In this document: in pieces, positions 1 to 64,000 of the stretch
How positions within the stretch are numbered: position 1 is the first letter of the stretch
How the letters are laid out: each line of letters begins with the position of its first letter
Source of the DNA: a virus
Direction: 5' to 3' (one strand)
IMG/VR virus record: IMGVR_UViG_3300033490_000001
Length of the DNA stretch: 64,000 nt
Translations under genes and position numbers: made by a program
Notes under the pieces: model-generated
What the model saw: the letters and a program-made list of their open reading frames with translations, nothing else
What the model was told of the DNA's origin: nothing
Databases searched by the model: none

Positions 1-4
1 TGTA

Positions 5-577
5 ATGATTACGATTGGAGAACTTGTAAAACGCGGTGTCCTCTCAATTAAGCGCGGACACGAGGTCGGGTCAATTTACTACGGCCGAGGTCCGATTCCG
101 TTTGTCAGAACAACTGACATTGTCAATTGGGAAGTAAAAATCGACCCAGTAAAGGGCTTGCCTGAGGAAATTTATGAACGCTTTCGTCGAAAGCAAGATG
201 TCAGACCAAACGATATTCTACTTGTCACCGACGGAACCTTTCTCATCGGTCGCACGGCACTCGTGACAGAAGCAGATGGTAAAATGGTCATTCAAAGCCA
301 CATTCGACGAATTCGCTGCTTGAAGCCTCACGAACTTCATCCTTATTTGCTGTTGTATCTCTTAAATACAAAACTCGTTCAGCAGCAAATAAAGGATAAG
401 ACATTCGTTCAAGCCACGATCTCTACTGTTGGTGAGCGATTACTCGAAATAGTGCTTCCTATTCCCAAGGATCCAGAAGAACGAGCACGCATTATTGCTG
501 AAGTCGGTGCTATAATAGAGTTGAAAAAGCAAGCTAGAACTCGCATTGCCCAGTTGCTTGATCGACCGCTCTCTTGA
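5..577 (+). CDS. C-terminal target-recognition (type I HsdS-like) region of an N6-adenine MTase/specificity protein; probably 5'-truncated by the window edge
   Basis: TRD-like motifs (IPFVRTTDIVN, DILLVTDGTFLIGRTALV, YLLYLLN, LEIVLPIP) and a C-terminal helix; directly upstream of a REase-like gene. Confidence 0.7.
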   Translation: MITIGELVKRGVLSIKRGHEVGSIYYGRGPIPFVRTTDIVNWEVKIDPVKGLPEEIYERFRRKQDVRPNDILLVTDGTFLIGRTALVTEADGKMVIQSHIRRIRCLKPHELHPYLLLYLLNTKLVQQQIKDKTFVQATISTVGERLLEIVLPIPKDPEERARIIAEVGAIIELKKQARTRIAQLLDRPLS

Positions 578-653
578 AGCGGTTCCGAAGACAGTGTAGT
601 GGATTGTGATGAGGGAGGAGAAACCAATGTGAAAAGTCGGAGGGGGATGTGTT

Positions 654-1709
654 ATGGCTAAAGGGCGAACTGTGTCGGCTCGGGAATTGACTGAATTTGA
701 CCGCAAGTGGTTAAAGATCGCTCAGAGCTTATCCTCAGCGCTCGGAAAATTAATTCGCGAAGAAGACAAACGCGAGGAATTTCTCTCAGAGTGGGCTAAA
801 ATTTCTTTTACCCGCGATGCTGGAGCTGGGAGAGGCGGCGGGAAATTGCAGCGTGATGCTCTCTGCACGAGAGGAAGGACTGACCAATCTCCGTTCTCGA
901 ATCGTAATTTGCGCTGGCATCCACTTATAATTGCGTATGAAACTCCCAGTTGGGCAATCACGGTCGAGGATATATCGATACGAGATGATAAAATACATTT
1001 TGTCATTAATAATAGAGTCTATAGCTCAGAAGAGGTTTATAAGCTCGAGAGTGAACAGTCTTTGGGCGATTACCTAAATGAACCGCAGATTACAACAAAG
1101 AAACCATATTGTGCACCGCATCGATTATGGGAAAATTATGCCAAAAGCTTAGAAAACTGGAATGATGAAAAATGGACGAAAAATTCGTGTGCTATCCCAG
1201 CTGCCGAATATAGTCCAGCTGAATATTGTATTGAAGTGTTCGCTCTTCTGGCAGTCATTGTGTTAGATAACCGCTTCAATGTTAATTACGAAACATCAGT
1301 GGAGGTAATAATGAAAGTTTTTAAAGATAGTCATTACACGCCAACACGTCAATTTTCCGAGGTAGTAGATCCAATTTCAATCGAAGATATACTGCTATGC
1401 CCATTATGTAAAGCAAGATTGAATGAACCACCCGCAGGAATTCCGACGAAGGTTCGTCCGTCAGTCTTTCAGCCTCCATGGCGAGAACCCAAGCGCGAAG
1501 AAGGCGAGCCTGAAAGTATCCAATTGTTCCACGTTGAACCGTTGATCGAGACGGAAATACGACACACTCCAAAATTGACCCGCTATGGTCACCGGTGGTG
1601 CAATGTCGCAATGGCCGATCGTTCTCTTGAGGAAACAATCAACTTTATGGAAGCAGTAGTTAAAGCGCACCGAAGTTCGTGTAACACCGCTCCGCAACAA
1701 GAATCATAG
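654..1709 (+). CDS. Putative type II restriction endonuclease, BstXI-like/HNH-like
   Basis: C-terminal LCPLC...LFHVEPL...H...YGHRWCNVAM resembles the His-Me/BstXI-type pattern; more AT-rich than its flanks; adjacent to the MTase/TRD gene. Confidence 0.55.
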   Translation: MAKGRTVSARELTEFDRKWLKIAQSLSSALGKLIREEDKREEFLSEWAKISFTRDAGAGRGGGKLQRDALCTRGRTDQSPFSNRNLRWHPLIIAYETPSWAITVEDISIRDDKIHFVINNRVYSSEEVYKLESEQSLGDYLNEPQITTKKPYCAPHRLWENYAKSLENWNDEKWTKNSCAIPAAEYSPAEYCIEVFALLAVIVLDNRFNVNYETSVEVIMKVFKDSHYTPTRQFSEVVDPISIEDILLCPLCKARLNEPPAGIPTKVRPSVFQPPWREPKREEGEPESIQLFHVEPLIETEIRHTPKLTRYGHRWCNVAMADRSLEETINFMEAVVKAHRSSCNTAPQQES

Positions 1710-1774
1710 TCATTCAGTATTCGACGAAAGGACGCTGAAGCGGTTGTCAGTCCCTTGAACGGGAGGCAGTTGAG

Positions 1775-2437
1775 ATGCGATGGGCTTATCTGAGTTTGGG
1801 CTTCGTGGTCGGTTTGGTTGCCGCTCAAACCGTCAAGTTTCCCGTCCCTCAAGGTCAAACCATCAAAGCAACCGTTGTCAGCGTCACTGACGGAGACACA
1901 ATCAAAGTCCGTGTCGGCAACGAACTTCAAACCGTCCGCATCATCGGCTACGATGCTCCCGAACTAAACCAACCCTTCGGCGACAAGGCTTTCCTTTACC
2001 TGAAAACGCTGCTTGAAGGTCGTGAAGTCATCTTGGAGAGCGATGTTCAAGCGACGGACAAGTATGGACGAAGTCTTTACCATGTCTGGCTTCCTCAGGT
2101 TTTGGTCGGAGAGTTGATGCTGCTTTCTGGTTTAGGTCAAATCATGACCATCCCGCCCAATGTCCGCCATTCCGATTACTATCAGCGGGTTCAGACCGCC
2201 GCAAGGTCTGTCGGGCTCGGCATTTGGGCAGTTCCTTTCCCGACTGGTAGGGAAACTCAGGAACGGGCAACGCAAGGGAGAGCGACACAGGAAGGCTCTG
2301 ACATCGTTTACATCACCCGAACAGGGACGAAGTTCCATCGGGCTGGCTGCCGCTACCTGCAATATAGCGCCATCCCAATTAGACGATCTGAGGCTATCGC
2401 TCAGGGCTATTCACCTTGCTCGGTTTGCAGACCTTAA
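1775..2437 (+). CDS. Secreted or membrane-anchored thermonuclease (SNase) with C-terminal Cys/His metal-binding domain
   Basis: Signal peptide; VTDGDTIKV, VRIIGYDAPE, DKYGRSL motifs; C-terminal VYITRTGTKFHRAGC...GYSPCSVCRP. Confidence 0.9.
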   Translation: MRWAYLSLGFVVGLVAAQTVKFPVPQGQTIKATVVSVTDGDTIKVRVGNELQTVRIIGYDAPELNQPFGDKAFLYLKTLLEGREVILESDVQATDKYGRSLYHVWLPQVLVGELMLLSGLGQIMTIPPNVRHSDYYQRVQTAARSVGLGIWAVPFPTGRETQERATQGRATQEGSDIVYITRTGTKFHRAGCRYLQYSAIPIRRSEAIAQGYSPCSVCRP

Positions 2438-2450
2438 GGAGGCGATTGTT

Positions 2451-2838
2451 GTGGTTCGCAGTGCCATTGTTGTGGGAATGGCTATTCTACTTGTGACCGT
2501 TTCGCTTGCGGGCTGTGGGAAATCAACCACTACAACGACAGCGCAAAAGCAGCAACCAACTTTTACCTTACAGCAACCAACCTTTAAAGCGCAACCTGCA
2601 ATGCAACAACAACCGAGACAGTCAATACAACAACCGACCCAAGTCAACCCAACTCAGCAGTGGCAGCAATATCCCACAACGCAACAACCGACTCAAATGG
2701 ACATCGTTTACATCACTCAATTCGGAAAGCGCTATCACCGTGATGGATGTAGGTGTCTTCAACAAAGTAGCATTCCCTATTTCCCGTTCTGATGCCATCG
2801 CGAAAGGCTACGCTCCTTGCGAAGTCTGTCGCCCTTAG
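2451..2838 (+). pseudogene. Q/T-rich lipoprotein with the same C-terminal metal-binding domain; +1 frameshift at 2775-2777 (real or assembly error)
   Basis: AGGAGG RBS then GTG at 2451; lipobox LAGC; VYITQFGKRYHRDGC in one frame and ISRSDAIAKGYAPCEVCRP in another; removing one C from ATTCCCTATT restores the paralog of the SNase C-terminus. Confidence 0.75.
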
Positions 2839-2888
2839 AATTATTATTGTCTTAGGTTACATTCTGCATTCCAAGAGAGGAGGAGATC

Positions 2889-3890
2889 ATGATCGGAAAG
2901 AAAAATGCAAAAGGAACTCCTCGCCGACGTGCATCGCGATCTAAAAGACCAGATACCCTCAAACTTAAGCTAAAGGGAGGTTGGGAAAATAATGTAGAAG
3001 GGTCTCGCTATCGCCGTCTGGCGTTGTTGACAATTGTTGCTATATGCGCTTTCATCTTCCGCGCGTGCGTCAATTTCCTTTCGGATCAAATTGATAGGTC
3101 TATTGATAAGTCCATGCGAATAATTGACGAAGAAATGATGCAGAAACTGGTTGAGATCTGGTATCGACATGATTTTTCGAGATCGGATGATTTCGACTTC
3201 GGAGGCGTAGGCATCGTTATTGCACCGAACATGGTTCTTACGAGCGCTCGCGCTGCAGGCTGGAAAGGTACTGGTAGTGTGTGGTGTTATGTCGATGAAG
3301 GAAAGCAAAAGTATATCGAGGCTCCAGATTTAAATTACGATTTCATCCCTAAGCCAGTTCAGTGGATCGTGAAATCATTCAGGCATGAGCTTAGCGCATA
3401 TCCAGTTTTGGTTATGCCGAAAGGCTACGGTGTGGCTATACTACGCGTAGAAGGGCTCACGGCTTTACGTTACCCGAGAATCGCTAACACCAGACCAAGC
3501 AAAGACAGTTTTATTCGAGTTCGAGAGGTGTTCTTTGTACCGAGACGTCATGGTGGTGTGGTTGAGAATGAAGAAGTGCATCATTTGCAGGTTGAGCAAC
3601 CAGAAGTTACCTTTGTTCGTTGCTTTCCTTATAGCTGGAACAGGATTGAAATACCAGTCAAAGTAATACTTGCAAGCACTCTACGCGAAACAGAACACTT
3701 CCTGTCTGATATACGAAGCGGCGCTCCAGTTTATAATCAGAACGGTGAACTTTGTGGAGTAGTGCTTGAATCATCAGTTTACGCAGAATCCCTTCATGGC
3801 TTCTACTCAGGGCAAGAGCAGTTGTGTGTCTGGATTGAGCCGCTCAACGAAGTAGAAGATATGATTGAGGCAGTTCTAATTAACAAGTAG
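2889..3890 (+). CDS. Membrane-anchored trypsin-like serine protease fold protein, possibly inactive
   Basis: One TM helix; GVGIVIAPNMVLTSAR (His position is Arg) and RSGAPVYNQNGELCGV, which resemble trypsin motifs. Confidence 0.55.
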   Translation: MIGKKNAKGTPRRRASRSKRPDTLKLKLKGGWENNVEGSRYRRLALLTIVAICAFIFRACVNFLSDQIDRSIDKSMRIIDEEMMQKLVEIWYRHDFSRSDDFDFGGVGIVIAPNMVLTSARAAGWKGTGSVWCYVDEGKQKYIEAPDLNYDFIPKPVQWIVKSFRHELSAYPVLVMPKGYGVAILRVEGLTALRYPRIANTRPSKDSFIRVREVFFVPRRHGGVVENEEVHHLQVEQPEVTFVRCFPYSWNRIEIPVKVILASTLRETEHFLSDIRSGAPVYNQNGELCGVVLESSVYAESLHGFYSGQEQLCVWIEPLNEVEDMIEAVLINK

Positions 3891-3909
3891 GCGGAGTCAT
3901 TTGAGTCGT

Positions 3910-4233
3910 CTACTTCACTGCCAGCCTCTTCAATATCCTTCCATCTTCAGCGAACCATTCTATCACGGCGTTTCCTTGATCATCAAGGGTGATTCCAAGC
4001 CGTTTCTTGCCATGCTGGTCATTGATGAGAACGATTGGGTCACCAAGCGGGTTTGTGCTGAAGACAACAAGAGCTGGCTTGTAAATAGGACCGATTTCAA
4101 GCCTTTGCGTCCTGATGTTTTCCCAGCGATGAACTCCAGTTGACCACACGAAGAGCACGCCCAAGACCAAAACGCAGATGCTTAGAAACACGCACCACTT
4201 CTCTAACCGCTTCAACCTGCGCTCAACTGACAT
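3910..4233 (-). CDS. Small membrane-anchored hypothetical protein
   Basis: GGAGG RBS before ATG at 4233 (MSVERRL); one TM segment. Confidence 0.6.
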   Translation of the reverse strand: MSVERRLKRLEKWCVFLSICVLVLGVLFVWSTGVHRWENIRTQRLEIGPIYKPALVVFSTNPLGDPIVLINDQHGKKRLGITLDDQGNAVIEWFAEDGRILKRLAVK

Positions 4234-4304
4234 AGTCTCTTCGCCTCCAGTTACATGTCCGCCGGTAAATCGACCAAACGCTGAATACAATCTAAATCGT
4301 CCGA

Positions 4305-4748
4305 CTATGCTTGGTAGATGAGCACACCGCGATGCCAGTCAATATCCTCTTCTTCCTCAGTGCTTTTAGTTCGCAATGATTCTAACTCGCAAATTGCTCG
4401 TTTATTGAGCAAACTGGTCGCCAGCGTCAGAAACACTGATACTGTGTTGCCAATCTGAAATCCAATGTCTTGCGGTAATTCTTCGGGCACTAGTAACACC
4501 AAAACGGCGCAGTCTTGAATCCATAACAACAGCGTTTCATTATCACCTAGCTGAAACGAGACAGCAAACGGATCTACATCCGGACGCCAACTCAATCTCA
4601 TCCCTGCCAACTGCCAATCGCTTTCGACAATCGTCGATAGAATTTGCCTGAATGTAGCTCCTGCCATCGGCCACGCCCTCTCAACCCGCCACCCTTCCTC
4701 CTCGCAGTCGAATTGCCATTCCTCGCCGTTTAGAAAGTAACGAACCAT
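4305..4748 (-). CDS. Hypothetical protein
   Basis: 147-aa ORF with RBS, co-oriented with the operon. Confidence 0.6.
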   Translation of the reverse strand: MVRYFLNGEEWQFDCEEEGWRVERAWPMAGATFRQILSTIVESDWQLAGMRLSWRPDVDPFAVSFQLGDNETLLLWIQDCAVLVLLVPEELPQDIGFQIGNTVSVFLTLATSLLNKRAICELESLRTKSTEEEEDIDWHRGVLIYQA

Positions 4749-4847
4749 TAGCAGTAAGCCTCCCTTCGCAGTGTTGGATTTCCCGAGTACCCAAAGCCGA
4801 TCACCGCCCGCTATTGTCGTTTTCGATTCAAATCAACGATCGGCCGA

Positions 4848-5294
4848 TCAATTGTCAGTTTCATCCGATGTTCGCTGACGAACACTTCGTACCTTAGGTC
4901 TCGATTCCACAGCCATTGGTTTCTTATCAGTTTCAATTTCGGCGCGCAGCCTTTTGTGAAGCTCGAGTAATTCCCGCTCTAAAACTTCAGGTGGAACTTT
5001 CTCAAGCAGGTAAGGGTTGATTTGACCCATCGCAGAAAAAACTTCATCAGGATCGACTTCGAGAAGTTCAGCAAGCAAAACCGCATTTTGTGGAGAAAGG
5101 AGACGCCCATACGGTTTCTCCTTGCCGAGGAATGCCACATAGGAGTAAGAGATTCGAAGGTGATAAGCGATGTCAACCAATCCCATTCGCTTGCGGTCCA
5201 TCCACTCTTTCAACCGCTTCCCGAAATGACCCATAATCCGCATCGCTACATCGTCCGGCACGTTCCGCAGATGCACGCCGATTGGACGCTTCAT
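4848..5294 (-). CDS. XRE-family HTH transcriptional regulator
   Basis: FGKRLKEWMDRKRMGLVDIAYHLRISYSYVAFL HTH pattern; AVLLAELLEVDPDEV. Confidence 0.7.
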   Translation of the reverse strand: MKRPIGVHLRNVPDDVAMRIMGHFGKRLKEWMDRKRMGLVDIAYHLRISYSYVAFLGKEKPYGRLLSPQNAVLLAELLEVDPDEVFSAMGQINPYLLEKVPPEVLERELLELHKRLRAEIETDKKPMAVESRPKVRSVRQRTSDETDN

Positions 5295-5345
5295 GCCATT
5301 CGCCTCCTTCTGTGATTGTCGCTCCTAATGCTACTGGTCTAAAGT

Positions 5346-5789
5346 TTAATCGCTTGTAGGAGATTTCGCAAGTGCATCGCACAACCAGCCATCAGTTGTC
5401 AGTGCGTAAATCTCACCTGACTCTCGCGATGATCGACGAATAATTCTGAACTTGTAATAGGTGCACGGTATCATCGCTGCAAGTTCTTTTGCAGCTGCGT
5501 CCTTGCGGTGCTCACATCCGATTGCGTTGTGAAGCGCAACCCAGACGACATCATAATGCGTCCATGCTTCTTGAGAGTTGTCTCCAACTACATCGGCAAT
5601 TTCTAGGATGCTTTTCAGAAAGTCTGCGGCAAGGTCGGGATGTTCGGCATCGATTTCATGAACGACTCTATCCCACAGTTCATCGTCATCTTGAATTGCT
5701 CTCAGAACTGCTAACAGTGGTTGTGGAATGTCGCTCATCACTTCCTCTGCTAACCGTCGTTCAAGCTCTTCAGCTGGCAACTCACGCAT
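5346..5789 (-). CDS. Hypothetical protein
   Basis: 147-aa acidic ORF with GGAGGTG RBS. Confidence 0.6.
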   Translation of the reverse strand: MRELPAEELERRLAEEVMSDIPQPLLAVLRAIQDDDELWDRVVHEIDAEHPDLAADFLKSILEIADVVGDNSQEAWTHYDVVWVALHNAIGCEHRKDAAAKELAAMIPCTYYKFRIIRRSSRESGEIYALTTDGWLCDALAKSPTSD

Positions 5790-5806
5790 GCTTCTTCACC
5801 TCCGTC

Positions 5807-8629
5807 TTATTTCACTTCGATAGTCTCAGCAGCTTCTTGGACTTGACGCCAAAGTTTCTGCCATTCGTCGGGCGTTATGCCTACAGAACGCTCAATTACC
5901 GTCCCATCGAGCACCGTCTTTGCTGCTTCGTCCTTTCTGCGAAGCAAGTCAAACAAGTAATCATCGAGTGTCCGGCTACCGCAAATGACATGGACTTCGA
6001 CAGGTTTCTCTGAGACGATCCTGTGAACGCGCATGATCGCTTGCGCGTATTGGTCATAGGCAAAGCACAACGAATGAATTATCGCTCTCGGCACGAACGC
6101 TAAGTCGTGACCGTGAGCCATTGCTGAAATCGAAGCAAGTAGCACTCCACCCTGACGCTCAAATGCCGTGATGACCTGTCCGCGCCGTGCTGGCGAAAGC
6201 GATTGAGTCTTTCCGCCTTTATTCTCAACCGCTAAGTGAACTGGAACGCCTCGCTTGCCAAGTTCTTGTGCGATGAACGGCAATACACCAACCGTTTGAG
6301 CGAACACGACAGCGTAGCCGTGTTCTCTATAGAATTCGGTTGCAAGGTCAATAGTCAGTCGGTTCTTGTGCGTCCATTCAGTCGGTTGTGGCAGCTCTCT
6401 GAACGCTGACAGTTTCACTGGATAGCCAGTCGCTGTCGTTGAAGTTGGGTGACCGATGACGAACAGAAGGTGTGACATTTGGCTGAGGATCTTCGCTATT
6501 GGGTGAATTTCACGGTTGTGAGTTTCAACGAACCAGCGCTCGAACACATCGTCATCGCACCAAGCGCGATACCACTCTGCTTGCGTCGGTGTCAGCGGAA
6601 CCCTGTGCACTTCGATCTTCAACGGTACGATGTCTTCGCCAGTTTGGTCCTTGGTGCGACGAAGGATTATCGCTGACAGAAGCCGTTGCGCTACCGCGAT
6701 GTTCGTCGGTTCAGGCGCTAACTTGCGCCGTCCAGTTTCGAGGTTTCGTTCGACAACCATGAACTGTTTTGAGAACCTGTTTACGCCTTCAGATTCAGCA
6801 GGAAATGGATAGGCGTCGGAGTTTGGCTTAGCTGCAAGTTGTAGGAGCATAGGCAAGTCCGAGAGCAGGTTCTTGATTGGCGTTCCTGTCAGTAGCAAGC
6901 GGTATTTTGCCGTGACTAACCGCCTTGCAGCGATTCCGCGCTTGCTCGTGCTGCTTTTGATGTAAGTTGCTTCGTCAATCACAAGCACACCGCCTTTGAC
7001 GAATTTTTTGAGATACCAAGCTGCGTCACGCGCCTTGAGTAGATGCGTTGCTTCATTGTAAGGACAGCCTTCGGAACACTTGTTGTGCCGAACGACGCGA
7101 TTGCACGCTGGACAGACATCGCCGTCATCTCGACGCAAAAGTTTCTCTTCCGAAGTTGTCGACCGGAGAACTTCATACCAAGTGATCGCGTAGATTGGAA
7201 TGTGTTTTGGGACAATCTTGGACAGCCAAGTCAAGTAAATCGATTCCTCGATGTTGTGAACGATGATGAACTGGTCAGCAAATTCGTCACCGAAGAATTT
7301 TCGGATTTCGCGCATCCATTGGTGAACCAAGTCCTGCGGGCACACGATGAGAACTCTCGGTCTAGCGCCCATCGAGACTGCGCCGAGCGCGAACACCAAG
7401 CCTGCAATTGTCTTGCCTAGACCTGGGTCCCAACCTAAGATGCCAGAACCCTTAGCCAGCATTCTAATCAAGTCTTCACGCTGAAACTTGAGAAGATGCT
7501 TGCCTGTGCTGTCTTTGATGACTTCTTCAATCATGTCGACGATCATTGTCGCTTTCTCAACTCTAGCTGGTACTACCTCGGCAACTGTCGGAATTTCTGG
7601 AAGATGGAAGACGGCTGCGAATTCATCAACTTCATCTTCACTGAACGAGCTTTTCCCGTTGTATTCCGATGGCAAGTAGACATGAAGCTTTCTGTGCGTT
7701 CGTTCCACGCGAGCCCACTCAACCGAACCGTCTTCGTGAAAGGTTAAAACCTCACCAAGTTCGGTCTTGTAGCGATGAATCGGAGTAACTGGGTAGATTT
7801 TGTTAGTCTCTTTCTCGACAATTGTAGGGCTGCTGGTTCGCAAAAGCTCAGCCATTCTAGCCAGTGGCGATGCTTGATGGATTGGAGCAGTCGCAAGCGT
7901 CGTCGCCGAACGCGTCTTGAGATCCATCAAAGCTTTCACGACTTCAGGGTCAGCAGTGATCGTTTCGCGATGAATCAAACTGAGAAGCTTCTCAGCGTCA
8001 GTAGGATTATTGATAAATATTCGATAGTCTTGTCTATTATAACGGTAAACAAAATCTCCTAGTCCAAGCTGCGAAAAGAACCACCTTCGTGCTGGGTCTT
8101 GTGCGAAGCTGATCTTACCATTCTCGATGCGGACATCAGGCGATGATTTTCGCGCGAACACAACTGATAAAGCGTAGTCGAAGTTGAGGACTTCGTTGGA
8201 GTTAGCGAGTTGCTGTAATGCTGTGCTTGAGAGGCTGGAGTGGATTGACAAGTTCGTGAACACTGCAATCGCGTCACCGAACAGTAACTTGATTCTCGGG
8301 TCATTTACTTGTGGTTTGCCGTCCCATTCAAGCACAATGAGAATGGGACGAATCCACGCTATTTCGGCGGCACGGTCAAGTGCTTGTCTGTGATGAGCGA
8401 TAACCGCTGGCGTTCTGACATCTCTGAGAACCGACAGGACCCTGTAGAGTTCTTCATACTGGACTGCCTTCATCGTTTTCGTGGACGGTTCGATGGCGTT
8501 AGCGAACTGCAACTTGAGCGACGCCTTTCGGCTGATGTTGTGCCGCAAGAAGAAGGTCTCATCCAGCACCAACACCGTCGACTTTGATACCAACTTGAGC
8601 GCATCACTTACCTTTGACATTCTTACCAC
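5807..8629 (-). CDS. SNF2/SWI2-family (SF2) helicase/translocase
   Basis: WDPGLGKT (motif I), LIVCP, VIDEATYIKS (II), LLLTGTPIKN (III), ILRRTKDQ, QAIMRVHRI (VI); Cys-rich insertion CPAC...C...C. Confidence 0.9.
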   Translation of the reverse strand: MVRMSKVSDALKLVSKSTVLVLDETFFLRHNISRKASLKLQFANAIEPSTKTMKAVQYEELYRVLSVLRDVRTPAVIAHHRQALDRAAEIAWIRPILIVLEWDGKPQVNDPRIKLLFGDAIAVFTNLSIHSSLSSTALQQLANSNEVLNFDYALSVVFARKSSPDVRIENGKISFAQDPARRWFFSQLGLGDFVYRYNRQDYRIFINNPTDAEKLLSLIHRETITADPEVVKALMDLKTRSATTLATAPIHQASPLARMAELLRTSSPTIVEKETNKIYPVTPIHRYKTELGEVLTFHEDGSVEWARVERTHRKLHVYLPSEYNGKSSFSEDEVDEFAAVFHLPEIPTVAEVVPARVEKATMIVDMIEEVIKDSTGKHLLKFQREDLIRMLAKGSGILGWDPGLGKTIAGLVFALGAVSMGARPRVLIVCPQDLVHQWMREIRKFFGDEFADQFIIVHNIEESIYLTWLSKIVPKHIPIYAITWYEVLRSTTSEEKLLRRDDGDVCPACNRVVRHNKCSEGCPYNEATHLLKARDAAWYLKKFVKGGVLVIDEATYIKSSTSKRGIAARRLVTAKYRLLLTGTPIKNLLSDLPMLLQLAAKPNSDAYPFPAESEGVNRFSKQFMVVERNLETGRRKLAPEPTNIAVAQRLLSAIILRRTKDQTGEDIVPLKIEVHRVPLTPTQAEWYRAWCDDDVFERWFVETHNREIHPIAKILSQMSHLLFVIGHPTSTTATGYPVKLSAFRELPQPTEWTHKNRLTIDLATEFYREHGYAVVFAQTVGVLPFIAQELGKRGVPVHLAVENKGGKTQSLSPARRGQVITAFERQGGVLLASISAMAHGHDLAFVPRAIIHSLCFAYDQYAQAIMRVHRIVSEKPVEVHVICGSRTLDDYLFDLLRRKDEAAKTVLDGTVIERSVGITPDEWQKLWRQVQEAAETIEVK

Positions 8630-9926
8630 CTCCGACGATCGGCGTAATATTTTGGTCCAATTCTACAAACCGCATCAACGGCGCAATAAACAACGCAGGA
8701 ACGGTCACTGTCGGACCGTTCCTGTTCTTAGTCAATGCGAGGTTAATTGGGCGAATCTTAGAGTTCTCTTCTTGGAAAGCGGGCAGCTGAATTGGCGGCA
8801 TTTGCATGGGTCTTAACATTACGACTTGCGATGCTGCGTGTGCAATCGCTGATGAGTAGTAGATTTGTTCTAAGTCAGCTTCGGACGCTTGTGCTGTACG
8901 ATTTATCTGCGACAAACCGACGATTATGCACCCGAACCTTAGCGCCAATCTCTTCAGCTCTCTGCTTAGGTCAGAAAGCGCTTCTACCATGCCATCATCT
9001 TTGGCAGAAGCCATCAGATGCAGGTAGTCGATAATTACGATGTGCGGCGAAAACTTCTGAAGTATCATCGCAAGTTGTGGAATATCGAACGCTTCAGGGT
9101 TGATTGACGGGTCAACGATCTCGATGTGAAGCTGGTTGAACAATTTGATCGAGAGCGCAAGCGGTTTTATCAGCGATAGTCTTTTGCTGCTGAACCATCC
9201 AAGCGGAAACATTCCTGAGTGCGCGAGAAATCTGGAGAGAATCTCTTGCTGGCGCATCTCAAGCGTGACATAGACGACTCTCTTGCCCGTCAATGCGGAT
9301 TTGATCGCAAGTTGGATTGCAAACGCAGTCTTGCCAACTGAAGTTCGACCTGCAACAACGAACAAGTCACCCGGCGCTGCCGATACCAAAGCGTTGTCTA
9401 AAGTCGGCAGCCCAGTTACAATACCTTGCTTTTCGCGGTTCAGCAGCGACCTAACTTGAGATAGAAGCGGAGGCTCATTGTCTTCGTCGAGTTCAAATCT
9501 CGCTAAAACTTCTCCGATTACATTTTCAGCTTCAGCGATTACCTCAGCGAGATCGTTCGGCGACCTAATGGCGCTGGACGCAAGTTCTGAGAGGCGTTTA
9601 GCAAGCGATTTTGCAAGCACAACTCGTTTGAGCATCTTGATGCGTTCAAGCGCAATCTTCTCTCGCGCTTGACCGTCCAAATTCTCGAATCCGAAACTTG
9701 TCAACTTCAACAGGTTTCCATCGAAATCTTGAATGGAAGTTGCAACCGAGAACGGGTCTATGTATGATTGCGTATCGACAAGTTTTTTGATCGCAACGAA
9801 CACGCGTTTGTGAACTGGGTCTTCAAAGTAATCTTCGGTCAGCATCGTTGTCAGTAATTCTGCAACTTTGTAGTCGTGGATGGCGAGCGATAACAAACTC
9901 TTTTCAAGTTGAGCCTGCGTGAGCAT
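8604..9926 (-). CDS. dnaB: DnaB-like replicative helicase
   Basis: N-terminal EKSLL...FEDPVHKRVF; VAGRTSVGKT, VTLEM, IIDYLHLM, LSQINR, KNRNGPT. Confidence 0.92.
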   Translation of the reverse strand: MLTQAQLEKSLLSLAIHDYKVAELLTTMLTEDYFEDPVHKRVFVAIKKLVDTQSYIDPFSVATSIQDFDGNLLKLTSFGFENLDGQAREKIALERIKMLKRVVLAKSLAKRLSELASSAIRSPNDLAEVIAEAENVIGEVLARFELDEDNEPPLLSQVRSLLNREKQGIVTGLPTLDNALVSAAPGDLFVVAGRTSVGKTAFAIQLAIKSALTGKRVVYVTLEMRQQEILSRFLAHSGMFPLGWFSSKRLSLIKPLALSIKLFNQLHIEIVDPSINPEAFDIPQLAMILQKFSPHIVIIDYLHLMASAKDDGMVEALSDLSRELKRLALRFGCIIVGLSQINRTAQASEADLEQIYYSSAIAHAASQVVMLRPMQMPPIQLPAFQEENSKIRPINLALTKNRNGPTVTVPALFIAPLMRFVELDQNITPIVGGGKNVKGK

Positions 9927-9944
9927 CTCGTTTCACCTCCGTTC

Positions 9945-9972
9945 TTGACAGTTACGACTGTGCGGCTATAAT
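9945..9972 (+). promoter_or_regulatory. sigma70-type promoter
   Basis: TTGACA(9945-9950)-16 nt-TATAAT(9967-9972). Confidence 0.8.
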
Positions 9973-10037
9973 TTCTCGTAGGTAGCTTCTACGCGGTCCG
10001 GAAGTGCTTCTTTATGTGCGAATTGGAGGAAGTGCGA

Positions 10038-10928
10038 ATGGATTTGCTTCTCTTTGCCTCAGACTTTCACTACGGCAGGCGCACTGCCGGATGGAACTCC
10101 CGCAAAGCAGCAGCTTGCCTTCAAAGAATAACCAAACAGACCTCCAAGATAGCGGCGGATCTCAAAGTCGATCGGATATTCGTGCTCTTTCTCGGAGACA
10201 TCCTTGACGGTGAAAGCGTCTATCCCGACCAAGCGTATGAACTCGAACTTGTCGGTTTCGAGCAGGTCTATGAAGGCGCTGAGCTTTTCGCAGAGCACTT
10301 CATCAGACCGCTCGCTGCGATCGCACAAGTTCACCTCGATGGTGTTCCCGGGAATCACGCGTACTTGCGATTCGCTAACAAAAAGACCAACCTTGACGCC
10401 CTCTTTTATGCGACTCTCGTTCAGTTTTTGAGGGAAATGAATGTCAGGTTCACGAGCTCTTTCTTTCAACGAAGCAGAAATGATGCTTTGGAAGTGAAAG
10501 TGACGACCTGCAATCAAGTGCGAGTTCTCATCGGTCACGGTCACTTCATCAGGACAGCGGCAGAACTTCCGTTTGCTGGCGCGCAGCGGAGAGTGCTTTC
10601 GTGGTTGTCCACCTACGCAGTGGACAACACACGATTCGAAGTTGCAGCGTTCGGGCATTTCCATAGATTCGCTTTCTTCGCGGTTCCGGGCAACAGGCTT
10701 GTTTTGTTCAACGGTTGCATGCTCGCTCATGATGAATTCTCCCTCACGCGTTATGGTCATCACGGCGATCGCGTTTGGACTGCTTTGGCTTTCGAAGGCA
10801 AGAAGCTGCTTTCTTTGCACTTGATAGCTGACCAAGAGCTTCGAAAGGATTCTTTACTTCGAATGGCAACTCCCGTGAGAGAAGTCTCCGACCTGCGAAC
10901 ACAAAAACGACAGCTTCCATCGCCCTGA
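10038..10928 (+). CDS. Calcineurin-like metallophosphoesterase
   Basis: SDFHYG, LGDILDG, GNH, GHGH, FGHFH motifs; GGAGG RBS before ATG at 10038. Confidence 0.9.
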   Translation: MDLLLFASDFHYGRRTAGWNSRKAAACLQRITKQTSKIAADLKVDRIFVLFLGDILDGESVYPDQAYELELVGFEQVYEGAELFAEHFIRPLAAIAQVHLDGVPGNHAYLRFANKKTNLDALFYATLVQFLREMNVRFTSSFFQRSRNDALEVKVTTCNQVRVLIGHGHFIRTAAELPFAGAQRRVLSWLSTYAVDNTRFEVAAFGHFHRFAFFAVPGNRLVLFNGCMLAHDEFSLTRYGHHGDRVWTALAFEGKKLLSLHLIADQELRKDSLLRMATPVREVSDLRTQKRQLPSP

Positions 10929-11151
10929 ATGTCCCAGTCTGGATGATTACCTTCGGTTTAGATAACGGTATCTGTGCTTTGACTTGGATGAGCAAAATGT
11001 CTACATGACCTCTTCGGAACCTGAACGCTACCAAGTCCCAATAACCGTGAGAGCCGGCTGAACGAACAACCGTCCAGCCGGCTCTCTCAAGTTCCGATTT
11101 CAACTTGTACTCAGCACGAGCACCTTTTCTGTAGCTTTTAATTCGTCCCAT
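10744..11151 (-). CDS. Hjc-type (PD-(D/E)XK) Holliday junction resolvase
   Basis: YRKGARAEYKL...GWTVVRSAGSHGYWDLVA...LIQVK; ATG at 11151. Confidence 0.85.
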   Translation of the reverse strand: MGRIKSYRKGARAEYKLKSELERAGWTVVRSAGSHGYWDLVAFRFRRGHVDILLIQVKAQIPLSKPKVIIQTGTFRAMEAVVFVFAGRRLLSRELPFEVKNPFEALGQLSSAKKAASCLRKPKQSKRDRRDDHNA

Positions 11152-11173
11152 CGCAGCCCAGCCTCCCTGCTGG

Positions 11174-11413
11174 CTAGAACAGCATCGCAAGTCTCTCTAA
11201 CACCTCGAAGGCATCGCCAGAAACCTCGTTCAGGATTTTCTCCAGCCGCTGAATGTCTCCATCAGATGAAATCTTCGATGCGACTTGCTTCAGCAGCGAT
11301 TCTACGTACTCCCTGTCTTCTCGTTGCAATGACGAAAGATTCCAATGGGCGAAGTCATTGGTCTTCAGAATTATCCAAGTCCACAATCCATCAGGGCTCA
11401 CTTTTCGTCTCAT
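11174..11413 (-). CDS. Hypothetical protein
   Basis: Coupled by a 4-nt overlap to the upstream gene. Confidence 0.55.
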   Translation of the reverse strand: MRRKVSPDGLWTWIILKTNDFAHWNLSSLQREDREYVESLLKQVASKISSDGDIQRLEKILNEVSGDAFEVLERLAMLF

Positions 11414-11673
11414 CGCTTATCACCACCTATGCGCCTTTTGGCAGCTTCTTCCTTCGAAGTCCTCGAAAGCAAAAGAATTTCAAGCTTGTCGACAACATAC
11501 CAAGTCTTCCCGTCAGCATCTCTGAACGTCTCTCCATCGCTGCTGGTAGCAGGTAGGACATCGACGGGTCTAGCGTTGAGAACGCGCAAGAAAATGTTCC
11601 ACGCCGAAGTTGGAATCAACAACGCCGCAGTAATGCCATCTGGAGAAACTCTCAGTCCGTGCTTGATTTTCAT
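11410..11673 (-). CDS. Hypothetical protein
   Basis: ATGA coupling on both sides; GGAGGTG RBS. Confidence 0.6.
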   Translation of the reverse strand: MKIKHGLRVSPDGITAALLIPTSAWNIFLRVLNARPVDVLPATSSDGETFRDADGKTWYVVDKLEILLLSRTSKEEAAKRRIGGDKR

Positions 11674-11912
11674 TGGCGCTCACCTCCAAGCAAGGATGGT
11701 TGCTTTGAAAGCTGCTTTTCTTGCTCGTCCATGCTGCTTAGAATCGCTGAGAGAATTTCGATCGCGTAGTTCAACGCTTCCAGCCGACGCTGTGCTTCGT
11801 TCTCAGTGAGCTTTCGCTCTGCAATGGCGTGCGGGTAGTATTTCTCCCTGATGTTGCGTTCTCGTGTGAGTTCGGCAAGTGCGATTTGAACTTTGCGCTT
11901 TTCAAATTTCAT
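11670..11912 (-). CDS. Small helical phage protein
   Basis: ELTRERNIREKYYP...EAQRRLEAL; ATGA coupling. Confidence 0.6.
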   Translation of the reverse strand: MKFEKRKVQIALAELTRERNIREKYYPHAIAERKLTENEAQRRLEALNYAIEILSAILSSMDEQEKQLSKQPSLLGGERQ

Positions 11913-13084
11913 GCTTGGCTCACCTCCGACATCCGGCTCTTGTAATCAGTTCCTTTTACCGTCGCAGCCAGCATCAAAGACGAGCTTCCGCGAACTAACC
12001 GAATCGCTGGGATATCGGAACTTACGATGAACTCGATCCGTTCTGGCACGATGATGAATTCGAGTGCGTCGTAGATCAAGTCGGCGGCGAAGCTGATGAC
12101 TTCCCAGCCGTCGATGGGAGCGCCGTCAACGATCTTAGGGAATTCGCCAGAGACATAGCAGATTTCTGGCTTTGAGTAGTCAGACTCCCAGAGATAACAC
12201 TTGAATTCCTGAAAATCGAAATCGAGCTTCAAGTATTTTCTGGAATGCTTTGAGCGAGAGGACGAGCTCGTTTTGATCGCCTTCTTCAGGTTCTGCCAAA
12301 AAGTGACAGAAGCAACCGCGACGAGCGACGGCTCTTTGTTGAACAGCTCGTTGGTCACTTGAACGATTTGCTTGTTCTCTTCGGTCAAGTTGAAGGATGG
12401 AAAAGCAGAGAACCCGCCATCGTTAAGGGCGATAATCCAACAGTTCCTCTCGTTCGGCAAGACCGCGAGATTCTTCACCTCAGCATCGACGATGCCGACT
12501 GGCACTACGATCATGTCCTTGGAGAACACTTCGGCAGGAACTTCATCTTTCGCCGCAAGGTGCGGTAAAATACTCATTACTGTAACGAACCCATCTTCGG
12601 GAACGAATATGAAACCGCTGAAATAAGCACCGCTGACGAATTTCTTCATTCGCGTGAGAGTCTGTTTCAACAACACATCAGTTGGGAAGAACGCGAACAG
12701 TTGAGCTTCTTCGAGCTTGATGTCTTGCACGATCGACAGCGGAGTGTCATCGGCATCGAAGTATGGGATGAGATACACGCTTTCAGTTCCGTTTTCAGCC
12801 TCGAACTTGATGCGAAGTCGGTTCATGCCGTCAACGAGCGACAGTTCGACATCCTGACTTCCGATGCCTTTGAGCAGTGTCCTGAGCATCGTAATGTCGG
12901 GTGAGACTCGTCCGGGTATTTCTACTCGCGCTGGAATGGAGATGCTGGTTACCGCTCGGCTATCGGCATTCGTGATAGTCAGAGCATCGCCACTTGCCTC
13001 AAGCAGGCAACCGCGAAAGATTGGTGATGGCTTAATTTGTGCGAGCATTTTCTCCAATTGAGCCGCATTGACCACGCACTTCAT
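11909..13084 (-). CDS. dnaN: DNA polymerase III beta sliding clamp-like protein
   Basis: 391 aa; N-terminus (MKCVVNAAQLEKML...IFRGCLLEASGDALTITNAD...EIPGRV...LLKGIGSQDVELSL) and C-terminal ISFAADLIYDALEFI match the clamp architecture. Confidence 0.75.
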   Translation of the reverse strand: MKCVVNAAQLEKMLAQIKPSPIFRGCLLEASGDALTITNADSRAVTSISIPARVEIPGRVSPDITMLRTLLKGIGSQDVELSLVDGMNRLRIKFEAENGTESVYLIPYFDADDTPLSIVQDIKLEEAQLFAFFPTDVLLKQTLTRMKKFVSGAYFSGFIFVPEDGFVTVMSILPHLAAKDEVPAEVFSKDMIVVPVGIVDAEVKNLAVLPNERNCWIIALNDGGFSAFPSFNLTEENKQIVQVTNELFNKEPSLVAVASVTFWQNLKKAIKTSSSSRSKHSRKYLKLDFDFQEFKCYLWESDYSKPEICYVSGEFPKIVDGAPIDGWEVISFAADLIYDALEFIIVPERIEFIVSSDIPAIRLVRGSSSLMLAATVKGTDYKSRMSEVSQA

Positions 13085-13371
13085 CGCTCCTCACCTCCAT
13101 CCAGCACGACAGTTTCCGTCAGGTCTACATAGCGAACTTTGAGAAAGCCACCATCCAGAGAATCGATGACAGGGTAGAGCCTGTCACCGTAAAGGACGCA
13201 ATCGAACCCGTAGACCATCATCGTCTTCACTAACCAACCGCGTCCGATCCTGACTTTCGCGCCAATAAAATCGGCGATAATTCTCGCGAACGACTCAAGA
13301 TCAGCGTTCGACAACAACAATCCCTTTGTCCCATCCTGATTGAGCAGAATCCGCACTGGCTCCATCGTCAT
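13081..13371 (-). CDS. Hypothetical protein
   Basis: ORF with RBS, coupled to the clamp gene. Confidence 0.55.
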   Translation of the reverse strand: MTMEPVRILLNQDGTKGLLLSNADLESFARIIADFIGAKVRIGRGWLVKTMMVYGFDCVLYGDRLYPVIDSLDGGFLKVRYVDLTETVVLDGGEER

Positions 13372-13600
13372 GGCTCATCCCTCCTTCCAAAGTTTCGTCA
13401 ACAAGCTCAAGCACACCATCTTGCTCAAACCGAGCAAGAAGGCTCAGCAATGAGACTAGACGCAAGCGGCTCTTCTGCATACCGACGAGCCGCTTGCGCT
13501 TGTCTTCAGGGAGAATTCCCAGTTCATTCTCGATGCGTTTGATTTGAAACCAAAGTTCTCGTTTGAATTCTTTCAGTTGAAATCTCGTCATCTTTGCCAT
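13301..13600 (-). CDS. Hypothetical protein
   Basis: GGAGG RBS, co-oriented. Confidence 0.45.
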   Translation of the reverse strand: MAKMTRFQLKEFKRELWFQIKRIENELGILPEDKRKRLVGMQKSRLRLVSLLSLLARFEQDGVLELVDETLEGGMSHDDGASADSAQSGWDKGIVVVER

Positions 13601-13826
13601 CCGCACCAGCCTCCTTTGTTGGGTAGATTTGCTTCAGCAACGCGATAAACTTCTGTGCGTCATGCTTGAGAACCCAAACTTTGCCGTAGTACTTGAAGTG
13701 AGGAATGCCGAGCCGCCGCAGGCTAATCCAGACAGTAAAGTACGGCAGCCCGGCAATTCTCGAGATTTCCATGACATTCAAGCAGTTAACTGGTCTAGCT
13801 GGAGGCTTATACTTTTGCTTACTCAT
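13524..13826 (-). CDS. Small HTH-like DNA-binding protein
   Basis: LNVMEISRIAGLPYFTVWISLRRLGIP resembles an excisionase/MerR-like HTH. Confidence 0.5.
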   Translation of the reverse strand: MSKQKYKPPARPVNCLNVMEISRIAGLPYFTVWISLRRLGIPHFKYYGKVWVLKHDAQKFIALLKQIYPTKEAGADGKDDEISTERIQTRTLVSNQTHRE

Positions 13827-15139
13827 GACTGTTCACCTCGCAATTCAGCAATGATTTCTCTAAGCAATTCATTCGAGACTGCTGCAAGCCAATAGCGGTC
13901 ATCTGGGAGTTGTGCGAAGTCGAAGGAGCGGTCAAGTAATTTCTCGGAGATAGCAGCCTCAAGTTCGTCGGGCAGCCAGTTGTTCTTGACAGCGATTTCT
14001 GCAAGTTCAGCTTCAAAGTCGAACGATTCATCGCTGCCTCTGGCTTGCCGCCACGAAGTCAGAAATTCGATAACAGCTCCGTCGTCCTGAGTGGGCTGTT
14101 GCTTGTCCTCTCGTCTTTTCGCAGCAAGTCGCTGTTCGAGATGCGCAAGCAATCGCGTCTTCTGATCGTCGTTGAGATCGCGGATGAATGAAGTGCCAAA
14201 ATAGGTTCGTGCCAGCCTACCAAGTGCTTTATTGTCGATGCCTAATTCGCGTGCGACCCTAAAGATCCGTCTGGTCAAATCCTCGGATGCTTCCTGCGAA
14301 GCTTCTTGAACTGGTTGTTCAGTCTCTTCAGGTTCAAGCGAAACGGGTTGATTTTCTTCAGGTTGCATTTCCTGCTTGCTAAGTTCTGCTTTCTCAGCGC
14401 CTACGACTGTAACAGCGAAAGTTGATTGTTCTACCGTCTCAGAGATAGAAAGGACTCGAAGCCAGCTAGCAAAATCTGGTGCTGCTACGGAAAGTTGGTG
14501 AAAACGAGATTTGACGGTAAGCTGGACGCTATTGGTCGGTTGGAAGATCACTTTTCGCTCAGTCTCATTTGGAAAGAGCGGGTCATTCGGACCGACAAGG
14601 TAGCCAACGAAGTCGCACGCGGCAACTAAGTCGTTTCGTAACGCTGGCGTTAAATCGATTGTCGCGCCGATGATCGGACCGACATCCCTGCCACGCTCAT
14701 CCTTCTCACGAATCCAGCGTGGCAAACAAGTCAGAAGCAAGTGCTTTCGTAGTTGGAGCAACGGCAACACAGCAGCTCTGACTTCGTTAGTGAGTTTCTG
14801 CCATTCATCCCAAGTTACGCGTTCCTTGGTGCCACGAAGTTCTTGAACGCGGCGCTTGACGAAAATGGAAAGCCCATCGAACACTACTGAGCGAAACTGA
14901 GTGTCGGATTGAAGTTCTCTAACTGTCTGCAGAAGGTCTTCGGTAGACTTGATCGGGCAGACTAAGATGCCTTCAGTGTTGAGAAGCGACAGGACGCCGC
15001 CCTCAAAGTCCAGCACCAAGACGGGCTTGGGAATCGTCTTAGCAATTGAAGTCTTGCCCGACCCGGTGGGACCGTAAATGAGCACCTTCACGCCGATTTG
15101 AGAGATTGCGTCAGCGACAGAGAAAGTTTTTACTGCCAT
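13823..15139 (-). CDS. AAA_24/Sak4-like P-loop recombination ATPase with acidic C-terminal extension
   Basis: VLIYGPTGSGKTS, VLVLDFEGG, VVFDGLS, TVKSRF. Confidence 0.85.
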   Translation of the reverse strand: MAVKTFSVADAISQIGVKVLIYGPTGSGKTSIAKTIPKPVLVLDFEGGVLSLLNTEGILVCPIKSTEDLLQTVRELQSDTQFRSVVFDGLSIFVKRRVQELRGTKERVTWDEWQKLTNEVRAAVLPLLQLRKHLLLTCLPRWIREKDERGRDVGPIIGATIDLTPALRNDLVAACDFVGYLVGPNDPLFPNETERKVIFQPTNSVQLTVKSRFHQLSVAAPDFASWLRVLSISETVEQSTFAVTVVGAEKAELSKQEMQPEENQPVSLEPEETEQPVQEASQEASEDLTRRIFRVARELGIDNKALGRLARTYFGTSFIRDLNDDQKTRLLAHLEQRLAAKRREDKQQPTQDDGAVIEFLTSWRQARGSDESFDFEAELAEIAVKNNWLPDELEAAISEKLLDRSFDFAQLPDDRYWLAAVSNELLREIIAELRGEQS

Positions 15140-15163
15140 AGCAAATCACCCTCCTTCGTGAAT

Positions 15164-16195
15164 TTACATTCGCCTCCACACATCTACGACCGTCGCGACC
15201 GTGACCTTCCGGTATTCGTCGAGATTGATCACTTTCGCAAGTGCTTTCGTGTCCAAAGTTCGTCGCTCTTCGGTGTAGACATGCAAGCCGTACTCTTTGC
15301 CGACGAACTTTCCCTTGCGCTTCAGTCGCTTTTCAAGTGCTTCGAGAATTTCCTTGCGGACACTTTTCTCTTGGTCTTCAATGGATTTGCGTTGCTCGCG
15401 AAGGCTATGGAGCAACGCAACGAGGTCTTCAAGGTCTGCCGGAAGGTCTTCGACGCTGTCGGTGTCAGTTTCTTGAACTTGCGGTTCTTCTTCCGACTGA
15501 GCTTTCTTGGACGCCCAACACTGTTCATAGAATGGACATTGAACCATCATACGCGAGATCTTCGAAAACCACCTACACGGAAACTTACCGGGATCGTAGT
15601 CGACAGGAATCGGCGGCAGTTCGCCAGTCTCGATTGCGTGCTTGAGAAGTTCAATGCGGATGACAAGTTCGGAGTGCCAGCCTTCATCGTACTTGAAGGT
15701 GAAGACCCTGAACAGGCGAGGGTTTTCCCGCGGAAAGTATACAAGTGCGGCGAAATGCTCAGCGCCTGTCATCTCATAAAGTGCAGAAAGGTACGCGTGA
15801 ACTTGGATAACATGGTGCTCGACAGGCAGGAACTCTGACGAAACTCGTGCAGCTGCGATGGTCTTGCATTCGATTAGGAAGTTGCGGTTTGGGAAATAGA
15901 AGTCGATGTGACCTGTAATTCCAGCGAGTGTCACCTCATATTGCGGGATAACTTCTTCACCTTCAAATGCTTCTGCAATGAACTGTTCGTAGAGGTGACC
16001 AGCAGCGAGAATTCCAGTCGCTTCGGTCAAGTCAGCAGTAATGCCTGTTCTGACGGAGAGAACTGTCATTCTGGGACACAACCCGAGTTGCGAAAGTCTT
16101 AAGCGCGGTGGCTCAGATTGTGCTTTGGTTTCGAACAAGCGGGAGATTCGTCGGGAGACATCATCTCGCAGGGCTTCGAGAAGCTTTGCCTCCAT
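15164..16195 (-). CDS. Cas4-like PD-(D/E)XK exonuclease with C-terminal coiled coil
   Basis: RLSQLGLCPR, GHIDFY, IECKT, and C-x12-C-x5-C (CRW...CPFYEQC); ATG at 16195 after GGAGGTGG. Confidence 0.85.
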   Translation of the reverse strand: MEAKLLEALRDDVSRRISRLFETKAQSEPPRLRLSQLGLCPRMTVLSVRTGITADLTEATGILAAGHLYEQFIAEAFEGEEVIPQYEVTLAGITGHIDFYFPNRNFLIECKTIAAARVSSEFLPVEHHVIQVHAYLSALYEMTGAEHFAALVYFPRENPRLFRVFTFKYDEGWHSELVIRIELLKHAIETGELPPIPVDYDPGKFPCRWFSKISRMMVQCPFYEQCWASKKAQSEEEPQVQETDTDSVEDLPADLEDLVALLHSLREQRKSIEDQEKSVRKEILEALEKRLKRKGKFVGKEYGLHVYTEERRTLDTKALAKVINLDEYRKVTVATVVDVWRRM

Positions 16196-16490
16196 ATCGG
16201 ACCACCTCCGCACATTGATGCTCAAAGAACCTCCTAATCGCATTGTCCGCGTTGGAGACTACGCCATGACGCCAACTCCTTGGGTCATCTCTGCGAAGCG
16301 TGCAAATTTGAGCACGATAGCCGCATGTTTTGCAGCGGAGAAGAACCGCAAAGTGAGAGTCACCCTGCGGTTCAATTTCGAGGTAGACTTCGTCGTCCTC
16401 ACCGACCAACCCAGTCTCGTCCAGAAAGCGTTCCCGCAGTTGCTCAATCTCCTTTGCCTGCAACTCCTTGATACTTTTGAGAACTTCCAT
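16161..16490 (-). CDS. Hypothetical protein with CxxC
   Basis: ATG at 16490 after GGAGGTGG; RCKTCG. Confidence 0.6.
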   Translation of the reverse strand: MEVLKSIKELQAKEIEQLRERFLDETGLVGEDDEVYLEIEPQGDSHFAVLLRCKTCGYRAQICTLRRDDPRSWRHGVVSNADNAIRRFFEHQCAEVVRYGGKASRSPAR

Positions 16491-16567
16491 GTTCTCCCAC
16501 CTCCTAAGCACGAAGCTACGCACGAAATTATAGCGCATATTCTCGTCGGCATAAAGATTACGGACAC

Positions 16568-16616
16568 AAAAAAACAGGAGAGCGGCACGACAGAAGCAGC
16601 AGCCGTGCCGCTCTCC
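16568..16616 (-). terminator. Rho-independent terminator
   Basis: 13-bp stem GGAGAGCGGCACG/CGTGCCGCTCTCC followed by a T7 run on the - strand. Confidence 0.85.
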
Positions 16617-16630
16617 CGAGTTAGCGGTCA

Positions 16631-17341
16631 TCACTCGACACCGTAGGCTGGATAGCGAGCGATGACCTGTCCGTCGTACTTGAAGTAAACTACGTCATTT
16701 TCGAAGACAATCTCCTCGCGCCCATCTTTGGAGACTGAGCGAGAGTACGTAATACCAAACTTCTTGTGGGTTTTCCAGAGTTTACGAAGGGCGTCGAGGA
16801 GCTTGCCTTCGGGTGTCGAGGTGTCGATGACTTCGCGCTCTTTGCGGCGCGAGTCCTTCGACACCGCTGCGATGATTTGTTGGATCTGCTCGTCGCTGAA
16901 GCCTTGGGACCGCAAAACCGCCTGAAGTGCGATCGCCCATCGTGGAGTCTTAGCGCCATTCTGCGACATAGAAACCACCTCCTGTGAATCGTCTTGTTGC
17001 GGCTGAGCTTCTGCCGCAACCCGTTCGACCCGAACTTCTGTAGCAACTTCTGGCTCGGATCGAACAGGGACAGCGACAGGCTCAGCGGTCTTTGTTGCCT
17101 TCGTGATGACGAGACTGTCCGCATGGACGACCCACTCGCTGCCGTCCGGCAGAACGATCTTTGCGGACTGGACGGCAGGTTCGACAGAGACGGCAGATGG
17201 GTTCATGAAATACGCTCGCGTGAAAGTCGGAAGCGCCATAGACTTCTGGCGCTGCCCGTCCGAGATTTTGACGAAGCCAGACGGGCTGATGGTGAGAGTG
17301 ACTTGGATTTGATCTTGCGTCGTGATGCGAAGCTCCTTCAT
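16631..17341 (-). CDS. Hypothetical protein
   Basis: 236-aa ORF with RBS. Confidence 0.7.
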   Translation of the reverse strand: MKELRITTQDQIQVTLTISPSGFVKISDGQRQKSMALPTFTRAYFMNPSAVSVEPAVQSAKIVLPDGSEWVVHADSLVITKATKTAEPVAVPVRSEPEVATEVRVERVAAEAQPQQDDSQEVVSMSQNGAKTPRWAIALQAVLRSQGFSDEQIQQIIAAVSKDSRRKEREVIDTSTPEGKLLDALRKLWKTHKKFGITYSRSVSKDGREEIVFENDVVYFKYDGQVIARYPAYGVE

Positions 17342-17371
17342 ACGACATCCCTCCTTAGAGATTTAAATTTA

Positions 17372-17401
17372 AAGCCCGACGGCTCCTCTCACCGTCGGGC
17401 T
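17372..17401 (-). terminator. Terminator-like hairpin after the primase gene
   Basis: AGCCCGACGG/CCGTCGGGCT stem followed by an A/T-rich tract on the - strand. Confidence 0.6.
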
Positions 17402-17435
17402 CTCCTTTGCTTGGCGAAGGTTGTTGCAACGATGA

Positions 17436-19058
17436 TCAAGAACTAAACATTGAGTCGAAGAACTCAGCAAAGTTAAGTAGTTTGTCAGTATCTACACCGC
17501 GCAGCTTTTCGAATTCTTCCTTTGCTTTTAAATATTCTGGGCGTAATCGTTCAGCGTTCTCATGCGTTGGGTTCTTTGCGAATTCATCGAGTATTTCGCG
17601 AATCCGTCGATGCCAGTAAGCTTTGCGGATGCCATTCAGCAGAATTTCTCTGCTGACAATGAACGGTCTTGAGAGCGCTAACTTTGCGTAGAGTTGCTCT
17701 TCATCTTCGCTTAGCTGCACTTTCTCGCCGATCGCAAATTGGTACACCTTCTTCAGCCGGTCTGGCAAAATCGCAGCGACATCTATGTCATCGAGGTCAG
17801 TCTTAGGGTCAAAAACGCGATCTATCGCTGCGGCAACGACAAGCTCCCAGAAGTCGCCACGCAGGTTCGGCAGAAATCGTTTTGGCTGACGGCGCTTTTC
17901 ATCTTCAAAGCATTTGTGGATCGCTCTCATGTATTCCGTGCCGAAAACTTTTACCTTCGTGTTCATTAACGCCCACACGTTTTTGCGGATCGTGTCAGGA
18001 AGCCTCAGCAGCAGTTTCGCTGCGCTGGTTGGTGTCGGTCTGCGGCGAATTAGGTATTCGACGAATGCTGCGGTGATGGATAATCGCGGCATAGATTTAA
18101 GGCGCTCAGCCGAAATCTCGTCGGGATCGCGGTCGAGTAATACCACGCGGACTGGCACTTGAAGTGTCAGAAGTGAAAGTGCTGCATTAATCATCGCGTC
18201 CAAACCAGCAGGATCTGGGTCTAAGCCGAACACTACTGCGATGCTTCGCTTTAACGCGTGAATTCTCGCGACTATCTTGTGCGTCTGCGTTGGAGTGAGA
18301 GCGGTTCCCATCAGAGCGACCGCTGGAAGCTGATTGTAGAGTAAATGCATCGCATCAAAATAACCTTCGACTATCCACAGCTCTTCGTTTCCGCGATTTT
18401 TCTCCAAAAGCGATAATGCGTAGTTCATGCCGAACAGCACTAATCGCTTGTGAAACACGACGGAATTTCTCGTGTTCAAAAATTTCGGCTCGCTGTCGTC
18501 TATAGACCTGCCAGCGAAACCGATAAGTTGACCGTTTTCGTCGTGTATCGGAATCGTAATGCGGTTGCGCAATACAGGATAGAGCGATTTTCCAAACAGT
18601 CCACTTTGAATTAACAATTCGTTGGGAAAATTTGAGAGCGCCTCTCTTAAAGCTTTCGGGTCGGAAGGAGCGTAGCCGAGACCGAACCTGTCACGAAAGT
18701 GTTCACGTCCCTTCTCCTTCAACCAACGCTTGGCGTTTTCGTTTGATCGTAGCTGGTCACGGAAGAACAGTTGGGCTGCTTGTAAGACATCGTAGATGTT
18801 TGCCTTCGTTTCCTCAGAAACTTGTTCAGTTTGTGGTTGGAGCTTGAGAAGTTTCAGCAGACGAGTGAGCGTTCCTCCAACTCCGCAACCAAAGCAATAA
18901 AAGACACGTTTCTCAAAATTGACATAGAACGATGGTCTCGTTTCGGAATGGAACGGACACAAGCACTTGAACTCCGCTTGGTCAGAAGTCGGCTGAAGGT
19001 CAAGGACTCGTTCTAGCAGTGAGAGATGCTCGTAATCAATGGCACGCTCGATTCTCAT
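17436..19058 (-). CDS. dnaG: DnaG-type DNA primase
   Basis: CHC2 finger (CPFHSETRPSF...YCFGC), RNRITIPI...GFAGR...KFLN, VEGYFD, DPDPAG Toprim motifs. Confidence 0.95.
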   Translation of the reverse strand: MRIERAIDYEHLSLLERVLDLQPTSDQAEFKCLCPFHSETRPSFYVNFEKRVFYCFGCGVGGTLTRLLKLLKLQPQTEQVSEETKANIYDVLQAAQLFFRDQLRSNENAKRWLKEKGREHFRDRFGLGYAPSDPKALREALSNFPNELLIQSGLFGKSLYPVLRNRITIPIHDENGQLIGFAGRSIDDSEPKFLNTRNSVVFHKRLVLFGMNYALSLLEKNRGNEELWIVEGYFDAMHLLYNQLPAVALMGTALTPTQTHKIVARIHALKRSIAVVFGLDPDPAGLDAMINAALSLLTLQVPVRVVLLDRDPDEISAERLKSMPRLSITAAFVEYLIRRRPTPTSAAKLLLRLPDTIRKNVWALMNTKVKVFGTEYMRAIHKCFEDEKRRQPKRFLPNLRGDFWELVVAAAIDRVFDPKTDLDDIDVAAILPDRLKKVYQFAIGEKVQLSEDEEQLYAKLALSRPFIVSREILLNGIRKAYWHRRIREILDEFAKNPTHENAERLRPEYLKAKEEFEKLRGVDTDKLLNFAEFFDSMFSS

Positions 19059-19097
19059 CTCTGACCACGCTCCTTCCGAACTGCTACTGCCTGACGA

Positions 19098-19481
19098 CTA
19101 ATTCCACCCTTCGCGCAACTCAGCGTTCTTCTCAAGCCACTTGCGACTCGGTGTGAACAAGTAACCCGCTTCCGAAAGAACCGGATCGGTCATGTTGTAT
19201 GCGTAGCCATAGCCAAACAGTCCGTCTTCATTGTCCTTTTCAATCTCGAAATAGAGGTAGACCATGAAATGCTCGTCTGTCACGATTCCGGTCACGGCGA
19301 CAATAGGCTTGGAGCCGAAACGCAGCCAGCCACAATGAGCATAGAACTTCAGGTCCGCGATCAGGGCTTTCCAAAGTTGGAATTCGTCGAAGTCAGGATG
19401 GACTCGCTCGATTCCTTTCCGAACAAATTCTATCTGCGCGTGTAAAATCTCAAGCTGTAACAACAGATCCGACCTTTCCAT
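19098..19481 (-). CDS. Hypothetical protein
   Basis: 127-aa ORF with RBS. Confidence 0.6.
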   Translation of the reverse strand: MERSDLLLQLEILHAQIEFVRKGIERVHPDFDEFQLWKALIADLKFYAHCGWLRFGSKPIVAVTGIVTDEHFMVYLYFEIEKDNEDGLFGYGYAYNMTDPVLSEAGYLFTPSRKWLEKNAELREGWN

Positions 19482-19499
19482 TTGCCATCACCTCTTTCC

Positions 19500-19976
19500 T
19501 TACGGATTGCCCGTGGAACCCACGAATTTGACGATCCAGACACAGATTGCAGCAAGAACTGCCAGAAATGCAAGCACTGAGAGGACAGTGATGATAGGAT
19601 AGTCTTCTTCTTGCGGAATGTTGACTTGGATGTTCGGGTCTACGGTCAGTTTGACCTGTGTAGCGATGTCTATTGCGATTTTCTCGTTGCATTCGTAGGC
19701 ACGGCGTGTCGCGCTAACGATGTCGACGATCCACCAGACATAGAGCCCGAGAGCAGTAATGAATTTCAGGATCGCTCCCGCCCAGTCGCCGAGGTAGATT
19801 CGGTCAAAGGGCGGAAAGAACAACGCGAGCAAGAAGGTAGCGATCGGGTCTTTGCGGCGCTTGCGGTACATCGCGTTGAACACGGCAATCTGGCTCGGCG
19901 AAAGGCTTTGAAACATCGCCTGAACTTCCGGCGAAAACTTCTGCACATCCTTGTGTAACTCTACCTGTTGCGTCAT
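19500..19976 (-). CDS. TM2-domain membrane protein
   Basis: KRRKDPIATFLLALFFPPFDRIYLG...ILKFITALGLYVWWIVDI. Confidence 0.85.
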   Translation of the reverse strand: MTQQVELHKDVQKFSPEVQAMFQSLSPSQIAVFNAMYRKRRKDPIATFLLALFFPPFDRIYLGDWAGAILKFITALGLYVWWIVDIVSATRRAYECNEKIAIDIATQVKLTVDPNIQVNIPQEEDYPIITVLSVLAFLAVLAAICVWIVKFVGSTGNP

Positions 19977-19990
19977 CTCATCCCACCTCC

Positions 19991-20542
19991 TCACAAGTTA
20001 CGCAGTAAAGAATGCCACGCCTTGATAGACTCGTTGAGTGACATTAGCTTTCGCGCACCTTCAAGTTGTTCCCAGAGTTCTACCGCAGAATGCCAGTCGA
20101 GTTGCTGGGCAAAGATTTCGTGTGCGACAGATACGATGTAATCGACCGTTTCTTCATCGAGGGCGACTTGTTCAGAAATTCCGAGAACGCCCATTAGCAG
20201 CGATACCGTCCCGGTAAATAGATCATCTTCGGAGATGAACTCGTTGGAATGTTCGGCACAACTTGCGTAATCTTGACCGAAGATTAGGTTGAGAGCGAAC
20301 GCTTTCGCGCAAGTTTCACAGTCGAATACCGCGATGACGCTGTCCTGCTCGAACAATCTCTTCGCTCCGACATATGCAACGAATTTCACTTCCCATTTGT
20401 CAGCGTCTTTGTGAACGGTAATTCTCGCACGACGGTAAGACGCCGGGTCTGGCACATAGCCAGCGTCCCATTCGTAGCCTTCCTGCGGCTCGATACCTGT
20501 GGTTTCTCGCGATGCCTTAACAGTTCGCACCATACGAATCAC
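19991..20542 (-). CDS. Hypothetical early-region protein
   Basis: GGAGGTGA RBS; coupled to the upstream gene. Confidence 0.6.
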   Translation of the reverse strand: MIRMVRTVKASRETTGIEPQEGYEWDAGYVPDPASYRRARITVHKDADKWEVKFVAYVGAKRLFEQDSVIAVFDCETCAKAFALNLIFGQDYASCAEHSNEFISEDDLFTGTVSLLMGVLGISEQVALDEETVDYIVSVAHEIFAQQLDWHSAVELWEQLEGARKLMSLNESIKAWHSLLRNL

Positions 20543-21006
20543 CTCCGCTGCAAATTCAGTCTCACAGCGGTCACAACTTCGTTAACTTTGTGCACGAAAT
20601 CAGAAGCACGCCTGAAACGAATCCACCAAACGATGTCTGGCATGAGCAGACATCGTTCAGATTTCGCTTCGACGACGGTAAACCAAAATGCCCACTCTCC
20701 GTTGTGGACGCCGTGATAATCTACCGCGTGCCATGTCAGAACGCGAAGGTCGAAATTCTCCACGCACGCCTTTTCTACCGCCTTTCCAAACAGAAAGGCG
20801 ATGACATCAACATAAGTGTCGCAGACATAGTAGGAATCTTGACAATCTTTCAAAATCTCGAACAACTCGTTGGCAAGTTTCCGAAACGGCAACGATTCTC
20901 GTTCAAATCGTTCTGGTCCGAACACAGATGACAACATCGCTTTGGTTTCGTCGGGATCTGAGTAGTAGGCATAGTGAAGGACATCTCGCAGCAGCCGTTT
21001 CGTCAT
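20539..21006 (-). CDS. Hypothetical early-region protein
   Basis: GGAGGTGA RBS. Confidence 0.6.
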   Translation of the reverse strand: MTKRLLRDVLHYAYYSDPDETKAMLSSVFGPERFERESLPFRKLANELFEILKDCQDSYYVCDTYVDVIAFLFGKAVEKACVENFDLRVLTWHAVDYHGVHNGEWAFWFTVVEAKSERCLLMPDIVWWIRFRRASDFVHKVNEVVTAVRLNLQRR

Positions 21007-21044
21007 CGCAGATCACCTCCGAACTTAGAATCGTTCTTCTTCAG

Positions 21045-21375
21045 TCAATACCAGCCGATTATCGCATTTGCGAATTCAATAACGGCTTGGTTGAAATCTT
21101 CGTGCAGAATAGTCCGATACTGCCACGCTTTACTCCATTGTTGGCGAGAAAGTTCTTCGCCATAGGCACATCTGTGGAGTTTGTTCGCTAGTTCGTAAAA
21201 TTCGCCTTCGGTTGCGCATCGTTCCCACAGCGCTTTGAAGCGAGACCGCCAGTACGAATGTCTCAGCCTTCGGAAGACCTTATCCCACTGTTCACAAATT
21301 GCACGAACGAACTTTCTTCGCGTCATCTTCATTCCTGATCGTGTAGACGATCCACTTCTCTTTCTTCTTCGCCAT
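21045..21375 (-). pseudogene. Hypothetical early protein with a +1 frameshift at 21313-21315
   Basis: GGAGGTGA RBS and ATG at 21375 give MAKKKEKWIVYTIRNEDDAKK; deleting one base of the A3 run continues into FVRAICEQW...IGWY (331 nt = 110 codons + 1). Confidence 0.6.
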
Positions 21376-21415
21376 CGTAGGTCACCTCCGTGAGAATGCT
21401 GTTCGGCGCCCAGAT

Positions 21416-21471
21416 AAAAAACGAACGGCGGGAGCGCTACGCAAGCGCGAACCGTTCGCAGTACTCCCGCT
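21416..21471 (-). terminator. Rho-independent terminator with alternative pairing
   Basis: CGAACGG/CCGTTCG and GCGGGAG/CTCCCGC stems followed by a T7 run on the - strand. Confidence 0.7.
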
Positions 21472-21482
21472 GACGAATTCGT

Positions 21483-21941
21483 CTAAGTTGTGTTTACGAA
21501 CTTCTTGAGCTCGCGTGCCACATTCAACAGAAATTCTCGCAAGTCTTCATGTGTCTCGGCATATTCGCCGAGCCAGTCAGATGGCTCAAGCGAGATCAGG
21601 TCGTATTTGCCATTGACACTGATGAAAAGATATGGGATTGCGTCGCAAGATGGATAGTCGAAGTAAATCTCAGTCTTGATTTCGTCTGGAACCTGCACGA
21701 GCTTGCGAACGATCGCTTGCACAGCGATGCACCATGCGAGATAACTTTCTTCGTCTGTGGGAATTGCTTCGGAGAACTTGTCGAGCATGAAATACTTGAA
21801 GTTTTCAGGGACTTCGCGCGAGAGAATCCAGTGTTCAGGGAAAGAAATGTTTGTGTCACTTAAGGCTGGCACGACGATTTCACGAATTTTCTGCCAGAAC
21901 CTGTCCTCATCTTTAGGCAGTGTTATTCGCGGCTTGGGCAT
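21483..21941 (-). CDS. Hypothetical early-region protein
   Basis: 152-aa ORF with RBS. Confidence 0.65.
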   Translation of the reverse strand: MPKPRITLPKDEDRFWQKIREIVVPALSDTNISFPEHWILSREVPENFKYFMLDKFSEAIPTDEESYLAWCIAVQAIVRKLVQVPDEIKTEIYFDYPSCDAIPYLFISVNGKYDLISLEPSDWLGEYAETHEDLREFLLNVARELKKFVNTT

Positions 21942-22236
21942 AATTGGTCACCTCCTCTTTGAGAATCTTCAATGCATGTTCTGCGAATAGATCTGCGTCG
22001 TCAAGCCAAACGAGCTTTGTAGGCGCGACTCCGTAGCTGCCGTGTAAAATAAGAACTCCATCTACGCCTTCTGACCATTTGAGCGTCTCAAACCAAAGCT
22101 CCAGCTCGCTTCTCAGAATGTCCTCATCAGCGAGCTCCTCATCGGTTAGAGAACCGAAAACGAAGTCAAGCAGGCGCGTGTAGAATTCGTTTTCGTGCAT
22201 GACGATCATCTTGGTGAATTCACTCATCGCAATCAC
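21913..22236 (-). CDS. Hypothetical acidic early-region protein
   Basis: ORF with GGAGGTGA RBS. Confidence 0.6.
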   Translation of the reverse strand: MIAMSEFTKMIVMHENEFYTRLLDFVFGSLTDEELADEDILRSELELWFETLKWSEGVDGVLILHGSYGVAPTKLVWLDDADLFAEHALKILKEEVTNYAQAANNTA

Positions 22237-22263
22237 CTCCAGATTCTCAGATTGAACACAACG

Positions 22264-22308
22264 AAAAAAAGCGCCGAGACGCCGTGCGAACCTACAGCAT
22301 CTCGGCGC
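22264..22308 (-). terminator. Rho-independent terminator
   Basis: GCGCCGAGA/TCTCGGCGC stem followed by T7 on the - strand. Confidence 0.8.
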
Positions 22309-22334
22309 TCTGTCTCGCTCGGAAGTTCACGAAT

Positions 22335-22724
22335 TCACTTTACACCAGCGCACTTAAGAAGATATGAGACAAGATCTACTGCTTGCTCGATATTCTCGAG
22401 GGTAGTGACAACAGCAACGCTGAGAGTTTCGCAGTCAAGGGTCAAGCACTCTCTCGTCTCTGGATCGACCATGATGAACGCAAATTCGCCGGAATAGGCA
22501 TACTCGTCGCGGAGAAGCGGTTCCCAGTACCACGCGAATTGCTTGCCAGCGAGCCTATTAACAGTCTCAGTGATAGTGTCTGCGATGTCAAGAATAGGAT
22601 AGTCGAACCCGAGATCCCAATCTTTCAGCAGAGCCGCATAGGTATCATCTTCTTCTTCGGGCTCTGCCAGCTCGCGATAGACCTCCTCCAAAGTCTGCCG
22701 AATTTTCTCACGCTCCATAGTCAT
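22335..22724 (-). CDS. Hypothetical acidic protein (paralog of 22790-23242)
   Basis: Shared F.xVDPETxxCLTL motif; RBS GGAGGGTG. Confidence 0.65.
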   Translation of the reverse strand: MTMEREKIRQTLEEVYRELAEPEEEDDTYAALLKDWDLGFDYPILDIADTITETVNRLAGKQFAWYWEPLLRDEYAYSGEFAFIMVDPETRECLTLDCETLSVAVVTTLENIEQAVDLVSYLLKCAGVK

Positions 22725-22789
22725 CACCCTCCTTCGTGAATTAGGCAGGCGCACAGAATTTCCTGCACGCCCGCCGATTTTTTCCTCGC

Positions 22790-23242
22790 TCAACCTTCAG
22801 ACTTGACACCGAGATTTTCGAGGATGAGACAACTTAATTTCGTGACAGCTTCAACAGCTTCCTGTTCGTCCAGAATTCTGAACCGCGCAAGAATGGTCTT
22901 GCCGCGATAGTCGTCGTGCAATGTGAGGCATTGTCCGGTCTCAGGGTCAACCGCGATGAACGAATACCAGCCGTCTGGGTCAAACCTCTCAGCATCAGCG
23001 GATTCTACGATGTGCGCCCATAAGAAGACGCGGTCAACGGTAAGTTCTACTGAACGCTCGATAATTTCGGCAACTTGTTCGCACAAGCATGGGTCCGCGT
23101 CCTCCCACGCAAAGCGGATGAAACTTGTCGGGTTTTCCGGTTCTTCACCTTCAGCGAGATCTGAATTGACCTCCTCGTTGAATACCTCAAGAAACGATTC
23201 GCGTGCACGCTTCTTCAACTCGTCAAGGTTTACTCCTGTCAT
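22790..23242 (-). CDS. Hypothetical acidic protein (paralog of 22335-22724)
   Basis: YSFIAVDPETGQCLTLHD. Confidence 0.65.
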   Translation of the reverse strand: MTGVNLDELKKRARESFLEVFNEEVNSDLAEGEEPENPTSFIRFAWEDADPCLCEQVAEIIERSVELTVDRVFLWAHIVESADAERFDPDGWYSFIAVDPETGQCLTLHDDYRGKTILARFRILDEQEAVEAVTKLSCLILENLGVKSEG

Positions 23243-23733
23243 CGCCAGCTCACCTCCAGCACAGGTTCGTTTAGAACCGACGGGTCATAAATGACCCACT
23301 CGTCATTCACCCGCTCTGCGACTGGTTCGCCAACGAGTTCGAACCATTCGCAGAGAACGTCGTCTTCATGGTTGAAGATGTAGTTAATTCCAGTCGTCGC
23401 AAGAAATGAATCCGCCCACTCGACATCTTGAAGCACAAGCTCGCGCCATTTTCGCGCATATTCGGAATCAGCGAACAGCGGACAAGGGAAATATCGCGGC
23501 TGCGGGACAACCGGTTCGTAGTTAGCCCTCAGAATCGCTATATGCGGATGAGTCTCCGTCCACATGGCAGCAAAAAGTTTCGCTGCCAGAAAGTTGCGAG
23601 AAAGGAAAAACGGTCCGCCTTCATCGTAGCGCTCGTAAGGACGATAAATCCGTCGCGTCACAGGAATGATTGACGCATAGACAGGCGGTTCTACTTCGTC
23701 GAAAACTAGGACGACTTTGTAGCCAGTTCTCAT
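23239..23733 (-). CDS. Hypothetical early-region protein
   Basis: ATGA coupling; RBS. Confidence 0.6.
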   Translation of the reverse strand: MRTGYKVVLVFDEVEPPVYASIIPVTRRIYRPYERYDEGGPFFLSRNFLAAKLFAAMWTETHPHIAILRANYEPVVPQPRYFPCPLFADSEYARKWRELVLQDVEWADSFLATTGINYIFNHEDDVLCEWFELVGEPVAERVNDEWVIYDPSVLNEPVLEVSWR

Positions 23734-23957
23734 ACTTCCTCACCTCCGCCGAACAGCTTCTCGAGAAACTGAGGATGCGCATGTGAATCGAACTGGCATT
23801 CGCTTTCGTCATCATGCGTGACGATGACAGTAGTGCTCGAATCGTCTTCGCGCACGATGACTTCTTTGTCGTCAACTTGAACGAAGTCAAAGTAGGCGTA
23901 ATGCGAATGGATGACAGTAATAGTCGAAATTTCTCGGCTGCATTGCGGACACTTCAT
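23730..23957 (-). CDS. Small Zn-finger-like protein (paralog of 23972-24238)
   Basis: MKCPQC...HDDESEC. Confidence 0.6.
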   Translation of the reverse strand: MKCPQCSREISTITVIHSHYAYFDFVQVDDKEVIVREDDSSTTVIVTHDDESECQFDSHAHPQFLEKLFGGGEEV

Positions 23958-23971
23958 CGTCGTTCACCTCC

Positions 23972-24238
23972 TTAGTCTGCAAAGAGATGCGCAATCTCTT
24001 CAGGCGGTTGTTGCTCGATGTTGAAGAAGTAGCAGACTAACGGGTCATGGAATTCGTGGTCCGGATCAAGGAAGCACAGCTCTTCGTCATCTTCGTGTCG
24101 GAACATCATGCCGATGGGCTCATACTCGACATCCTTGTGGAATCGAAATGTTCCGTCTTCGTTAAATTGAACGACATGCCAGACCTGTTCTGAGATCTCG
24201 ATAGATGCGACTTTCTTTCCGCAGACCGGACACTTCAT
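23972..24238 (-). CDS. Small Zn-finger-like protein
   Basis: MKCPVC...HEDDEELC. Confidence 0.6.
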   Translation of the reverse strand: MKCPVCGKKVASIEISEQVWHVVQFNEDGTFRFHKDVEYEPIGMMFRHEDDEELCFLDPDHEFHDPLVCYFFNIEQQPPEEIAHLFAD

Positions 24239-24362
24239 TGGAGATCACCTCCGTCGCTGAAATTGATTGGAAAGAAAGAAACCGTGCGCTGGCTTGCGGA
24301 AGGTGCGTGGGAGGCTCTGGGACGAGGAGCAGAAAGAGCCAGCGCACGGCTCTATTTCTCGC

Positions 24363-24791
24363 TCACTTCTGTTGCTTGTTTCGCTCAAGTTCGGCGACTT
24401 TGATCTGCAATTTCTGCACAGCCGAACTGAGATCAGCGGTAGCTTGCGATACTAGCTTTTGCAAATAAGGTTCAAGCTCTCGAGCTATGGCGATAGCGGC
24501 AGCGAAGTTCGCAAACACGCCTTCGTCCTTGGCACGCTGGAGAACATTCTCGCACATAGCGATTAACTCAGAAGGTCTATGCGTCAGCCATTTGCCTTCG
24601 AAATCGTAAGGCTTCACTACTACATAGACATCCGTGTCGGATGCTTCGATCAGAATTCTGTCTGAGCCAGATACAAATTCGCGACGATCAACCAGAACTT
24701 TGCGAACTTCCCATTCGTCATGAAGCTCGGAAGGCAGAAGTAATTTCACTTCGCTCAGGCGGAATTTGATGCCATCACGAAGAATTTCCAT
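24363..24791 (-). CDS. Hypothetical protein with C-terminal coiled coil
   Basis: 142-aa ORF with RBS. Confidence 0.6.
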   Translation of the reverse strand: MEILRDGIKFRLSEVKLLLPSELHDEWEVRKVLVDRREFVSGSDRILIEASDTDVYVVVKPYDFEGKWLTHRPSELIAMCENVLQRAKDEGVFANFAAAIAIARELEPYLQKLVSQATADLSSAVQKLQIKVAELERNKQQK

Positions 24792-24809
24792 CTTCGATCA
24801 CCTCCGCGC

Positions 24810-25073
24810 TCACGACATCTCTGTAAGACGAATCCACTCACGGACATCTCTTGCGATTCGCCAACGCAGTGGTGTTCTCTCAGGATACAGCAACGAAGCA
24901 GTAATCACGAACGGAAGCAGAAGGATTCGGAGACTCCAACTCACGGTGCGCTCAGCAAAGTGCATAACGCAAATCGTCGCAAACAGCGAGAATGCTGCAA
25001 TGCCTCCGACAGTAATAGCCGCGATTTCACGCAGCCGCACGATCTTTTTTCGCATTTCGACCACCTCCTGCAA
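24810..25073 (-). CDS. Small membrane protein
   Basis: Two hydrophobic segments. Confidence 0.55.
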   Translation of the reverse strand: MQEVVEMRKKIVRLREIAAITVGGIAAFSLFATICVMHFAERTVSWSLRILLLPFVITASLLYPERTPLRWRIARDVREWIRLTEMS

Positions 25074-25083
25074 GAATTTCCCT

Positions 25084-25365
25084 TCATCGCTCCTTCATCG
25101 AACGAAACGTCTCAGGAAGTCGGTCTGGCGATGTGTAGGCGAGCCAGAACCGAACTTCCCAGCGAATCCGTTGCCAAAGCGACATCGGTAAAGGACTGAT
25201 GACCGCCGCCAAAACGATGAGCGGAACGAGAAAGTAGCGGGCAAGGTGAATAAAGAACAGGCATAGACCTCCCGAAAGAGCTACGATGCAGGCAAGTAAA
25301 ACGCCTGCAATCGCAGCGAGTAAATTCGACATGGCTTCCCTGACATTCGCAAAGAATTCACGCAC
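25084..25365 (-). CDS. Small membrane protein
   Basis: Two hydrophobic segments; layout similar to 24810-25073. Confidence 0.55.
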   Translation of the reverse strand: MREFFANVREAMSNLLAAIAGVLLACIVALSGGLCLFFIHLARYFLVPLIVLAAVISPLPMSLWQRIRWEVRFWLAYTSPDRLPETFRSMKER

Positions 25366-25592
25366 TACCGCCCACCTCCGAGAACTTTTTGAAGGTAGCG
25401 GTAGTGCTCCCAGAACAATTGGGAACGGAACCGGAGATAGTTCGGATGAAACGGCATCGTCTCTTTGAGGACATACCGAATTGACCTGACAACCGCTTCT
25501 TCTAGCGTGATTCCAACTTCCATCGCCATCTCTTCTAACGCCTGTGCTTCTGGTTCGCTGAGACGAATAGTTACTTCGCGCATCATAATCAC
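25365..25592 (-). CDS. Ribbon-helix-helix (CopG-like) DNA-binding protein
   Basis: REVTIRLSEPEAQALEEMAMEVGITLEEAVVRSIRY. Confidence 0.7.
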   Translation of the reverse strand: MIMMREVTIRLSEPEAQALEEMAMEVGITLEEAVVRSIRYVLKETMPFHPNYLRFRSQLFWEHYRYLQKVLGGGR

Positions 25593-25670
25593 CTCCGCGT
25601 TAAAATTTTAAGACGCGTGCGTAATATTCGCACGCGTCTAAATCCGCTACAAAGGACGGTGAAAAACGAG

Positions 25671-25931
25671 ATGCTTCCGTTGAATCTCATCCTAGACCTA
25701 GCGAAGATGTGGGTAGAAAGTCAGACTATCGAGAAGCTTCGCGAATACGCTTCTGATCCTAGGCCCGACATCCAATTCGACATGCCCATCGTCGGCGCGA
25801 AAGTCGACATCTGGATTCGGGATGTCGACAAGCCGCCGACGATGGCTCCGAAGGCGAAAAAAGCGATGAGAGTCGCTGTCGGAGATGTGCCGTTCTGGCT
25901 TTACTACCAACTAACCAGACCGAAGAAATGA
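25671..25931 (+). CDS. Hypothetical protein (lone + strand ORF in the early region)
   Basis: AAGGA-like RBS then ATG at 25671; reads more protein-like than the overlapping - strand ORF. Confidence 0.45.
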   Translation: MLPLNLILDLAKMWVESQTIEKLREYASDPRPDIQFDMPIVGAKVDIWIRDVDKPPTMAPKAKKAMRVAVGDVPFWLYYQLTRPKK

Positions 25932-25977
25932 GCGAACCGACAGCGGTTCGAACGCTGTCAGCCCGCTCAAGAATTCG

Positions 25978-26208
25978 TCACAATCGCAGAACTTGTCGGA
26001 ACAGGTCAGCGATTTGAGAAGGTTCGGTGTTCAAACTGAATGTGACAGAAGCAACCTCGAACCAATTTCCGCGATCGGCGATAATAACGGTAACTGAATC
26101 TTCCTCTATCGGACCAATCTTGGAGACATAACGGGAGACGAATTCTTCACCCAGCAGCGATTCGGCTTCGTTCAGAATGTGGTTGACTTTCTTGAGAGTT
26201 TCCCACAT
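25978..26208 (-). CDS. Hypothetical early-region protein
   Basis: GGAGGTGA RBS. Confidence 0.55.
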   Translation of the reverse strand: MWETLKKVNHILNEAESLLGEEFVSRYVSKIGPIEEDSVTVIIADRGNWFEVASVTFSLNTEPSQIADLFRQVLRL

Positions 26209-26224
26209 AGCATCTCACCTCCGT

Positions 26225-26842
26225 TCAGAGCGTTTGCGGTACGACCAACTCTGCAAGCGATTTCGCTTGCAGAATTTGCCGCAGATCAAAGACTTCGGCT
26301 TCTTTGTCGTCGGCGAATTGCAGAATTTGTTCGCCAACATACTGTTCGAATTCGTCGAAATCGCGATGTCGCCGAGTGACAATTTCGCAGTGAATGAAAA
26401 CATACGCAATATTGACGAGTTTGGCGAATTCTCCAGCAAGTTCGAGTCCGGAGAGTAGACTCATAGATTGTCGGTTCTGGTACGAACTGTAGACGCGATA
26501 GTGCAGCAGTAACTCGTCAAGCAGCGATTGGGTCTTTCGCCGCAGCGCAAGGCTGAGAAAATAGCAGAACTCCCAAACTGCCCAGTTCGCTTCATTTCTG
26601 GCTTCTTCAATGGCATCTTTTAGACCGAGGTGAATTTTCTGGAACGGAGCATCCGAGAACGCCCAAATTGCGCGGAACTCAGCAACTCCTCGGCCGCGCT
26701 TGACCGAAAGAATTACCTTCGTCGCGCCATCTGAGGGCGTGGTCTCAATGAAGTGCCACCGTGCACGAACTTCAAGTTCGACTTCATTGGAAACGATAAT
26801 TCGCTTCCGCACGACTGGACCCTTCGCGAACATAGAAACCAC
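26225..26842 (-). CDS. Hypothetical protein (paralog of 26851-27486)
   Basis: EVRARWH...LELAGEFAKLVNIAYVFIHCEI...FDLRQIL. Confidence 0.7.
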   Translation of the reverse strand: MVSMFAKGPVVRKRIIVSNEVELEVRARWHFIETTPSDGATKVILSVKRGRGVAEFRAIWAFSDAPFQKIHLGLKDAIEEARNEANWAVWEFCYFLSLALRRKTQSLLDELLLHYRVYSSYQNRQSMSLLSGLELAGEFAKLVNIAYVFIHCEIVTRRHRDFDEFEQYVGEQILQFADDKEAEVFDLRQILQAKSLAELVVPQTL

Positions 26843-26850
26843 CTCCTGAT

Positions 26851-27486
26851 TCAGATTTCGCTCATCGCAAGTTCTTTCAGCGTCTTCTTTGATACTTGAG
26901 CGATAATCGGGCGCAGGTCAAGCGTCTTCTCGACACGATCCCATGAGAATTCCGCAAGCCTGCGTCCAACCACGATTTCTACTTCTTCGGCTTTCGCTGA
27001 TTTTACGCAAAGTGCAATTTCGCAATGGATGTGCGCATACGCGATGCGAACGAGCTTGCCAAGCCGGGACGCGAGCTCGAGCGAGGAGAGAACTTCTCGC
27101 GGGTCAGGTCTGTAGAGTCTTACTTCGTAATCAAATCGCGAGAGGAGTTGCTTCGCCATATCTCCAGTTCGGTGCTGAAGACCGAGCCCGAGAATGAGTA
27201 GAAAGATGCCGACGGCGGCATCTGCCGCCATGTCGGCATCTTCCTTCGCTGCCTCGGGAGAGTGTTTCTCTAGAAGAATGGGTGCTTCGTCAATCGAAGC
27301 AACCGCCGACATCGTAATTTGCCTACGAAGTCCCTTATGACGCAGGATTAAAGTAATTCTCGTCTCGCCCGTGTCGTAGTCCTTTTCTCGTATCCTGTGC
27401 CAACGACCTCTCACCTCCATCTGCAAGTTATCGGACACGATAATCGTTCGTTTCGCGATGTTACTTCGAATGACCATAACCATCAC
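26851..27486 (-). CDS. Hypothetical protein (paralog of 26225-26842)
   Basis: EVRGRWH...LELASRLGKLVRIAYAHIHCEI...LDLRPII. Confidence 0.7.
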   Translation of the reverse strand: MMVMVIRSNIAKRTIIVSDNLQMEVRGRWHRIREKDYDTGETRITLILRHKGLRRQITMSAVASIDEAPILLEKHSPEAAKEDADMAADAAVGIFLLILGLGLQHRTGDMAKQLLSRFDYEVRLYRPDPREVLSSLELASRLGKLVRIAYAHIHCEIALCVKSAKAEEVEIVVGRRLAEFSWDRVEKTLDLRPIIAQVSKKTLKELAMSEI

Positions 27487-27552
27487 CTCCGAAGAATTTC
27501 ACAATCGGCGCGGTTCTCTATAAAACACCACGCCGATTCGATCCCGCAAACC

Positions 27553-27595
27553 AAAAAAAGAAGAGAGCGCGAGCCCGACTTGCGGACTCGCGCTC
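27553..27595 (-). terminator. Rho-independent terminator
   Basis: GAGCGCGAG/CTCGCGCTC stem followed by a T-rich tract on the - strand. Confidence 0.75.
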
Positions 27596-27641
27596 GCCAG
27601 CGGGAAAGAGGCGCGGAGAGGGGCGATTACTCGCATTCACA

Positions 27642-28004
27642 TCATCGTTCGGAATATAGTTCGTAGGTCGAATCGTCTACTTCGTCAGAAACCTCGTCGA
27701 AAATGTCGGCGAAGGTGATTAGCCGAAAGCGGATGCGATTTGCAATGAACTCGGCGGCATCTTCTACGACAGCTGACAAGTCTTCCGATTTGGCGATGAA
27801 TTCGCTCTCATAGTCGTCTCGGTAAACTTTGATGTGGATATTTGGGAACGAGTAAGTCGCGACGGTAATTTCGGCCCAGGTATCGTGCCCGTTCGTTACA
27901 GAAGCGATTGCCAGCCACCTATCCGCCTTTATGATCGTTCGCCAAATTAACGGCACTCCGTCAAGTAACTTAAGAAGAATTTCTTTTGCGTTCTGTTCCA
28001 TCAT
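27642..28004 (-). CDS. Hypothetical early-region protein
   Basis: GGAGGTGA RBS. Confidence 0.6.
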   Translation of the reverse strand: MMEQNAKEILLKLLDGVPLIWRTIIKADRWLAIASVTNGHDTWAEITVATYSFPNIHIKVYRDDYESEFIAKSEDLSAVVEDAAEFIANRIRFRLITFADIFDEVSDEVDDSTYELYSER

Positions 28005-28420
28005 CGCTCACCTCCGAGAATTTCTTCAGGCTGAAAATTCGTCACGACCGCAATCCAGCCCGAAGCAATTGCCTTGCCGATATTCTCGAAGTACTTCTGC
28101 AAATCGTGAAGTTCGAACAGTCCGAAGACATTGCCATCGAGAGAATTCACGAACTTCTCGACGAAACAGTTCCTTTCTCGGTCCCAGACAGACCAAGCAA
28201 CCTCGGGATGTCGTAGATGAATGAATCTTACGACTTTACCTGAAAGTAAAGCGTTCATGATTCGTTCCGCTTCGTCCAACGCGGAACGAACGAGAGGTGA
28301 ATCGCCTATGCGCTCGAACGGAAATTCGAAATATTCGATATGCGACGAGCACACAAAGCGAACTTCCTCTGGAGCATGCACAAGAAATAGTGCTTCGTTT
28401 TCGCACAAATCACACCTCAT
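28001..28420 (-). CDS. Cys/His-finger protein (paralog of 28410-28901)
   Basis: CDLCENEALFLV...FVCSSH...SPLVRSAL...LLSGKVVRF. Confidence 0.6.
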   Translation of the reverse strand: MRCDLCENEALFLVHAPEEVRFVCSSHIEYFEFPFERIGDSPLVRSALDEAERIMNALLSGKVVRFIHLRHPEVAWSVWDRERNCFVEKFVNSLDGNVFGLFELHDLQKYFENIGKAIASGWIAVVTNFQPEEILGGER

Positions 28421-28901
28421 CGTTCATCACCTCCTGATGGAGATTCTTCACGAATCGCCGCAAATCCGCCTCGTCGGAAACTCTACCTTCCAAAATCTCG
28501 ATCTGCCAGCCATTCACAAGTAACCGCACGAGCGATTGTTCATATCGTTCTAGTGTCAGATAAAGCGGACTGATAAATCGCTTCGCAGCTGGCGAATATC
28601 CAATGTCGCACACCCTTTCACCATCCATCGTCGGCACGAGTGCCGCATAGAACTCCCACTCGTCATACGGCGCACGCGGATTCGTTATCCGCAAAATTCG
28701 CCCATCACGAAGAGATTTCGCAATGGATACAGCAGCCTTCGTCGCGTCCCTTATCAACGCCGATTGCGAAATCGGCACGACATAGGAAGGAGAAAAGTTC
28801 TCGACATGTTTTTCGCAACTGAAGCGCCATCGCTGCCCTTCTCGGACAAGATACTTCGCCTCGTCGCGATGGTCCCAATCGCAAATGAATTTCTCCATCA
28901 T
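28410..28901 (-). CDS. Cys/His-finger protein (paralog of 28001-28420)
   Basis: CDWDHRDEAKYLV...FSCEKH...SALIRDAT...LRDGRILRI. Confidence 0.6.
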   Translation of the reverse strand: MMEKFICDWDHRDEAKYLVREGQRWRFSCEKHVENFSPSYVVPISQSALIRDATKAAVSIAKSLRDGRILRITNPRAPYDEWEFYAALVPTMDGERVCDIGYSPAAKRFISPLYLTLERYEQSLVRLLVNGWQIEILEGRVSDEADLRRFVKNLHQEVMNDEV

Positions 28902-28924
28902 AATCACCTCCATCGTAGAAATTT

Positions 28925-28977
28925 CCGCATCGCGAGAATTTTGCGCGATGCGGTCTCAATCCCACAATGGTGCGATT
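28925..28977 (-). promoter_or_regulatory. Repeated early leader element, copy 1 (19-bp motif + hairpin + RBS)
   Basis: On - strand: AATCGCACCATTGTGGGAT, then a CCGCATCGCG/CGCGATGCGG hairpin, then GGAGGTG. Confidence 0.65.
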
Positions 28978-28982
28978 GCGAG

Positions 28983-29039
28983 AAAAAAAAGAAGAGAGCG
29001 CCGACAGCGCCCGTCGCTCTCTAAGACGCCATCGGCGCT
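28983..29039 (-). terminator. Terminator with alternative pairing
   Basis: AGAGAGCG/CGCTCTCT or AGCGCCGA/TCGGCGCT stems before T8 on the - strand. Confidence 0.7.
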
Positions 29040-29049
29040 TCCTTCGCGA

Positions 29050-29328
29050 TTAGTGTTCGTCGCAGTCACACCTAGTAAGAACAACGACCAGTCTGTGGTT
29101 CTCGGCAATCTTGACCGCTCCTGGATAGTTCGTTACTTGGTCAACTTCGCGAGCTGGACGAATTCGGAACTTGCCAACCTGCATCCGATACTCTTCTACG
29201 GTTCGGATGAATTCGCGTTCCGCAACTCTTTTCGGCAGCGGTCTGCTCTCACGAATTGGATACGCTTTGTCTTCGTGAACGCAGAAAACATCAACATGAA
29301 AGTGATACCGCTTCACTTCTTCCATCAT
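29050..29328 (-). CDS. Hypothetical early-region protein
   Basis: GGAGGTGG RBS. Confidence 0.6.
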   Translation of the reverse strand: MMEEVKRYHFHVDVFCVHEDKAYPIRESRPLPKRVAEREFIRTVEEYRMQVGKFRIRPAREVDQVTNYPGAVKIAENHRLVVVLTRCDCDEH

Positions 29329-29354
29329 ATTCTCCCACCTCCATTAAAGAATTC

Positions 29355-29406
29355 GCGCACCGCGCCCATTCTGCGAACGCGGTGCGCATCCCACATTGGT
29401 GCGATT
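29355..29406 (-). promoter_or_regulatory. Repeated early leader element, copy 2
   Basis: AATCGCACCAATGTGGGAT (18/19 identical to copy 1) plus a GCGCACCGCG/CGCGGTGCGC hairpin. Confidence 0.65.
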
Positions 29407-29458
29407 GCAGAACGAGCGGGCGCCAGCCTCTCAACGAAACCAGCGCCCGCTGAGTTCT

Positions 29459-29746
29459 CTAAGCATCCCGATGTCGCTTGAAGAAGTCTTTAGGTCTGCC
29501 TAATTCGGAAGACCAGCCAACTTCTATCATCTCAGCGATGTCGTCCTCAGTGATGACATTCTCGTAGATGAGAATCCACAGACCGTTCTCCATCCGCTCA
29601 AAGAGACGGTAGCGAATTTTCCCGCCCACCATCTTCGCAACACCTTTTCTTTCGGGAATTTTCACGCTGCGAAAAACGATGACTCGCCCTTCCTTCAAAA
29701 GCTCGAGAGCTCGCGTCCATCGCTGATACTGCCACTCAGTTAACAT
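29459..29746 (-). CDS. Hypothetical early-region protein
   Basis: RALELLKEGRVIVF; GGAGGTGA RBS. Confidence 0.6.
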   Translation of the reverse strand: MLTEWQYQRWTRALELLKEGRVIVFRSVKIPERKGVAKMVGGKIRYRLFERMENGLWILIYENVITEDDIAEMIEVGWSSELGRPKDFFKRHRDA

Positions 29747-29825
29747 CTCTCCTCACCTCCATCAGAATTTTTCGCACGGCTTTTAAATCCTCTCAAAATC
29801 CTCCATTCGCAACCCTTTGCGAACA

Positions 29826-29873
29826 AAAGAAAAAGAGCGCGACGGGCGAACCTTCTCTCAAAGCCCGTCGCGC
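29826..29873 (-). terminator. Rho-independent terminator
   Basis: 11-bp stem GCGCGACGGGC/GCCCGTCGCGC plus a T-rich tail on the - strand. Confidence 0.8.
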
Positions 29874-29883
29874 CCGAATCGCT

Positions 29884-30162
29884 TCAGAGATAGCGCTTCG
29901 CAATCTCAAGCGCTCCTTCGACGCCAAGACATTTCGCAGGGTCCTTTCTCGCGAACAAATCGCAACGAATCAAGACATCGCCATCGTAAACGCGAACGCG
30001 AATTCGTTGGACAGTGTTATTGCCAACTTCGTCCAGCGAATCTAACACCGTAGAAATGCGAACACTTCGCGTTCCCTTCGTCACCAAGTAATTGTCGCCA
30101 GAATACTCACGAATCTCAATGTCGCCAATGCGATAAATCCAACACCCATCACCGCGAACCAT
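29884..30162 (-). CDS. Hypothetical early-region protein
   Basis: GGAGGTGA RBS before ATG at 30162. Confidence 0.55.
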   Translation of the reverse strand: MVRGDGCWIYRIGDIEIREYSGDNYLVTKGTRSVRISTVLDSLDEVGNNTVQRIRVRVYDGDVLIRCDLFARKDPAKCLGVEGALEIAKRYL

Positions 30163-30358
30163 AACTCTCACCTCCATTCGCGAACATTCGCAAACGACGA
30201 ACTTCACGCTTCGCTTCTGCTTGAGAAATTTCCGCACCAAATTCACGCAACACCGCAATGAGAATCCAACCAATGAATTCCGCAAGAATTTCGTTTATCC
30301 GACGAATCACTTCAACTTCGCACAGAACCGCATCCTTCGCTACTTCCACCAACTTCAT
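30149..30358 (-). CDS. Small hypothetical protein
   Basis: GAGGTGA RBS before ATG at 30358. Confidence 0.5.
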   Translation of the reverse strand: MKLVEVAKDAVLCEVEVIRRINEILAEFIGWILIAVLREFGAEISQAEAKREVRRLRMFANGGESYGSR

Positions 30359-30363
30359 CTCTA

Positions 30364-31068
30364 TCACCTCTCCTTTCGTGGCAAGATTTCGTAAGCGTCG
30401 AACCATCGCTCGCCATCGGCAGAAATCTCAACCCTGAGACACCGCAGGCAGAATGGCGGAATGGATTTCACGAGGTCTTTCCAATCACGAATATCCACTT
30501 CGCATTCTTCAACTTCTCCATCTTTCCTGTAAACGCGAAGCATCGCAACCGACGGTCTCTCGCGAAGTAAGTCGGGCGTGAGAGTTACGCCCGACATTCG
30601 CTGAGATGGAAAAGCCAAAACCATCGTGCCTTCTGGACGAGAAACCACAACCGACTTCACTTCGTAACTGCGAACACGAACCGACGGCAATCTCTGAGCC
30701 AGCATCCTCTTCGTGCTCGGTCGACGACGAACAACAGTCTTTCTCAAATCCCAAACTGTCACCTCGTCGCCAGAGCGAACAACCGCAATCGTCTTCGTCC
30801 CACCAACAAATCTCACATCCATTGCGAAATTACCATCTGACCTGTTGAATTCTCTCTCCGCCATCCGCAGAATTTGTTCCCTGCGAAATTGGTCTAGCGT
30901 TTCCGCATCTACGAACTCATGCCTGACCAATTTCGCACGCTTCCGACTTGGAAGCGGCTTTTCGGGAAAGACCCGTCCGAGAATATCATGGATTTTCTCC
31001 TCGGTAAGACCAGCCGCCGATAACTCTTCGGCGAGATACCGCCGAAGAGCGTCCGCCGAGACTTTCAT
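30364..31068 (-). CDS. Hypothetical basic early protein
   Basis: GGAGG RBS before MKVSADAL. Confidence 0.65.
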   Translation of the reverse strand: MKVSADALRRYLAEELSAAGLTEEKIHDILGRVFPEKPLPSRKRAKLVRHEFVDAETLDQFRREQILRMAEREFNRSDGNFAMDVRFVGGTKTIAVVRSGDEVTVWDLRKTVVRRRPSTKRMLAQRLPSVRVRSYEVKSVVVSRPEGTMVLAFPSQRMSGVTLTPDLLRERPSVAMLRVYRKDGEVEECEVDIRDWKDLVKSIPPFCLRCLRVEISADGERWFDAYEILPRKER

Positions 31069-31160
31069 CGCTCTCGCCTCCTTCTCTGAGTTTTCTAATC
31101 TCATCCTTTCGCCGAGAATTCTCGGGCGCGGGCAAATTCACCCGCGCCCGAAGCGAACGC

Positions 31161-31442
31161 TTAGTCGAGAACGCGCCATTCGACGCCAGAACAAAGTAAG
31201 TTACCAATTTTGTGTTCGTCTAATGTCTCTACATTGTCTAAGAGAAGTTCGCCGTTTTCGCCGTTTTCGCCGTTTCTGTAATACAAGATTCTCACCTTAG
31301 GCGGCGATTTCTTCACGAGTGTCATTACTTCGCGATACTCCAAATTCAGATACTTCTTTCGGATGATGAATTCAATCGTTTTCCCTGCGTCCAACAACTT
31401 CAGAATTTGTTCGCGCTCCAAGACATACTGCGGATACGCCAT
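31161..31442 (-). CDS. Hypothetical early protein with NGE x3 repeat
   Basis: GGAGGG RBS; QILKLLDAGKTIEF resembles 29459-29746. Confidence 0.55.
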   Translation of the reverse strand: MAYPQYVLEREQILKLLDAGKTIEFIIRKKYLNLEYREVMTLVKKSPPKVRILYYRNGENGENGELLLDNVETLDEHKIGNLLCSGVEWRVLD

Positions 31443-31471
31443 CGCAATCCCTCCTTCGCACAAGATTTCTC

Positions 31472-31533
31472 CATCGCGGCGCAACTTGAGAAAAAACTCT
31501 CATCGCGCCGCGATATCCCACAATGGTGCGATT
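31472..31533 (-). promoter_or_regulatory. Repeated early leader element, copy 3
   Basis: AATCGCACCATTGTGGGAT identical to copy 1, followed by an ATCGCGGCGC/GCGCCGCGAT hairpin. Confidence 0.65.
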
Positions 31534-31559
31534 TCTGATTTCTTTTCTCAAGTTTCTTT

Positions 31560-32292
31560 TTCTTGGCTTGGACTTGGACTTGGACTTTTTTTTGGGCTTT
31601 GGGCTTTTGGGCTTTGACTTGGGCTTTGGGCTTTTGGGCTTTGGGCTTGGGCTTGACCTTTTGGGCTTTGGGCTTGGGCTTGGACTGGCTCACTTGGGAC
31701 TTGGGACTTTGGACTTGGCTTTGGGCTTGACTTGACCTTTGGGCTTGACTTTGGACTTGGGCTTTGGGCTTTTGACTTGACCTTTTTGGCTTTTGGGTTT
31801 TGGCTTGGCTTGACTTGGGCTTTGAACTTGGCTTGGCTTTAAATCAAACTTGGCTTGGGCTTGACTTGGCTTTTTTGTGGCTTGGGCTTGACTGGCTGGC
31901 TTGGCTTTGCCAGCCAGATAGGCTTTGGCTTGACTTTGACTTTGGCTTTGGGCTTTGTGGCTTGACTTTGGGCTTAACTGGCTCACTTGGCTTGGGCTTT
32001 TGACTTGACTTTGGGCTTGGGCTTTTGTGGCTTGGGCTTTGACTTGACTTGGCTTTGGGCTTGGCTTTTTGGCTTTGACTTGGCTTTGTAAGCCAAGCGA
32101 CCTACAAAGCCCAAATTGTCAATTTGCTTTGGCTTTGACTTTGACTTTTTTTGGCTTTTGACTTGGCTTGGCTTTTGACTTTGGCTTGGCTTTAGAACTT
32201 GGCTTTGAAAAATGCTTTGGCATAAACTTTTGAAAAAAAAGCCCAAGCCCAAACTTTGGGCTTGGGCTTGGCTTTGGGCTTGGCTTTGGCTT
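31560..32292. repeat. Low-complexity array of TTGGGC/TTGGCT/TTGACT/TTGGAC-type units (telomere-like, G4-capable)
   Basis: About 730 bp; + strand nearly devoid of A and CpG; many GGG tracts spaced by 3-5 nt. Confidence 0.95.
32233..32267 (-). terminator. Terminator built from the repeat vocabulary
   Basis: GCCCAAGCCCAAA-C-TTTGGGCTTGGGC perfect inverted repeat adjacent to A8 on + (T8 on -). Confidence 0.7.
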
Positions 32293-32848
32293 AGTCAAGT
32301 TTAGCCGCTGGCGCATTCTCGGGCTTCCTTGTGTTCCATGCCTGTGCCAAAGCCACAACTTCCGCATCCAACTTTGCCTGCGGGCTTGACCGCACAATCC
32401 TTGTCAAGATTGTCCCTACATACCACGAAAGTTTGGCTTTCTCATAATCCTTGACTTGGACTCCATACCGAGAAGCCAAGTCAAGGACCTTCGCCCATTC
32501 TGACCTTGACTTGGCTTCCGCCTGGGCTTGGGCTTGGGCTTGGACTGGCTCTTGGACTTGTGGCAAGTCAACCTGCCCTTCCACCCTAATTTGCCCATAC
32601 CTGCCATGACTTGCGTCCAATTGCCAAGTCCAACCCACTAAATTGCCCTCCTCGTCCTCCTTGATGGCAACTTGGACTTGGACTTGACTAAAGCCATCCT
32701 GCCATCCACCCAAAGCCAAAATTTGCCTAACAAATTGTGCAACCTGCGACTGAAGTGTAGCCTTCAACTCCGACCGCCTGATGACTTCCTCAATTTGCGC
32801 CTCACTAAGCCCTAAACTTTGCAACTCACCCTTCAACACTTCCAACAT
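32291..32848 (-). CDS. Hypothetical protein, first gene of the leftward early unit
   Basis: AAAGGAGGT RBS; 185 aa; codon usage strongly skewed to CAA/GTC/GCC/AAG. Confidence 0.8.
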   Translation of the reverse strand: MLEVLKGELQSLGLSEAQIEEVIRRSELKATLQSQVAQFVRQILALGGWQDGFSQVQVQVAIKEDEEGNLVGWTWQLDASHGRYGQIRVEGQVDLPQVQEPVQAQAQAQAEAKSRSEWAKVLDLASRYGVQVKDYEKAKLSWYVGTILTRIVRSSPQAKLDAEVVALAQAWNTRKPENAPAAKLD

Positions 32849-32987
32849 TTTGACCGACCTCCTTTACACTTAGAATTTCTGGCGCTCTATCTTAGCGCCG
32901 TTAACATTTTGCCCTATCCCAACGCCGATGCAACAGCCTCTGTAACCGCTTAGCGCACCTTTCTTTTCAGATTGCACGAAAGTGCTG

Positions 32988-33015
32988 TTTACTTTCGCTG
33001 AGAATCGGCTATAAT
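32988..33015 (+). promoter_or_regulatory. sigma70-type promoter of the GNAT-TGT operon
   Basis: TTTACT-16 nt-TATAAT, with CGGC immediately before the -10 box. Confidence 0.7.
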
Positions 33016-33079
33016 TTACTTTCGAGTAGCAAGCAAGCTTGTTCGGAAGCGTCGTTCCGAATTGGAGTGATATGAACCT

Positions 33080-33499
33080 ATGCGGTTCATTCGTGTCAAT
33101 GAAGCGATTGACAAGTATGGTGTAGATAGAAAGATTTTGTTGGCGTTAAAGCGGTTGGGATTTGTGGTGTTTCACGGGTTCAAGTATGTTGATGAAGAAG
33201 GTTTATCGCTGATTGTTGAGAATGAAGCGATAATGAGTGCAATTAGAGAAGTTTTAGAAAGTAAGCCTTATGTTTACTATGACCCAAAGCGGTTTCGTTC
33301 GCTTTTCAAGAAAGCGATGCTAAGGCGTGAAGGTTTGGTAGGGACAGGTGAGTTAGCGCGGATGTTTGGGCGAAGTTTCCAATGGGCGAACAACATAGCG
33401 CGTCGGAAGCTAAATTCCGTGAAGATTGGCAAAAGGCGGTTCATCAAGGTCGATGAAGTGTTCTTTGATTTCGTTGACAAGGAGATGATGAAACGGTGA
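33080..33499 (+). CDS. Tandem HTH (excisionase/MerR-like) regulator
   Basis: IRVNEAIDKYGVDRKIL and VGTGELARMFGRSFQWANN...SVKIGKRRFI. Confidence 0.7.
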   Translation: MRFIRVNEAIDKYGVDRKILLALKRLGFVVFHGFKYVDEEGLSLIVENEAIMSAIREVLESKPYVYYDPKRFRSLFKKAMLRREGLVGTGELARMFGRSFQWANNIARRKLNSVKIGKRRFIKVDEVFFDFVDKEMMKR

Positions 33500-33927
33500 A
33501 TGTTTTAGCTCGGATGGCTGAGATGGGTGATCTTGGCGAGATCAAGGAGATTGCTGATGAGTTTCGTGACGAACTTGGGTTTGTGTATGAAGCTGAGCTT
33601 GTTCGTGGCGTTCAGGATCGTAGTGTGATTGTTGCTGAAGTTGACGGAAAAGTTGTCGGGTTCAATTATTTTCGTTGCCGAAAGGACAGGAAAGCGGTGA
33701 TTTACGCTATTGCGGTAACTTCACAGTTTCAGCGGCGCGGGATAGGAAGGCTGTTGCTTAGGAAGTTCATTGATATTGCGCGACAGCGTGGGTGCGTGGA
33801 AGTTGAACTCAAGTGTCCTGCGATGCTGCTTGGTGCGAACATGTTTTACAAGCGCTGTGGTTTCAAGTTCTGTGGCATTGTAGATGGCAAGAAGCAGAAG
33901 CTTGTAATTTGGAAGCTCGTGATTTGA
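33496..33927 (+). CDS. GNAT-family N-acetyltransferase
   Basis: VVGF, IYAIAVTSQFQRRGIGRLLL (motif A), ANMFYKRCGF; GTGA-coupled to the HTH gene. Confidence 0.92.
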   Translation: MNVLARMAEMGDLGEIKEIADEFRDELGFVYEAELVRGVQDRSVIVAEVDGKVVGFNYFRCRKDRKAVIYAIAVTSQFQRRGIGRLLLRKFIDIARQRGCVEVELKCPAMLLGANMFYKRCGFKFCGIVDGKKQKLVIWKLVI

Positions 33928-33934
33928 TTGGCAA

Positions 33935-34912
33935 GTGATAGTTATGAAGTTCTACAATGGTTCATTCGACCATTTAAAGCGAGTATTTGTGCTGATGGGC
34001 AAGCTTGTGGAAGGTTATGGTGGCAAGGTTGAGGTCAATCCGTTTGAGAACATGATTGTTGCTCCGTTGTTTTATTACAGACCTATCTTGGAATTTTATC
34101 GGTGTTGGCGGTTTGGAGAGATTGGTTTGCCGCTGAGGTTAAGTTCTGTAATCATGGACAGTGGTGGCTATCAAGTGCAGACCGGCAAGATAAGTTTTGG
34201 TGCGTTGCAGGTTAGGTTGAGACGGATTTGGTTAGAGAACGATTGGGCCGATTTTTATGTTTTGCCAGACCATGTGCCGAAGACTTCAGATTTAGACTTT
34301 GAAGTCGAACGCAAGGTCAAGGACACGCTTGAAGCTGGCGAACGGTTCTTGAAATTTCTGCCCAAAGGTAAGGTTGCTATAGGTGTTGTTCATGGCAGGA
34401 ACTTGCTTCAGGTTCTCGGTTGTGTGCGCAGGTGGCAGAGGCTTGGTGTCAGGTATGTTGCGTTTGGAAGTTTTGGAACTTCCGGACCGTATGGCGGTGC
34501 GAATGTGATTTCGCAGCGTTCGTTGAAGCTTTTGAAAGCAGTTCACGATGAAGCGAGATCGTTTGGCATGGACTTACATGTATTCGGGATAAGTTACCCG
34601 TCTTATGTTCGGCTGATAGTTGAGAACGGAATTAACCCGACCTCGGTAGATAGCGTTGGCTGGTGGAAGGCTGCTCAGTATAAGCAAGTATTTTTTGATG
34701 GAGCGCCGCAACGGTGCATTTTCACGGCGCGAACTATTCAAAAGAGGGTGCTTAGTATTGATGAAATTGAATCCGAAAAGGCTAGAGTAGGGCACAGCTG
34801 TCCATTTTGCGCTCGTGCTGAGATGCTTGCTGACAAGTTCAACTTGGCGTTGCACAACTTGATTGTGACGGTTGACACAATCTCCAATCTGTGCTATGAT
34901 AGACGCGAATGA
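33935..34912 (+). CDS. tRNA-guanine transglycosylase-fold enzyme, DpdA-like candidate DNA 7-deazaguanine inserter
   Basis: IMDSGGYQ, LPDHVP, GVVHG, AFGSFG, LHVFG, VDSVGW (nucleophile Asp), HSCPFC...LHNL Zn site. Confidence 0.85.
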   Translation: MIVMKFYNGSFDHLKRVFVLMGKLVEGYGGKVEVNPFENMIVAPLFYYRPILEFYRCWRFGEIGLPLRLSSVIMDSGGYQVQTGKISFGALQVRLRRIWLENDWADFYVLPDHVPKTSDLDFEVERKVKDTLEAGERFLKFLPKGKVAIGVVHGRNLLQVLGCVRRWQRLGVRYVAFGSFGTSGPYGGANVISQRSLKLLKAVHDEARSFGMDLHVFGISYPSYVRLIVENGINPTSVDSVGWWKAAQYKQVFFDGAPQRCIFTARTIQKRVLSIDEIESEKARVGHSCPFCARAEMLADKFNLALHNLIVTVDTISNLCYDRRE

Positions 34913-34930
34913 AACTTAAAAGGAGTGTGA

Positions 34931-35695
34931 TTGGCGATGGAGATCAAAGTAGATGAGCGGTTGAAGGGTTTACTTGAGCCGTTGCAAGGTGAAGAGCTTG
35001 ATGTGCTTGTAGAAGACATTTCCAAGCGTGGCATTCAGAACCCGATAATTGTTGACCAGAACGGTTACATCATTGATGGGCACACGCGCTATCAGATCGC
35101 TCAGATTCTCGGCATCGAGAACATTCCAATCAAGCAAATTGAAGTTTCCGATGAGGACGAACGGCTTGAGCGGGCATTAGCGTTGAACTTGCAACGCAGA
35201 AAGCAAGTTCCGACAAAGCGTTTGAAAGAACTTGCGCTTGAGCTTCATTCTCGTGGCTGGGATGTAGATAGGATCGCGCGGGCGTTATCGGTTCGGAAAG
35301 AGACAGTAAAGCACTGGATCAATCCAGTTCCGCCAAAAGACGAGCCTCCCGAAGTCAAAGGTTTGATGCAGTATTGGGCTATTGGGTTTTTGGTGAAGAT
35401 TCAGGGCTGGCTTGTTGGTGCTGAGAACTCGTTTGTGCTGATAGACAGGCGTTCTGACATGGTTGTAGTTTGGTTCACCCGTGGTGAGCGAAGTTTTGAA
35501 ATTGAAGTTCGGCAAGTTGGGCGTGACGAATATGTGGTTCAAGAGTGGCTTGTGGGATCTGAGGGCGTTCGTGAGATGAAGGTTGCTGAATTTACTGGCA
35601 CGATGAACAAGTCGATTGCTTTCATGCTCAGCAGGTTGAACCTTCCATTTGTTGACCTTGACGAAATTACGCAAGCAAGTTCGGTTGCAGGTTGA
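34931..35695 (+). CDS. ParB/Srx-like N-terminal domain protein with HTH
   Basis: LLEPLQGEELDVLVEDI...GIQNPIIVD...IIDGHTRY; WDVDRIARALSVRKETV. Confidence 0.85.
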   Translation: MAMEIKVDERLKGLLEPLQGEELDVLVEDISKRGIQNPIIVDQNGYIIDGHTRYQIAQILGIENIPIKQIEVSDEDERLERALALNLQRRKQVPTKRLKELALELHSRGWDVDRIARALSVRKETVKHWINPVPPKDEPPEVKGLMQYWAIGFLVKIQGWLVGAENSFVLIDRRSDMVVVWFTRGERSFEIEVRQVGRDEYVVQEWLVGSEGVREMKVAEFTGTMNKSIAFMLSRLNLPFVDLDEITQASSVAG

Positions 35696-37350
35696 AATTT
35701 TTGGCGGGCTGTGTTATAGATATAAGCGGACAACTTTGCTACATGGACAGGAGGTTGATACGCGTGGATGATTTCTTCAAAAATGGGATGCCGTGGCAGT
35801 ATCGCTATTGGGTTCCACATCTTCGGAAAGAGCTTACTGAGAACGCGATACTGAACATTTACTGGTTCTCCAGCAAAAGTTTCACCCACTTTTACCGCAA
35901 CGGGATGCGACTTGGTGTTGCTGAAGGGTCATTGACAGAGAATCTGAAAAAGCTTGAGGAAACTGAGTTTAAGTTCATACCGCTTGTAAGGCTAACTGAG
36001 GTAAGCGCTCTTGCTAAGTTGCGTAGGAAGGATGCTTACTTGGAATTGACGAGAGGCTTTGGTATTCCTGCGTTCCCAGTTGCCGTGAGCGACAAAGCTG
36101 TTTGGTGGTTCATCTTGCCGACGAAAGGGTTCAAACTGTTCTTGCAATCGCGGAAAGTTGAAACTCACAAAGTTCTGATGAGTTTCTGGATCGAGATCAG
36201 TGAATTTCCTGATGACTACCAGCGGAAGTTACTTGCTAGGTGTGCTGCTAATGGTGTGAGGTGGTGCAAGTTTGGTGGTCATATTTTCGTGCCGATCGGT
36301 GCTATTTTCAGCGAAGTTACCCAAGATGTCATTGATTTGCACCAGATTGGACCAGCTCGCTTCAGAGATGAGAGACGGTTTGTTGCTTTAAATCTGTTCA
36401 GGGCTGAAGTGGACACTGTTTGCGATGTCGTTGACGAGATAAACTTGTCGGTTGACACGATAGTTAAGAAAGGGTTCAATTTCCTGAGGCGCAAGGTTGC
36501 CGAGATGATGACTGCAGAAGTTAGCGATGAAGACATGATGCATCGTGATGAAGCGCTGATTGAAGTTGGCGAATTAAAAAAGCACGAATTTCTGCCGAAG
36601 CTGTTCAAGCTGAATTTCAGAACGCTCGAATGGCTCGACGATATTTCGATGTATTGCGAGCACATTTGTGGGCAAGTTTTTGGTGAAAACGAACGATATT
36701 TCACTGCGTATGTCAGGATGGTTGCCAACACAAAGTCGATGTTGCATCCGTATTCGCTGAAAGGACCGATAAAGGCAAGTCCATTCGAAGATGGAGATCC
36801 CGCCGTCCGGTTGTTGTTGCTTGCGCGGCAGCAGTTGTGCTTGAGAATTTACAGACGCCATGTCATACACGCTTATAGGGTGGATGTTTACCGACAGCGA
36901 ACGATGCCAGCTGACCTGTTAGCAAAGCATGTCGGTCATGCTATTAGGTGCATAGTTGACAAGTTCGAGCGGTTATGGAGCGACGAATCTGGCAGCAAGG
37001 TTGGAGTGGGAGTATTTTTCAAGGAATCGCAAATGAGCGTGAGAGTTCCGATGCCGAGAGAAGCTTTCGAAGCTATGATGGAACGGGTCAAAAGTTACAT
37101 TGAGACTAAGTGGAACAGAGATGCCACTGTGACGCTGGCGAGGACGGTTACGAAATCGTTTGTGAAGTGGTTTGTTGAGACATTCGGCGTTGCTGGGTTC
37201 AAGGTTCTGATAGGGAGCGCCTACGACGGCACGGTTCAACGCGTCATCGAAGCGTTTAACATCGTCAAGAGAAAGATTGACGACAGTTTGCGCCACTTCA
37301 TCGAACTTGCCGAAATGATGTTGATGCTTCCACAAACAGTCCCTCGCTAA
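35692..37350 (+). CDS. Large hypothetical protein
   Basis: 552-aa ORF overlapping the ParB-like gene by 4 nt; no motif recognised. Confidence 0.7.
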   Translation: MKFLAGCVIDISGQLCYMDRRLIRVDDFFKNGMPWQYRYWVPHLRKELTENAILNIYWFSSKSFTHFYRNGMRLGVAEGSLTENLKKLEETEFKFIPLVRLTEVSALAKLRRKDAYLELTRGFGIPAFPVAVSDKAVWWFILPTKGFKLFLQSRKVETHKVLMSFWIEISEFPDDYQRKLLARCAANGVRWCKFGGHIFVPIGAIFSEVTQDVIDLHQIGPARFRDERRFVALNLFRAEVDTVCDVVDEINLSVDTIVKKGFNFLRRKVAEMMTAEVSDEDMMHRDEALIEVGELKKHEFLPKLFKLNFRTLEWLDDISMYCEHICGQVFGENERYFTAYVRMVANTKSMLHPYSLKGPIKASPFEDGDPAVRLLLLARQQLCLRIYRRHVIHAYRVDVYRQRTMPADLLAKHVGHAIRCIVDKFERLWSDESGSKVGVGVFFKESQMSVRVPMPREAFEAMMERVKSYIETKWNRDATVTLARTVTKSFVKWFVETFGVAGFKVLIGSAYDGTVQRVIEAFNIVKRKIDDSLRHFIELAEMMLMLPQTVPR

Positions 37351-37463
37351 GCCGTTCCCGCTAAGTTGCACTCCATCACAGTAAGCCACCACTAAACCGC
37401 ACTAGACATTCGTCTACTCGCAACTAAACAACACTAACAGACGCGTGTCAACTTGATATTTCC

Positions 37464-37492
37464 TTGACATTGCTGGTCTGTATCACTATGCT
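37464..37492 (+). promoter_or_regulatory. sigma70-type promoter
   Basis: TTGACA-17 nt-TATGCT. Confidence 0.75.
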
Positions 37493-37498
37493 ACCGCA

Positions 37499-37730
37499 CC
37501 TCAGCAATTCGGAGTTGCAACTCCGAATGCTGAATGTTGGTAGCAACTTGCTTTATTCCTCTGTGTGTAGTCTTTGCTAGAGTGAATCGAAGCCAAACCT
37601 ACCTTGGAGAATAGAGTAACGAATTTATAACAGACTAACGTAACAACTACCCTCCTAACGGATTAAAAGACTCGATCTAGTAACGACTACACATAGCAGA
37701 CCTATAATAAAGCAACTTGCTACCAGCAAA
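37499..37730 (+). ncRNA. Candidate structured ncRNA (5' hairpin + long rod)
   Basis: Palindrome at 37501-37533; stems 37535-37557/37706-37728 (22/23 paired) and 37561-37580/37677-37696 (19/20 paired), with three G-U wobbles on the + strand. Confidence 0.6.
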
Positions 37731-37899
37731 TTTTCGCGAGTGACCTGACTATGATGCGAAACCGAGTTTATTTGGCAAGTGCTTGTGGCAATTTCGCGGA
37801 TGTGGTGGCGTGTATGGAGAGATGGTAGGCATGGTCGGTTCAGCTTGTGGTGTAGGTGAGAAGTTTCGGCTGTTTGTGCGTGGTGTCTATTGTTGCTGA

Positions 37900-37928
37900 T
37901 TGACAACCTTGCGTTTTTGTCTTATACT
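37900..37928 (+). promoter_or_regulatory. sigma70-type promoter
   Basis: TTGACA-17 nt-TATACT; implies the next gene starts at ATG 37962. Confidence 0.8.
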
Positions 37929-37961
37929 TTGTGCTGGTCGGTAGTCTGTTTACGCGAAATC

Positions 37962-38912
37962 ATGGGAATTGTAAGGAGGGTGTTTAGGTTGCGGAAGCGT
38001 GAGATTCGCGTGATTGAAGATCAAATCTATGTCGAGCGTAGTCCTTTTGGCGTTCGGTTCAACATGAAGGTTTACTGTTCTCCTGCCTTTTATGCTGAGA
38101 ACAAGCAACTTCCGCTCCTTGCGTTTCCCGAAGGTTCGCTTCCACCGTTACTGAGGTTGTTTCCGTTGTCTCCAGTTAGGCTGAAAAGTGGAATTGAAGC
38201 GTACCTATTTGTTCGGCACGAAGATTTCTTCAAGGTTGTTCGTTCGACGAAATACAGGCGTGCTGACAGTTCCCTTCTGTCGACCATCTTAAATCTCAGG
38301 AAGCTGATGGTCATGAGCATTGACACTGACAAGCACAACCGAGCCCGTTGCCTTGTCTTTCCGTTCATGACTGACAAAGATTTCTGGGAAGCTTTCGGGC
38401 TTGAGTCTATCCCACCGATCGGTCAAGTTTTTGTTTACGTTTCGCATTACCCTCGTGAAAGGCAACTTAACTTTGTCGCTGCGACTTTACTGAACCATTT
38501 CGCGTTACTTTACTATCTCCTGAAGCATGATGAGAAGGAGTGGTTTATCGATGAGATAGCCAAGACAAAGAACTTGATCGAGTTTGCTCCATTCGTAGTT
38601 GAGAGCAAAGTCAGCCAGAACCATGTCTTCGTGCCTGAACCTATGTTCGCGCTCGCGTTAGTTACTGAATTTCCTGACCAAATACGCGAAATTGCCGCGA
38701 AATATCTTGCCAGCACCAAGGGTTTCGGACCGTCAGCTTGGTTTGCGTACTCTGGCATGGCTTACCGCAAACTTCTCAAATCGGCGTTTGCCATCACTGA
38801 CGAACAGGTTTTCGAAAGGTTCAAGAAGTTAGTTGCTGAACGGTTCTCGGGTGCTGAGTATGAAGTTGACCTTTCCAAAACCAACTACGGAGGTGTTTTG
38901 GCGGCATCGTAG
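37962..38912 (+). CDS. Hypothetical protein
   Basis: Long ORF downstream of a consensus promoter. Confidence 0.7.
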   Translation: MGIVRRVFRLRKREIRVIEDQIYVERSPFGVRFNMKVYCSPAFYAENKQLPLLAFPEGSLPPLLRLFPLSPVRLKSGIEAYLFVRHEDFFKVVRSTKYRRADSSLLSTILNLRKLMVMSIDTDKHNRARCLVFPFMTDKDFWEAFGLESIPPIGQVFVYVSHYPRERQLNFVAATLLNHFALLYYLLKHDEKEWFIDEIAKTKNLIEFAPFVVESKVSQNHVFVPEPMFALALVTEFPDQIREIAAKYLASTKGFGPSAWFAYSGMAYRKLLKSAFAITDEQVFERFKKLVAERFSGAEYEVDLSKTNYGGVLAAS

Positions 38913-38929
38913 GTGCTGCCAATCAAATC

Positions 38930-39463
38930 ATGAGGCGAAAATCGGTGACGGACGAGCGTTTTGAATCTGAAGAAGACATTCCGACGAAAAGCATATGGCG
39001 GCGAACGAAACTTTTCTGGCGTTCGTTGCCTGCTTGGCTTAGAGTTCAGTATGTTCGAGCGCTAAGGGAAGCTGCTTCACAAGTGGTTCGTAAGCTCCTT
39101 GAACATTTCAGTGATGCTAACATGCGGGATGTCGTGCAGATGTATTTGCTTGGAGCGTTCCTTGAAAAGTTCAGGCAATTACGAGAGTTCAACTTGAAGT
39201 CTGCGAAGATCAAGATTTCGCACCCTCTATTTACCTTGCACTCTAACGGTTTCTGGCTCGATGAGTTATACTTTCCCGAAGAGACCGTATGGCTCAGTAT
39301 GACCGTACCTAGGCGCATCTGGTGGTGGCTTGTTATGGACCCTGTAAAGCGAGCGAAGTTCTTTGAGTTCGTGAACGAGCTGTTCAAAGAAGACATTCCG
39401 GTTATCGAGATTTCAGACGGAGATGATGGCGATGCCGGTGTTGCCGATGGAAAGTCTTCCTGA
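38930..39463 (+). CDS. Hypothetical protein
   Basis: 177-aa ORF with RBS. Confidence 0.6.
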   Translation: MRRKSVTDERFESEEDIPTKSIWRRTKLFWRSLPAWLRVQYVRALREAASQVVRKLLEHFSDANMRDVVQMYLLGAFLEKFRQLREFNLKSAKIKISHPLFTLHSNGFWLDELYFPEETVWLSMTVPRRIWWWLVMDPVKRAKFFEFVNELFKEDIPVIEISDGDDGDAGVADGKSS

Positions 39464-39836
39464 CCCGATAACTGAGCTTGGCAGAGAACTGACGCGTGAA
39501 ATCAGGGCATTCATGAAAACTTTGAAACGGTTCGAAGAGCTTAGAGACAGACTCGCTGAAATGCTTGACGATGCGATAGCGAGCGGAAAGGTTCAGGTTA
39601 AGACGGCGAAAGACATTCAAACGCTCGTTGACGCGTATTCCAAGCTTGCAGAGACTGAGGGCAAACTTGCGACGGCTATGGCGCAGTTGATGAAGGTTGC
39701 AAACGAACGGGACGCATTAACGGTAGCGGTATTTTCTCGAACCGATAGCGGAAAAGTCATTCAAGCAGAATTCAACCCAAAGGCGCTTATTCCTGTAATT
39801 GGCGTTTCGGAAGCAAACGATGAAGACTCGGAGTGA
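39423..39836 (+). CDS. Helical protein, possible terminase small subunit
   Basis: Coiled-coil ~130 aa at the head of the morphogenesis cluster; positional inference only. Confidence 0.35.
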   Translation: MMAMPVLPMESLPDPITELGRELTREIRAFMKTLKRFEELRDRLAEMLDDAIASGKVQVKTAKDIQTLVDAYSKLAETEGKLATAMAQLMKVANERDALTVAVFSRTDSGKVIQAEFNPKALIPVIGVSEANDEDSE

Positions 39837-39842
39837 ACGGTC

Positions 39843-40172
39843 ATGGAGCGCTTAAAGATCATTCGTGGAAACGATGAGACATTCAGGGTAGTAGTTACAG
39901 CTGGCGGTATTCCGTTGAACTTGACTGGCGTTACTTTAAAGTGCGAAGTCAAAGAAGCGCCTGGTGGAAGGAAATTGTTTGATGCGATCATTCAAGAAGA
40001 TGATTTGGTCAATGGCGCGTTTATGGTTCAATTTCCAAGTTACGAGACGCAAAAACTTATTCCGAACAGCGTGATTTACTTTGACATCATGATTACATTT
40101 CCGGATGGCACGGTCAGAAACGTCCCATCTCCTCCATTATCTGCGATTGTCGTTGAGCGTGTTACGGACTAA
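39843..40172 (+). CDS. BppU-N-like virion structural domain
   Basis: LKIIRGNDETFRVVV...PLNLTGVTL...YFDIMITFPDG. Confidence 0.65.
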   Translation: MERLKIIRGNDETFRVVVTAGGIPLNLTGVTLKCEVKEAPGGRKLFDAIIQEDDLVNGAFMVQFPSYETQKLIPNSVIYFDIMITFPDGTVRNVPSPPLSAIVVERVTD

Positions 40173-40238
40173 TTGCTGTAGTAGTGTCGAACAAATTTGC
40201 AGAAGCTGCGCAACCAGCAAGTTAGATGGTGAAATTCG

Positions 40239-40766
40239 ATGAGCGAAGTCAGAACTGAGCACATCGTAAATGATGACGAGCACAAAGAACAGTTGATTCC
40301 TGTTTTGACCGAGTTGCAACTGCAAGGTGGTGGCGTCTTTTACCTGATTATCGAGCGACACCGAGATGGTCAGAAAGAGCGTGAAATCATCGAAATCAAG
40401 AACCTCATCACTGACCTCGGGTTAGACATCTTCATTCGAAACCTCATCAACTCCAGCCCAGTTACTATCAGTCACATAGTTCTTTCCGACGCCACGACTG
40501 CTCCAAGTCCTGGCGAAACGACTATGCCCGGAACGAACAAGTGGGCTCAAGCAGCGACAGTTTCGAGACCTTCGGCACGGCAAGCACGCTGGCAGGCGTC
40601 TTGGGCGCAAGGAGCGATCGTTGGAACTATCGGTTCAATTGGGCTTTGTTCCGACAGCGCAGGAAACAACTTGTTTGCGCGTGTTCGACTGTCAACGCCA
40701 AAGACTGTTGGTGCAGACGATACTGTTTCGGTTGTCTATGATTTGACCTTGAGCCGACAATCGTGA
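40239..40766 (+). CDS. Tail-collar/fibre attachment-like structural protein
   Basis: KNLITDLGL...ISHIVLSD...GTIGSIGL...LFARVRL...KTVGADDTVSVVYDLT. Confidence 0.65.
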   Translation: MSEVRTEHIVNDDEHKEQLIPVLTELQLQGGGVFYLIIERHRDGQKEREIIEIKNLITDLGLDIFIRNLINSSPVTISHIVLSDATTAPSPGETTMPGTNKWAQAATVSRPSARQARWQASWAQGAIVGTIGSIGLCSDSAGNNLFARVRLSTPKTVGADDTVSVVYDLTLSRQS

Positions 40767-40821
40767 TAGTTACAGGAGCATCGGAATTTCCATCCGTCGA
40801 TTTATCGGGAGGTGAATAATT

Positions 40822-41205
40822 GTGACCGATGAACAGGTGCAATTGCTGCTTGAACTGTTTGCGCAAGTTTACAACGCTGATGAACCAACTACTGTCGATG
40901 ATGCTGGTCTTGACAGTTGGTGGGAAACTGTTGCGACAAAACTTGAAGCCATTGTTGCGATCTGCAAGAAGCAGGAAATTAAGGATCGAATGCAAGGGCA
41001 CATCAATTATGCCCGCAGGATTATCAAGGACACAGTTTCGTGGATGAGAGAGGTCGATAATGCGCTTTCTCGTAACCCTAAGAAAGCTGAACTCATGCGG
41101 ATTATTCGCAGAGGACTCGATGAGGGTCGCAAAGGAATGTTAGCTCGCATGAAGGAAGACATTAAACAAGCGTTAGCGCAAGAGTTAAGTGGAGGTGGTG
41201 GATAA
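40822..41205 (+). CDS. Hypothetical protein
   Basis: GGAGGTGA RBS. Confidence 0.6.
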   Translation: MTDEQVQLLLELFAQVYNADEPTTVDDAGLDSWWETVATKLEAIVAICKKQEIKDRMQGHINYARRIIKDTVSWMREVDNALSRNPKKAELMRIIRRGLDEGRKGMLARMKEDIKQALAQELSGGGG

Positions 41206-42074
41206 TGGGCTTTCGATACACTTTCATTGGTCGTCCAGCGACTGCTCTAGACTTGATGAATGTCATAAGGGATAACCTTGTGCAGGCTGGTTGGACTTTG
41301 CTGCGAGAATTTACCGATGGCAGCGGAAATAACATCAAATATCTCAAAACTGCACCTTACATCATGCCAGACAATTCCGATGCTGGTTCTGCAGTGCTTG
41401 AGCTTCGCAACCCTGCTGGAACTAACCATGTTGACATCAAAATGTGGAACGGTTGGGATTCACAGTCTAATTCTCCAGTCGGACCTGATTGTCCAAACTC
41501 TGCCAACGGCTCTTACCTTAGATTAGCATACTCATATCAAGCTGGGCTTTATTATTGGCTTTACGCTAACGAATTTTGGTTTGCTTTGCTTCAAACAGAC
41601 TCAACTGGAGGACCACCATATGGTGACAGTTACTACAAGACTGTTGCTGGCGTTGCCTTACCTCCAAGTGGCGTTCCAACTGCGCCTCCATACAAAGCGC
41701 TTTTCGTTGCTTCGCCATACAACACTTCAGGGTCTTTAATAGATTACAACGAAGGAACCCGAAATCTCATTCGTGACCAATATCGGTCAGCCTATGTGGC
41801 AGTAAACCCAATTGATGGAACTAACTTCTGGGCGAATTGGATGCCATTTACTGATGAACGAAGAACGCCAACCAGATACACGGGTCATCCAGACCAACCA
41901 CTTTATCTCTTCCCGCTGCTGCTTTTGACTGTCGGTGAAATCAAATACGCGAAAGTCACAGGTAACATGACAATGGGACTTGGCACACAACAAGTGATCA
42001 ATGGCGAGACTTGGGTGAACATCATCGCTGGCGCATACAACGGTCATGGTCAAATTTGGGTTCGGATAGCGTAA
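41205..42074 (+). CDS. Putative virion fibre/receptor-binding-associated protein, copy A
   Basis: G/S/Y/W-rich beta protein; tandem paralog of 42092-42970. Confidence 0.6.
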   Translation: MGFRYTFIGRPATALDLMNVIRDNLVQAGWTLLREFTDGSGNNIKYLKTAPYIMPDNSDAGSAVLELRNPAGTNHVDIKMWNGWDSQSNSPVGPDCPNSANGSYLRLAYSYQAGLYYWLYANEFWFALLQTDSTGGPPYGDSYYKTVAGVALPPSGVPTAPPYKALFVASPYNTSGSLIDYNEGTRNLIRDQYRSAYVAVNPIDGTNFWANWMPFTDERRTPTRYTGHPDQPLYLFPLLLLTVGEIKYAKVTGNMTMGLGTQQVINGETWVNIIAGAYNGHGQIWVRIA

Positions 42075-42091
42075 CATGAACGGGAGGTGAA

Positions 42092-42970
42092 ATGACGAAA
42101 ATGGGTTTCATTTACGAGTTCATCGGCAGACCTGCAACTGCCTTAGAACTAATGAATGTCATCAGAGACAAATTGGTGGCTGCAGGATGGACGCTGTTGC
42201 GTGAGTATCAAGATGCCAGTGGTAACAATTACAAGTTTCTGATGTGCGCTCCATACATCATGCCTGATGGAAGTGATGCTGGGTCAGCAGTTGTGGAGTT
42301 TAGAAACCCTGCAGGAACTAACCATGTAGATGTGAAAATGTGGACTGGCTGGGACAGCCAAACTAATACTCCAATTCCACCAGACTGCCCAAACGCTGCG
42401 AACGGTTCATATCTAAGGCTTGCGTATTCTTACCAAACAGGTCTTTACTATTGGCTTTACGCAAATGAATATTGGTTCGCTTTACTTGAAGCAAGTGGCG
42501 GCGCGGCTGCAGGTGCTCCAGTAGTGTCGTCTATGTTTAAAACAATCGTTGGACTTGCTTTACCGTTAGCTGGCATTCCTACAGCTCCACCTTTCAAAGC
42601 TCTGTTTGTCTGCTCGCCTTACAACACTTCTGGAGGTTTAATAGATAGTGGACAGGGAACACGGCTTCTCCTTGATCAAAACTGGCGATCAGCATTTATC
42701 TCCATTAATCCTTTATCAGGAACTCCTTGGTGGAGTAATTTTCGCGTGGATTGGTCGTGGATTCCGTCCGTTTATGTCGGTCATCCTGATCTTCCTCCAG
42801 TGTTGATTCCTTGGTTTCTTCACGGGTCAGGAGAATTTAAATATGCGCTTTACACGCGAAATGGTCGAACTGGAATGGGTTCGAGAATTAGGATTGGCAA
42901 CGAAGTTTGGGTCCCGATTATAGGCGGCGACTATGACTGGTATGGTCAAATTTGGGCGCGCATTGCGTAA
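42092..42970 (+). CDS. Putative virion fibre/receptor-binding-associated protein, copy B
   Basis: Shares long identical blocks with copy A (FIGRPATAL, APYIMPD, NPAGTNHVD, NGSYLRLAYSYQ, SPYNTSG, GQIWxRIA). Confidence 0.6.
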   Translation: MTKMGFIYEFIGRPATALELMNVIRDKLVAAGWTLLREYQDASGNNYKFLMCAPYIMPDGSDAGSAVVEFRNPAGTNHVDVKMWTGWDSQTNTPIPPDCPNAANGSYLRLAYSYQTGLYYWLYANEYWFALLEASGGAAAGAPVVSSMFKTIVGLALPLAGIPTAPPFKALFVCSPYNTSGGLIDSGQGTRLLLDQNWRSAFISINPLSGTPWWSNFRVDWSWIPSVYVGHPDLPPVLIPWFLHGSGEFKYALYTRNGRTGMGSRIRIGNEVWVPIIGGDYDWYGQIWARIA

Positions 42971-42990
42971 GACAAAGGGAGTGATGGGTA

Positions 42991-45336
42991 TTGCCGTTAG
43001 CGCCTATCATTTTCGATTATGTTATATCAAAGAAAATGGACAGGCTTGGTGGGTTTACCGGTGTCGGAGATTTCTCGTTAATGAAACCGATGAAGATTGG
43101 AGGTATGTTAGTTTATCCGAAAGCTGAACTTGCGCGACCCATCTTGCCTACAAACCAATCTGTTCGCTGCGAATTCCAAACTGGCTTTGTGCGTTATCGA
43201 TTCGATCAATCTTTGGGAGCCACTTTAGAATTCGTCCCAAACGCTTCGGGACAGATGTTTTTCGACTTTCGCGTCGGTATCAAGTCCTCATTTTTCACCA
43301 TCAGAGGCAATATTGTCCAGATAGCTTCAGGTGACTCTCTTGTAGTTTCGTTCTATCCAAGAGGGCTGCCAAATCAGGCAGCTTACTCTCAAACTATATC
43401 GTCTACTGGCAATTTCGCTGTAACTTGGTCTCCGGTAGCTGATGGAAATCGTGAGTGGATGTTACGCATAACGGCAATCTTCAATCAATCATCTATTCCA
43501 ATTGTCATCAATGGTCTAAGCATTGAGCGCGATAGATTAGATTACCCTCAACGGGAAGGGATGGTGTGGCAAGGAGTCTGGCTTGGAAGAGTTGAAGATG
43601 CCGGTGTCCTGCCACTTGGGCGAATTTGGTCGGACTGTGAAGGCGGATATGCTGCCAATCGGTTCTATGTCAGCCCGCCAGCCTACGATACCTTAGATTT
43701 CGTTCCGAGAAGATCGGGTCGTGTATTCTGTGATTTCCAGTGCGGTCTCACCAATTTAGCCATTGTCGTTAGAGGAAACATCACTCGAATGGCAGCTGGC
43801 GATAGCATAACAGTGCAGTTTTATCCAAGAGGCTTACCCGATCAGATTGCGTTCTCACAAAACATAAGTTCTACCGGAGAATTTCAAGTTATCTGGACGC
43901 CACCTCGTAGAGGAGAATGGATTGTGAGAGTAGCGGCGAACCTCAATCAAACTGAGTTGCCAATAACAATTACAAATTTCAGAGTTGAACGAGCGACAGG
44001 AGTAGGGACTGGTGGCGGAGGCGGTGTAAGTATCCAAGTAAGCGATCAGATGAGCATCATGTCATCAGAAACAATCTTGGCTCAGTTGTCTTTAAATCAA
44101 GTCGAACATGGAATGATTTCAGGAGCTGAACAAGTTAATCCGAATGTGCTTATGACCGTTGGTGATACAGAAACTCTGCAATCTATTGATTCTGCGATTG
44201 CACAGTTCAGCTTGCTTCCGTCAGAGTTAGCGCAAATCATTGCAAGCGAGGCAGTTCAGCCATCGTTGCAAGCTTCTGTCTCCGAAGTCATGCAGGCTTC
44301 AGTGCAAGATACAGTCCTCTCACAATTACTTGCGTCTCCATCAGAGACCGTCAGAGTTTCGACTTCTGAGTCTGTCATCTCGAGCATTTCTGTAGCAGCT
44401 ACAGACGCGACGCAGGTTCGAACTGATGAATCACAAGTCGTGCAGGTTAGCGTTGGCATTTCGGAAAGTTTGCGAATTTCAACGGCTGAGCAAGCAACTC
44501 CGGTTATCTCGTTTGCATTAGCTGAAAGCCAACAAGTTCTCGCAAGCGAAGGCGTCAATGTCTTTACAGGATTCCAACTACTCGTCAGCGATTCAATGCA
44601 AGTGGCTACATCCGAATCGCAGAGCACGAACATCGCTGCTCAGATCGTCCAACAAGAAGCGATTCAGACTGCCGAAGCACCGACTACTCAGCTTGGCGTT
44701 TCTGTCGCAGACTCAGCAAGCATTTTATCCGCTGAGTCTATTATCCCTACGCTGCAACCGCGTGTTTCAGAAACCGTCCAAGTCCTTGCGTCAGAATCTC
44801 AGTCTGTCGGCATCGCAATCAACTTCACGCAACAAGAAAATGTGAGAGCCTCAGAAACTCCGGTAACTCAGATCGGAATTGTTGTCTCAGACCAAGCGAT
44901 AGCGTCAGCAAGCGAAGTAATTGCGCCAACGATTGTCCCACAAGTATCAGAAACGACGCGCATCAGCGCGTCTGAGCAAACACCTGTCGCAATGCAAATT
45001 GCAGCAGCGACTACAGCGCAAATTAGGGCAACAGAGTCGGTGTTACCGTCAATTCAAGTTGCTGCATCAGATGTTGGCGAAATTGTAGTCTCTGAGGAAA
45101 GTTCTGCTCAGATCGCCAGCTCAATTAGTGAAACGATCCGAATTATAACCACAGAGCAGCCCACCACTCAAGTTCAGTTCAGTGCAGTTGAGTCTGTCAC
45201 GCAGATTGAAGCAGAAATTGCGCCGTTCGTCGGTCTTATCCAGCGACTGATGATCCCAGTGTCAGTTGATCTTCTCAAAGCCGTTGAATTGTCGATTTCC
45301 ATCACGCAAGTGAGTTTAGATCTCGGAATAGATTGA
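42991..45336 (+). CDS. Fibre-like protein: two duplicated beta-sandwich domains, Gly linker and ~20 copies of a 20-aa repeat
   Basis: FYPRGLPxQ...SSTGxFxVxW duplicated; GTGGGGG linker; 20-residue periodicity with acidic residues at positions 7 and 15. Confidence 0.7.
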   Translation: MPLAPIIFDYVISKKMDRLGGFTGVGDFSLMKPMKIGGMLVYPKAELARPILPTNQSVRCEFQTGFVRYRFDQSLGATLEFVPNASGQMFFDFRVGIKSSFFTIRGNIVQIASGDSLVVSFYPRGLPNQAAYSQTISSTGNFAVTWSPVADGNREWMLRITAIFNQSSIPIVINGLSIERDRLDYPQREGMVWQGVWLGRVEDAGVLPLGRIWSDCEGGYAANRFYVSPPAYDTLDFVPRRSGRVFCDFQCGLTNLAIVVRGNITRMAAGDSITVQFYPRGLPDQIAFSQNISSTGEFQVIWTPPRRGEWIVRVAANLNQTELPITITNFRVERATGVGTGGGGGVSIQVSDQMSIMSSETILAQLSLNQVEHGMISGAEQVNPNVLMTVGDTETLQSIDSAIAQFSLLPSELAQIIASEAVQPSLQASVSEVMQASVQDTVLSQLLASPSETVRVSTSESVISSISVAATDATQVRTDESQVVQVSVGISESLRISTAEQATPVISFALAESQQVLASEGVNVFTGFQLLVSDSMQVATSESQSTNIAAQIVQQEAIQTAEAPTTQLGVSVADSASILSAESIIPTLQPRVSETVQVLASESQSVGIAINFTQQENVRASETPVTQIGIVVSDQAIASASEVIAPTIVPQVSETTRISASEQTPVAMQIAAATTAQIRATESVLPSIQVAASDVGEIVVSEESSAQIASSISETIRIITTEQPTTQVQFSAVESVTQIEAEIAPFVGLIQRLMIPVSVDLLKAVELSISITQVSLDLGID

Positions 45337-46952
45337 TGCGAAGGAGTGAGACATGGATGTCATGGCAGCCAGATTTGGAATTTCTGGAATTCCTGAAGAG
45401 CTTCAAACTGCCAAAAGGTAGACCGTTTGTTTTCAAGCCACACCTTCTCGCTCTCTACGCTTACCCACTTCGGCAACGCAAATTTCTTGCGATTCAGAAG
45501 GCATCGCAGCTTGGAATTTCGACATACGCAATTGCGCGAGCGATTTTCGAGTGCATTCATCGCAAGCTCGATGTCATGTATGTTCTGTCATCGTGGCCTG
45601 TTGTCAAGAAGTTCGTTCTGAGCAAAATTGATCCGATATTGTCTGCGATGGGCATTCAGCCCAATCCAGATAGCATAGACACAAAGGGTGTAATCAATGG
45701 GATTATTCACTTCACTGGCGGTCAAAAGGTCACGCAAGCAATCTCAATCACTGCTGACTTTCTAATTCTCGACGAATTTTCGTTTTTAGACCCGACAACG
45801 CGGGATACGTTCGAAGACAGGCTATTGGCATCTGATGAAGGCATGATCCTACAGCTTTCTATTCCGTCAGGAACTGAGAGTGGCATCGAAGCTGTTGTGG
45901 CTGCAACCAAATTGTTTATCTGGCACGTTCAGTGTCGGTCATGCAAGCGAATAGTTCCACTTGATCCGAGGGAATATGAGCGGCTTATTACTCTCGATGA
46001 CAGCGGGAAACAGTGGATTTTCAGGTGCTTAGTTTGCGGCAATCCTCTCGATCCCAATGACCCAAATGCTGTACAGGTTAGGACATCAGGCTTTTACGCT
46101 GCCATGAACCCTGAAGCTGAACGAGATGGTTTTCTGATCTCGACTGTCTATGATCCGGAACGAACCGCTGAATGGTTCAAGCAAATTGAGCAAAAACGCG
46201 ATGCAAGTAGGTTCTATCCGGGTGTCATCGGAATTCCGTATGTTATCTCGATGCGAATCGCATTTTCTGATCTACTTAACCTTGTGCTGCCAGATTCTGA
46301 ATGGAATGAACCCAAATTTGTGCCTATCGTTGCTGGAGTCGACTACGGTAAACTATTCCACATCGCTTACCTAACGCTGACCGATCCGCCTCAAGTGGTT
46401 CGACTATCCGTCGCTGCCGACTGGCAACAAGCTCTCGATGAACTTTCGATCTTTAGACCTGTTTTGACGCTCATAGACGAGCTTCCACCAGGCGACAATT
46501 ACTTGTTACGGGACGAACTTTCGGCAAGAGGTGCTGATGCAAGGCTTGCTCTCGCTAGAGCGCCACACAACATATCTGGCGACTTTCACGTAGACAGAAG
46601 GCGAGTAGTTTACAACAATGTCCAAGCTTTCAACATGCTATTTGGCGCAATCCAAAGCGGTCAGGTTCGGTTCCTTCGAAGCAGGCGGCTTGAAGAATTA
46701 TTTGTGCACATCCTTCGCGCACGGAGAGCAATTGCGTCATTGAAAGGGCGATACTACCACACTTGGGTTATCGGCGAAACTGCTCACTTTCTTGATGCCC
46801 TTAAGATGGCTTGGATAGCGAAACTCATAGCATCTACGAGCCCGAACGCTAACCAGCCGGTAATCAGAGACAGCGATGGAGAGCATTTCGATCGCACAAT
46901 GACTGAAGATGAGTTCATAGAACGAGTGTTGCAATCGCTTGGAATCGGATAG
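45333..46952 (+). CDS. Terminase large subunit (GpA-like)
   Basis: IQKASQLGISTY (Walker A-like), LILDEF, WHVQCRSC...CLVC Zn ribbon, VAGVDYG, HFLDALKMA nuclease motifs. Confidence 0.85.
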   Translation: MMRRSETWMSWQPDLEFLEFLKSFKLPKGRPFVFKPHLLALYAYPLRQRKFLAIQKASQLGISTYAIARAIFECIHRKLDVMYVLSSWPVVKKFVLSKIDPILSAMGIQPNPDSIDTKGVINGIIHFTGGQKVTQAISITADFLILDEFSFLDPTTRDTFEDRLLASDEGMILQLSIPSGTESGIEAVVAATKLFIWHVQCRSCKRIVPLDPREYERLITLDDSGKQWIFRCLVCGNPLDPNDPNAVQVRTSGFYAAMNPEAERDGFLISTVYDPERTAEWFKQIEQKRDASRFYPGVIGIPYVISMRIAFSDLLNLVLPDSEWNEPKFVPIVAGVDYGKLFHIAYLTLTDPPQVVRLSVAADWQQALDELSIFRPVLTLIDELPPGDNYLLRDELSARGADARLALARAPHNISGDFHVDRRRVVYNNVQAFNMLFGAIQSGQVRFLRSRRLEELFVHILRARRAIASLKGRYYHTWVIGETAHFLDALKMAWIAKLIASTSPNANQPVIRDSDGEHFDRTMTEDEFIERVLQSLGIG

Positions 46953-46954
46953 GC

Positions 46955-46983
46955 TTTCATTTTTCGGTTGCGTGCGTTATACT
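46955..46983 (+). promoter_or_regulatory. Possible sigma70-type promoter for the head operon
   Basis: TTTCAT-17 nt-TATACT. Confidence 0.45.
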
Positions 46984-47013
46984 CACCAGAACGAAGGTTA
47001 GGAGTGTGAAGAT

Positions 47014-47691
47014 ATGGAAATGAGTGTGCTGGTTGTAACTCACTGTTTCAAGCAGGTTCATTACGAAGCGTTAATGTCAGTCTTTGAAAGCTGGCTAGAA
47101 AGGCTAAGTGGATGTCAGTTTGTTATCGGCTTTATGAGCGATAGAGCGCCAGATGCGTTTAACAGCTGGGCTGAATCGATTTCTGGAAGAACTGCAAATG
47201 TCGTGTTTCATCCTTTTGAGAGCCCGCTTTCTTACGGACAGGCGTACAATACGCTCATCGAGAATCGAAACTTCGATGTCTTGTTGGTATTAGCTCCATT
47301 CGTCGTTCCGAAACATTGGTTGCTTGGTTCGATTTCTGAGTGGACCAAAAGCTATTCGCTGATAGGTCATTACAAGCCACCGAGAGTCCTGATAGCTGAG
47401 CAACTGCTATTGCCGTTAGTCGCACCTGTAATCATCGAACTTGGCAGGATGAACTTGGATTGCGTTGTGGCGAAACCTGATTTCTCTATCGATTTCTCAT
47501 ACACCGAGCACTTGTTTGGAACAGTTCTCGTTCGAGGAAGACCTGGAGCCAATCTTCTCTTCAATGCTCTGATCGCCGGTTGTTCGGTTTTGGCATTGCC
47601 ATACGCGTGCAAGCCAGTCAAATATGTCGTAAAGGAACACAACTTTGGATCGAGTTCGTTGAAAGAGGCGATCGGCAATGCGGATCTCTGA
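47014..47691 (+). CDS. Divergent GT-A (GT2-like) fold protein
   Basis: VLVVTH...YGQAYNTLIENRNFDVLLVL...KHWL resembles the GT2 N-terminal half; no DxD seen. Confidence 0.4.
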   Translation: MEMSVLVVTHCFKQVHYEALMSVFESWLERLSGCQFVIGFMSDRAPDAFNSWAESISGRTANVVFHPFESPLSYGQAYNTLIENRNFDVLLVLAPFVVPKHWLLGSISEWTKSYSLIGHYKPPRVLIAEQLLLPLVAPVIIELGRMNLDCVVAKPDFSIDFSYTEHLFGTVLVRGRPGANLLFNALIAGCSVLALPYACKPVKYVVKEHNFGSSSLKEAIGNADL

Positions 47692-48601
47692 TGCAATTGA
47701 CAGGCAAAGGGTCGCTGTATCGCCTGGCTCGCGAAGTTACCGTCGCGCAATAAATGCCATATTGAGACAGCTAGCTGCCATCGCGTTCTCTGGCAGGAAA
47801 GGTCTGACCACACGCGATGAAGTCGCTCTATTCACGCTCGTTCCTGAGTATGCTATGCTGGCTATAGAAGCTGCAACTTTGGCTTCATCCGCGATTGTCA
47901 CGATCGATTTTCCAAATGGAAGTTTTGTGCTTCCAGAGAACTTGATTTCGATGCTATACTTAGACCACCTAATTTTCGGATACGCAGCCTTCGAACGAGC
48001 CGGAGATACGGTCGTCTATGCCGATCCAACGCAATTTACCTCAATCACGCTCAAAGAGGATGGCAGCCTGTCGGTGATAATTAGGGAGATGGAAGATGTT
48101 TCTGATCGTGTTGGCGTAATTACGCTCCATCCAAACCCGTATGTATTTGGTTTTTCAGTGCCGGAATTGATACCTCAGACATTCGTTACCCTTCTGCTCG
48201 TTAGAAACAGAATCGTGTATGAAGTGTCTCAGTTCAGGAAACCAGAAGTAATGATTGTAACCAATGAAATCATGTCGACTGACGAAGTGAATTCCCGTCG
48301 CAGGCAGATCATCGAACAAGCTGAAGACGATTACGGTTCATTTATCCTGTATTCGCACAACGCTGAGGACAAACCGCAGGTTGTCGTGTTGGACAAAAAG
48401 GAAGTAGATCTCAAAGACTTAGATTCGATTATTGAGCGCGAAGTCGCGATTTTGCGGAAAGCGTGTGGTCTTCCTGCTGACGGAAGGCTGTCAGCTGTTA
48501 TGGTGTCATTCTTCGATCAGCTTCAGTCCGAACTTGAACGCCTGTTTGTAGAAGCTAGAGTGCAAGTCGGCTTGCCTGACATCGCAGGTGATGGAGAATG
48601 A
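47678..48601 (+). CDS. Portal-like protein (unusually short)
   Basis: LDHLIFGYAAFER...YADPTQF...EDG resembles an HK97-type portal; lies between terminase and protease. Confidence 0.55.
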   Translation: MRISDAIDRQRVAVSPGSRSYRRAINAILRQLAAIAFSGRKGLTTRDEVALFTLVPEYAMLAIEAATLASSAIVTIDFPNGSFVLPENLISMLYLDHLIFGYAAFERAGDTVVYADPTQFTSITLKEDGSLSVIIREMEDVSDRVGVITLHPNPYVFGFSVPELIPQTFVTLLLVRNRIVYEVSQFRKPEVMIVTNEIMSTDEVNSRRRQIIEQAEDDYGSFILYSHNAEDKPQVVVLDKKEVDLKDLDSIIEREVAILRKACGLPADGRLSAVMVSFFDQLQSELERLFVEARVQVGLPDIAGDGE

Positions 48602-50559
48602 ATGACATTCTCGCTATAACTCAGGCAAGTGCAGTCGCGTCGTTTCCTGTGAAACTGACAGTTTCCGACGAAGTCCAAGCGAACAGGCGTCCTGTCACGG
48701 CTGTTTTGTTCAGAGCAGGAATTTTGTCGATCGCACCACCTTTTGGCGCTGATAAGCGAGTTCTGATAGACAGGCAAGCCATTGAAAAGATTGACTTAGA
48801 CAAGCTCGTCGGGTTGCCTTTCCACGCTGATTTCAACTTGTCATCGCACTGGTCTGATATAGGCGGAAGGAAATTGGCTATTGCCGTTGGAGCGATAGTC
48901 GAAGCCGAGAGAAACGACAACTCAATCATCGGTCATGGTTTTCTGTGGGACTTGGATTACCCTGACATCGTTGCAAAGATACGCGAGGCTTCAAATGAAG
49001 ACAAGCTGGCTATCTCTTGGGAGATCATCGATGTCGTCATGAAAGACGAAGGCGATTACTACCGAATCTATTCGTTCACTCCGACTGGGTTTGCGCTACT
49101 TAGGGCTGAGAACGCAGCGTTTAGGGACCTGATGCCAGCATTGGCTGCTATTCAGGACAAGCAACGATACATTCCAAGCGAACAAAAACTTGCAGTGCTT
49201 CTAGATGACCATCGGATACTTCACGCGTATTACGCGACATTGCGTCGTGGCGGAACTGTTGCCGATTGGACCATATCTGAGGTCGTAAAGCTTCACGCTA
49301 AGATCGTCGATGAGATGATGTTACGGCATGTCCACCACAAGCGCGGTGATGGGCTTTCTAGGTCGCTTAACGAAGAAAGCTTATCGCACCAGAACTTTCA
49401 ATTCTTCACCGATGAAATGTTGAACAATGTTGCCGAGATTTGGGCTGTCGATAAGCAGTTCGCGTCGAAAGCGATCAAGAAGGCATCGCGTCACGAGAAA
49501 ATTCAGTTGGATGACAAGCCAGAAGGAATTCCGTTGGGCGTTCCGGTAGCGCTGAGCGTTGATGACAAGATCGTAGCGTGTGGTGCAATTGCCAAGATAG
49601 AAGGCTCTTACTTCCTTGCATTGCCGGAAGTCTACAAGCGCCCAGTTTCTCTGAAGAAAGTTCAAGCATCGATCAGCAATTGGAAGGAGAAGTTGAAGAT
49701 CGCTGCCGAATTAATCGACAAGCTTCCAGATGTCGTTGTCATTCCTGGTTATGTCGCAGTCACAGGTTCGTCATTGCTGACGCCAAAAGCCCGAGACTTG
49801 GACATTTTGATCTGCGACAATGGGTTGTTCTCCAAGCTTTCAAGTTACTTTGGCGATTTCAACCCGCACATCACTCTCACCGATAAGCCAGCTGGATTGG
49901 CGATACCAACCTACGATGTAATGCTGGTCAAGAATGTTCGCAACCCTATCGAGCCCGTAGCGGACGCATTTACAGAGAAACTCGTTGAGCATGTCACTGT
50001 CACATCGGAAGATCCAATCGGTTTAGTTGCTGCAAGGATGCGGTCTCTTGGCGATCTAGATGTCTACCCGCTTGGCGCGTATTACACTGAGACAATTCCG
50101 ACTAAGCGCGGATTGCTGAAAGTCACTGACGAATTAGCGGAAATTTACACTGACGAAGATGAAGTTATCGCTATGACCTACCTTCTTGCCTACAAACCTG
50201 CATCGTGTTTGTCGCTTACCGCAGAAGTCTGGTATTCCGAAGATGCGTCTTGGATGGTTGCTGATTGTCTTTGGTGGAACGCTACCAAAGTGTCTGATTT
50301 ACCGTTCCCTTGGCGCTTAGCTTTTGCCAGAAAGATCGCCGAAGCGTTCATGTTGCCGATGGTTGAGTGGAGGATGCTAATGAACCCTAAGGAAGTCGGC
50401 AGCCTGCGGGCGTTCGTTCTTCAAGACCAGCAGGCTGTGTACAGCGCGCCTAGATTAGTCGTACTCAACAAATCAACAGGAGGTGCAAATTATGGCAGAA
50501 GCGGAAGTGATTGTTCAGTCAGCCCAAGCGAAGGTGGCTGCAATGAAGCGACATGTTAA
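48598..50559 (+). CDS. Prohead protease-like domain fused to a Pol-beta-type nucleotidyltransferase motif and a degenerate ligase-like domain
   Basis: N-terminal FHAD...H...AVGAIVEA...GHGFLW...ISWEI...TGFALL; VAVTGSSL...RDLDILI; C-terminal ADCLWWNATKVSDLPFPWRLAF aligns with the ligase FDVLYLDGEDIHKKPFRERRKLL. Confidence 0.6.
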   Translation: MNDILAITQASAVASFPVKLTVSDEVQANRRPVTAVLFRAGILSIAPPFGADKRVLIDRQAIEKIDLDKLVGLPFHADFNLSSHWSDIGGRKLAIAVGAIVEAERNDNSIIGHGFLWDLDYPDIVAKIREASNEDKLAISWEIIDVVMKDEGDYYRIYSFTPTGFALLRAENAAFRDLMPALAAIQDKQRYIPSEQKLAVLLDDHRILHAYYATLRRGGTVADWTISEVVKLHAKIVDEMMLRHVHHKRGDGLSRSLNEESLSHQNFQFFTDEMLNNVAEIWAVDKQFASKAIKKASRHEKIQLDDKPEGIPLGVPVALSVDDKIVACGAIAKIEGSYFLALPEVYKRPVSLKKVQASISNWKEKLKIAAELIDKLPDVVVIPGYVAVTGSSLLTPKARDLDILICDNGLFSKLSSYFGDFNPHITLTDKPAGLAIPTYDVMLVKNVRNPIEPVADAFTEKLVEHVTVTSEDPIGLVAARMRSLGDLDVYPLGAYYTETIPTKRGLLKVTDELAEIYTDEDEVIAMTYLLAYKPASCLSLTAEVWYSEDASWMVADCLWWNATKVSDLPFPWRLAFARKIAEAFMLPMVEWRMLMNPKEVGSLRAFVLQDQQAVYSAPRLVVLNKSTGGANYGRSGSDCSVSPSEGGCNEATC

Positions 50560-51205
50560 GCAAAAAGACATGAAGGTTTACTTCTCAAACGGTGTCGATC
50601 AGAGGCGTCGAAAATTCATTTCGGCGCTTCTCAAATGGCGTTACGGAATCTTGCAGCGAACCTATCAGCTGGAGGACGCTGACGTCATTATCGCCGCTAC
50701 AGAGTCTGAAGTCCAGTCGTATGCTACCAGTCCTGAGAAGTTGATTGTGTTGCCAGGTTACGATCTAGGACTGCTCCGTCGCGTTGGAGACGAAGTTCTG
50801 CATACAGGTCATACAAACAATGTCCCAACCTTATTAATTCCTCCCGGAGACGATTGGCTTATCAACCAATTTGAGCGAAGGCACTACAGGGTCGACAAGT
50901 GCCTCGCAGTCCAATCTGAACTCAACAAATTCAACAGCGCTGTCACTTCGGAACAACAAAATCAGATAAGGTCTGAAATCAGACGGCTTCTTATGGAATC
51001 GATGGAGAATGTCGATTACGTTGTTGTCTCTGAACGGTGCGGTACGATGCACGTAATTGTAGCTTCGATGGCTTCAGTTTTCGGCAAGCCAGTAATGGCT
51101 GAAGCTTATACTCCAGTTCTATCAGCGATCGTAGATTACTTCGTTGGAAGGCGAGAAGACTTGATTGCTTTGGTAGATGCGATGACGACAATGCGCGGTG
51201 GTTGA
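50483..51205 (+). CDS. Divergent GT-B-like fold protein
   Basis: DADVIIAA and DYVVVSERCG...ASVFGKPVM resemble the GT-B C-terminal signature. Confidence 0.4.
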   Translation: MQIMAEAEVIVQSAQAKVAAMKRHVKQKDMKVYFSNGVDQRRRKFISALLKWRYGILQRTYQLEDADVIIAATESEVQSYATSPEKLIVLPGYDLGLLRRVGDEVLHTGHTNNVPTLLIPPGDDWLINQFERRHYRVDKCLAVQSELNKFNSAVTSEQQNQIRSEIRRLLMESMENVDYVVVSERCGTMHVIVASMASVFGKPVMAEAYTPVLSAIVDYFVGRREDLIALVDAMTTMRGG

Positions 51206-54200
51206 AAATGAGACCTCTTCAGCCATTCAAGCCACTAAAGCCCGCTGAGGGCTATGGCAAGTATGAGTTCGATGACATCGATGAAGTCGTAGCGAACTTT
51301 GCATCCGAGCTTCTCGAAGAAGAAGGCGAACTTGTGGTTGAGCCCAAGTGGGATGGCATCAGGTTAGTCGTCCATTATGATGGTGAGCGTGTCGCCGCTT
51401 ACACCGAAGACAAGCAGCGCGACAGGGCTGAGATACTTCCAGCGCTTGTTGAAGAGATTCAGGAGAAATTCGGAAATCGCTCTGTCATCCTTGACGGCGA
51501 AATTCTTCTAGGTCGGATTGTCGATGGTAAATTCATGCCAGTTATGAGACCTGACATGATGAGAGTCGTCGTCGGCAAAGAGCCGATTACTGACCCGATC
51601 AGGTATGAAGTTTTCGATGTTCTTTACCTTGACGGCGAGGACATCCATAAGAAGCCATTCAGAGAGCGCCGAAAATTGCTTGAAAAACTGTTCGATTCGC
51701 TTGGGACAACAGATGTGTTGAAGCTCACTGAACAGCGCACCGTCAAATCTGTTGAAGAACTTCGCGATGCCATTGAATGGGCTTGTAATTTCATCGGGTC
51801 TGAAGGTGCGATGATAAAGTCGCTTGAGTCAGAATATGAGACCGATGGCAGGACAACTTCATGGGCTAAATACAAGCGATGGAAAGCGATCAAATGCTTG
51901 ATCATCGGAATTAGCAAAGTCTTTCCGCCAAACACTGATCCAGATGAGTGGCGAGAAGCTTTCAAACAGTCTAGGACATATATCTTCAGGTGCGCTGTTT
52001 ATGGGCCTGACGGCGAGACTTTGATTCCGATCGAATCTAAGCGAACACTGACTGAAAGTGACATGAAGCTTCGATATGTCCGAGCTGGCGAAGAGGATCC
52101 AGTTACTGGCAAAGTCGCTTCCAAGAGTGAATGGCGTGGCAGAGACGATCCTAGACTGTGGGAGATGGATGAACGGTTTATTCGTGAACCCGGAGATTTC
52201 GCTCTTGGTCAAACCTACGCAATCAAGGTTGAGGAAGGTGAGCCAAAGCTTGGTGATGTCGTTGAAGTTGCTCCGATAGCGCTGAACTGGTTTGAAGACG
52301 ATGAAGGCTACATGCACCTTACATGGATGCATCCTAAAGCTTTAGGAGTCGGCATAGATGACCAGTCCGAAGTCGCTGGCTGGGATCGAGTGACAGAACT
52401 TGTGTTGGCGTCTGGGCAGGATATGCCGGAAGTTAAAGTTGTCGATGGCAAATTGAAGATCGTCAAACAAGCAGTTGGCGTTCCTTCGATAGTCATCGCT
52501 TCAAAAGACAAGGACGATGAAGAAAGCGATGATGAGGATGAGCCAAAGAAGCAGATGCTACCGCGAATTTTTAAAGAAGCGTTCGGAGTAGGGTTGCCGC
52601 GATCGGTAATCAAAGCATGTGTCGCTGTCTTGCCTGACGATTACAAGACATACATTGAACTGTTCGCTGGTGCTAGCTGTGGTCTGTTACGATGGAAAGA
52701 TCGAAGACCGGATGAAACTGAGATTCTGATTGACATAGACCCATTTGTTGTAGCCTTCCTGAAAGTGCTTAAGTCCGGCGATTGGCGAAAGCTTCGCAGG
52801 TTTCGCTGGAACCCGAATAAGGAGCGATGGCTCGAAATTCGACAGGCGATTAGAGAAGGAGACTACGATGATGCTCCGATACTCAAGAAAGCGTATGCCT
52901 TTGCATACACTACTTTTTACTCCAACAGTAGATATGGACCAACTGGCTCGTATTCTCCAGTAAGGCGATACGAGTGGCGCAAAGAATTAGAGCGTGTCTG
53001 GGAAAGGTGTGCTCGGTGGGAGCAGCGGTTGAAGGGAGTTCGCATATATTGCATGGACGCTTTCGATGCTATGGAAAAATTTGACGCGCATGATACTTTT
53101 TTCTTTGCTGACCCGCCATGGGTAGTACCATCAGTCATCAAGAAAGGCGATAATCCATTCTACACGTTCTCTTGGGACATGGAAGAACACGAACGCTTCA
53201 TTGAAGCGTGCTCTCAATTGAAAGGCAGGATCTTAATCTTGAACCAAGCATTTGCCAAGAAATTCGCCAATCTAGGAAGCAAATGGAATTATCGGGTATT
53301 CACATACGTCACCGGTCATTCTCCATGGACAACAATTCCTGAGAACGTAAAGCGCGATAGGAGTTTAAAAGGCAACTTCTACAGGCACAAGATCTACCTA
53401 ATTGCCAACTACGAACTGCCTGAGATCCCGTCGGCTATCAAGAGAGAAGCTCTCATGCGGTCGGCTGATTCATCTATCGAGCGTTTAGTCGAAGAAGAAG
53501 AAATGACCCATGAAGAGCAAAGGCTTGAAGAGGAGCGCCGTTTTGGCGATCCATACAAAGTCAGGCACGATGTCAAGAACTTCGAGGATGGCTATGAGTT
53601 CGTTTTGATGCGACATTATCGTGGCTTGTGGAGCGATGCGGAGAGAAGCGCGATTGTTAAGCGCTTGAAAGAGTGGAAAGCTGCTGGATCAGAACGCCGT
53701 CGAGAAATCTGGGACGAGCTTGTCAAGGATTTGCATGTCTTACGACTTACAGTAGACATTGACACGCTCATAGAGCGAGCGCAGAAAGCCTCGGATGAAA
53801 GGCGAGATGTCTCCAAAGTTATCGATGACGCATTGTCCGATGAGATGCCGGAAGATGTCGATTCAATTGACGACTTGATCGGCGAAATTGTTAACTTGGC
53901 GAGTCTCCATAGCGATCTCAGGATAGTCAACCCAGCACAGCCCAAGACACAGCTTATCGGTTGGACGTTGACCACGCCGCCAGCTGCAATTCAGTTTCTC
54001 GACGGCGAAATTGTTCCAGTCCTGAGAGACAAGTTCCTTAACTACAAAGAAGGCGATCGAATTGTGGCTATCAGGAAAGCTCGGCAGCCTAAGGTGTGGC
54101 TTACTATTGTGACTCCATCCGAACCAATTCTTTGGGCGCCGCCCGGATCTGCTGGTTCTACTCCTGGAACTTGGGCGATGTTTGAATGGAAAGCTAATGG

Positions 54201-54588
54201 CGTTGTGTGGTTTGGTGTGCAGAGACCGGATTACCATGAAATGTGGCTGAAGTTCGAAGAATACGACGACGATGCTGAGCCATTAGATGGGAAGTGGGTT
54301 GCTAGGTTGCTCAAAGGTGAAGGACCTAAGATCGGGAAGGGCAGTGAGTATTGGCAATTTTGGTATCCTGAAGATCAAGGTCAACTGCCGTATGTTCTTA
54401 CGCACACTCCAGAACAAGCACGCAGCGAATGGAAAGGTAGACGCTACGAGTATGTAATCTTGAACTTGGATGTCGTGCCCATCGTGCTGGAACAGTTTCC
54501 TGAGATCAACGAAATCTTGCAATCAAGCAGGAAAGCACAGAAAATGCTTGAACAACTTGACAAGTGGCTCAAACTCGAGAAAGATTGA
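51202..54588 (+). CDS. Multidomain ATP-dependent DNA ligase + D12-class (Dam-like) N6-adenine MTase + LigD phosphoesterase-like domain
   Basis: VEPKWDGIR, ILDGEI, FDVLYLDG, EGAMIK, WAKYK, OB fold; ELFAG, IDID, FFADPPW; FVLMRH...LHSDLRI. Confidence 0.88.
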   Translation: MKMRPLQPFKPLKPAEGYGKYEFDDIDEVVANFASELLEEEGELVVEPKWDGIRLVVHYDGERVAAYTEDKQRDRAEILPALVEEIQEKFGNRSVILDGEILLGRIVDGKFMPVMRPDMMRVVVGKEPITDPIRYEVFDVLYLDGEDIHKKPFRERRKLLEKLFDSLGTTDVLKLTEQRTVKSVEELRDAIEWACNFIGSEGAMIKSLESEYETDGRTTSWAKYKRWKAIKCLIIGISKVFPPNTDPDEWREAFKQSRTYIFRCAVYGPDGETLIPIESKRTLTESDMKLRYVRAGEEDPVTGKVASKSEWRGRDDPRLWEMDERFIREPGDFALGQTYAIKVEEGEPKLGDVVEVAPIALNWFEDDEGYMHLTWMHPKALGVGIDDQSEVAGWDRVTELVLASGQDMPEVKVVDGKLKIVKQAVGVPSIVIASKDKDDEESDDEDEPKKQMLPRIFKEAFGVGLPRSVIKACVAVLPDDYKTYIELFAGASCGLLRWKDRRPDETEILIDIDPFVVAFLKVLKSGDWRKLRRFRWNPNKERWLEIRQAIREGDYDDAPILKKAYAFAYTTFYSNSRYGPTGSYSPVRRYEWRKELERVWERCARWEQRLKGVRIYCMDAFDAMEKFDAHDTFFFADPPWVVPSVIKKGDNPFYTFSWDMEEHERFIEACSQLKGRILILNQAFAKKFANLGSKWNYRVFTYVTGHSPWTTIPENVKRDRSLKGNFYRHKIYLIANYELPEIPSAIKREALMRSADSSIERLVEEEEMTHEEQRLEEERRFGDPYKVRHDVKNFEDGYEFVLMRHYRGLWSDAERSAIVKRLKEWKAAGSERRREIWDELVKDLHVLRLTVDIDTLIERAQKASDERRDVSKVIDDALSDEMPEDVDSIDDLIGEIVNLASLHSDLRIVNPAQPKTQLIGWTLTTPPAAIQFLDGEIVPVLRDKFLNYKEGDRIVAIRKARQPKVWLTIVTPSEPILWAPPGSAGSTPGTWAMFEWKANGVVWFGVQRPDYHEMWLKFEEYDDDAEPLDGKWVARLLKGEGPKIGKGSEYWQFWYPEDQGQLPYVLTHTPEQARSEWKGRRYEYVILNLDVVPIVLEQFPEINEILQSSRKAQKMLEQLDKWLKLEKD

Positions 54589-54594
54589 GATGTC

Positions 54595-54623
54595 TTGACG
54601 AGCACAGTAGGTTCGGCTATAAT
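54595..54623 (+). promoter_or_regulatory. sigma70-type promoter for the scaffold/capsid genes
   Basis: TTGACG-17 nt-TATAAT, with CGGC before the -10 box. Confidence 0.8.
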
Positions 54624-54730
54624 TATGCGCGAGTGTAACTTAAGATTGAATAAATTAGTCATGGTAGCGATGTCTTATCGCGTGGAAGCTACTGGCAGTT
54701 CAGTTGAGATGATCGAAGGAGGCGACGAAC

Positions 54731-55858
54731 ATGCCGAAAATTCCAGCCGAGGTTGCTGAGGCGCTTCAACTGGAGTCTGCTGCCAATGATTCCGAAGACA
54801 CTATCGTGCAGCGTGTAGTCAAGCGGATTATTTCTATGTTCGGTCAACTTGCGGCATCTGAAGAGAGCAATCAAGTTGGTGAACAGATCCAGTCTAATGA
54901 ATCTACGGACAATGGGACGAATGCACCTTCAGAGAACACATCCTATGGCTACCAGCCAGCCTACGGTTACCCACCTGCTTACGGAGTTCCTGCTAATGTT
55001 GCTGTTAAGCTTCTTCAAGAAGCGCTTGCCGTTTTAGAGAAGGTCGCAGATAGTAACAGCAAAGTGAAAGATGAAGCTGCTGCTGTTGTCGAGAAGATTC
55101 GAGAAGCTCTTGGTATAGCGAGTTCCGGCAAGATGAGCAGCCAGATGGTGGACTGGCTGAGCGAGCTTCGGCTTGCTGTCACTGTCCAGCAAGGAACACA
55201 GCCAGTTTTGCCACCATCCGAAGCAGCTAGTCGGCTGAATGCTGCATGGGAACAGTGGGTTGATCTGGTCAAGTCCGGCGTGAGTGTCGGCGTAGGTCAA
55301 GTATTCGACGTGATGTTTGCATTGAGAGCTGCTGTCCAAATTGCCTATCGTTCACTTCTAGCAGTTCAGGCTAGTGAGAGTTCGGAGAAAGATGAGAAAG
55401 AAACCGACGAAGAACCTGAGAAGGTTGAAGCACAAGTTAATCAAGAGGCAGCACAAGAAGTTGTCGATGCTGACCAAGGTTCAAACGCCACGCAAACACA
55501 GCATGACGGACAAGGCGAGCAGGTTCAAGACGGCTTAGTTGCTCAATCGGCAGAACAAGCAGCTGACCAAGTTGCCAACTCAACGAGCGCTGATTCATCT
55601 GGCGATTCGGATCTGAAGTCAGTAGTGATGCAACTTTTAGAGCAGGTTTCTGCGCTCAATCAGAAGGTCGATACTTTAGAAACACAAATTCGCGAGCGGC
55701 GACGCGTCACTTTGTTCGCGTCGACTCAGCGTGATGAAGGTCCAGAAGACGACTTGATCAAGCGCTGGAGCTCAGCGACTACTGAATCTGAGCGAAAGCG
55801 CATTTTGAGGGAAGCCCAAAAGTTATTGGCAGCTCCGCGTCCATTGGAGCGAGATTGA
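54731..55858 (+). CDS. Capsid scaffolding-like protein
   Basis: Acidic, low-complexity, coiled-coil; immediately upstream of the capsid gene. Confidence 0.65.
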   Translation: MPKIPAEVAEALQLESAANDSEDTIVQRVVKRIISMFGQLAASEESNQVGEQIQSNESTDNGTNAPSENTSYGYQPAYGYPPAYGVPANVAVKLLQEALAVLEKVADSNSKVKDEAAAVVEKIREALGIASSGKMSSQMVDWLSELRLAVTVQQGTQPVLPPSEAASRLNAAWEQWVDLVKSGVSVGVGQVFDVMFALRAAVQIAYRSLLAVQASESSEKDEKETDEEPEKVEAQVNQEAAQEVVDADQGSNATQTQHDGQGEQVQDGLVAQSAEQAADQVANSTSADSSGDSDLKSVVMQLLEQVSALNQKVDTLETQIRERRRVTLFASTQRDEGPEDDLIKRWSSATTESERKRILREAQKLLAAPRPLERD

Positions 55859-55935
55859 AAACACAAATAGCTAACTAGAAGCGACAGTTCTAGCAGTTAC
55901 TCGCATTGAGCAATCTAAGTTGGAGGTGCACAATT

Positions 55936-56889
55936 ATGGCTGATCTCGAAACCAAAGTCGCGAAGGCACTTGCAGCTGCCGACATCACATCGACTACGGA
56001 GTTCTTGTGGACTCCGATTACCTCGGTCGTTCAGGTCATTCTTGACGGCATGTCCGAGCCGATCGCGTTAAAGCGGTTCGATCGGATCAAGGGCGATGGC
56101 GGCGAGTATGTCGCTTTCTATGCAGCCAAGACGCGCTACGGTCGTGCCCGCGCAATCAACTGGCGAACGGCAACGGAGTTTCCGCAGTTCAACTGGGACT
56201 CTGGCGAGCGCGTCCAAGTTCCATACGGTGTCTATGCAATCAAGGCGGTGACTAACAGAGCTCTCGAACTGTTTGGCAAGAACTTGGGCAGCGAGCACGA
56301 GCGCCGAGTCAACGCAGCACTGCGAGACTTGCTCATCACTGTCGAATATGACTGCTTCTTTGGCGTTCACGATCCAGATAACAATCAGTTTGGGCTTGAT
56401 GGCCTTACCGAACTCATCCCATCGGAAAACGTTGTCTCGGCGAGCGGTGCTCTGACGTATGAGGATGTCGTTGAGGCTGCTAGGATTGTCCGCTCACGCG
56501 GTGGAATTCCAAGAGAGCTTTATGCTTCGACTGCTGATATCGAGAATGTCGTTAAGGAACTGGCTAAGACCTACGGTATTGGTCCTGAAGGTCAAGCTAA
56601 GTGGTTGACCGGTGAGCTGCCTATTCCTACTCCATATGGCAACATCAAGCCCATCGTTCACCCACTCTTCCCTTCAACTGGAAACCGCAGCGCATTCTTA
56701 CTTGACCCAGACACCATGACCGATGAAGGTCCAGCTTTGCACTTGCGCTATCTTGGCGATGAAATGCCACTTCGGATCGATTTGCCCGGTTCTGACATGT
56801 CGATCGCTCAAGGCTTCTTGTGGATTGTCGCGCTCGTTGCTCCCGGGCGATACTGGCAGGCACGCATTGCAATTTCCGCTAGCGCATAA
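55936..56889 (+). CDS. Major capsid protein (HK97 fold)
   Basis: GGAGGTG RBS; EYDCFFG...FGLDGLTELI; size and position; followed by a strong hairpin. Confidence 0.8.
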   Translation: MADLETKVAKALAAADITSTTEFLWTPITSVVQVILDGMSEPIALKRFDRIKGDGGEYVAFYAAKTRYGRARAINWRTATEFPQFNWDSGERVQVPYGVYAIKAVTNRALELFGKNLGSEHERRVNAALRDLLITVEYDCFFGVHDPDNNQFGLDGLTELIPSENVVSASGALTYEDVVEAARIVRSRGGIPRELYASTADIENVVKELAKTYGIGPEGQAKWLTGELPIPTPYGNIKPIVHPLFPSTGNRSAFLLDPDTMTDEGPALHLRYLGDEMPLRIDLPGSDMSIAQGFLWIVALVAPGRYWQARIAISASA

Positions 56890-56917
56890 TAGTCGTGCTC
56901 TAACCTAAGATAGAATG

Positions 56918-56958
56918 AGCCAGCACTGGCAAGGATTGTATCCTGCCAGTGCTGGGCT
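56918..56958 (+). terminator. Strong hairpin after the capsid gene (attenuator/stabiliser)
   Basis: CCAGCACTGGCAAGGAT/ATCCTGCCAGTGCTGG stem; no clear U tract. Confidence 0.6.
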
Positions 56959-56988
56959 TACCATCATATCATAGGAGCGAGATGGGTT

Positions 56989-57708
56989 ATGGTTGTTATT
57001 GGCTCTGAAGCTCCGCTTTGGGTCAGTGTGCCTGTCGTTTCTATGCCGACATTCATTGGGACTAGGGATTCAGACCCATACGGTCACACTTTCTACAATT
57101 ACTTCGTTGGAACTTCGATTGATTCGCTCACGCCAGTGGTAGTTATCGATCAAGACGCACCTGAGATAGCATATGCTGTGTCTGAGCGGTTGCTTCCGTT
57201 CGTCCATCCAGACGCTTTGATGCCGTTCGTCCAGACAGCAAAGCTTAGGCTTTTATCGTTTGGTCTTGCACGGAGAGAGCACGTTATACTCACGCGCGAC
57301 GATCCAGCTTCTAGATGGTGGCTTTACGCTCCAATTGCGGAAGTCAACAAGTTCGTGGTTGACGGAGTGTACTACGAAGCGAGCGTGATCAATGGAGACA
57401 TTTACATTGGCGACGATAAAGTGACGCAGCTTGATGGCAATGGTCGAGCGGTTTTACTTATTCCAGCTGAATCGGTTGAAGTTCACTATGCTATTTCAGC
57501 TGTTTCTCCAATAGTCAACGAAGCGATTCAGTATTTCACTGCTGCTGCGTACCTGCGTGCTGCTTCTGACCAGCAAAGTGGCATCTACGAAAGCATCAGA
57601 GTTGGTGCAGTGACATTTAGCTTTAGAACGGTCAAGGAACTAAAGGACAAAGCGCAACAATTGGAGCGGTTAGGGTTTCAGCTTCTAAGGGTTGGTGGGC
57701 GATTATGA
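56989..57708 (+). CDS. Head-tail adaptor-like protein
   Basis: C-terminal AIQYFTAAAYL...ESIRVGAVTFSF, typical of connector proteins; position. Confidence 0.55.
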   Translation: MVVIGSEAPLWVSVPVVSMPTFIGTRDSDPYGHTFYNYFVGTSIDSLTPVVVIDQDAPEIAYAVSERLLPFVHPDALMPFVQTAKLRLLSFGLARREHVILTRDDPASRWWLYAPIAEVNKFVVDGVYYEASVINGDIYIGDDKVTQLDGNGRAVLLIPAESVEVHYAISAVSPIVNEAIQYFTAAAYLRAASDQQSGIYESIRVGAVTFSFRTVKELKDKAQQLERLGFQLLRVGGRL

Positions 57709-58013
57709 TTTCGCTGCCAGCGATAATCGACAGGCACGAGTTTCAAGTCATCAGGGATAATCAGGTATTTGGACCTTTCAAAGGCTGGTTTCAATCGATC
57801 AGATCAACCGCAAGACCATTCTATCTAGTTCCGATCGATGCTGATTATGTGCTTTACATTCGCAAAGAAGCTCTCGGTTCGTTCCAGCTTAGACCAGGTG
57901 ACAGAATCAAGCGGCTGTCTAATGGCGACGAGTTTATAGTGTCTACGCTCCCAGAAGACCCGTCAGGAGAAGGTTGGTTATTTGAAGTCTACCTTCAGTA
58001 TGTGAGGCTTTAA
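57705..58013 (+). CDS. Head closure/stopper-like protein
   Basis: 102 aa; LRPGDRI...EFIV; position. Confidence 0.5.
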   Translation: MISLPAIIDRHEFQVIRDNQVFGPFKGWFQSIRSTARPFYLVPIDADYVLYIRKEALGSFQLRPGDRIKRLSNGDEFIVSTLPEDPSGEGWLFEVYLQYVRL

Positions 58014-58016
58014 GAT

Positions 58017-59687
58017 ATGCCTAGAGCGCGAAAGAGTTTGCCTGTGATTCCGGAATTCATATCTGTAGTCAAAGACATTAACGAGGCTGCTAGGTCATAC
58101 AGAACTAAGGTTAAAGGCGGGTACAAACAAATCGTCACTCCGATGATGCCGCTAGTGCTTCACGGATTCAAGCGTCCAGAAAATCTCTTTGCGACTGATC
58201 CATTCCTCAAAAGTGACCCTAGACCAATTGCGTTCATACGACAAGTTCTTTCTCAAGTTGAAGAAGAGCTTCGAGTCTACGACATCAATGTCAGGAACAT
58301 GCGGGAAATAAAGACGATGATGCCGAGAGTCCAGCTGTTCAAGCGGTGGGCTTCATCACTTGCCACTTCTGCAGCTGGAGAAGTCTTCAACAAGCAAAGG
58401 CTTGTAAAACTCATGGCTGATCACGCTTACAAGCTTCGTCGAGCTGTTGAACTTGAGCCCAGCAAGATGGTCGTTCAGTATGGCAGGACTAGGATGCTGA
58501 CTATGGAAGATTGGCTGACGAAGTTTGTCGAACCAGCGATTTCGTCGCTTACTGATCTTAAACCAGGGTCATTTGGCTTTGTCGTCGACTTTTCTGCAGC
58601 TGGAAACATAAACCAATTTCTCGGAGCGTTCTTTTCAGGACTTGGCAAGAAAAGTTCAGTTCGAAGGCAGATTGAAGCGATAATGGGAGAGATCGGTGGT
58701 CAGTATGTGATTACGCCTGAAGGGATAATGCAACCGATAAAGGGCGGTAGGATGAGAGCGTTTCCACGAGGCAAACTCGAAGCTGCAGCGAACAGAATCT
58801 TCGAGTCGATTTTGATTCCGGCAATGAAAAAACTCTGGGAGGAAGTTGTTAATGATTTCTTCCTTGTTGAGCCAACATCGGTTAGCAGGTGGTTTCCTAA
58901 CAGACCGATGTCTCGGAAAGGACTAAGCAACAGACCTGACTCGCTACGTGCGATGCTACTAACTGGCAAGGTTGACTTGGACTTCACGCAAACCGAAAAG
59001 GGCGTTGTTGGTAAGTTTTGGAACTTCGAGACTGATCGTGCTCCGTATTGGCCGATCGTAGAATACGGCTATCCTGGGACAATTACAGCGAAGCGTGGAA
59101 AGTTCCTGACACTGAAGGATCCAGATCCTGCTTGGTGGCGCAAAGTTCAATGGGCGTTCGGTTTACGCAGGGAAAGTACTGGTCTAATTAGTCGAAGATC
59201 GAAAGAGACGATACTTCACCCGATGACGACCATGAAAGTCAAAGGCGTCGGAGAATTTTATGTCACGAAACAATCGAGGGCTAAGATTCCGCTGCTCATG
59301 CCGTCTGGCGAGCGTTTCGGAATGTCGTTCCATCCATCATTGTTCAAGCCAGGAGCGACCGCTCCTGTTCTACAGAGCTACTATTCTGGCAGCAAACAGA
59401 AATTCAAGCACATTACATATTCATTGACCATCACTCCTACGAAAATCAGGAGAAAGGAAGTCAAAGGTCAGCGAGCTTCTTTGTTCATTGAGCGGCTTGT
59501 CGCCATGATGGCTGAACGCCAGAAGATACTTGAGCGTTCATTCTTTAACGCAGCTTCGGCTTATCTGACCGTTGGCGAGCAAGTATGGCATGACATCGTT
59601 TGGAGATTCAGGCAAACTCACATTCCAAAGCTTGGCGGAAGAATACCGAGAAGATCTAGAGAGTCAACTGGCGGCAATGTTTTCTGA
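58017..59687 (+). CDS. Neck/tail-completion-like protein, enlarged
   Basis: Basic protein with APYWPIVEYG (HK97 gp10-like motif); position. Confidence 0.45.
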   Translation: MPRARKSLPVIPEFISVVKDINEAARSYRTKVKGGYKQIVTPMMPLVLHGFKRPENLFATDPFLKSDPRPIAFIRQVLSQVEEELRVYDINVRNMREIKTMMPRVQLFKRWASSLATSAAGEVFNKQRLVKLMADHAYKLRRAVELEPSKMVVQYGRTRMLTMEDWLTKFVEPAISSLTDLKPGSFGFVVDFSAAGNINQFLGAFFSGLGKKSSVRRQIEAIMGEIGGQYVITPEGIMQPIKGGRMRAFPRGKLEAAANRIFESILIPAMKKLWEEVVNDFFLVEPTSVSRWFPNRPMSRKGLSNRPDSLRAMLLTGKVDLDFTQTEKGVVGKFWNFETDRAPYWPIVEYGYPGTITAKRGKFLTLKDPDPAWWRKVQWAFGLRRESTGLISRRSKETILHPMTTMKVKGVGEFYVTKQSRAKIPLLMPSGERFGMSFHPSLFKPGATAPVLQSYYSGSKQKFKHITYSLTITPTKIRRKEVKGQRASLFIERLVAMMAERQKILERSFFNAASAYLTVGEQVWHDIVWRFRQTHIPKLGGRIPRRSRESTGGNVF

Positions 59688-59710
59688 TACAATTCCGGAG
59701 GCGATCAGTA

Positions 59711-60181
59711 GTGACTGATTTGCAGGAAATTCTCGTCGAGATTCAAAGTCGTGTTTATAACGCGCTGCTTGAGTTCTCTGGCAAAACACCCGAAGTTGCT
59801 GACTTGAATGCTCGCAAAGAACCATCAGGCGTCCCTTATGCCCGTGTCGGGATAGCAGAAGCGGCGCACTCGGATTTTACTGTGTCATCTGATTCGTTGA
59901 TGATCGGCATTCAACTTGTTGCTGTAGTTAGCAGGAACGGCAGGCAGCCTCAGGAAGTTCAGTTTGAGCTTGCCAAAACGCTTCATTTTCATCTATTCGG
60001 CGAGAATTATGAAAATTGCTTGCTTGAACTTTCATCTGGCAGGGTAGCGAGGATAATTCCATCGACGAGAACGACATTTTTTAGTGATGTCGAGCAAGCA
60101 GTAGCTGAGCGAATTCCCGATTGCACTTCAGTTGTAATTGTCTTGACGGTGGAGCTTCCGCTTGGTGGAAAAGTGTTCTGA
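59711..60181 (+). CDS. Tail terminator-like protein
   Basis: 156 aa, directly before the tail tube gene; PYARVG. Confidence 0.5.
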   Translation: MTDLQEILVEIQSRVYNALLEFSGKTPEVADLNARKEPSGVPYARVGIAEAAHSDFTVSSDSLMIGIQLVAVVSRNGRQPQEVQFELAKTLHFHLFGENYENCLLELSSGRVARIIPSTRTTFFSDVEQAVAERIPDCTSVVIVLTVELPLGGKVF

Positions 60182-60294
60182 CGGTTATGCTACCTTTGCG
60201 TTAAAATACTTCTATCGGAAATGTTATGGTTGCCAAATGTAAGCAGCAGAGTCAATCCAGTAGTTGCTGCTGGCATTTTTGAGGTGACAGATCC

Positions 60295-61239
60295 ATGTAC
60301 GCACGATCTAACTACTCATGGGCTGGAATTGCTGTTCAGCCGGCTAAGGGAACAGCTGCGACTATCAGCATGGCGCTTCCACTTGCTGGTGGAGAATCAA
60401 TTGAGCGACAATGGGATTTTCAGTATTCAGAGTTTCCTGACGGTCAAATCTACGATGTCTGGAGCGTCAAGCGTGGCGAATGGGCGCAAGGCGACTTGCC
60501 AGTCTTCCTGCACCCTGACCTGCTTGCGACGCTGAGCGGCATTATGGCACTGCAGTCCGACGGTCAACCGCCGTATGTAACAGCTGTCGTCGGAATCGGT
60601 AACAGGTACACCAAGCAGATCACTGACGCTCGGGTTACCGGTGTCAGGTTCTCGTTCTCACGCCGTGACCTTCCGCAAATCACGTTCACACTTCAAGGTC
60701 GAATGGTGACATTGAGCCCTTCGGCACCGCCAACTGTTATTGCTCTTACAACGCCACCATTCACTCGACAGGAAACGCTAATGTTCGGAACTGTTGTTGC
60801 TGGCGGCGTTCAAAACATCGCCGACGCCGCTTTTGGAACAAGCCACTGGGCGAATTCTTACATCCAATCGGTTGAAGTCAACATTGAGTTCAACCCTATC
60901 GACGCCAACGAATTGATCCCGTTCGGAGACATCTATCCGATCGATGTCTTGACTACTGTGGTTCGAGTTACAGGTAACATGACCCTCTATGCTCCAAATC
61001 CGGTCATTAACGAAATTTTCCAGATCGTTCAAGGTTCAGAGTTCGCGCTTGGAATCTACCTCAAGCGTGGGACGAAGACAGCGAAGCTGACTTTGCGTCG
61101 GTTGATTGCTGAGCGCGCACCAGCTAACGCCAGCGGCGATAAAACATCGCTTGAACAGTTCTCAATTGACTTTCGAGGTCTCGCTCCAATCTTCTCTGGA
61201 ACCGTTTACGCACCATATGATTTCACCGTCGTTCCGTGA
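60295..61239 (+). CDS. Major tail tube protein
   Basis: WAGIAVQPAKGTA...; VTGNMTL; position before chaperone and tape measure. Confidence 0.7.
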   Translation: MYARSNYSWAGIAVQPAKGTAATISMALPLAGGESIERQWDFQYSEFPDGQIYDVWSVKRGEWAQGDLPVFLHPDLLATLSGIMALQSDGQPPYVTAVVGIGNRYTKQITDARVTGVRFSFSRRDLPQITFTLQGRMVTLSPSAPPTVIALTTPPFTRQETLMFGTVVAGGVQNIADAAFGTSHWANSYIQSVEVNIEFNPIDANELIPFGDIYPIDVLTTVVRVTGNMTLYAPNPVINEIFQIVQGSEFALGIYLKRGTKTAKLTLRRLIAERAPANASGDKTSLEQFSIDFRGLAPIFSGTVYAPYDFTVVP

Positions 61240-61283
61240 TGAATTGAGAAGCAATTAAATCTGAACAGAGGAGGCGAAAGGCA

Positions 61284-61814
61284 GTGGAGCAATTTAGCAG
61301 GCAAGAAGTGCTTCAAGCCCTAAGGGCTGCTATTCGGTCTGTCAGGCGCACACCAGTTAGGATTAACTGGCTTGGAGACGACAGGTTTTACATCGAAATC
61401 AGAATTCCGAGGATGGCTGAAAGGCTAGACATTTACATGGCAGCACAGACGGTAATCGGTGGGTTTGGTGGGTCTGACAGGCTGATAGCAGCCATTCAAC
61501 CTTTAATTACACGGTTTCGACTGCCTGCCGAAGATGAGAACGGTGAACTGATGCAGGCAGTCTACAATGAAGAGCCGCTTCCAGACCTGCCCGTCATCCA
61601 GATGACTCCGCAAGACCTATTCTCCGACGATAGTGCATTCAACGCTTCACCGTTGCTAATTCTGATGTTGATAACTGAGCTGATGGAGACTGGTGGCAGA
61701 ACTAGGCTGACATCGGCAGGGATGACTGAACTGATGGAGCTGTTTCCGACAACTGCTCAGAATTCCACAAATTTACTGGAGCAAGGAAGTCTTGGGTTGC
61801 AACGATCTGAGTGA
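61284..61814 (+). CDS. Tail assembly chaperone (G-like)
   Basis: Lies between the tail tube and tape measure genes; GGAGG RBS. Confidence 0.65.
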   Translation: MEQFSRQEVLQALRAAIRSVRRTPVRINWLGDDRFYIEIRIPRMAERLDIYMAAQTVIGGFGGSDRLIAAIQPLITRFRLPAEDENGELMQAVYNEEPLPDLPVIQMTPQDLFSDDSAFNASPLLILMLITELMETGGRTRLTSAGMTELMELFPTTAQNSTNLLEQGSLGLQRSE

Positions 61815-61986
61815 TGACCTTTACCATTGGGTGATGTCGATGTTTTCCGTTTGTCTTGAGCTTGCGTCGGCGCTTGACAAGGAGCATCACGATCGCTGGC
61901 ATCCGATTGTCTGGGAGCTTGCACGGCAGCTAAGGCATGAAGCAGAAGAACTTGCATGGGAGAAGGCTCGTTCATCGCACAGATGA
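61737..61986 (+). CDS. Frameshift extension of the chaperone (GT-like), +1 frame
   Basis: The +1 frame is open from ~61737 to TGA 61986 and has no RBS of its own; candidate slip site TTT-CCG at 61743-61748. Confidence 0.5.
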
Positions 61987-61992
61987 TAGCGT

Positions 61993-64000
61993 ATGGCTCG
62001 TGAACTAATTATTCCGTTCCTGATCACAGCAAACTACCAAACATCGCTGGCGATCAGACAACTTCGTGGCGAGCTCGGTCAGCTTCCAGCAGAGCTCACC
62101 GCCTTGCGGGCTGCTGCTGCGGAAGTCTACGCTATCGGTGCAATGGGTTTGTTCTCGCTTGGAATGCTTGCTGTAGGAGCGCAGCAGCTCGCAAGTTCCT
62201 TACTTGCAGCACAACGAATGGCTGCCCTTGCCGCAGTCGCTTCTAGCCAACATGCTGCTGCTACACTGTTAGCGACAGAAATTCTCCGTGAAGCTGCATC
62301 TGTCTCCCGTGGCAGTGCTGCGTCGCTCGAAGAAATTTCAGCTGCTTATCTAGAAGCCGCACGTGCTGGTCTTAGCCTCTACGAGTCATCGTCGTTATTG
62401 CCTGATGCATTGAAGCTCGCTGTAACCTCCGGTGGCGAAGTCGCTGAGACTTTCAGAATGACGTTCGCAATTTTAAGGAACATGGGCATTCCAATTACAC
62501 AGCAGACCGCCAATGTCCTCACTTCGCAACTGTCCTACGCGTTAGACCAGTCATTGATGGACATTGAAGATGTAATGAACGCGATAAAGTATGTCGGTCC
62601 AATAGCTGGTCAGCTGAGAATTCCTCTCAATGACCTACTCGCTGCTCTGATGCTTTTGCACGATGCTGGCATTCGAGGCTCAATTGCAGGTACTGGGTTG
62701 GCGCGAATGCTCATCAGGCTTGAAGCGCCGACGCAGCAAGCGCGCAGAGCGCTTGCAGAACTCGGGATCAACTGGCAAGAGCTTAGACCTTCTGGTCGGA
62801 ATCTTGCCGATGTTCTCGACATTCTTGCCCAACGAGCCGATGAACTTACAATTAGGTTGCTTCTTGGTGAACGCGCAGAACGAGCGTTCTACGCCATCAT
62901 AACGCAAGGAACTGGCAGGTTGAGAGAATTATCGCAAGAGCTCTACAACGCTGGTTACTCATCTGATTACCTGCAAAAGAAGTTCGAGCAGCTGATGCGC
63001 ACTCCGGCGTTTAGGATGCAGCGTGCAATGGTCGACATCAGAACGATGTCGATGCAGCTTGTCGAACCTCTGGTCAAGCTTCAGCTCATTCTCGCTGAAG
63101 GTCTTAGAGACTTCCTCGCCTTAATTACTTCATCTCCAGCGCTTCAAATAATTGCCAAGATGGTGATCGGGTTTGGAAGCTTAGGTGGCACTATCGCGTT
63201 GGTATCGGCATCGCTTTCATGGCTTATCGGTCGGTTCCTCGAGCTTGGAACAATTTGGCATCACTTGTTGCTCGTTTTAGACAGGCTTCAAGCTGCTGTT
63301 AGAGCATTAACGCTTTCAGCGCTTAAAGCACCGTTTGTTGGAATTTTCGAATTCTTCAGAGCGTTATTTACTGGTGGTGGAATCGAGAGGCTTGCAACTT
63401 GGATTTCGGAGCGCTTGCGAATTTCAGAATTGGCTTCAGCAATAGCGCAGCCACTGGTCTTTCACAGGCGTGCTAGGCGAATCCCGCCAGAACTTCAACC
63501 GCTGCCAGAGTTTCTCGCGCTTCAATTCGGCTCGATGGCTGCTGCTGTCAGAAGGCTTGGAATTCCGATTGAGACTTATCTGATGGCTGCTACTACATTT
63601 GCTGGCATGCGAGCCACAGTCCCTCAATTTCGTGTCTCCAAAGAAGCGATTTCAGAACTGATCCGCGAATACTATGTTACTTTCTTCACAGACGCACTTA
63701 TCCAGCGAGCAGACAGGCTGGCTGAAGCCATAACAGGCGGAGATCAAATGCTGATGCCTATAGTTGCTGGTATTATTAAGAGAAATCTTCCTGCGCGAAT
63801 CATGCGGTTAGCTACTCTCGTCAAAGGCACTGATCTCATCAATTTTGTAATCAATTTGCAGAAAGAGATTGTAAGTGCCATCGCGACTAAAGACATCATA
63901 CTTCAGCCTGCCGAACTGCAACTGATGGGCATTCAACCAGAAGATCTCATCAAGCGAAATCAACTTGCTCAATTGTTTGCATCTGCGATGAATGAGATCA
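61993..64000 (+). CDS. Tail tape measure protein (TP901-type), runs off the window end
   Basis: Manual translation from ATG 61993 gives Ala/Leu-rich helices with MNAIKYVGPIAGQL...GIRGSIAGTGLARMLIRL...ALAELGI. Absent from the ORF track because it has no stop within the window. Confidence 0.92.
   Translation, partial: MARELIIPFLITANYQTSLAIRQLRGELGQLPAELTALRAAAAEVYAIGAMGLFSLGMLAVGAQQLASSLLAAQRMAALAAVASSQHAAATLLATEILREAASVSRGSAASLEEISAAYLEAARAGLSLYESSSLLPDALKLAVTSGGEVAETFRMTFAILRNMGIPITQQTANVLTSQLSYALDQSLMDIEDVMNAIKYVGPIAGQLRIPLNDLLAALMLLHDAGIRGSIAGTGLARMLIRLEAPTQQARRALAELGINWQELRPSGRNLADVLDILAQRADELTIRLLLGERAERAFYAIITQGTGRLRELSQELYNAGYSSDYLQKKFEQLMRTPAFRMQRAMVDIRTMSMQLVEPLVKLQLILAEGLRDFLALITSSPALQIIAKMVIGFGSLGGTIALVSASLSWLIGRFLELGTIWHHLLLVLDRLQAAVRALTLSALKAPFVGIFEFFRALFTGGGIERLATWISERLRISELASAIAQPLVFHRRARRIPPELQPLPEFLALQFGSMAAAVRRLGIPIETYLMAATTFAGMRATVPQFRVSKEAISELIREYYVTFFTDALIQRADRLAEAITGGDQMLMPIVAGIIKRNLPARIMRLATLVKGTDLINFVINLQKEIVSAIATKDIILQPAELQLMGIQPEDLIKRNQLAQLFASAMNEI

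Follow-up and report, generated by a model that had tools for sequence, protein, structure and literature searches.

A conserved long hairpin ahead of the late genes of hot-spring phages, a candidate cis-acting RNA module

RNase III processing hairpins lie between operons in several phages, as at the early and late mRNA sites of T7, in the lambda N leader and at sib. Phage cos and pac regions include lambda cosB, with its R sites and IHF bend, and the pac sites of P1 and SPP1. To our knowledge, almost nothing is known about the timing of gene expression in phages of hot springs at 80–90 °C. The late promoter PR′ of lambda and Stx phages makes a short terminated leader RNA, the lambda ‘6S’ transcript and StxS, respectively (PMC7547250). 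Here we analyse a viral DNA stretch of 64,000 nucleotides (the window; IMG/VR record IMGVR_UViG_3300033490_000001), in which the late (packaging/structural) operon is preceded by a 552-aa orphan gene and the gap separating the two contains a hairpin element that is real, conserved, under purifying selection and previously undescribed (Table 1).

The locus resembles PR′ in that a housekeeping-type promoter (P1) stands ahead of the late genes and has immediately behind it a structured RNA of ~200 nt, which might build up as a by-product. It differs in that no Q-like gene or qut site was recognised here and there is no clear intrinsic terminator, in that the late genes are separated from the hairpin by a second strong promoter (P2), and in that P1 is absent from two sister clades. 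Like RNase III sites, the element is a long imperfect intergenic hairpin on the transcribed strand, its duplex exceeding 20 bp and interrupted by mismatches; however, this candidate is much longer, has a conserved apical region of 80–110 nt and carries a 9-bp box that is invariant. One small hairpin or palindrome recurs in the window shortly after two + strand promoters, which may recall the nut (boxB) sites of lambda and the put sites of HK022, and the C-rich tracts here suggest Rho-type termination to be overcome. Unlike boxB, where the reverse holds, the two palindromes share their stems and differ in their loops; moreover, no N-like protein is known, and the clade B palindrome overlaps the −10 element. 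As at cos and pac, a unique site of 150–250 bp with repeated boxes flanking an AT-rich centre heads a terminase operon, just after a nuclease-fold accessory gene, but the arms are far longer and mutually complementary, and TerL lies 7.6 kb downstream in the window. The length and largely double-stranded look recall 6S RNA (RF00013 and related families), whereas a covariance-model match and a central bubble are both missing.

Table 1. Positions of the features discussed, in window coordinates
Feature	Position	Strand	Description
Second TTCGGA-N8-TCCGAA copy	33042..33061	+	leader of the upstream operon's promoter, just before the RBS
C/A-rich, G-poor untranslated tract	37351..37445	+	immediately 3′ of the 552-aa gene's stop codon; C 36%, G 15%
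TGTCAA box (minus-strand TTGACA)	37446..37451	-	−35 of a leftward promoter-like site
Promoter P1, TTGACA-17-TATGCT	37464..37492	+	predicted start near 37498-37500
5′ hairpin with 22-bp palindrome	37500..37534	+	palindrome 37507-37528, core TTCGGA-N8-TCCGAA
Long hairpin (‘rod’), 195 nt	37535..37730	+	outer stem, inner stem, apical region 37589-37668
Apical region	37589..37668	+	without conserved pairing; UAAC-rich, CAACTAA heptads
Two conserved blocks after the rod	~37731-37749, 37770-37800	+	each with a TTCGCGA/TTCGCGG quasi-palindrome
G/T-rich spacer, poorly conserved	37801..37895	+	G 42%, C 9%; ~50% pairwise identity
Promoter P2, TTGACA-17-TATACT (11/12)	37900..37928	+	immediately ahead of the first late gene

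The gap, given as 540 bp in the first-pass annotation, measures ~638 bp, the first late gene starting at TTG 37989 after an AGGAGG ribosome-binding site (~37974-37980); this gene is called at 300–314 aa in relatives. The same annotation had described stems of 23 and 20 bp closing about 95 nt. Both are present: the outer stem (37535-37557/37706-37728) is 23 nt long and 91% paired, with one G·U and one C·C, and the inner stem (37561-37588/37669-37696) proved to be 28 nt long and 79% paired, containing the 20-bp core, with its arms 80 nt apart. The inner stem carries an invariant 9-bp box, TGTGTAGTC/GACTACACA, which is unchanged across clades. The conserved C·C mismatch arises because AGCAACTTGCT is directly repeated in both arms. 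Folding of 37495-37740 with RNAfold gave −89.2 kcal/mol on the + strand (z −9.9) and −95.3 kcal/mol on the − strand (z −8.4), and no shuffle was as good. Apart from a repeat array at 31.8–32.3 kb, this is the only nested long inverted repeat in the window. The transcribed strand has at least 20 bp of near-continuous duplex, a property that is necessary but not sufficient for an RNase III site. A scan for an intrinsic terminator at the hairpin found none; clade A has just UUUU 2–7 nt after the stem, and a U tract is absent from clades B and C.

Within clade A, to which the window belongs, the apical region is mostly 84–95% identical, falling to 68% in the indel-bearing segment 37650-37669, while in clades B and C its sequence is entirely different. 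The heptad copy number varies from 1 to 4, and through heptad slippage the spacing of the arms ranges from 80 to 110 bp among relatives; arms this far apart indicate that the hairpin would form in single-stranded nucleic acid only. At 32% GC, positions 37600-37649 are within the lowest 0.2% of 50-bp windows. Beyond the hairpin, the two conserved blocks (0.92–0.94 identity, versus 0.57 in the variable stretch between them) could pair as a 6–8 bp helix with G·U on the + strand or could be two copies of a DNA site. The imperfect pairing of outer arms described earlier (GCCACCAC with GTGGTGGC) does exist, but its right arm lies in the ~50%-conserved spacer, and the pairing reflects the C/A-rich left and G/T-rich right flanks. 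We likewise rejected a giant hairpin spanning the whole gap by pairing of these CA-rich and GT-rich flanks, as its z-scores are only −2.8 on + and −3.5 on − and the pairing is mostly compositional.

The clade B and C relatives originate from a spring at 86.6 °C (PMC7689252). At 80–87 °C the predicted stability of the hairpin falls to −3 to −14 kcal/mol, and only the core stems are predicted to survive. Since long stems are needed for folding at these temperatures, the ‘rod’ would functionally be an ordinary strong hairpin. Likeness in size and shape to mesophile RNAs such as 6S is therefore misleading: what looks like a 55-bp rod at 37 °C would have only marginal stability in the habitat.

The element occupies the same slot, downstream of the 552-aa orphan gene and upstream of the late operon, in 12 distinct relatives from three clades, with one copy per genome in all of them as judged by covariance model and motif, and with the same orientation in 12/12 sequences. 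In a fourth lineage (L038) an unrelated long hairpin occupies this slot. Both flanking operons are on the + strand, so that + transcription across the element is to be expected; the upstream one is a DNA-modification operon, and the downstream one, which leads to TerL, is more than 26 kb long. A ParB-like nuclease-fold gene lies upstream of the element. Three small genes separate the element from TerL in L038. Within clade A the identity of the element is 0.85–0.98 (~90%), versus 0.4–0.57 for neutral spacers, and the proteins adjoining it are 40–42% identical between clades. The sequence of the hairpin arms co-changes with the 552-aa family, and lineages sharing just the N-terminal part of that protein have a different hairpin or none.

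Aligning the 12 sequences yielded 31 consensus pairs, with 98.1% of cells paired as opposed to 25–46% when the partners were slid. Four of the 31 pairs have changed on both sides, a count reached by 29 of 500 shuffles, and the covariation score is 0.114 versus 0.079 in shuffles, none of 500 reaching 0.114. Two-sided changes keep the arms complementary between clades: two neighbouring UA pairs are replaced by CG, and within the inner stem CTAG is replaced by CCGG; 19 of the 31 pairs never vary. The first-pass annotation had noted that the three transition mismatches between the arms are all G·U on the + strand and had taken this as a sign of selection on RNA. The first observation holds in the core stems, to which the conserved C·C and two A·C just outside the cores have to be added. 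The second does not stand, as the column pairs among relatives comprise eight G·U, six A·C and eight others. A strand preference was found by none of four routes, namely single-sequence MFE, arm-versus-arm mismatches, SCI (0.77 on + against 0.80 on −) and wobble counts over shared pairs or per lineage; MFE and G·U counts were equal on both strands in six lineages.

P1, a sigma70-like promoter reported in the first-pass annotation, is present as described, and its TTGACA and exact 17-bp spacing are kept in all eight distinct clade A sequences. The −10 element varies there (TATGCT, TATAAT, TATGAT, AATATT, GATATT) with A2 and T6 always kept, and the spacer letters diverge strongly between clade A subgroups. 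With the conserved structure directly behind this promoter, a transcribed structured RNA of the ~230 nt first proposed is plausible in clade A. Six sites in the window match at least 10 of the 12 promoter consensus positions, and five of these are upstream of + strand genes, which argues that the phage does use such promoters. P2 is stronger than P1 and lies 170 nt downstream of the hairpin, before the next gene, with equivalents in clade B (TTGACT-16-TAAGAT) and clade C (TTGACA-18-TAAGAT). On the + strand, P1 has no equivalent in clades B and C, although the hairpins are present. The TGTCAA box, in contrast, is invariant in clades A, B and C as well as in L037 and L038, and a hairpin of differing sequence follows it at a similar distance in all clades. 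The box forms an inverted pair with the −35 of P1. Read on the − strand, it belongs to a TTGACA-16/17-TATAGT site scoring 11/12 in three relatives (L002, L001 and L004), while in the window the −10 is just TTTAGT. The C/A-rich tract shows a C/G ratio of 1.9–3.1 at the equivalent place in all lineages examined; by composition it is rut-like, and it may serve in Rho loading.

Between P1 and the long hairpin, the perfect 22-bp palindrome noted earlier was confirmed. Its core motif occurs twice in the window (33042 and 37508) versus 0.01 expected, the other copy being in the leader of an upstream operon whose promoter is TTTACT-17-TATAAT (~32990-33015). The two copies have identical half-sites and different spacers or loops. 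The upstream-leader copy reads TTTGGA...TCCGAA in L001, the pairing of the palindrome is broken in L008 and L003, and the palindrome centre varies among close relatives. The equivalent relative position in clades B and C is taken by a hairpin unrelated in sequence. Clade B has, in addition, a related ATTCGG-N14-CCGAAT that spans the −10 element, so it could not be an RNA hairpin there. A protelomerase (tel) site was considered and rejected: the palindrome centre is not conserved, and no family could be detected for the 552-aa protein.

Our preferred interpretation, which is the most likely of those considered though held tentatively, is that the element acts as RNA, on the + strand, as a cis-acting hairpin module serving as a barrier, processing site or leader at the boundary between middle and late operons. 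In clade A, host RNA polymerase would start at P1 near 37499, and the transcript would begin with the 5′ hairpin followed by the 195-nt hairpin. In clades B and C, both hairpins would be transcribed by read-through from the DNA-modification operon, past the C-rich, G-poor tract. The long hairpin may then act as a pause or termination site, or as an RNase III-type cleavage and stabiliser site, so that the late genes, with P2 as a promoter of their own, would be uncoupled from P1 and the upstream operon. P1 transcripts that end or are cut at the hairpin would leave a stable by-product RNA of ~235 nt, comparable to that of PR′ in lambda and Stx phages.

Several lines of evidence argue for a cis-acting RNA module. 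The fold exceeds chance and is unique outside the repeat array; the slot is kept in three clades, and even the unrelated L038 hairpin sits there; and identity far exceeds that of the spacers, with two-sided changes preserving complementarity between clades. The hexamers and spacing of P1 have been kept amid spacer drift in a phage that uses such promoters, and in all clades a hairpin follows the TGTCAA box with a C-rich, G-poor tract ahead of it. A structure confined to single strands and flanked by + operons, with predicted stability at 80–87 °C in phages of hot-spring origin, is consistent with this reading, for which the short terminated PR′ transcript provides a precedent (PMC7547250). Against it, no signal of RNA selection is specific to either strand, and recent stem substitutions look random as to pairing. 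The 19 invariant pairs, the invariant box and the conserved C·C are more typical of DNA repeats recognised by proteins. In addition, a conserved intrinsic terminator is lacking and P1 is missing in two clades.

A less likely but still serious contender is that the element is a DNA recognition site, its arms being inverted protein-binding boxes flanking an AT-rich spacer, for packaging, replication initiation or a regulator. It could be a cos/pac-type site heading the terminase operon or the target of a regulator that binds several palindromes, with the ParB-like, the 552-aa or a conserved 177-aa protein as candidate binder; the packaging or origin function that the first-pass annotation offered as a fallback belongs here and stays live. 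Retention of the box pair and of the arm sequences between clades with neighbouring proteins of 40–42% identity, the balance of arm mismatches among G·U, A·C and other pairs, the repeated AGCAACTTGCT, the single copy per genome and the co-change with the 552-aa family all fit such a site. So do its position between the ParB-like nuclease-fold gene and the TerL operon, close to TerL in L038, an apical region among the most AT-rich stretches of the window, and palindrome half-sites that recur with a different spacer at a second promoter, as operators do, the clade B copy straddling the −10. However, arms of 55 bp far exceed known operator and terminase sites, and a spacer varying over 80–110 bp ill suits a fixed geometry for looping or cleavage. 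The inconstant palindrome centre among close relatives also counts against a DNA site, and the repeat array, at 31.5–32.3 kb beside the replication genes where the cumulative GC skew is lowest, is a better candidate origin. Large contigs run through the element, which is uninformative for cellular metagenomes. No binding protein has been identified: searches of the 552-aa protein against Pfam, PHROGs, PDB profiles and the ESM Atlas returned no family and no solved relative, and its AlphaFold model (pLDDT 35) is unusable.

Unlikely, but worth weighing, is a stand-alone trans-acting sRNA of ~235 nt made from P1, in which the apical region would bind a target RNA or an RNA-binding protein of host or phage and the long stem would serve thermostability or processing. 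In favour, P1 is conserved in clade A and its predicted start is at the foot of the 5′ hairpin, as in many stable sRNAs. Also in favour, the apical 80 nt are conserved within clade A about as well as coding sequence, without conserved pairing, and their short repeated motif changes in copy number, as in protein-sponge RNAs. Clades B and C, on the other hand, have hairpins with no + strand promoter and with unrelated apical sequences, so that the element does not depend on a promoter-driven sRNA role, and a clear terminator is lacking. Within the window, the apical region has no complementary target of at least 11 nt, only chance 10-mers; the best match, to 12 nt of the P2 leader with a single mismatch, is eroded in relatives, L004 agreeing at 8 of 12 positions when compared by hand.

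An improbable reading is that the element represents a new class of thermostable regulatory RNA in hyperthermophile phages, put-like or protein-titrating, with antisense control. In the put-like version, the cis RNA would modify the transcribing polymerase for read-through of the long late operon. In the titration version, a stable RNA would sequester an RNA-binding protein on its apical CAACUAA/UAAC array. Both versions would have Rho loading on the C-rich tract controlled by antisense transcription that starts at the conserved TGTCAA-box promoter.

It is very improbable that the element is a selfish or structural DNA repeat, for example an invertible segment or a MITE-like insertion, that plays no part in phage gene expression: terminal inverted repeats do flank a variable core, but the element is single-copy, fixed in position in three clades, of one orientation and under purifying selection relative to its flanks, and no transposase or invertase gene was found near it. 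The least probable reading, a 6S-like decoy RNA that would trap host RNA polymerase by imitating an open promoter, takes its appeal from the ~200-nt rod and the housekeeping-type promoter and fails on the absence of any Rfam 15 match, 6S models included (E ≤10 in 36800-38400; E ≤1 in the loci of five relatives), on a single closed end with an apical region that lacks conserved pairing in place of a conserved central bubble between helices, and on the prediction that only the core stems outlast 80–87 °C.

Other searches were also negative. ARAGORN found no tRNA or tmRNA, blastn of the region against phage GenBank entries gave no match, and protein-guided scans of IMG/VR found no relatives. Matches to the invariant box pair in viral (6) and prokaryote (18) genome collections are due to chance, as all fail the covariance model. 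Among candidate features that we discarded, an anti-SD-like CCCTCC is apparently not conserved in relatives on inspection of the alignment, and a 26-codon + strand ORF read by eye from ATG 37533 has no ribosome-binding site and loses its ATG in relatives. An 83-aa − strand ORF (37655-37906) lies mainly within the poorly conserved spacer, and the leader motif GGTAGC/GTAGCRA is not leader-specific, GGTAGC being twofold enriched genome-wide.

Taken together, the element is the best-conserved non-coding feature of the window, lies where control of the late genes would act and is without an Rfam match. If it acts as RNA, it would open a way into how uncultured thermophile phages control transcription. 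Should it instead be a packaging or replication site, it would mark the cis-acting centre of the genome and suggest the neighbouring orphan proteins as its binders.

The element, a promoter (P1), a palindromic hairpin and a 195-nt long hairpin, stands just ahead of the late operon, because the gap that holds it separates two plus-strand operons of which the second is late. The first-pass annotation put this gap at 540 bp; the gap is real but longer, since the downstream gene begins at TTG 37989, in agreement with gene calls of 300-314 aa in relatives. The TTGACA-17-TATGCT promoter, the 22-bp palindrome and the two long stems that it described were all located in the window, and folding placed both strands of 37495-37740 far beyond shuffled sequences (-89.2 kcal/mol, z -9.9, on the plus strand; -95.3, z -8.4, on the minus strand).

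Features of the gap and its genomic setting
Feature	Position	Strand	Remarks
Replication block	4-33 kb	minus	SNF2, DnaB, primase
Upstream operon	33.1-37.35 kb	plus	GNAT, TGT-like enzyme, ParB-like protein, 552-aa orphan
552-aa orphan ORF	35692-37350	plus	upstream border of gap
P1, TTGACA-17-TATGCT	37464-37492	plus	near-consensus sigma70 type
22-bp palindrome	37507-37528		perfect; extends to ~16-bp hairpin
Outer arms, nested inverted repeat	37535-37557 / 37706-37728		23 nt, 91%
Inner arms, nested inverted repeat	37561-37588 / 37669-37696		28 nt, 79%
P2, TTGACA-17-TATACT	37900-37928	plus	better promoter than P1
First late gene	start TTG 37989	plus	AGGAGG site ahead of start
Late operon	gap to past 64 kb	plus	tail-fibre-like genes, TerL 45333, capsid protein 55906, tape measure 61993

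The 552-aa gene shares four bases with the end of the ParB-like gene, an overlap that points to translational coupling. For its product, Pfam, PHROG and PDB gave no relative, and 1.8 billion representative proteins include only ~7 homologues; the first 160 residues return in proteins of 445-580 aa in related phages. After its stop codon every lineage has a C-rich, G-poor tract (C/G 1.9-3.1) with the base composition of a putative Rho loading site, and downstream of the long hairpin the plus strand is G/T-rich. Elsewhere in the 64 kb, nested long inverted repeats occur only in a repeat array (31.8-32.3 kb). On its transcribed (minus) strand this array (31560-32300) is rich in C and poor in G, and its position coincides with the minimum of the cumulative GC skew; as an origin candidate it surpasses the hairpin element, and it is possibly another Rho-type checkpoint.

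No cultured phage matched the gap region, and the closest TerL among phage records is only ~25% identical. Metagenomic contigs with the same gap, recovered via the flanking proteins, form three clades: A, the window's own, with eight distinct sequences (the window, L008, identical to L009, L010, L003, L004, L012, L001 and L045); B (L002, identical to L040); and C (L041, identical to L042, L043, L044 and the truncated L007). In the 552-aa protein, clade A shares only 40-44% identity with clades B and C. Searched for with a covariance model, the long hairpin turned up exactly once per contig in these clades and nowhere else in the window; as it is single-copy, the element is very unlikely to be a MITE. 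In 24 public-collection loci with the pattern of the box, a 9-bp sequence pair in the inner arms, the model found no long hairpin, and the pattern is shared by chance. With two remoter lineages the clades have just the N-terminal portion of the orphan protein in common, and these lineages too have a gap of 600-750 nt at the corresponding place. The gap of contig L038 holds an unrelated long hairpin with 31-nt arms (z -4.9 on the plus strand, -4.3 on the minus), followed by three small genes and TerL. L038 (69-5438) is a mosaic relative of window 35692-46952: TerL is 79% identical, the 177-aa homologue only 36%, the first late gene is unrelated, and six window genes between the 137-aa gene and TerL (including BppU-like, tail-fibre-like and 781-aa fibre-like genes) are missing.

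The hairpin element is a real feature, kept by selection, present once and undescribed. In clade A, mean pairwise identity over P1, both hairpins and two downstream blocks is 0.85-0.98, equal to that of flanking coding sequence, and only 0.40-0.57 in the spacers 37350-37369, 37750-37769 and 37790-37889. When all three clades are aligned, 31 consensus pairs are left, with 98.1% of cells paired versus 25-46% when partners are slid, and a covariation score of 0.114 versus 0.079 in shuffles (0/500 reached 0.114). Changes on both sides of a pair, implied by the earlier claim of selection on a structure, were seen at four pairs; two neighbours in the outer stem, for instance, go from UA to CG. Complementarity is therefore kept over long distances. 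The clade B inner stem has CCGG in place of CTAG in both arms. Nineteen of the 31 pairs do not vary, the box TGTGTAGTC/GACTACACA is invariant, and AGCAACTTGCT, present as a direct repeat in each arm, gives clade A a conserved C.C mismatch.

The first-pass annotation read the transition mismatches as G.U on the plus strand, which holds for the window's core stems but not generally, since, compared arm against arm, every sequence has both G.T and A.C mismatches. Among the pairs that are predicted for both strands, G.U stands at 8 column pairs, A.C at 6 and other mismatches at 8; the structure conservation index is 0.77 on the plus strand and 0.80 on the minus; MFE and wobble counts are equal between strands in six lineages; and the plus strand is G+T-rich at the element. 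Covariation therefore neither assigns the strand nor decides between RNA and DNA. The context favours plus-strand RNA: with arms 80-110 bp apart, the hairpin could form solely in single-stranded nucleic acid; both bordering operons run on that strand; and in clade A the element lies 7-8 nt behind P1, which in 8/8 distinct sequences retains its hexamers and a spacing of exactly 17 bp while the spacer sequence diverges. However, clades B and C lack a plus-strand promoter ahead of the hairpins, which counts against this case. Our tentative preference is a cis-acting RNA hairpin module on plus-strand transcripts, serving as a barrier, processing site or leader before the late operon. The predicted stems are long enough for a candidate RNase III-type substrate; an intrinsic terminator was rejected, as no conserved U tract follows the long hairpin. 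Nearly as likely as the cis-acting RNA, and held just as tentatively, is a recognition site at the level of DNA that would serve packaging, replication or a regulator; the invariant boxes and the balanced mismatch spectrum favour it.

A nut-like logic was considered for the palindrome's core, TTCGGA-N8-TCCGAA, which occurs exactly twice in the window (0.01 expected), at 37508-37527 and, within the leader that follows the promoter of the upstream operon, at 33042-33061, each time shortly downstream of a plus-strand sigma70-like promoter. The copies have common stems and unlike loops, and in clade B a related ATTCGG-N14-CCGAAT straddles the -10 of the upstream operon's promoter; both observations suit a DNA operator no worse than an RNA hairpin. 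The two copies point to an operator or leader hairpin common to the upstream operon and P1.

Six window sites match the sigma70 consensus at at least 10/12 positions, five of them, P1 and P2 included, on the plus strand directly upstream of genes; the phage thus clearly uses sigma70-type promoters. Near-consensus promoters of this type are restricted to the plus strand and lie just ahead of genes, at 9945, 32990, 34872, 37464, 37900 and 54595; minus-strand early genes apparently use another leader motif. The hexamer GGTAGC occurs 24 times window-wide versus 11.7 expected (twofold; 0/100 shuffles reach 24), in several promoter leaders (9981, 37539, 54663) and both hairpin arms. A TGTCAA box (window 37446-37451), conserved in every lineage, reads on the minus strand as the -35 of a leftward promoter-like site (11/12 in L002, L001 and L004; weak -10 in the window). 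Such sites also lie at L002 3474-3501 and L041 2425-2453; in L041 and L037 minus-strand terminator-like hairpins follow within ~40 nt, so that transcription from the site could yield a very short antisense RNA against the C-rich tract.

A trans-acting sRNA is improbable, though possible in clade A. The UAAC-rich apical region, among the most AT-rich 0.2% of 50-bp windows, is strongly conserved inside clade A and unrelated in clades B and C, and no antisense target for it was found within the window. Its CAACTAA heptad has 1-4 copies among close relatives, a slippage-type length variation (L045 1000-1211, L001 7737-7936, L004 1905-2103, window 37640-37660).

The 6S-like decoy proposed at first is very unlikely, as the Rfam check gave no match to the 6S model and the central bubble is absent. 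One of the source samples, Ga0105155, was taken at Sandy's West, a hot spring of 86.6 C (PMC7689252). The long hairpin's predicted energy falls from -64 to -69 kcal/mol at 37 C to -3 to -14 at 80-87 C, with identical stems still predicted; its rod shape is thus the required look of an ordinary functional hairpin in a 47% G+C genome at such heat, and most of the force of the 6S comparison by size and shape is gone.

As a cis-acting RNA, the hairpin module would separate the late operon from what precedes it, the upstream operon or P1, and transcripts started at P1 would leave a by-product RNA of ~235 nt. In this it would resemble PR', the promoter before the late genes of lambda and Stx phages, whose transcripts leave a by-product RNA (PMC7547250).

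Follow-up and report, generated by a model that had tools for sequence, protein, structure and literature searches.

A hot-spring phage head-module protein combining a DNA ligase, an adenine methylase and a variant LigD-type PE domain

Fusions of a prohead protease to further polypeptides of the head interior are familiar from lambda C/Nu3 and P2 gpO. Multi-domain proteins packaged into phage heads, N6-adenine methylases among them, are an established concept, and these polyvalent proteins have been proposed to accompany the DNA and to function at an early stage in the host (Iyer et al. 2017, PMC5512222). In the same survey, ligases appear only as RNA ligase, ATP-dependent DNA ligases are not mentioned, and the term LigD occurs 0 times (PMC5512222). 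Bacterial LigD, which functions in NHEJ together with Ku, contains a PE domain; in PaePE, the metal binders are His42, His48 and Asp50, plus Arg52, and His84 and Tyr88 are essential (PMC3300020).

Here, we describe a hot-spring phage in which one large head-module protein consists of a DNA ligase, an adenine methylase and a variant LigD-type PE domain. The gene lies in a stretch of 64,000 nucleotides (IMG/VR record IMGVR_UViG_3300033490_000001; hereafter the window), which is part of the phage genome. To our knowledge, neither a DNA ligase nor an end-healing enzyme of the LigD type has been demonstrated in the particle of any phage, and a literature search found no publication on this protein or on a virion-carried enzyme of either kind. 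Proteins of this kind are labeled in databases only as "DNA adenine methylase".

Domains and active-site residues of the fusion protein

The reading frame is open for 1128 codons from a TTG (51202-54588, + strand). The likely start is the ATG at 51208 (MRPL...), which would give 1126 aa, because a homolog of 1126 aa and 93% identity (P0002) begins there and because the upstream stop lies only 2 nt before this ATG (TGAAAATG); residue numbers are counted from codon 51202. An earlier note, made from the sequence alone, had described one 1128-aa ORF with a ligase (KxDG lysine near 51346, motifs III-V), a D12-class N6-adenine methyltransferase (FAG near 52660, DPPW near 53110) and a LigD PE-like domain. 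All three assignments have been borne out, the first two by Pfam and the third, as a fold, by an AF2 model (Table 1). Across 14 full-length homologs from different sources (51-93% identity), all ligase and methyltransferase motifs as well as the metal triad and Arg of the PE domain are invariant. The PE core and the OB-like region are the most conserved parts of the protein (73% mean pairwise identity) and the linkers the least conserved (about 42%).

In the ligase domain, Pfam DNA_ligase_A_M matches residues 36-225 (E 5e-30), and the sequence matches in the PDB are archaeal ATP ligases (E 1e-21). Motif I, K49-W-D-G, begins at nt 51346; the invariant residues are K49, D98-G-E100, F138-D139, E201-G-A-M-I-K206 and K223/K225, i.e., the KxDG lysine and motifs III, IIIa, IV and V of the PF01068 superfamily. 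For residues 228-440, a profile search of PDB sequences and Pfam gave no match, and the language-model neighbors are all ligase OB or mRNA-cap C-terminal clusters (score 0.90), a lead toward a possible OB fold.

The methyltransferase region matches Pfam MethyltransfD12 (PF02086) over residues 474-676 with 31.1 bits against a curated cut-off of 22, and phrog_56 with E 1.4e-25. F488-A-G490 begins at nt 52663 and D637-P-P-W640 at nt 53110. The score above the cut-off and the order of a SAM FxG-type motif followed by DPPY/W place the domain in the D12 class. With an observed/expected ratio of 0.69, GATC is neither clearly avoided nor enriched, and composition thus gives no hint of the methylase target.

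The C-terminal domain has no match in Pfam even at E 10, including LigD_N (PF13298), for which relatives also reach sub-threshold scores only, and a profile of this region has no match among PDB sequences. With an AF2 model of residues 760-1128 (pLDDT 84) as query, the top seven Foldseek matches are LigD PE domains (3p43, E 7e-6), and VIA gives Z 11.4 for 3p4h (117/118 residues, rmsd 1.9) and Z 10.1 for 3n9b, with the next match at 4.8. The model thus supports an eight-stranded LigD PE beta-barrel fold. H805 and H903-x-D905-x-R907 supply the metal triad and Arg of the PE superfamily and correspond in alignment to FVLQHH...H-W-D-F-R in a relative with a LigD_N match.

An invariant K959-A-R-Q962-P-x-x-W966 segment lies at the place of the PaePE segment in which His84 and Tyr88 are located at the end of beta4 and in the 3-10 helix behind it. 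In the strand register of the AF2 model, beta4 extends from I954 to P963 and is followed by a short helix, so that Gln962 and Trp966 would stand for the essential His84 and Tyr88. The chemistry of the domain may therefore differ or be lost, and 3'-end healing, which the earlier note had ascribed to it, is better treated as a putative function. Because the Q-P-x-x-W signature is nearly invariant across distant representatives (the best 45 of 123), it is more in line with an altered but functional active site than with decay. Together with the helical insert, the signature HxRG...HxDxR...KAxQPxxW defines a distinct clade of the PE superfamily with putative catalysis.

For the C-terminal tail (residues 1040-1128), a complex prediction with the capsid protein scored 0.00, which gives no answer and is evidence neither way. 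A C-terminal motif common to the fusion protein and the scaffold-like protein (L-E-K/R-D in the window) was rejected because the corresponding pairs in L001 and L014, two loci with homologs, lack it.

Table 1. Features of the head-module region, with positions in the window
Feature	Coordinates	Strand	Basis or remark
Terminase large subunit	45333..46952	+	
Portal-like protein	47678..48601	+	Language-model lead
653-aa protein with prohead-protease domain	48598..50559	+	T4 gp21 fold at residues ~7-170
237-aa protein, AGGAGG ribosome-binding site	50492..51205	+	Homolog at the same place in L014
Ligase-methyltransferase-PE fusion gene	51208..54588	+	Open from TTG 51202, likely ATG 51208
ATP-dependent DNA ligase nucleotidyltransferase domain (residues ~20-232)	51259..51897	+	Pfam, PDB sequence matches, invariant motifs
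OB-like region after the ligase domain (residues 233-400)	51898..52401	+	Language-model neighbors; 73% mean pairwise identity
D12-class (alpha-type order) N6-adenine DNA methyltransferase (residues ~455-745), acidic linker before	52564..53436	+	Pfam, phrog_56, motifs
LigD-PE-fold beta-barrel (residues ~795-1060)	53584..54381	+	AF2 model, Foldseek, VIA, invariant residues
Helical insert of ~85 aa between PE strands beta1 and beta2 (residues ~813-895)	53638..53886	+	45% conserved (poor)
C-terminal helical tail (residues 1061-1128), ends in conserved L-D-x-W-x-x-L-E	54382..54585	+	AF2 model, homolog alignment
Near-consensus sigma-70-like site TTGACG-17-TATAAT	54595..54623	+	11/12; in the 142-bp gap before the scaffold-like gene
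Acidic scaffold-like protein	54731..55858	+	Position and acidic composition
Major capsid protein	55906..56889	+	SU10_MCP, E 1.5e-8

Head-module setting and relatives

The gene order in the window is terminase, portal-like protein, protease fusion, 237-aa protein, ligase-methyltransferase-PE fusion, scaffold-like protein and capsid protein. The replication genes (DnaB, DnaG, SNF2 and AAA_24) lie at 5.8-19 kb on the opposite strand, and the earlier note had likewise put the gene far from them. Its placement of the gene between those for the protease and the scaffold is correct in substance; the 237-aa gene, to which the fusion gene is translationally coupled, lies directly upstream, and the scaffold is called by position and composition. 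The terminase is too distant from lambda gpA and from SPO1-type terminases to infer cohesive ends, and we therefore do not press the idea of cos-end sealing.

The 653-aa protein has the T4 gp21 fold (Z 11.4) with invariant His76 and Ser140, followed by a helical part (residues ~180-250) and an NTase-like part (~360-595). Regions homologous to these later parts lie ahead of the ligase in single polyproteins of relatives; thus, the two window genes look like a split polyprotein. BLASTP detects no similarity between the fusion protein and the 653-aa protein. In profile-profile comparisons, an XkdF domain was found in neither of them and no protease domain was found in the fusion protein itself.

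The same gene order is present in L001 (57% identity) and L014 (51%). In distant relatives (L002, L003, L004, L013, L015 and L016), the gene follows a portal/MuF gene or lies just before those for scaffold, cement or capsid. Altogether, the gene is beside portal, MuF, scaffold or capsid genes in 8/8 loci of relatives with enough flanking sequence, and the head-module position that the earlier note had seen in this one genome is conserved.

A profile of the PE variant identified 123 cluster representatives among 1.84 billion proteins. Among the best 45 of these 123, Peptidase_S78_2 (XkdF) is present in 24, a DNA ligase in 21, a D12 methylase in 11, NUDIX in 3 and UDG in 2; the usual domain order in this set is ...LIG-OB-(MT)-PE-XkdF, and the fused architecture seen most often is PE-XkdF alone (11 representatives). 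IMG/VR contains distant relatives only. By tblastn against cultured phages, we detected separate ligases, methylases or XkdF proteases only, and the fusion and the PE variant in none. In cultured Pakpunavirus phages, an XkdF protein annotated as protease stands at the protease place of the series terminase / portal / protease / (scaffold) / decoration / capsid.

Probable packaging and alternative explanations

The same domain set is fused to a capsid-maturation protease in many relatives, and the fusion protein is therefore probably loaded into the virus head. These fusions provide comparative support for the link to the capsid interior drawn in the earlier note, whose reading of a virion-associated protein that heals ends, seals and methylates stands as to the domain identities and the head setting; presence in the virion is the part that we infer, together with the activities of the enzymes and when and where they would act. 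With somewhat more confidence than doubt, we regard the protein as a multi-enzyme head cargo of the polyvalent type. In this model, the fusion protein would be made together with the low-copy head proteins (terminase, portal and protease), be incorporated into the procapsid either alongside the prohead protease and scaffold core or by way of them, and exit the capsid together with the DNA. In the next cell, the three domains would have separate tasks: metal-dependent cleaning of damaged 3' ends for the variant PE domain, nick sealing or end joining for the ATP-dependent ligase, and, for the D12 methyltransferase, adenine methylation of the entering genome ahead of host restriction. The motif I lysine of ATP-dependent ligases can be adenylated, and a ligase loaded in this way could perform one sealing event without fresh ATP.

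Several observations count against packaging, i.e., the window's fusion protein itself lacks a protease domain, its mass of 126 kDa is large for cargo, and it may be the phage's sole ligase. In addition, the stretch was found in no RNA run. Specifically, no second ligase was found among about 30 ORFs scanned in the window, which is part of the genome, and the fusion could simply be the only ligase of the phage. The absence of a protease domain and of another ligase in the scanned ORFs also favors an unpackaged, late cytoplasmic DNA-maturation enzyme, which would seal and heal concatemers and methylate progeny DNA before or during packaging, with the place of the gene reflecting timing. Such an enzyme would find ATP for ligase turnover in the cytoplasm, and the fusion gene shares an operon with the terminase and portal-like genes. 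Moreover, it is already established that nicked DNA hinders packaging in some phages and that packaging sites can need methylation, e.g., in P1. We nevertheless consider this explanation unlikely, at perhaps one chance among a handful, because it leaves unexplained the fusion of PE, ligase and methylase to the head protease in diverse relatives (24 of the best 45 of 123) and the position between portal/MuF and scaffold/capsid genes in unrelated head modules.

Alternatively, the protein could be packaged chiefly for a structural or core role, with the PE-like barrel serving head assembly and at least one enzyme domain inactive. The XkdF protease is joined to the barrel more constantly than to any other partner, commonly as PE-XkdF alone, and the counterparts of His84 and Tyr88 are replaced. 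We consider this explanation improbable, given that the catalytic residues of the ligase and methylase and the PE metal triad with Arg have all remained invariant across the 14 homologs. Finally, an artefact of assembly or gene calling that joined separate genes, which the earlier note had named, as an assembly chimera, among the refuting outcomes, can be dismissed almost entirely. Full-length homologs come from different sources, one 22.7-kb contig covers the region unchanged, and contigs of other hot-spring studies run without indels or joints across the junction of ligase and methylase (51571-52932) and across that of methylase and PE (52727-53849).

Returning to packaging as the preferred explanation, a broader version appears possible, although we hold it somewhat less likely to be right than wrong: hot-spring and other tailed phages may routinely carry in the capsid a repair and modification kit of a ligase (possibly pre-adenylated), a variant PE and an adenine methylase, which would be recruited by or tethered to the prohead protease, be ejected with the genome, mend heat or nuclease damage and methylate before restriction. 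This kit would represent a general, undescribed class of cargo in >100 protein clusters, and the versions in relatives appear to add UDG, NUDIX or nucleotidyltransferase. If the fusion protein is packaged, phages would arrive in the cell with enzymes of their own for repairing breaks and methylating DNA. This would matter for the survival of genomes that are damaged within the particle (here in hot springs), for restriction and other defences by nucleases, and for the circularisation of genomes. A thermostable fusion of ligase, PE and methylase might in addition be of practical use as an enzyme.

Comparison with LigD, polyvalent proteins and protease fusions

The fold match to PE domains of bacterial LigD and to stand-alone archaeal PE proteins (3n9b, 3p43, 3p4h and 5dmp) is far above background. 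As in LigD, an ATP-dependent ligase and a PE-fold barrel are present in one polypeptide, and the Mn-binding His/His/Asp triad and Arg of the PE domain are kept. Unlike LigD, the fusion protein has no AEP polymerase domain, its order is LIG-MT-PE with an inserted methyltransferase, its barrel is split by the ~85-aa helical insert, and the Pfam LigD_N model does not match it; moreover, in the model Gln962 and Trp966 appear where PaePE has His84 and Tyr88. The gene is viral and lies in a head module, and no Ku was found among the about 30 ORFs scanned in the window, itself part of the genome.

Polyvalent proteins, e.g., Dar of phage P1, are multi-enzyme polypeptides encoded among virion genes and can include an N6-adenine methylase (PMC5512222). 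The fusion protein resembles them in having three enzyme-type domains, where at least two define the class, and in being encoded between protease and capsid genes. However, in its relatives the prohead protease, not MuF or portal, provides the anchor.

Compared to protease fusions of the lambda C/Nu3 type, the passengers in the relatives are DNA-repair and modification enzymes rather than scaffold, and the ligase/methylase/PE protein of the window is a separate polypeptide. With the protease fusions (lambda C/Nu3 and P2 gpO) and the proteases of T4 (gp21, 5jbl) and Pakpunavirus (XkdF), the relatives share the canonical protease slot, in which they carry a C-terminal XkdF domain, and the upstream gene of the window encodes a gp21-fold protease with further domains.

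Domain composition and integrity of the fusion protein

The ORF encoding the fusion protein spans 51202-54588 (+) and contains 1128 open codons counted from a TTG. At the gene start (GGT GGT TGA AA ATG AGA CCT), the stop codon of the upstream gene at 51203-51205 is followed by an ATG at 51208. Both P0002, a homolog with 93% identity (1126 aa), and the ESM Atlas record have this ATG as their first codon, and on that ground we place the start at 51208; residues are numbered from 51202, as in the earlier note. An assembly chimera is ruled out by full-length homologs from several assembly sources (JGI, ENA, NCBI and Logan) together with junction-bridging contigs from independent samples, i.e., the ligase/methylase (51571-52932) and methylase/PE (52727-53849) junctions are spanned by contigs of other samples with no indels or joints. 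Moreover, one 22.7-kb contig covers 50400-55000 with zero differences, and hot-spring metagenomes of several studies contain the stretch.

The ATP-dependent ligase and the D12-class methyltransferase proposed from sequence alone are both borne out. DNA_ligase_A_M (Pfam) matches residues 36-225 (E 5e-30) and phrog_114 residues 39-237. Among PDB sequences, archaeal ATP-dependent ligases rank first (3rr5, E 1e-21), with the mycobacterial LigD ligase domain next. Across 14 aligned full-length homologs (51-93% identity), K49 of KWDG, D98-G-E100, F138-D139, E201-G-A-M-x-K206 and K223/K225 are invariant. Residues 233-400 gave zero matches in Pfam and PDB-sequence searches and are among the best conserved parts (73% mean pairwise identity). 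This region is likely an OB fold, as its closest named clusters in language-model space (score 0.90) all represent OB domains of ligases or C-terminal domains of capping enzymes. MethyltransfD12 matches residues 474-676 (31.1 bits vs a cut-off of 22) and phrog_56 matches the same domain (E 1.4e-25); F488-x-G490 and D637-P-P-W640 are invariant in the 14 homologs, and motif I lies N-terminal to motif IV, the order seen in Dam-type enzymes. GATC usage in the window is unremarkable (O/E 0.69), with a single site within 28-32 kb. The window as a whole is strongly depleted in some 4-base palindromes (GGCC, O/E 0.09, 12 sites vs 140 expected; ACGT, 0.21; GTAC, 0.32), which suggests restriction avoidance.

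For residues 690-1128, no Pfam family matches at a threshold as loose as E 10. An AlphaFold2 model of residues 760-1128 built from the 14-sequence alignment has a mean pLDDT of 84 and a pTM of 0.82, and Foldseek against the PDB ranks LigD-type 3'-phosphoesterases (PE) in its first seven places (3p43, E 7e-6; 3p4h, 3n9b, 3n9d, 5dmp, 2lj6), with only noise after these seven. An independent all-against-representatives structural search returned 3p4h (Z 11.4, 117/118 residues, rmsd 1.9) and 3n9b (Z 10.1), the next chain scoring 4.8. In the model, the barrel is split: strand 1 (YEFVLMRHYRG, to ~809) is followed by ~85 helical residues before the barrel resumes at LASLHSDLRI. Distant viral relatives without this insert read FVLQHHWRG-SSVHWDFRM, a segment that in one of them hits the LigD_N model at its start (E 3.8e-5), thereby fixing H805, H903, D905 and R907 as equivalents of His42, His48, Asp50 and Arg52 of the reference PaePE. 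In PaePE, these four residues, His84 and Tyr88 are essential, and beta4 (Arg76-His84) precedes a 3-10 helix bearing Tyr88 (PMC3300020). In the model, beta4 has its counterpart in I954-P963, after which a short helix begins at W966; by strand register, His84, Tyr88 and Glu82 would correspond to Gln962, Trp966 and Ala960. Thus, the LigD PE-like domain of the earlier note holds for fold and metal-site equivalents, but probably not for the His84 and Tyr88 counterparts. Because K959-A-R-Q-P963 and W966 are invariant among the 14 homologs and Q-P-x-x-W is nearly invariant over 45 far more distant representatives, we read the active site, on this register, as constrained and altered rather than decayed.

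Gene neighborhood in the window

Features of the window around the fusion gene
Feature	Position	Strand	Evidence
Staphylococcal-nuclease-like protein	1775-2437		SNase, E 9e-14; near the left end
Terminase large subunit	45333-46952	+	phrog_675, E 3.7e-36; GpA_ATPase
307-aa portal-like protein	47678-48601	+	lead only
653-aa protease fusion	48598-50559	+	gp21-fold N-terminus
237-aa protein	50492-51205	+	zero family matches; strong AGGAGG ribosome-binding site
Ligase-methyltransferase-PE fusion gene	51208-54588	+
Sigma-70-like site TTGACG-17-TATAAT	54595-54623	+	11/12 vs sigma-70 consensus; in a 142-bp gap
Acidic scaffold-like protein	54731-55858	+	zero family matches
Capsid protein	55906-56889	+	SU10_MCP, E 1.5e-8
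Tail tube and tape-measure-like genes	downstream of capsid gene	+

The placement between protease and scaffold genes is correct in substance, except that the 237-aa gene intervenes on the protease side; this gene has a homolog at the equivalent place in L014 and none in L001, two loci with relatives of the fusion gene. Residues 1-290 of the 653-aa protein folded with pLDDT 74, and within this model residues 7-170 find their match in gp21, the capsid-assembly protease of T4 (Foldseek E 8.6e-5; VIA, Z 11.4 over 144 aligned residues, next 7.0), with His76 and Ser140 invariant. Beyond the protease, the protein continues with helices rich in His and then a putative nucleotidyltransferase (NTase) segment bearing a GS...DLD motif of Pol-beta type. 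The replication genes are indeed distant (SNF2, DnaB, AAA_24 and DnaG at 5.8-19 kb, opposite strand), and no second ligase was found among the ~30 window ORFs scanned. The promoter-like site between the fusion-gene stop and the scaffold-like and capsid genes could boost high-copy head proteins apart from the low-copy upstream operon. A bacterial host may be indicated by the DnaB-/DnaG-type replication genes, the ribosome-binding sites (AGGAGG) and the sigma-70-like sites; the MAGs with which relatives were binned include archaeal ones as well as Fervidibacteria.

Relatives and their protease fusions

In all eight relatives' loci with enough flank, these proteins are encoded beside head genes (contigs L017 and L018 are too short to judge). 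L001 (57% homolog) and L014 (51%) match the gene order of the window. L013 encodes TerS, TerL, Portal_Mu, MuF, a 1346-aa protein (methylase, ligase, UDG, sub-threshold LigD_N, XkdF protease), a 316-aa protein and cement, and L002 a 1731-aa protein (NUDIX, ligase, methylase, HYDLRL segment, XkdF) followed by a 316-aa protein, cement and capsid. L015 carries portal, MuF and a 902-aa NUDIX-ligase protein; L016, TerL, an SPP1-type portal and a 1258-aa ligase-UDG-PE protein; and L003 and L004, portal, a large ligase-containing protein and a PE-like ORF, with the capsid gene next in L003. LAGLIDADG/Hom_end matches in the L013 portal gene (6796-9102) and a LAGLIDADG_3 match in the L004 ligase-containing gene (3744-7547) suggest that genes of the head module have acquired inteins or homing endonucleases.

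A PE-variant profile matched 123 proteins at E <= 1e-3, 44 of them at E <= 1e-30, among 1.84 billion cluster representatives. In the best 45 matches, with the close family of the fusion protein set aside, Pfam identified Peptidase_S78_2 (XkdF) in 24, DNA_ligase_A_M in 21, MethyltransfD12 in 11, NUDIX in three, UDG and metallo-beta-lactamase in two each, and inorganic pyrophosphatase and C5 methylase in one each. Annotated with our own HMMs, these proteins usually run (helical)-(NTase-like)-LIG-OB-(MT)-PE-XkdF, with the protease immediately after PE. The helical (~180-250) and NTase-like (~360-595) parts of the 653-aa protein are homologous to the pre-ligase regions of these polyproteins; for this reason, the 653-aa and fusion genes appear to be the two parts of one such polyprotein, its protease standing at the front instead of the end. 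Cultured Pakpunavirus phages have XkdF as a separate gene, annotated XkdF-like serine protease, in the order terminase/portal/protease/308-aa protein/decoration/capsid. In Pseudomonas phage vB_PpuM-NoPa (L020), the 154-aa XkdF-type protease in the canonical slot (3003-3467) is annotated "DNA methyltransferase", probably a carry-over from methylase-protease fusion proteins.

Probable capsid loading of the fusion protein

A prohead protease is inherently incorporated into the procapsid, and enzymes covalently joined to it would therefore travel inside. Based on the recurrent protease fusion, the fixed place in otherwise unrelated head modules and the intact catalytic motifs, we suggest that loading into the capsid best explains the fusion protein, a reading we consider reasonably probable. 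The main rival, a late DNA-maturation enzyme that acts in the cytoplasm and is not packaged, agrees with the operon; however, it leaves the protease fusions unexplained, and we regard it as rather unlikely. If loaded, the fusion protein would be a cargo enzyme kit carried inside the phage head, with repair of particle-acquired damage, repair of nuclease cuts, end joining or circularization, and methylation against restriction as candidate roles after entry. Speculatively, damage repair is attractive, since the habitat is a hot spring and relatives have UDG or NUDIX as partner domains.

In full-text literature searches, neither the fusion of a ligase or LigD-PE domain to a prohead protease nor the carriage of such a domain in a phage virion was found described. 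Capsid loading fits the idea of polyvalent proteins, which already includes head-module N6-adenine methylases (Iyer et al. 2017, PMC5512222). Such a methylase is common to both; the idea as published covers neither an ATP-dependent DNA ligase nor the LigD PE domain, and the fusion protein has a ligase and a PE variant.
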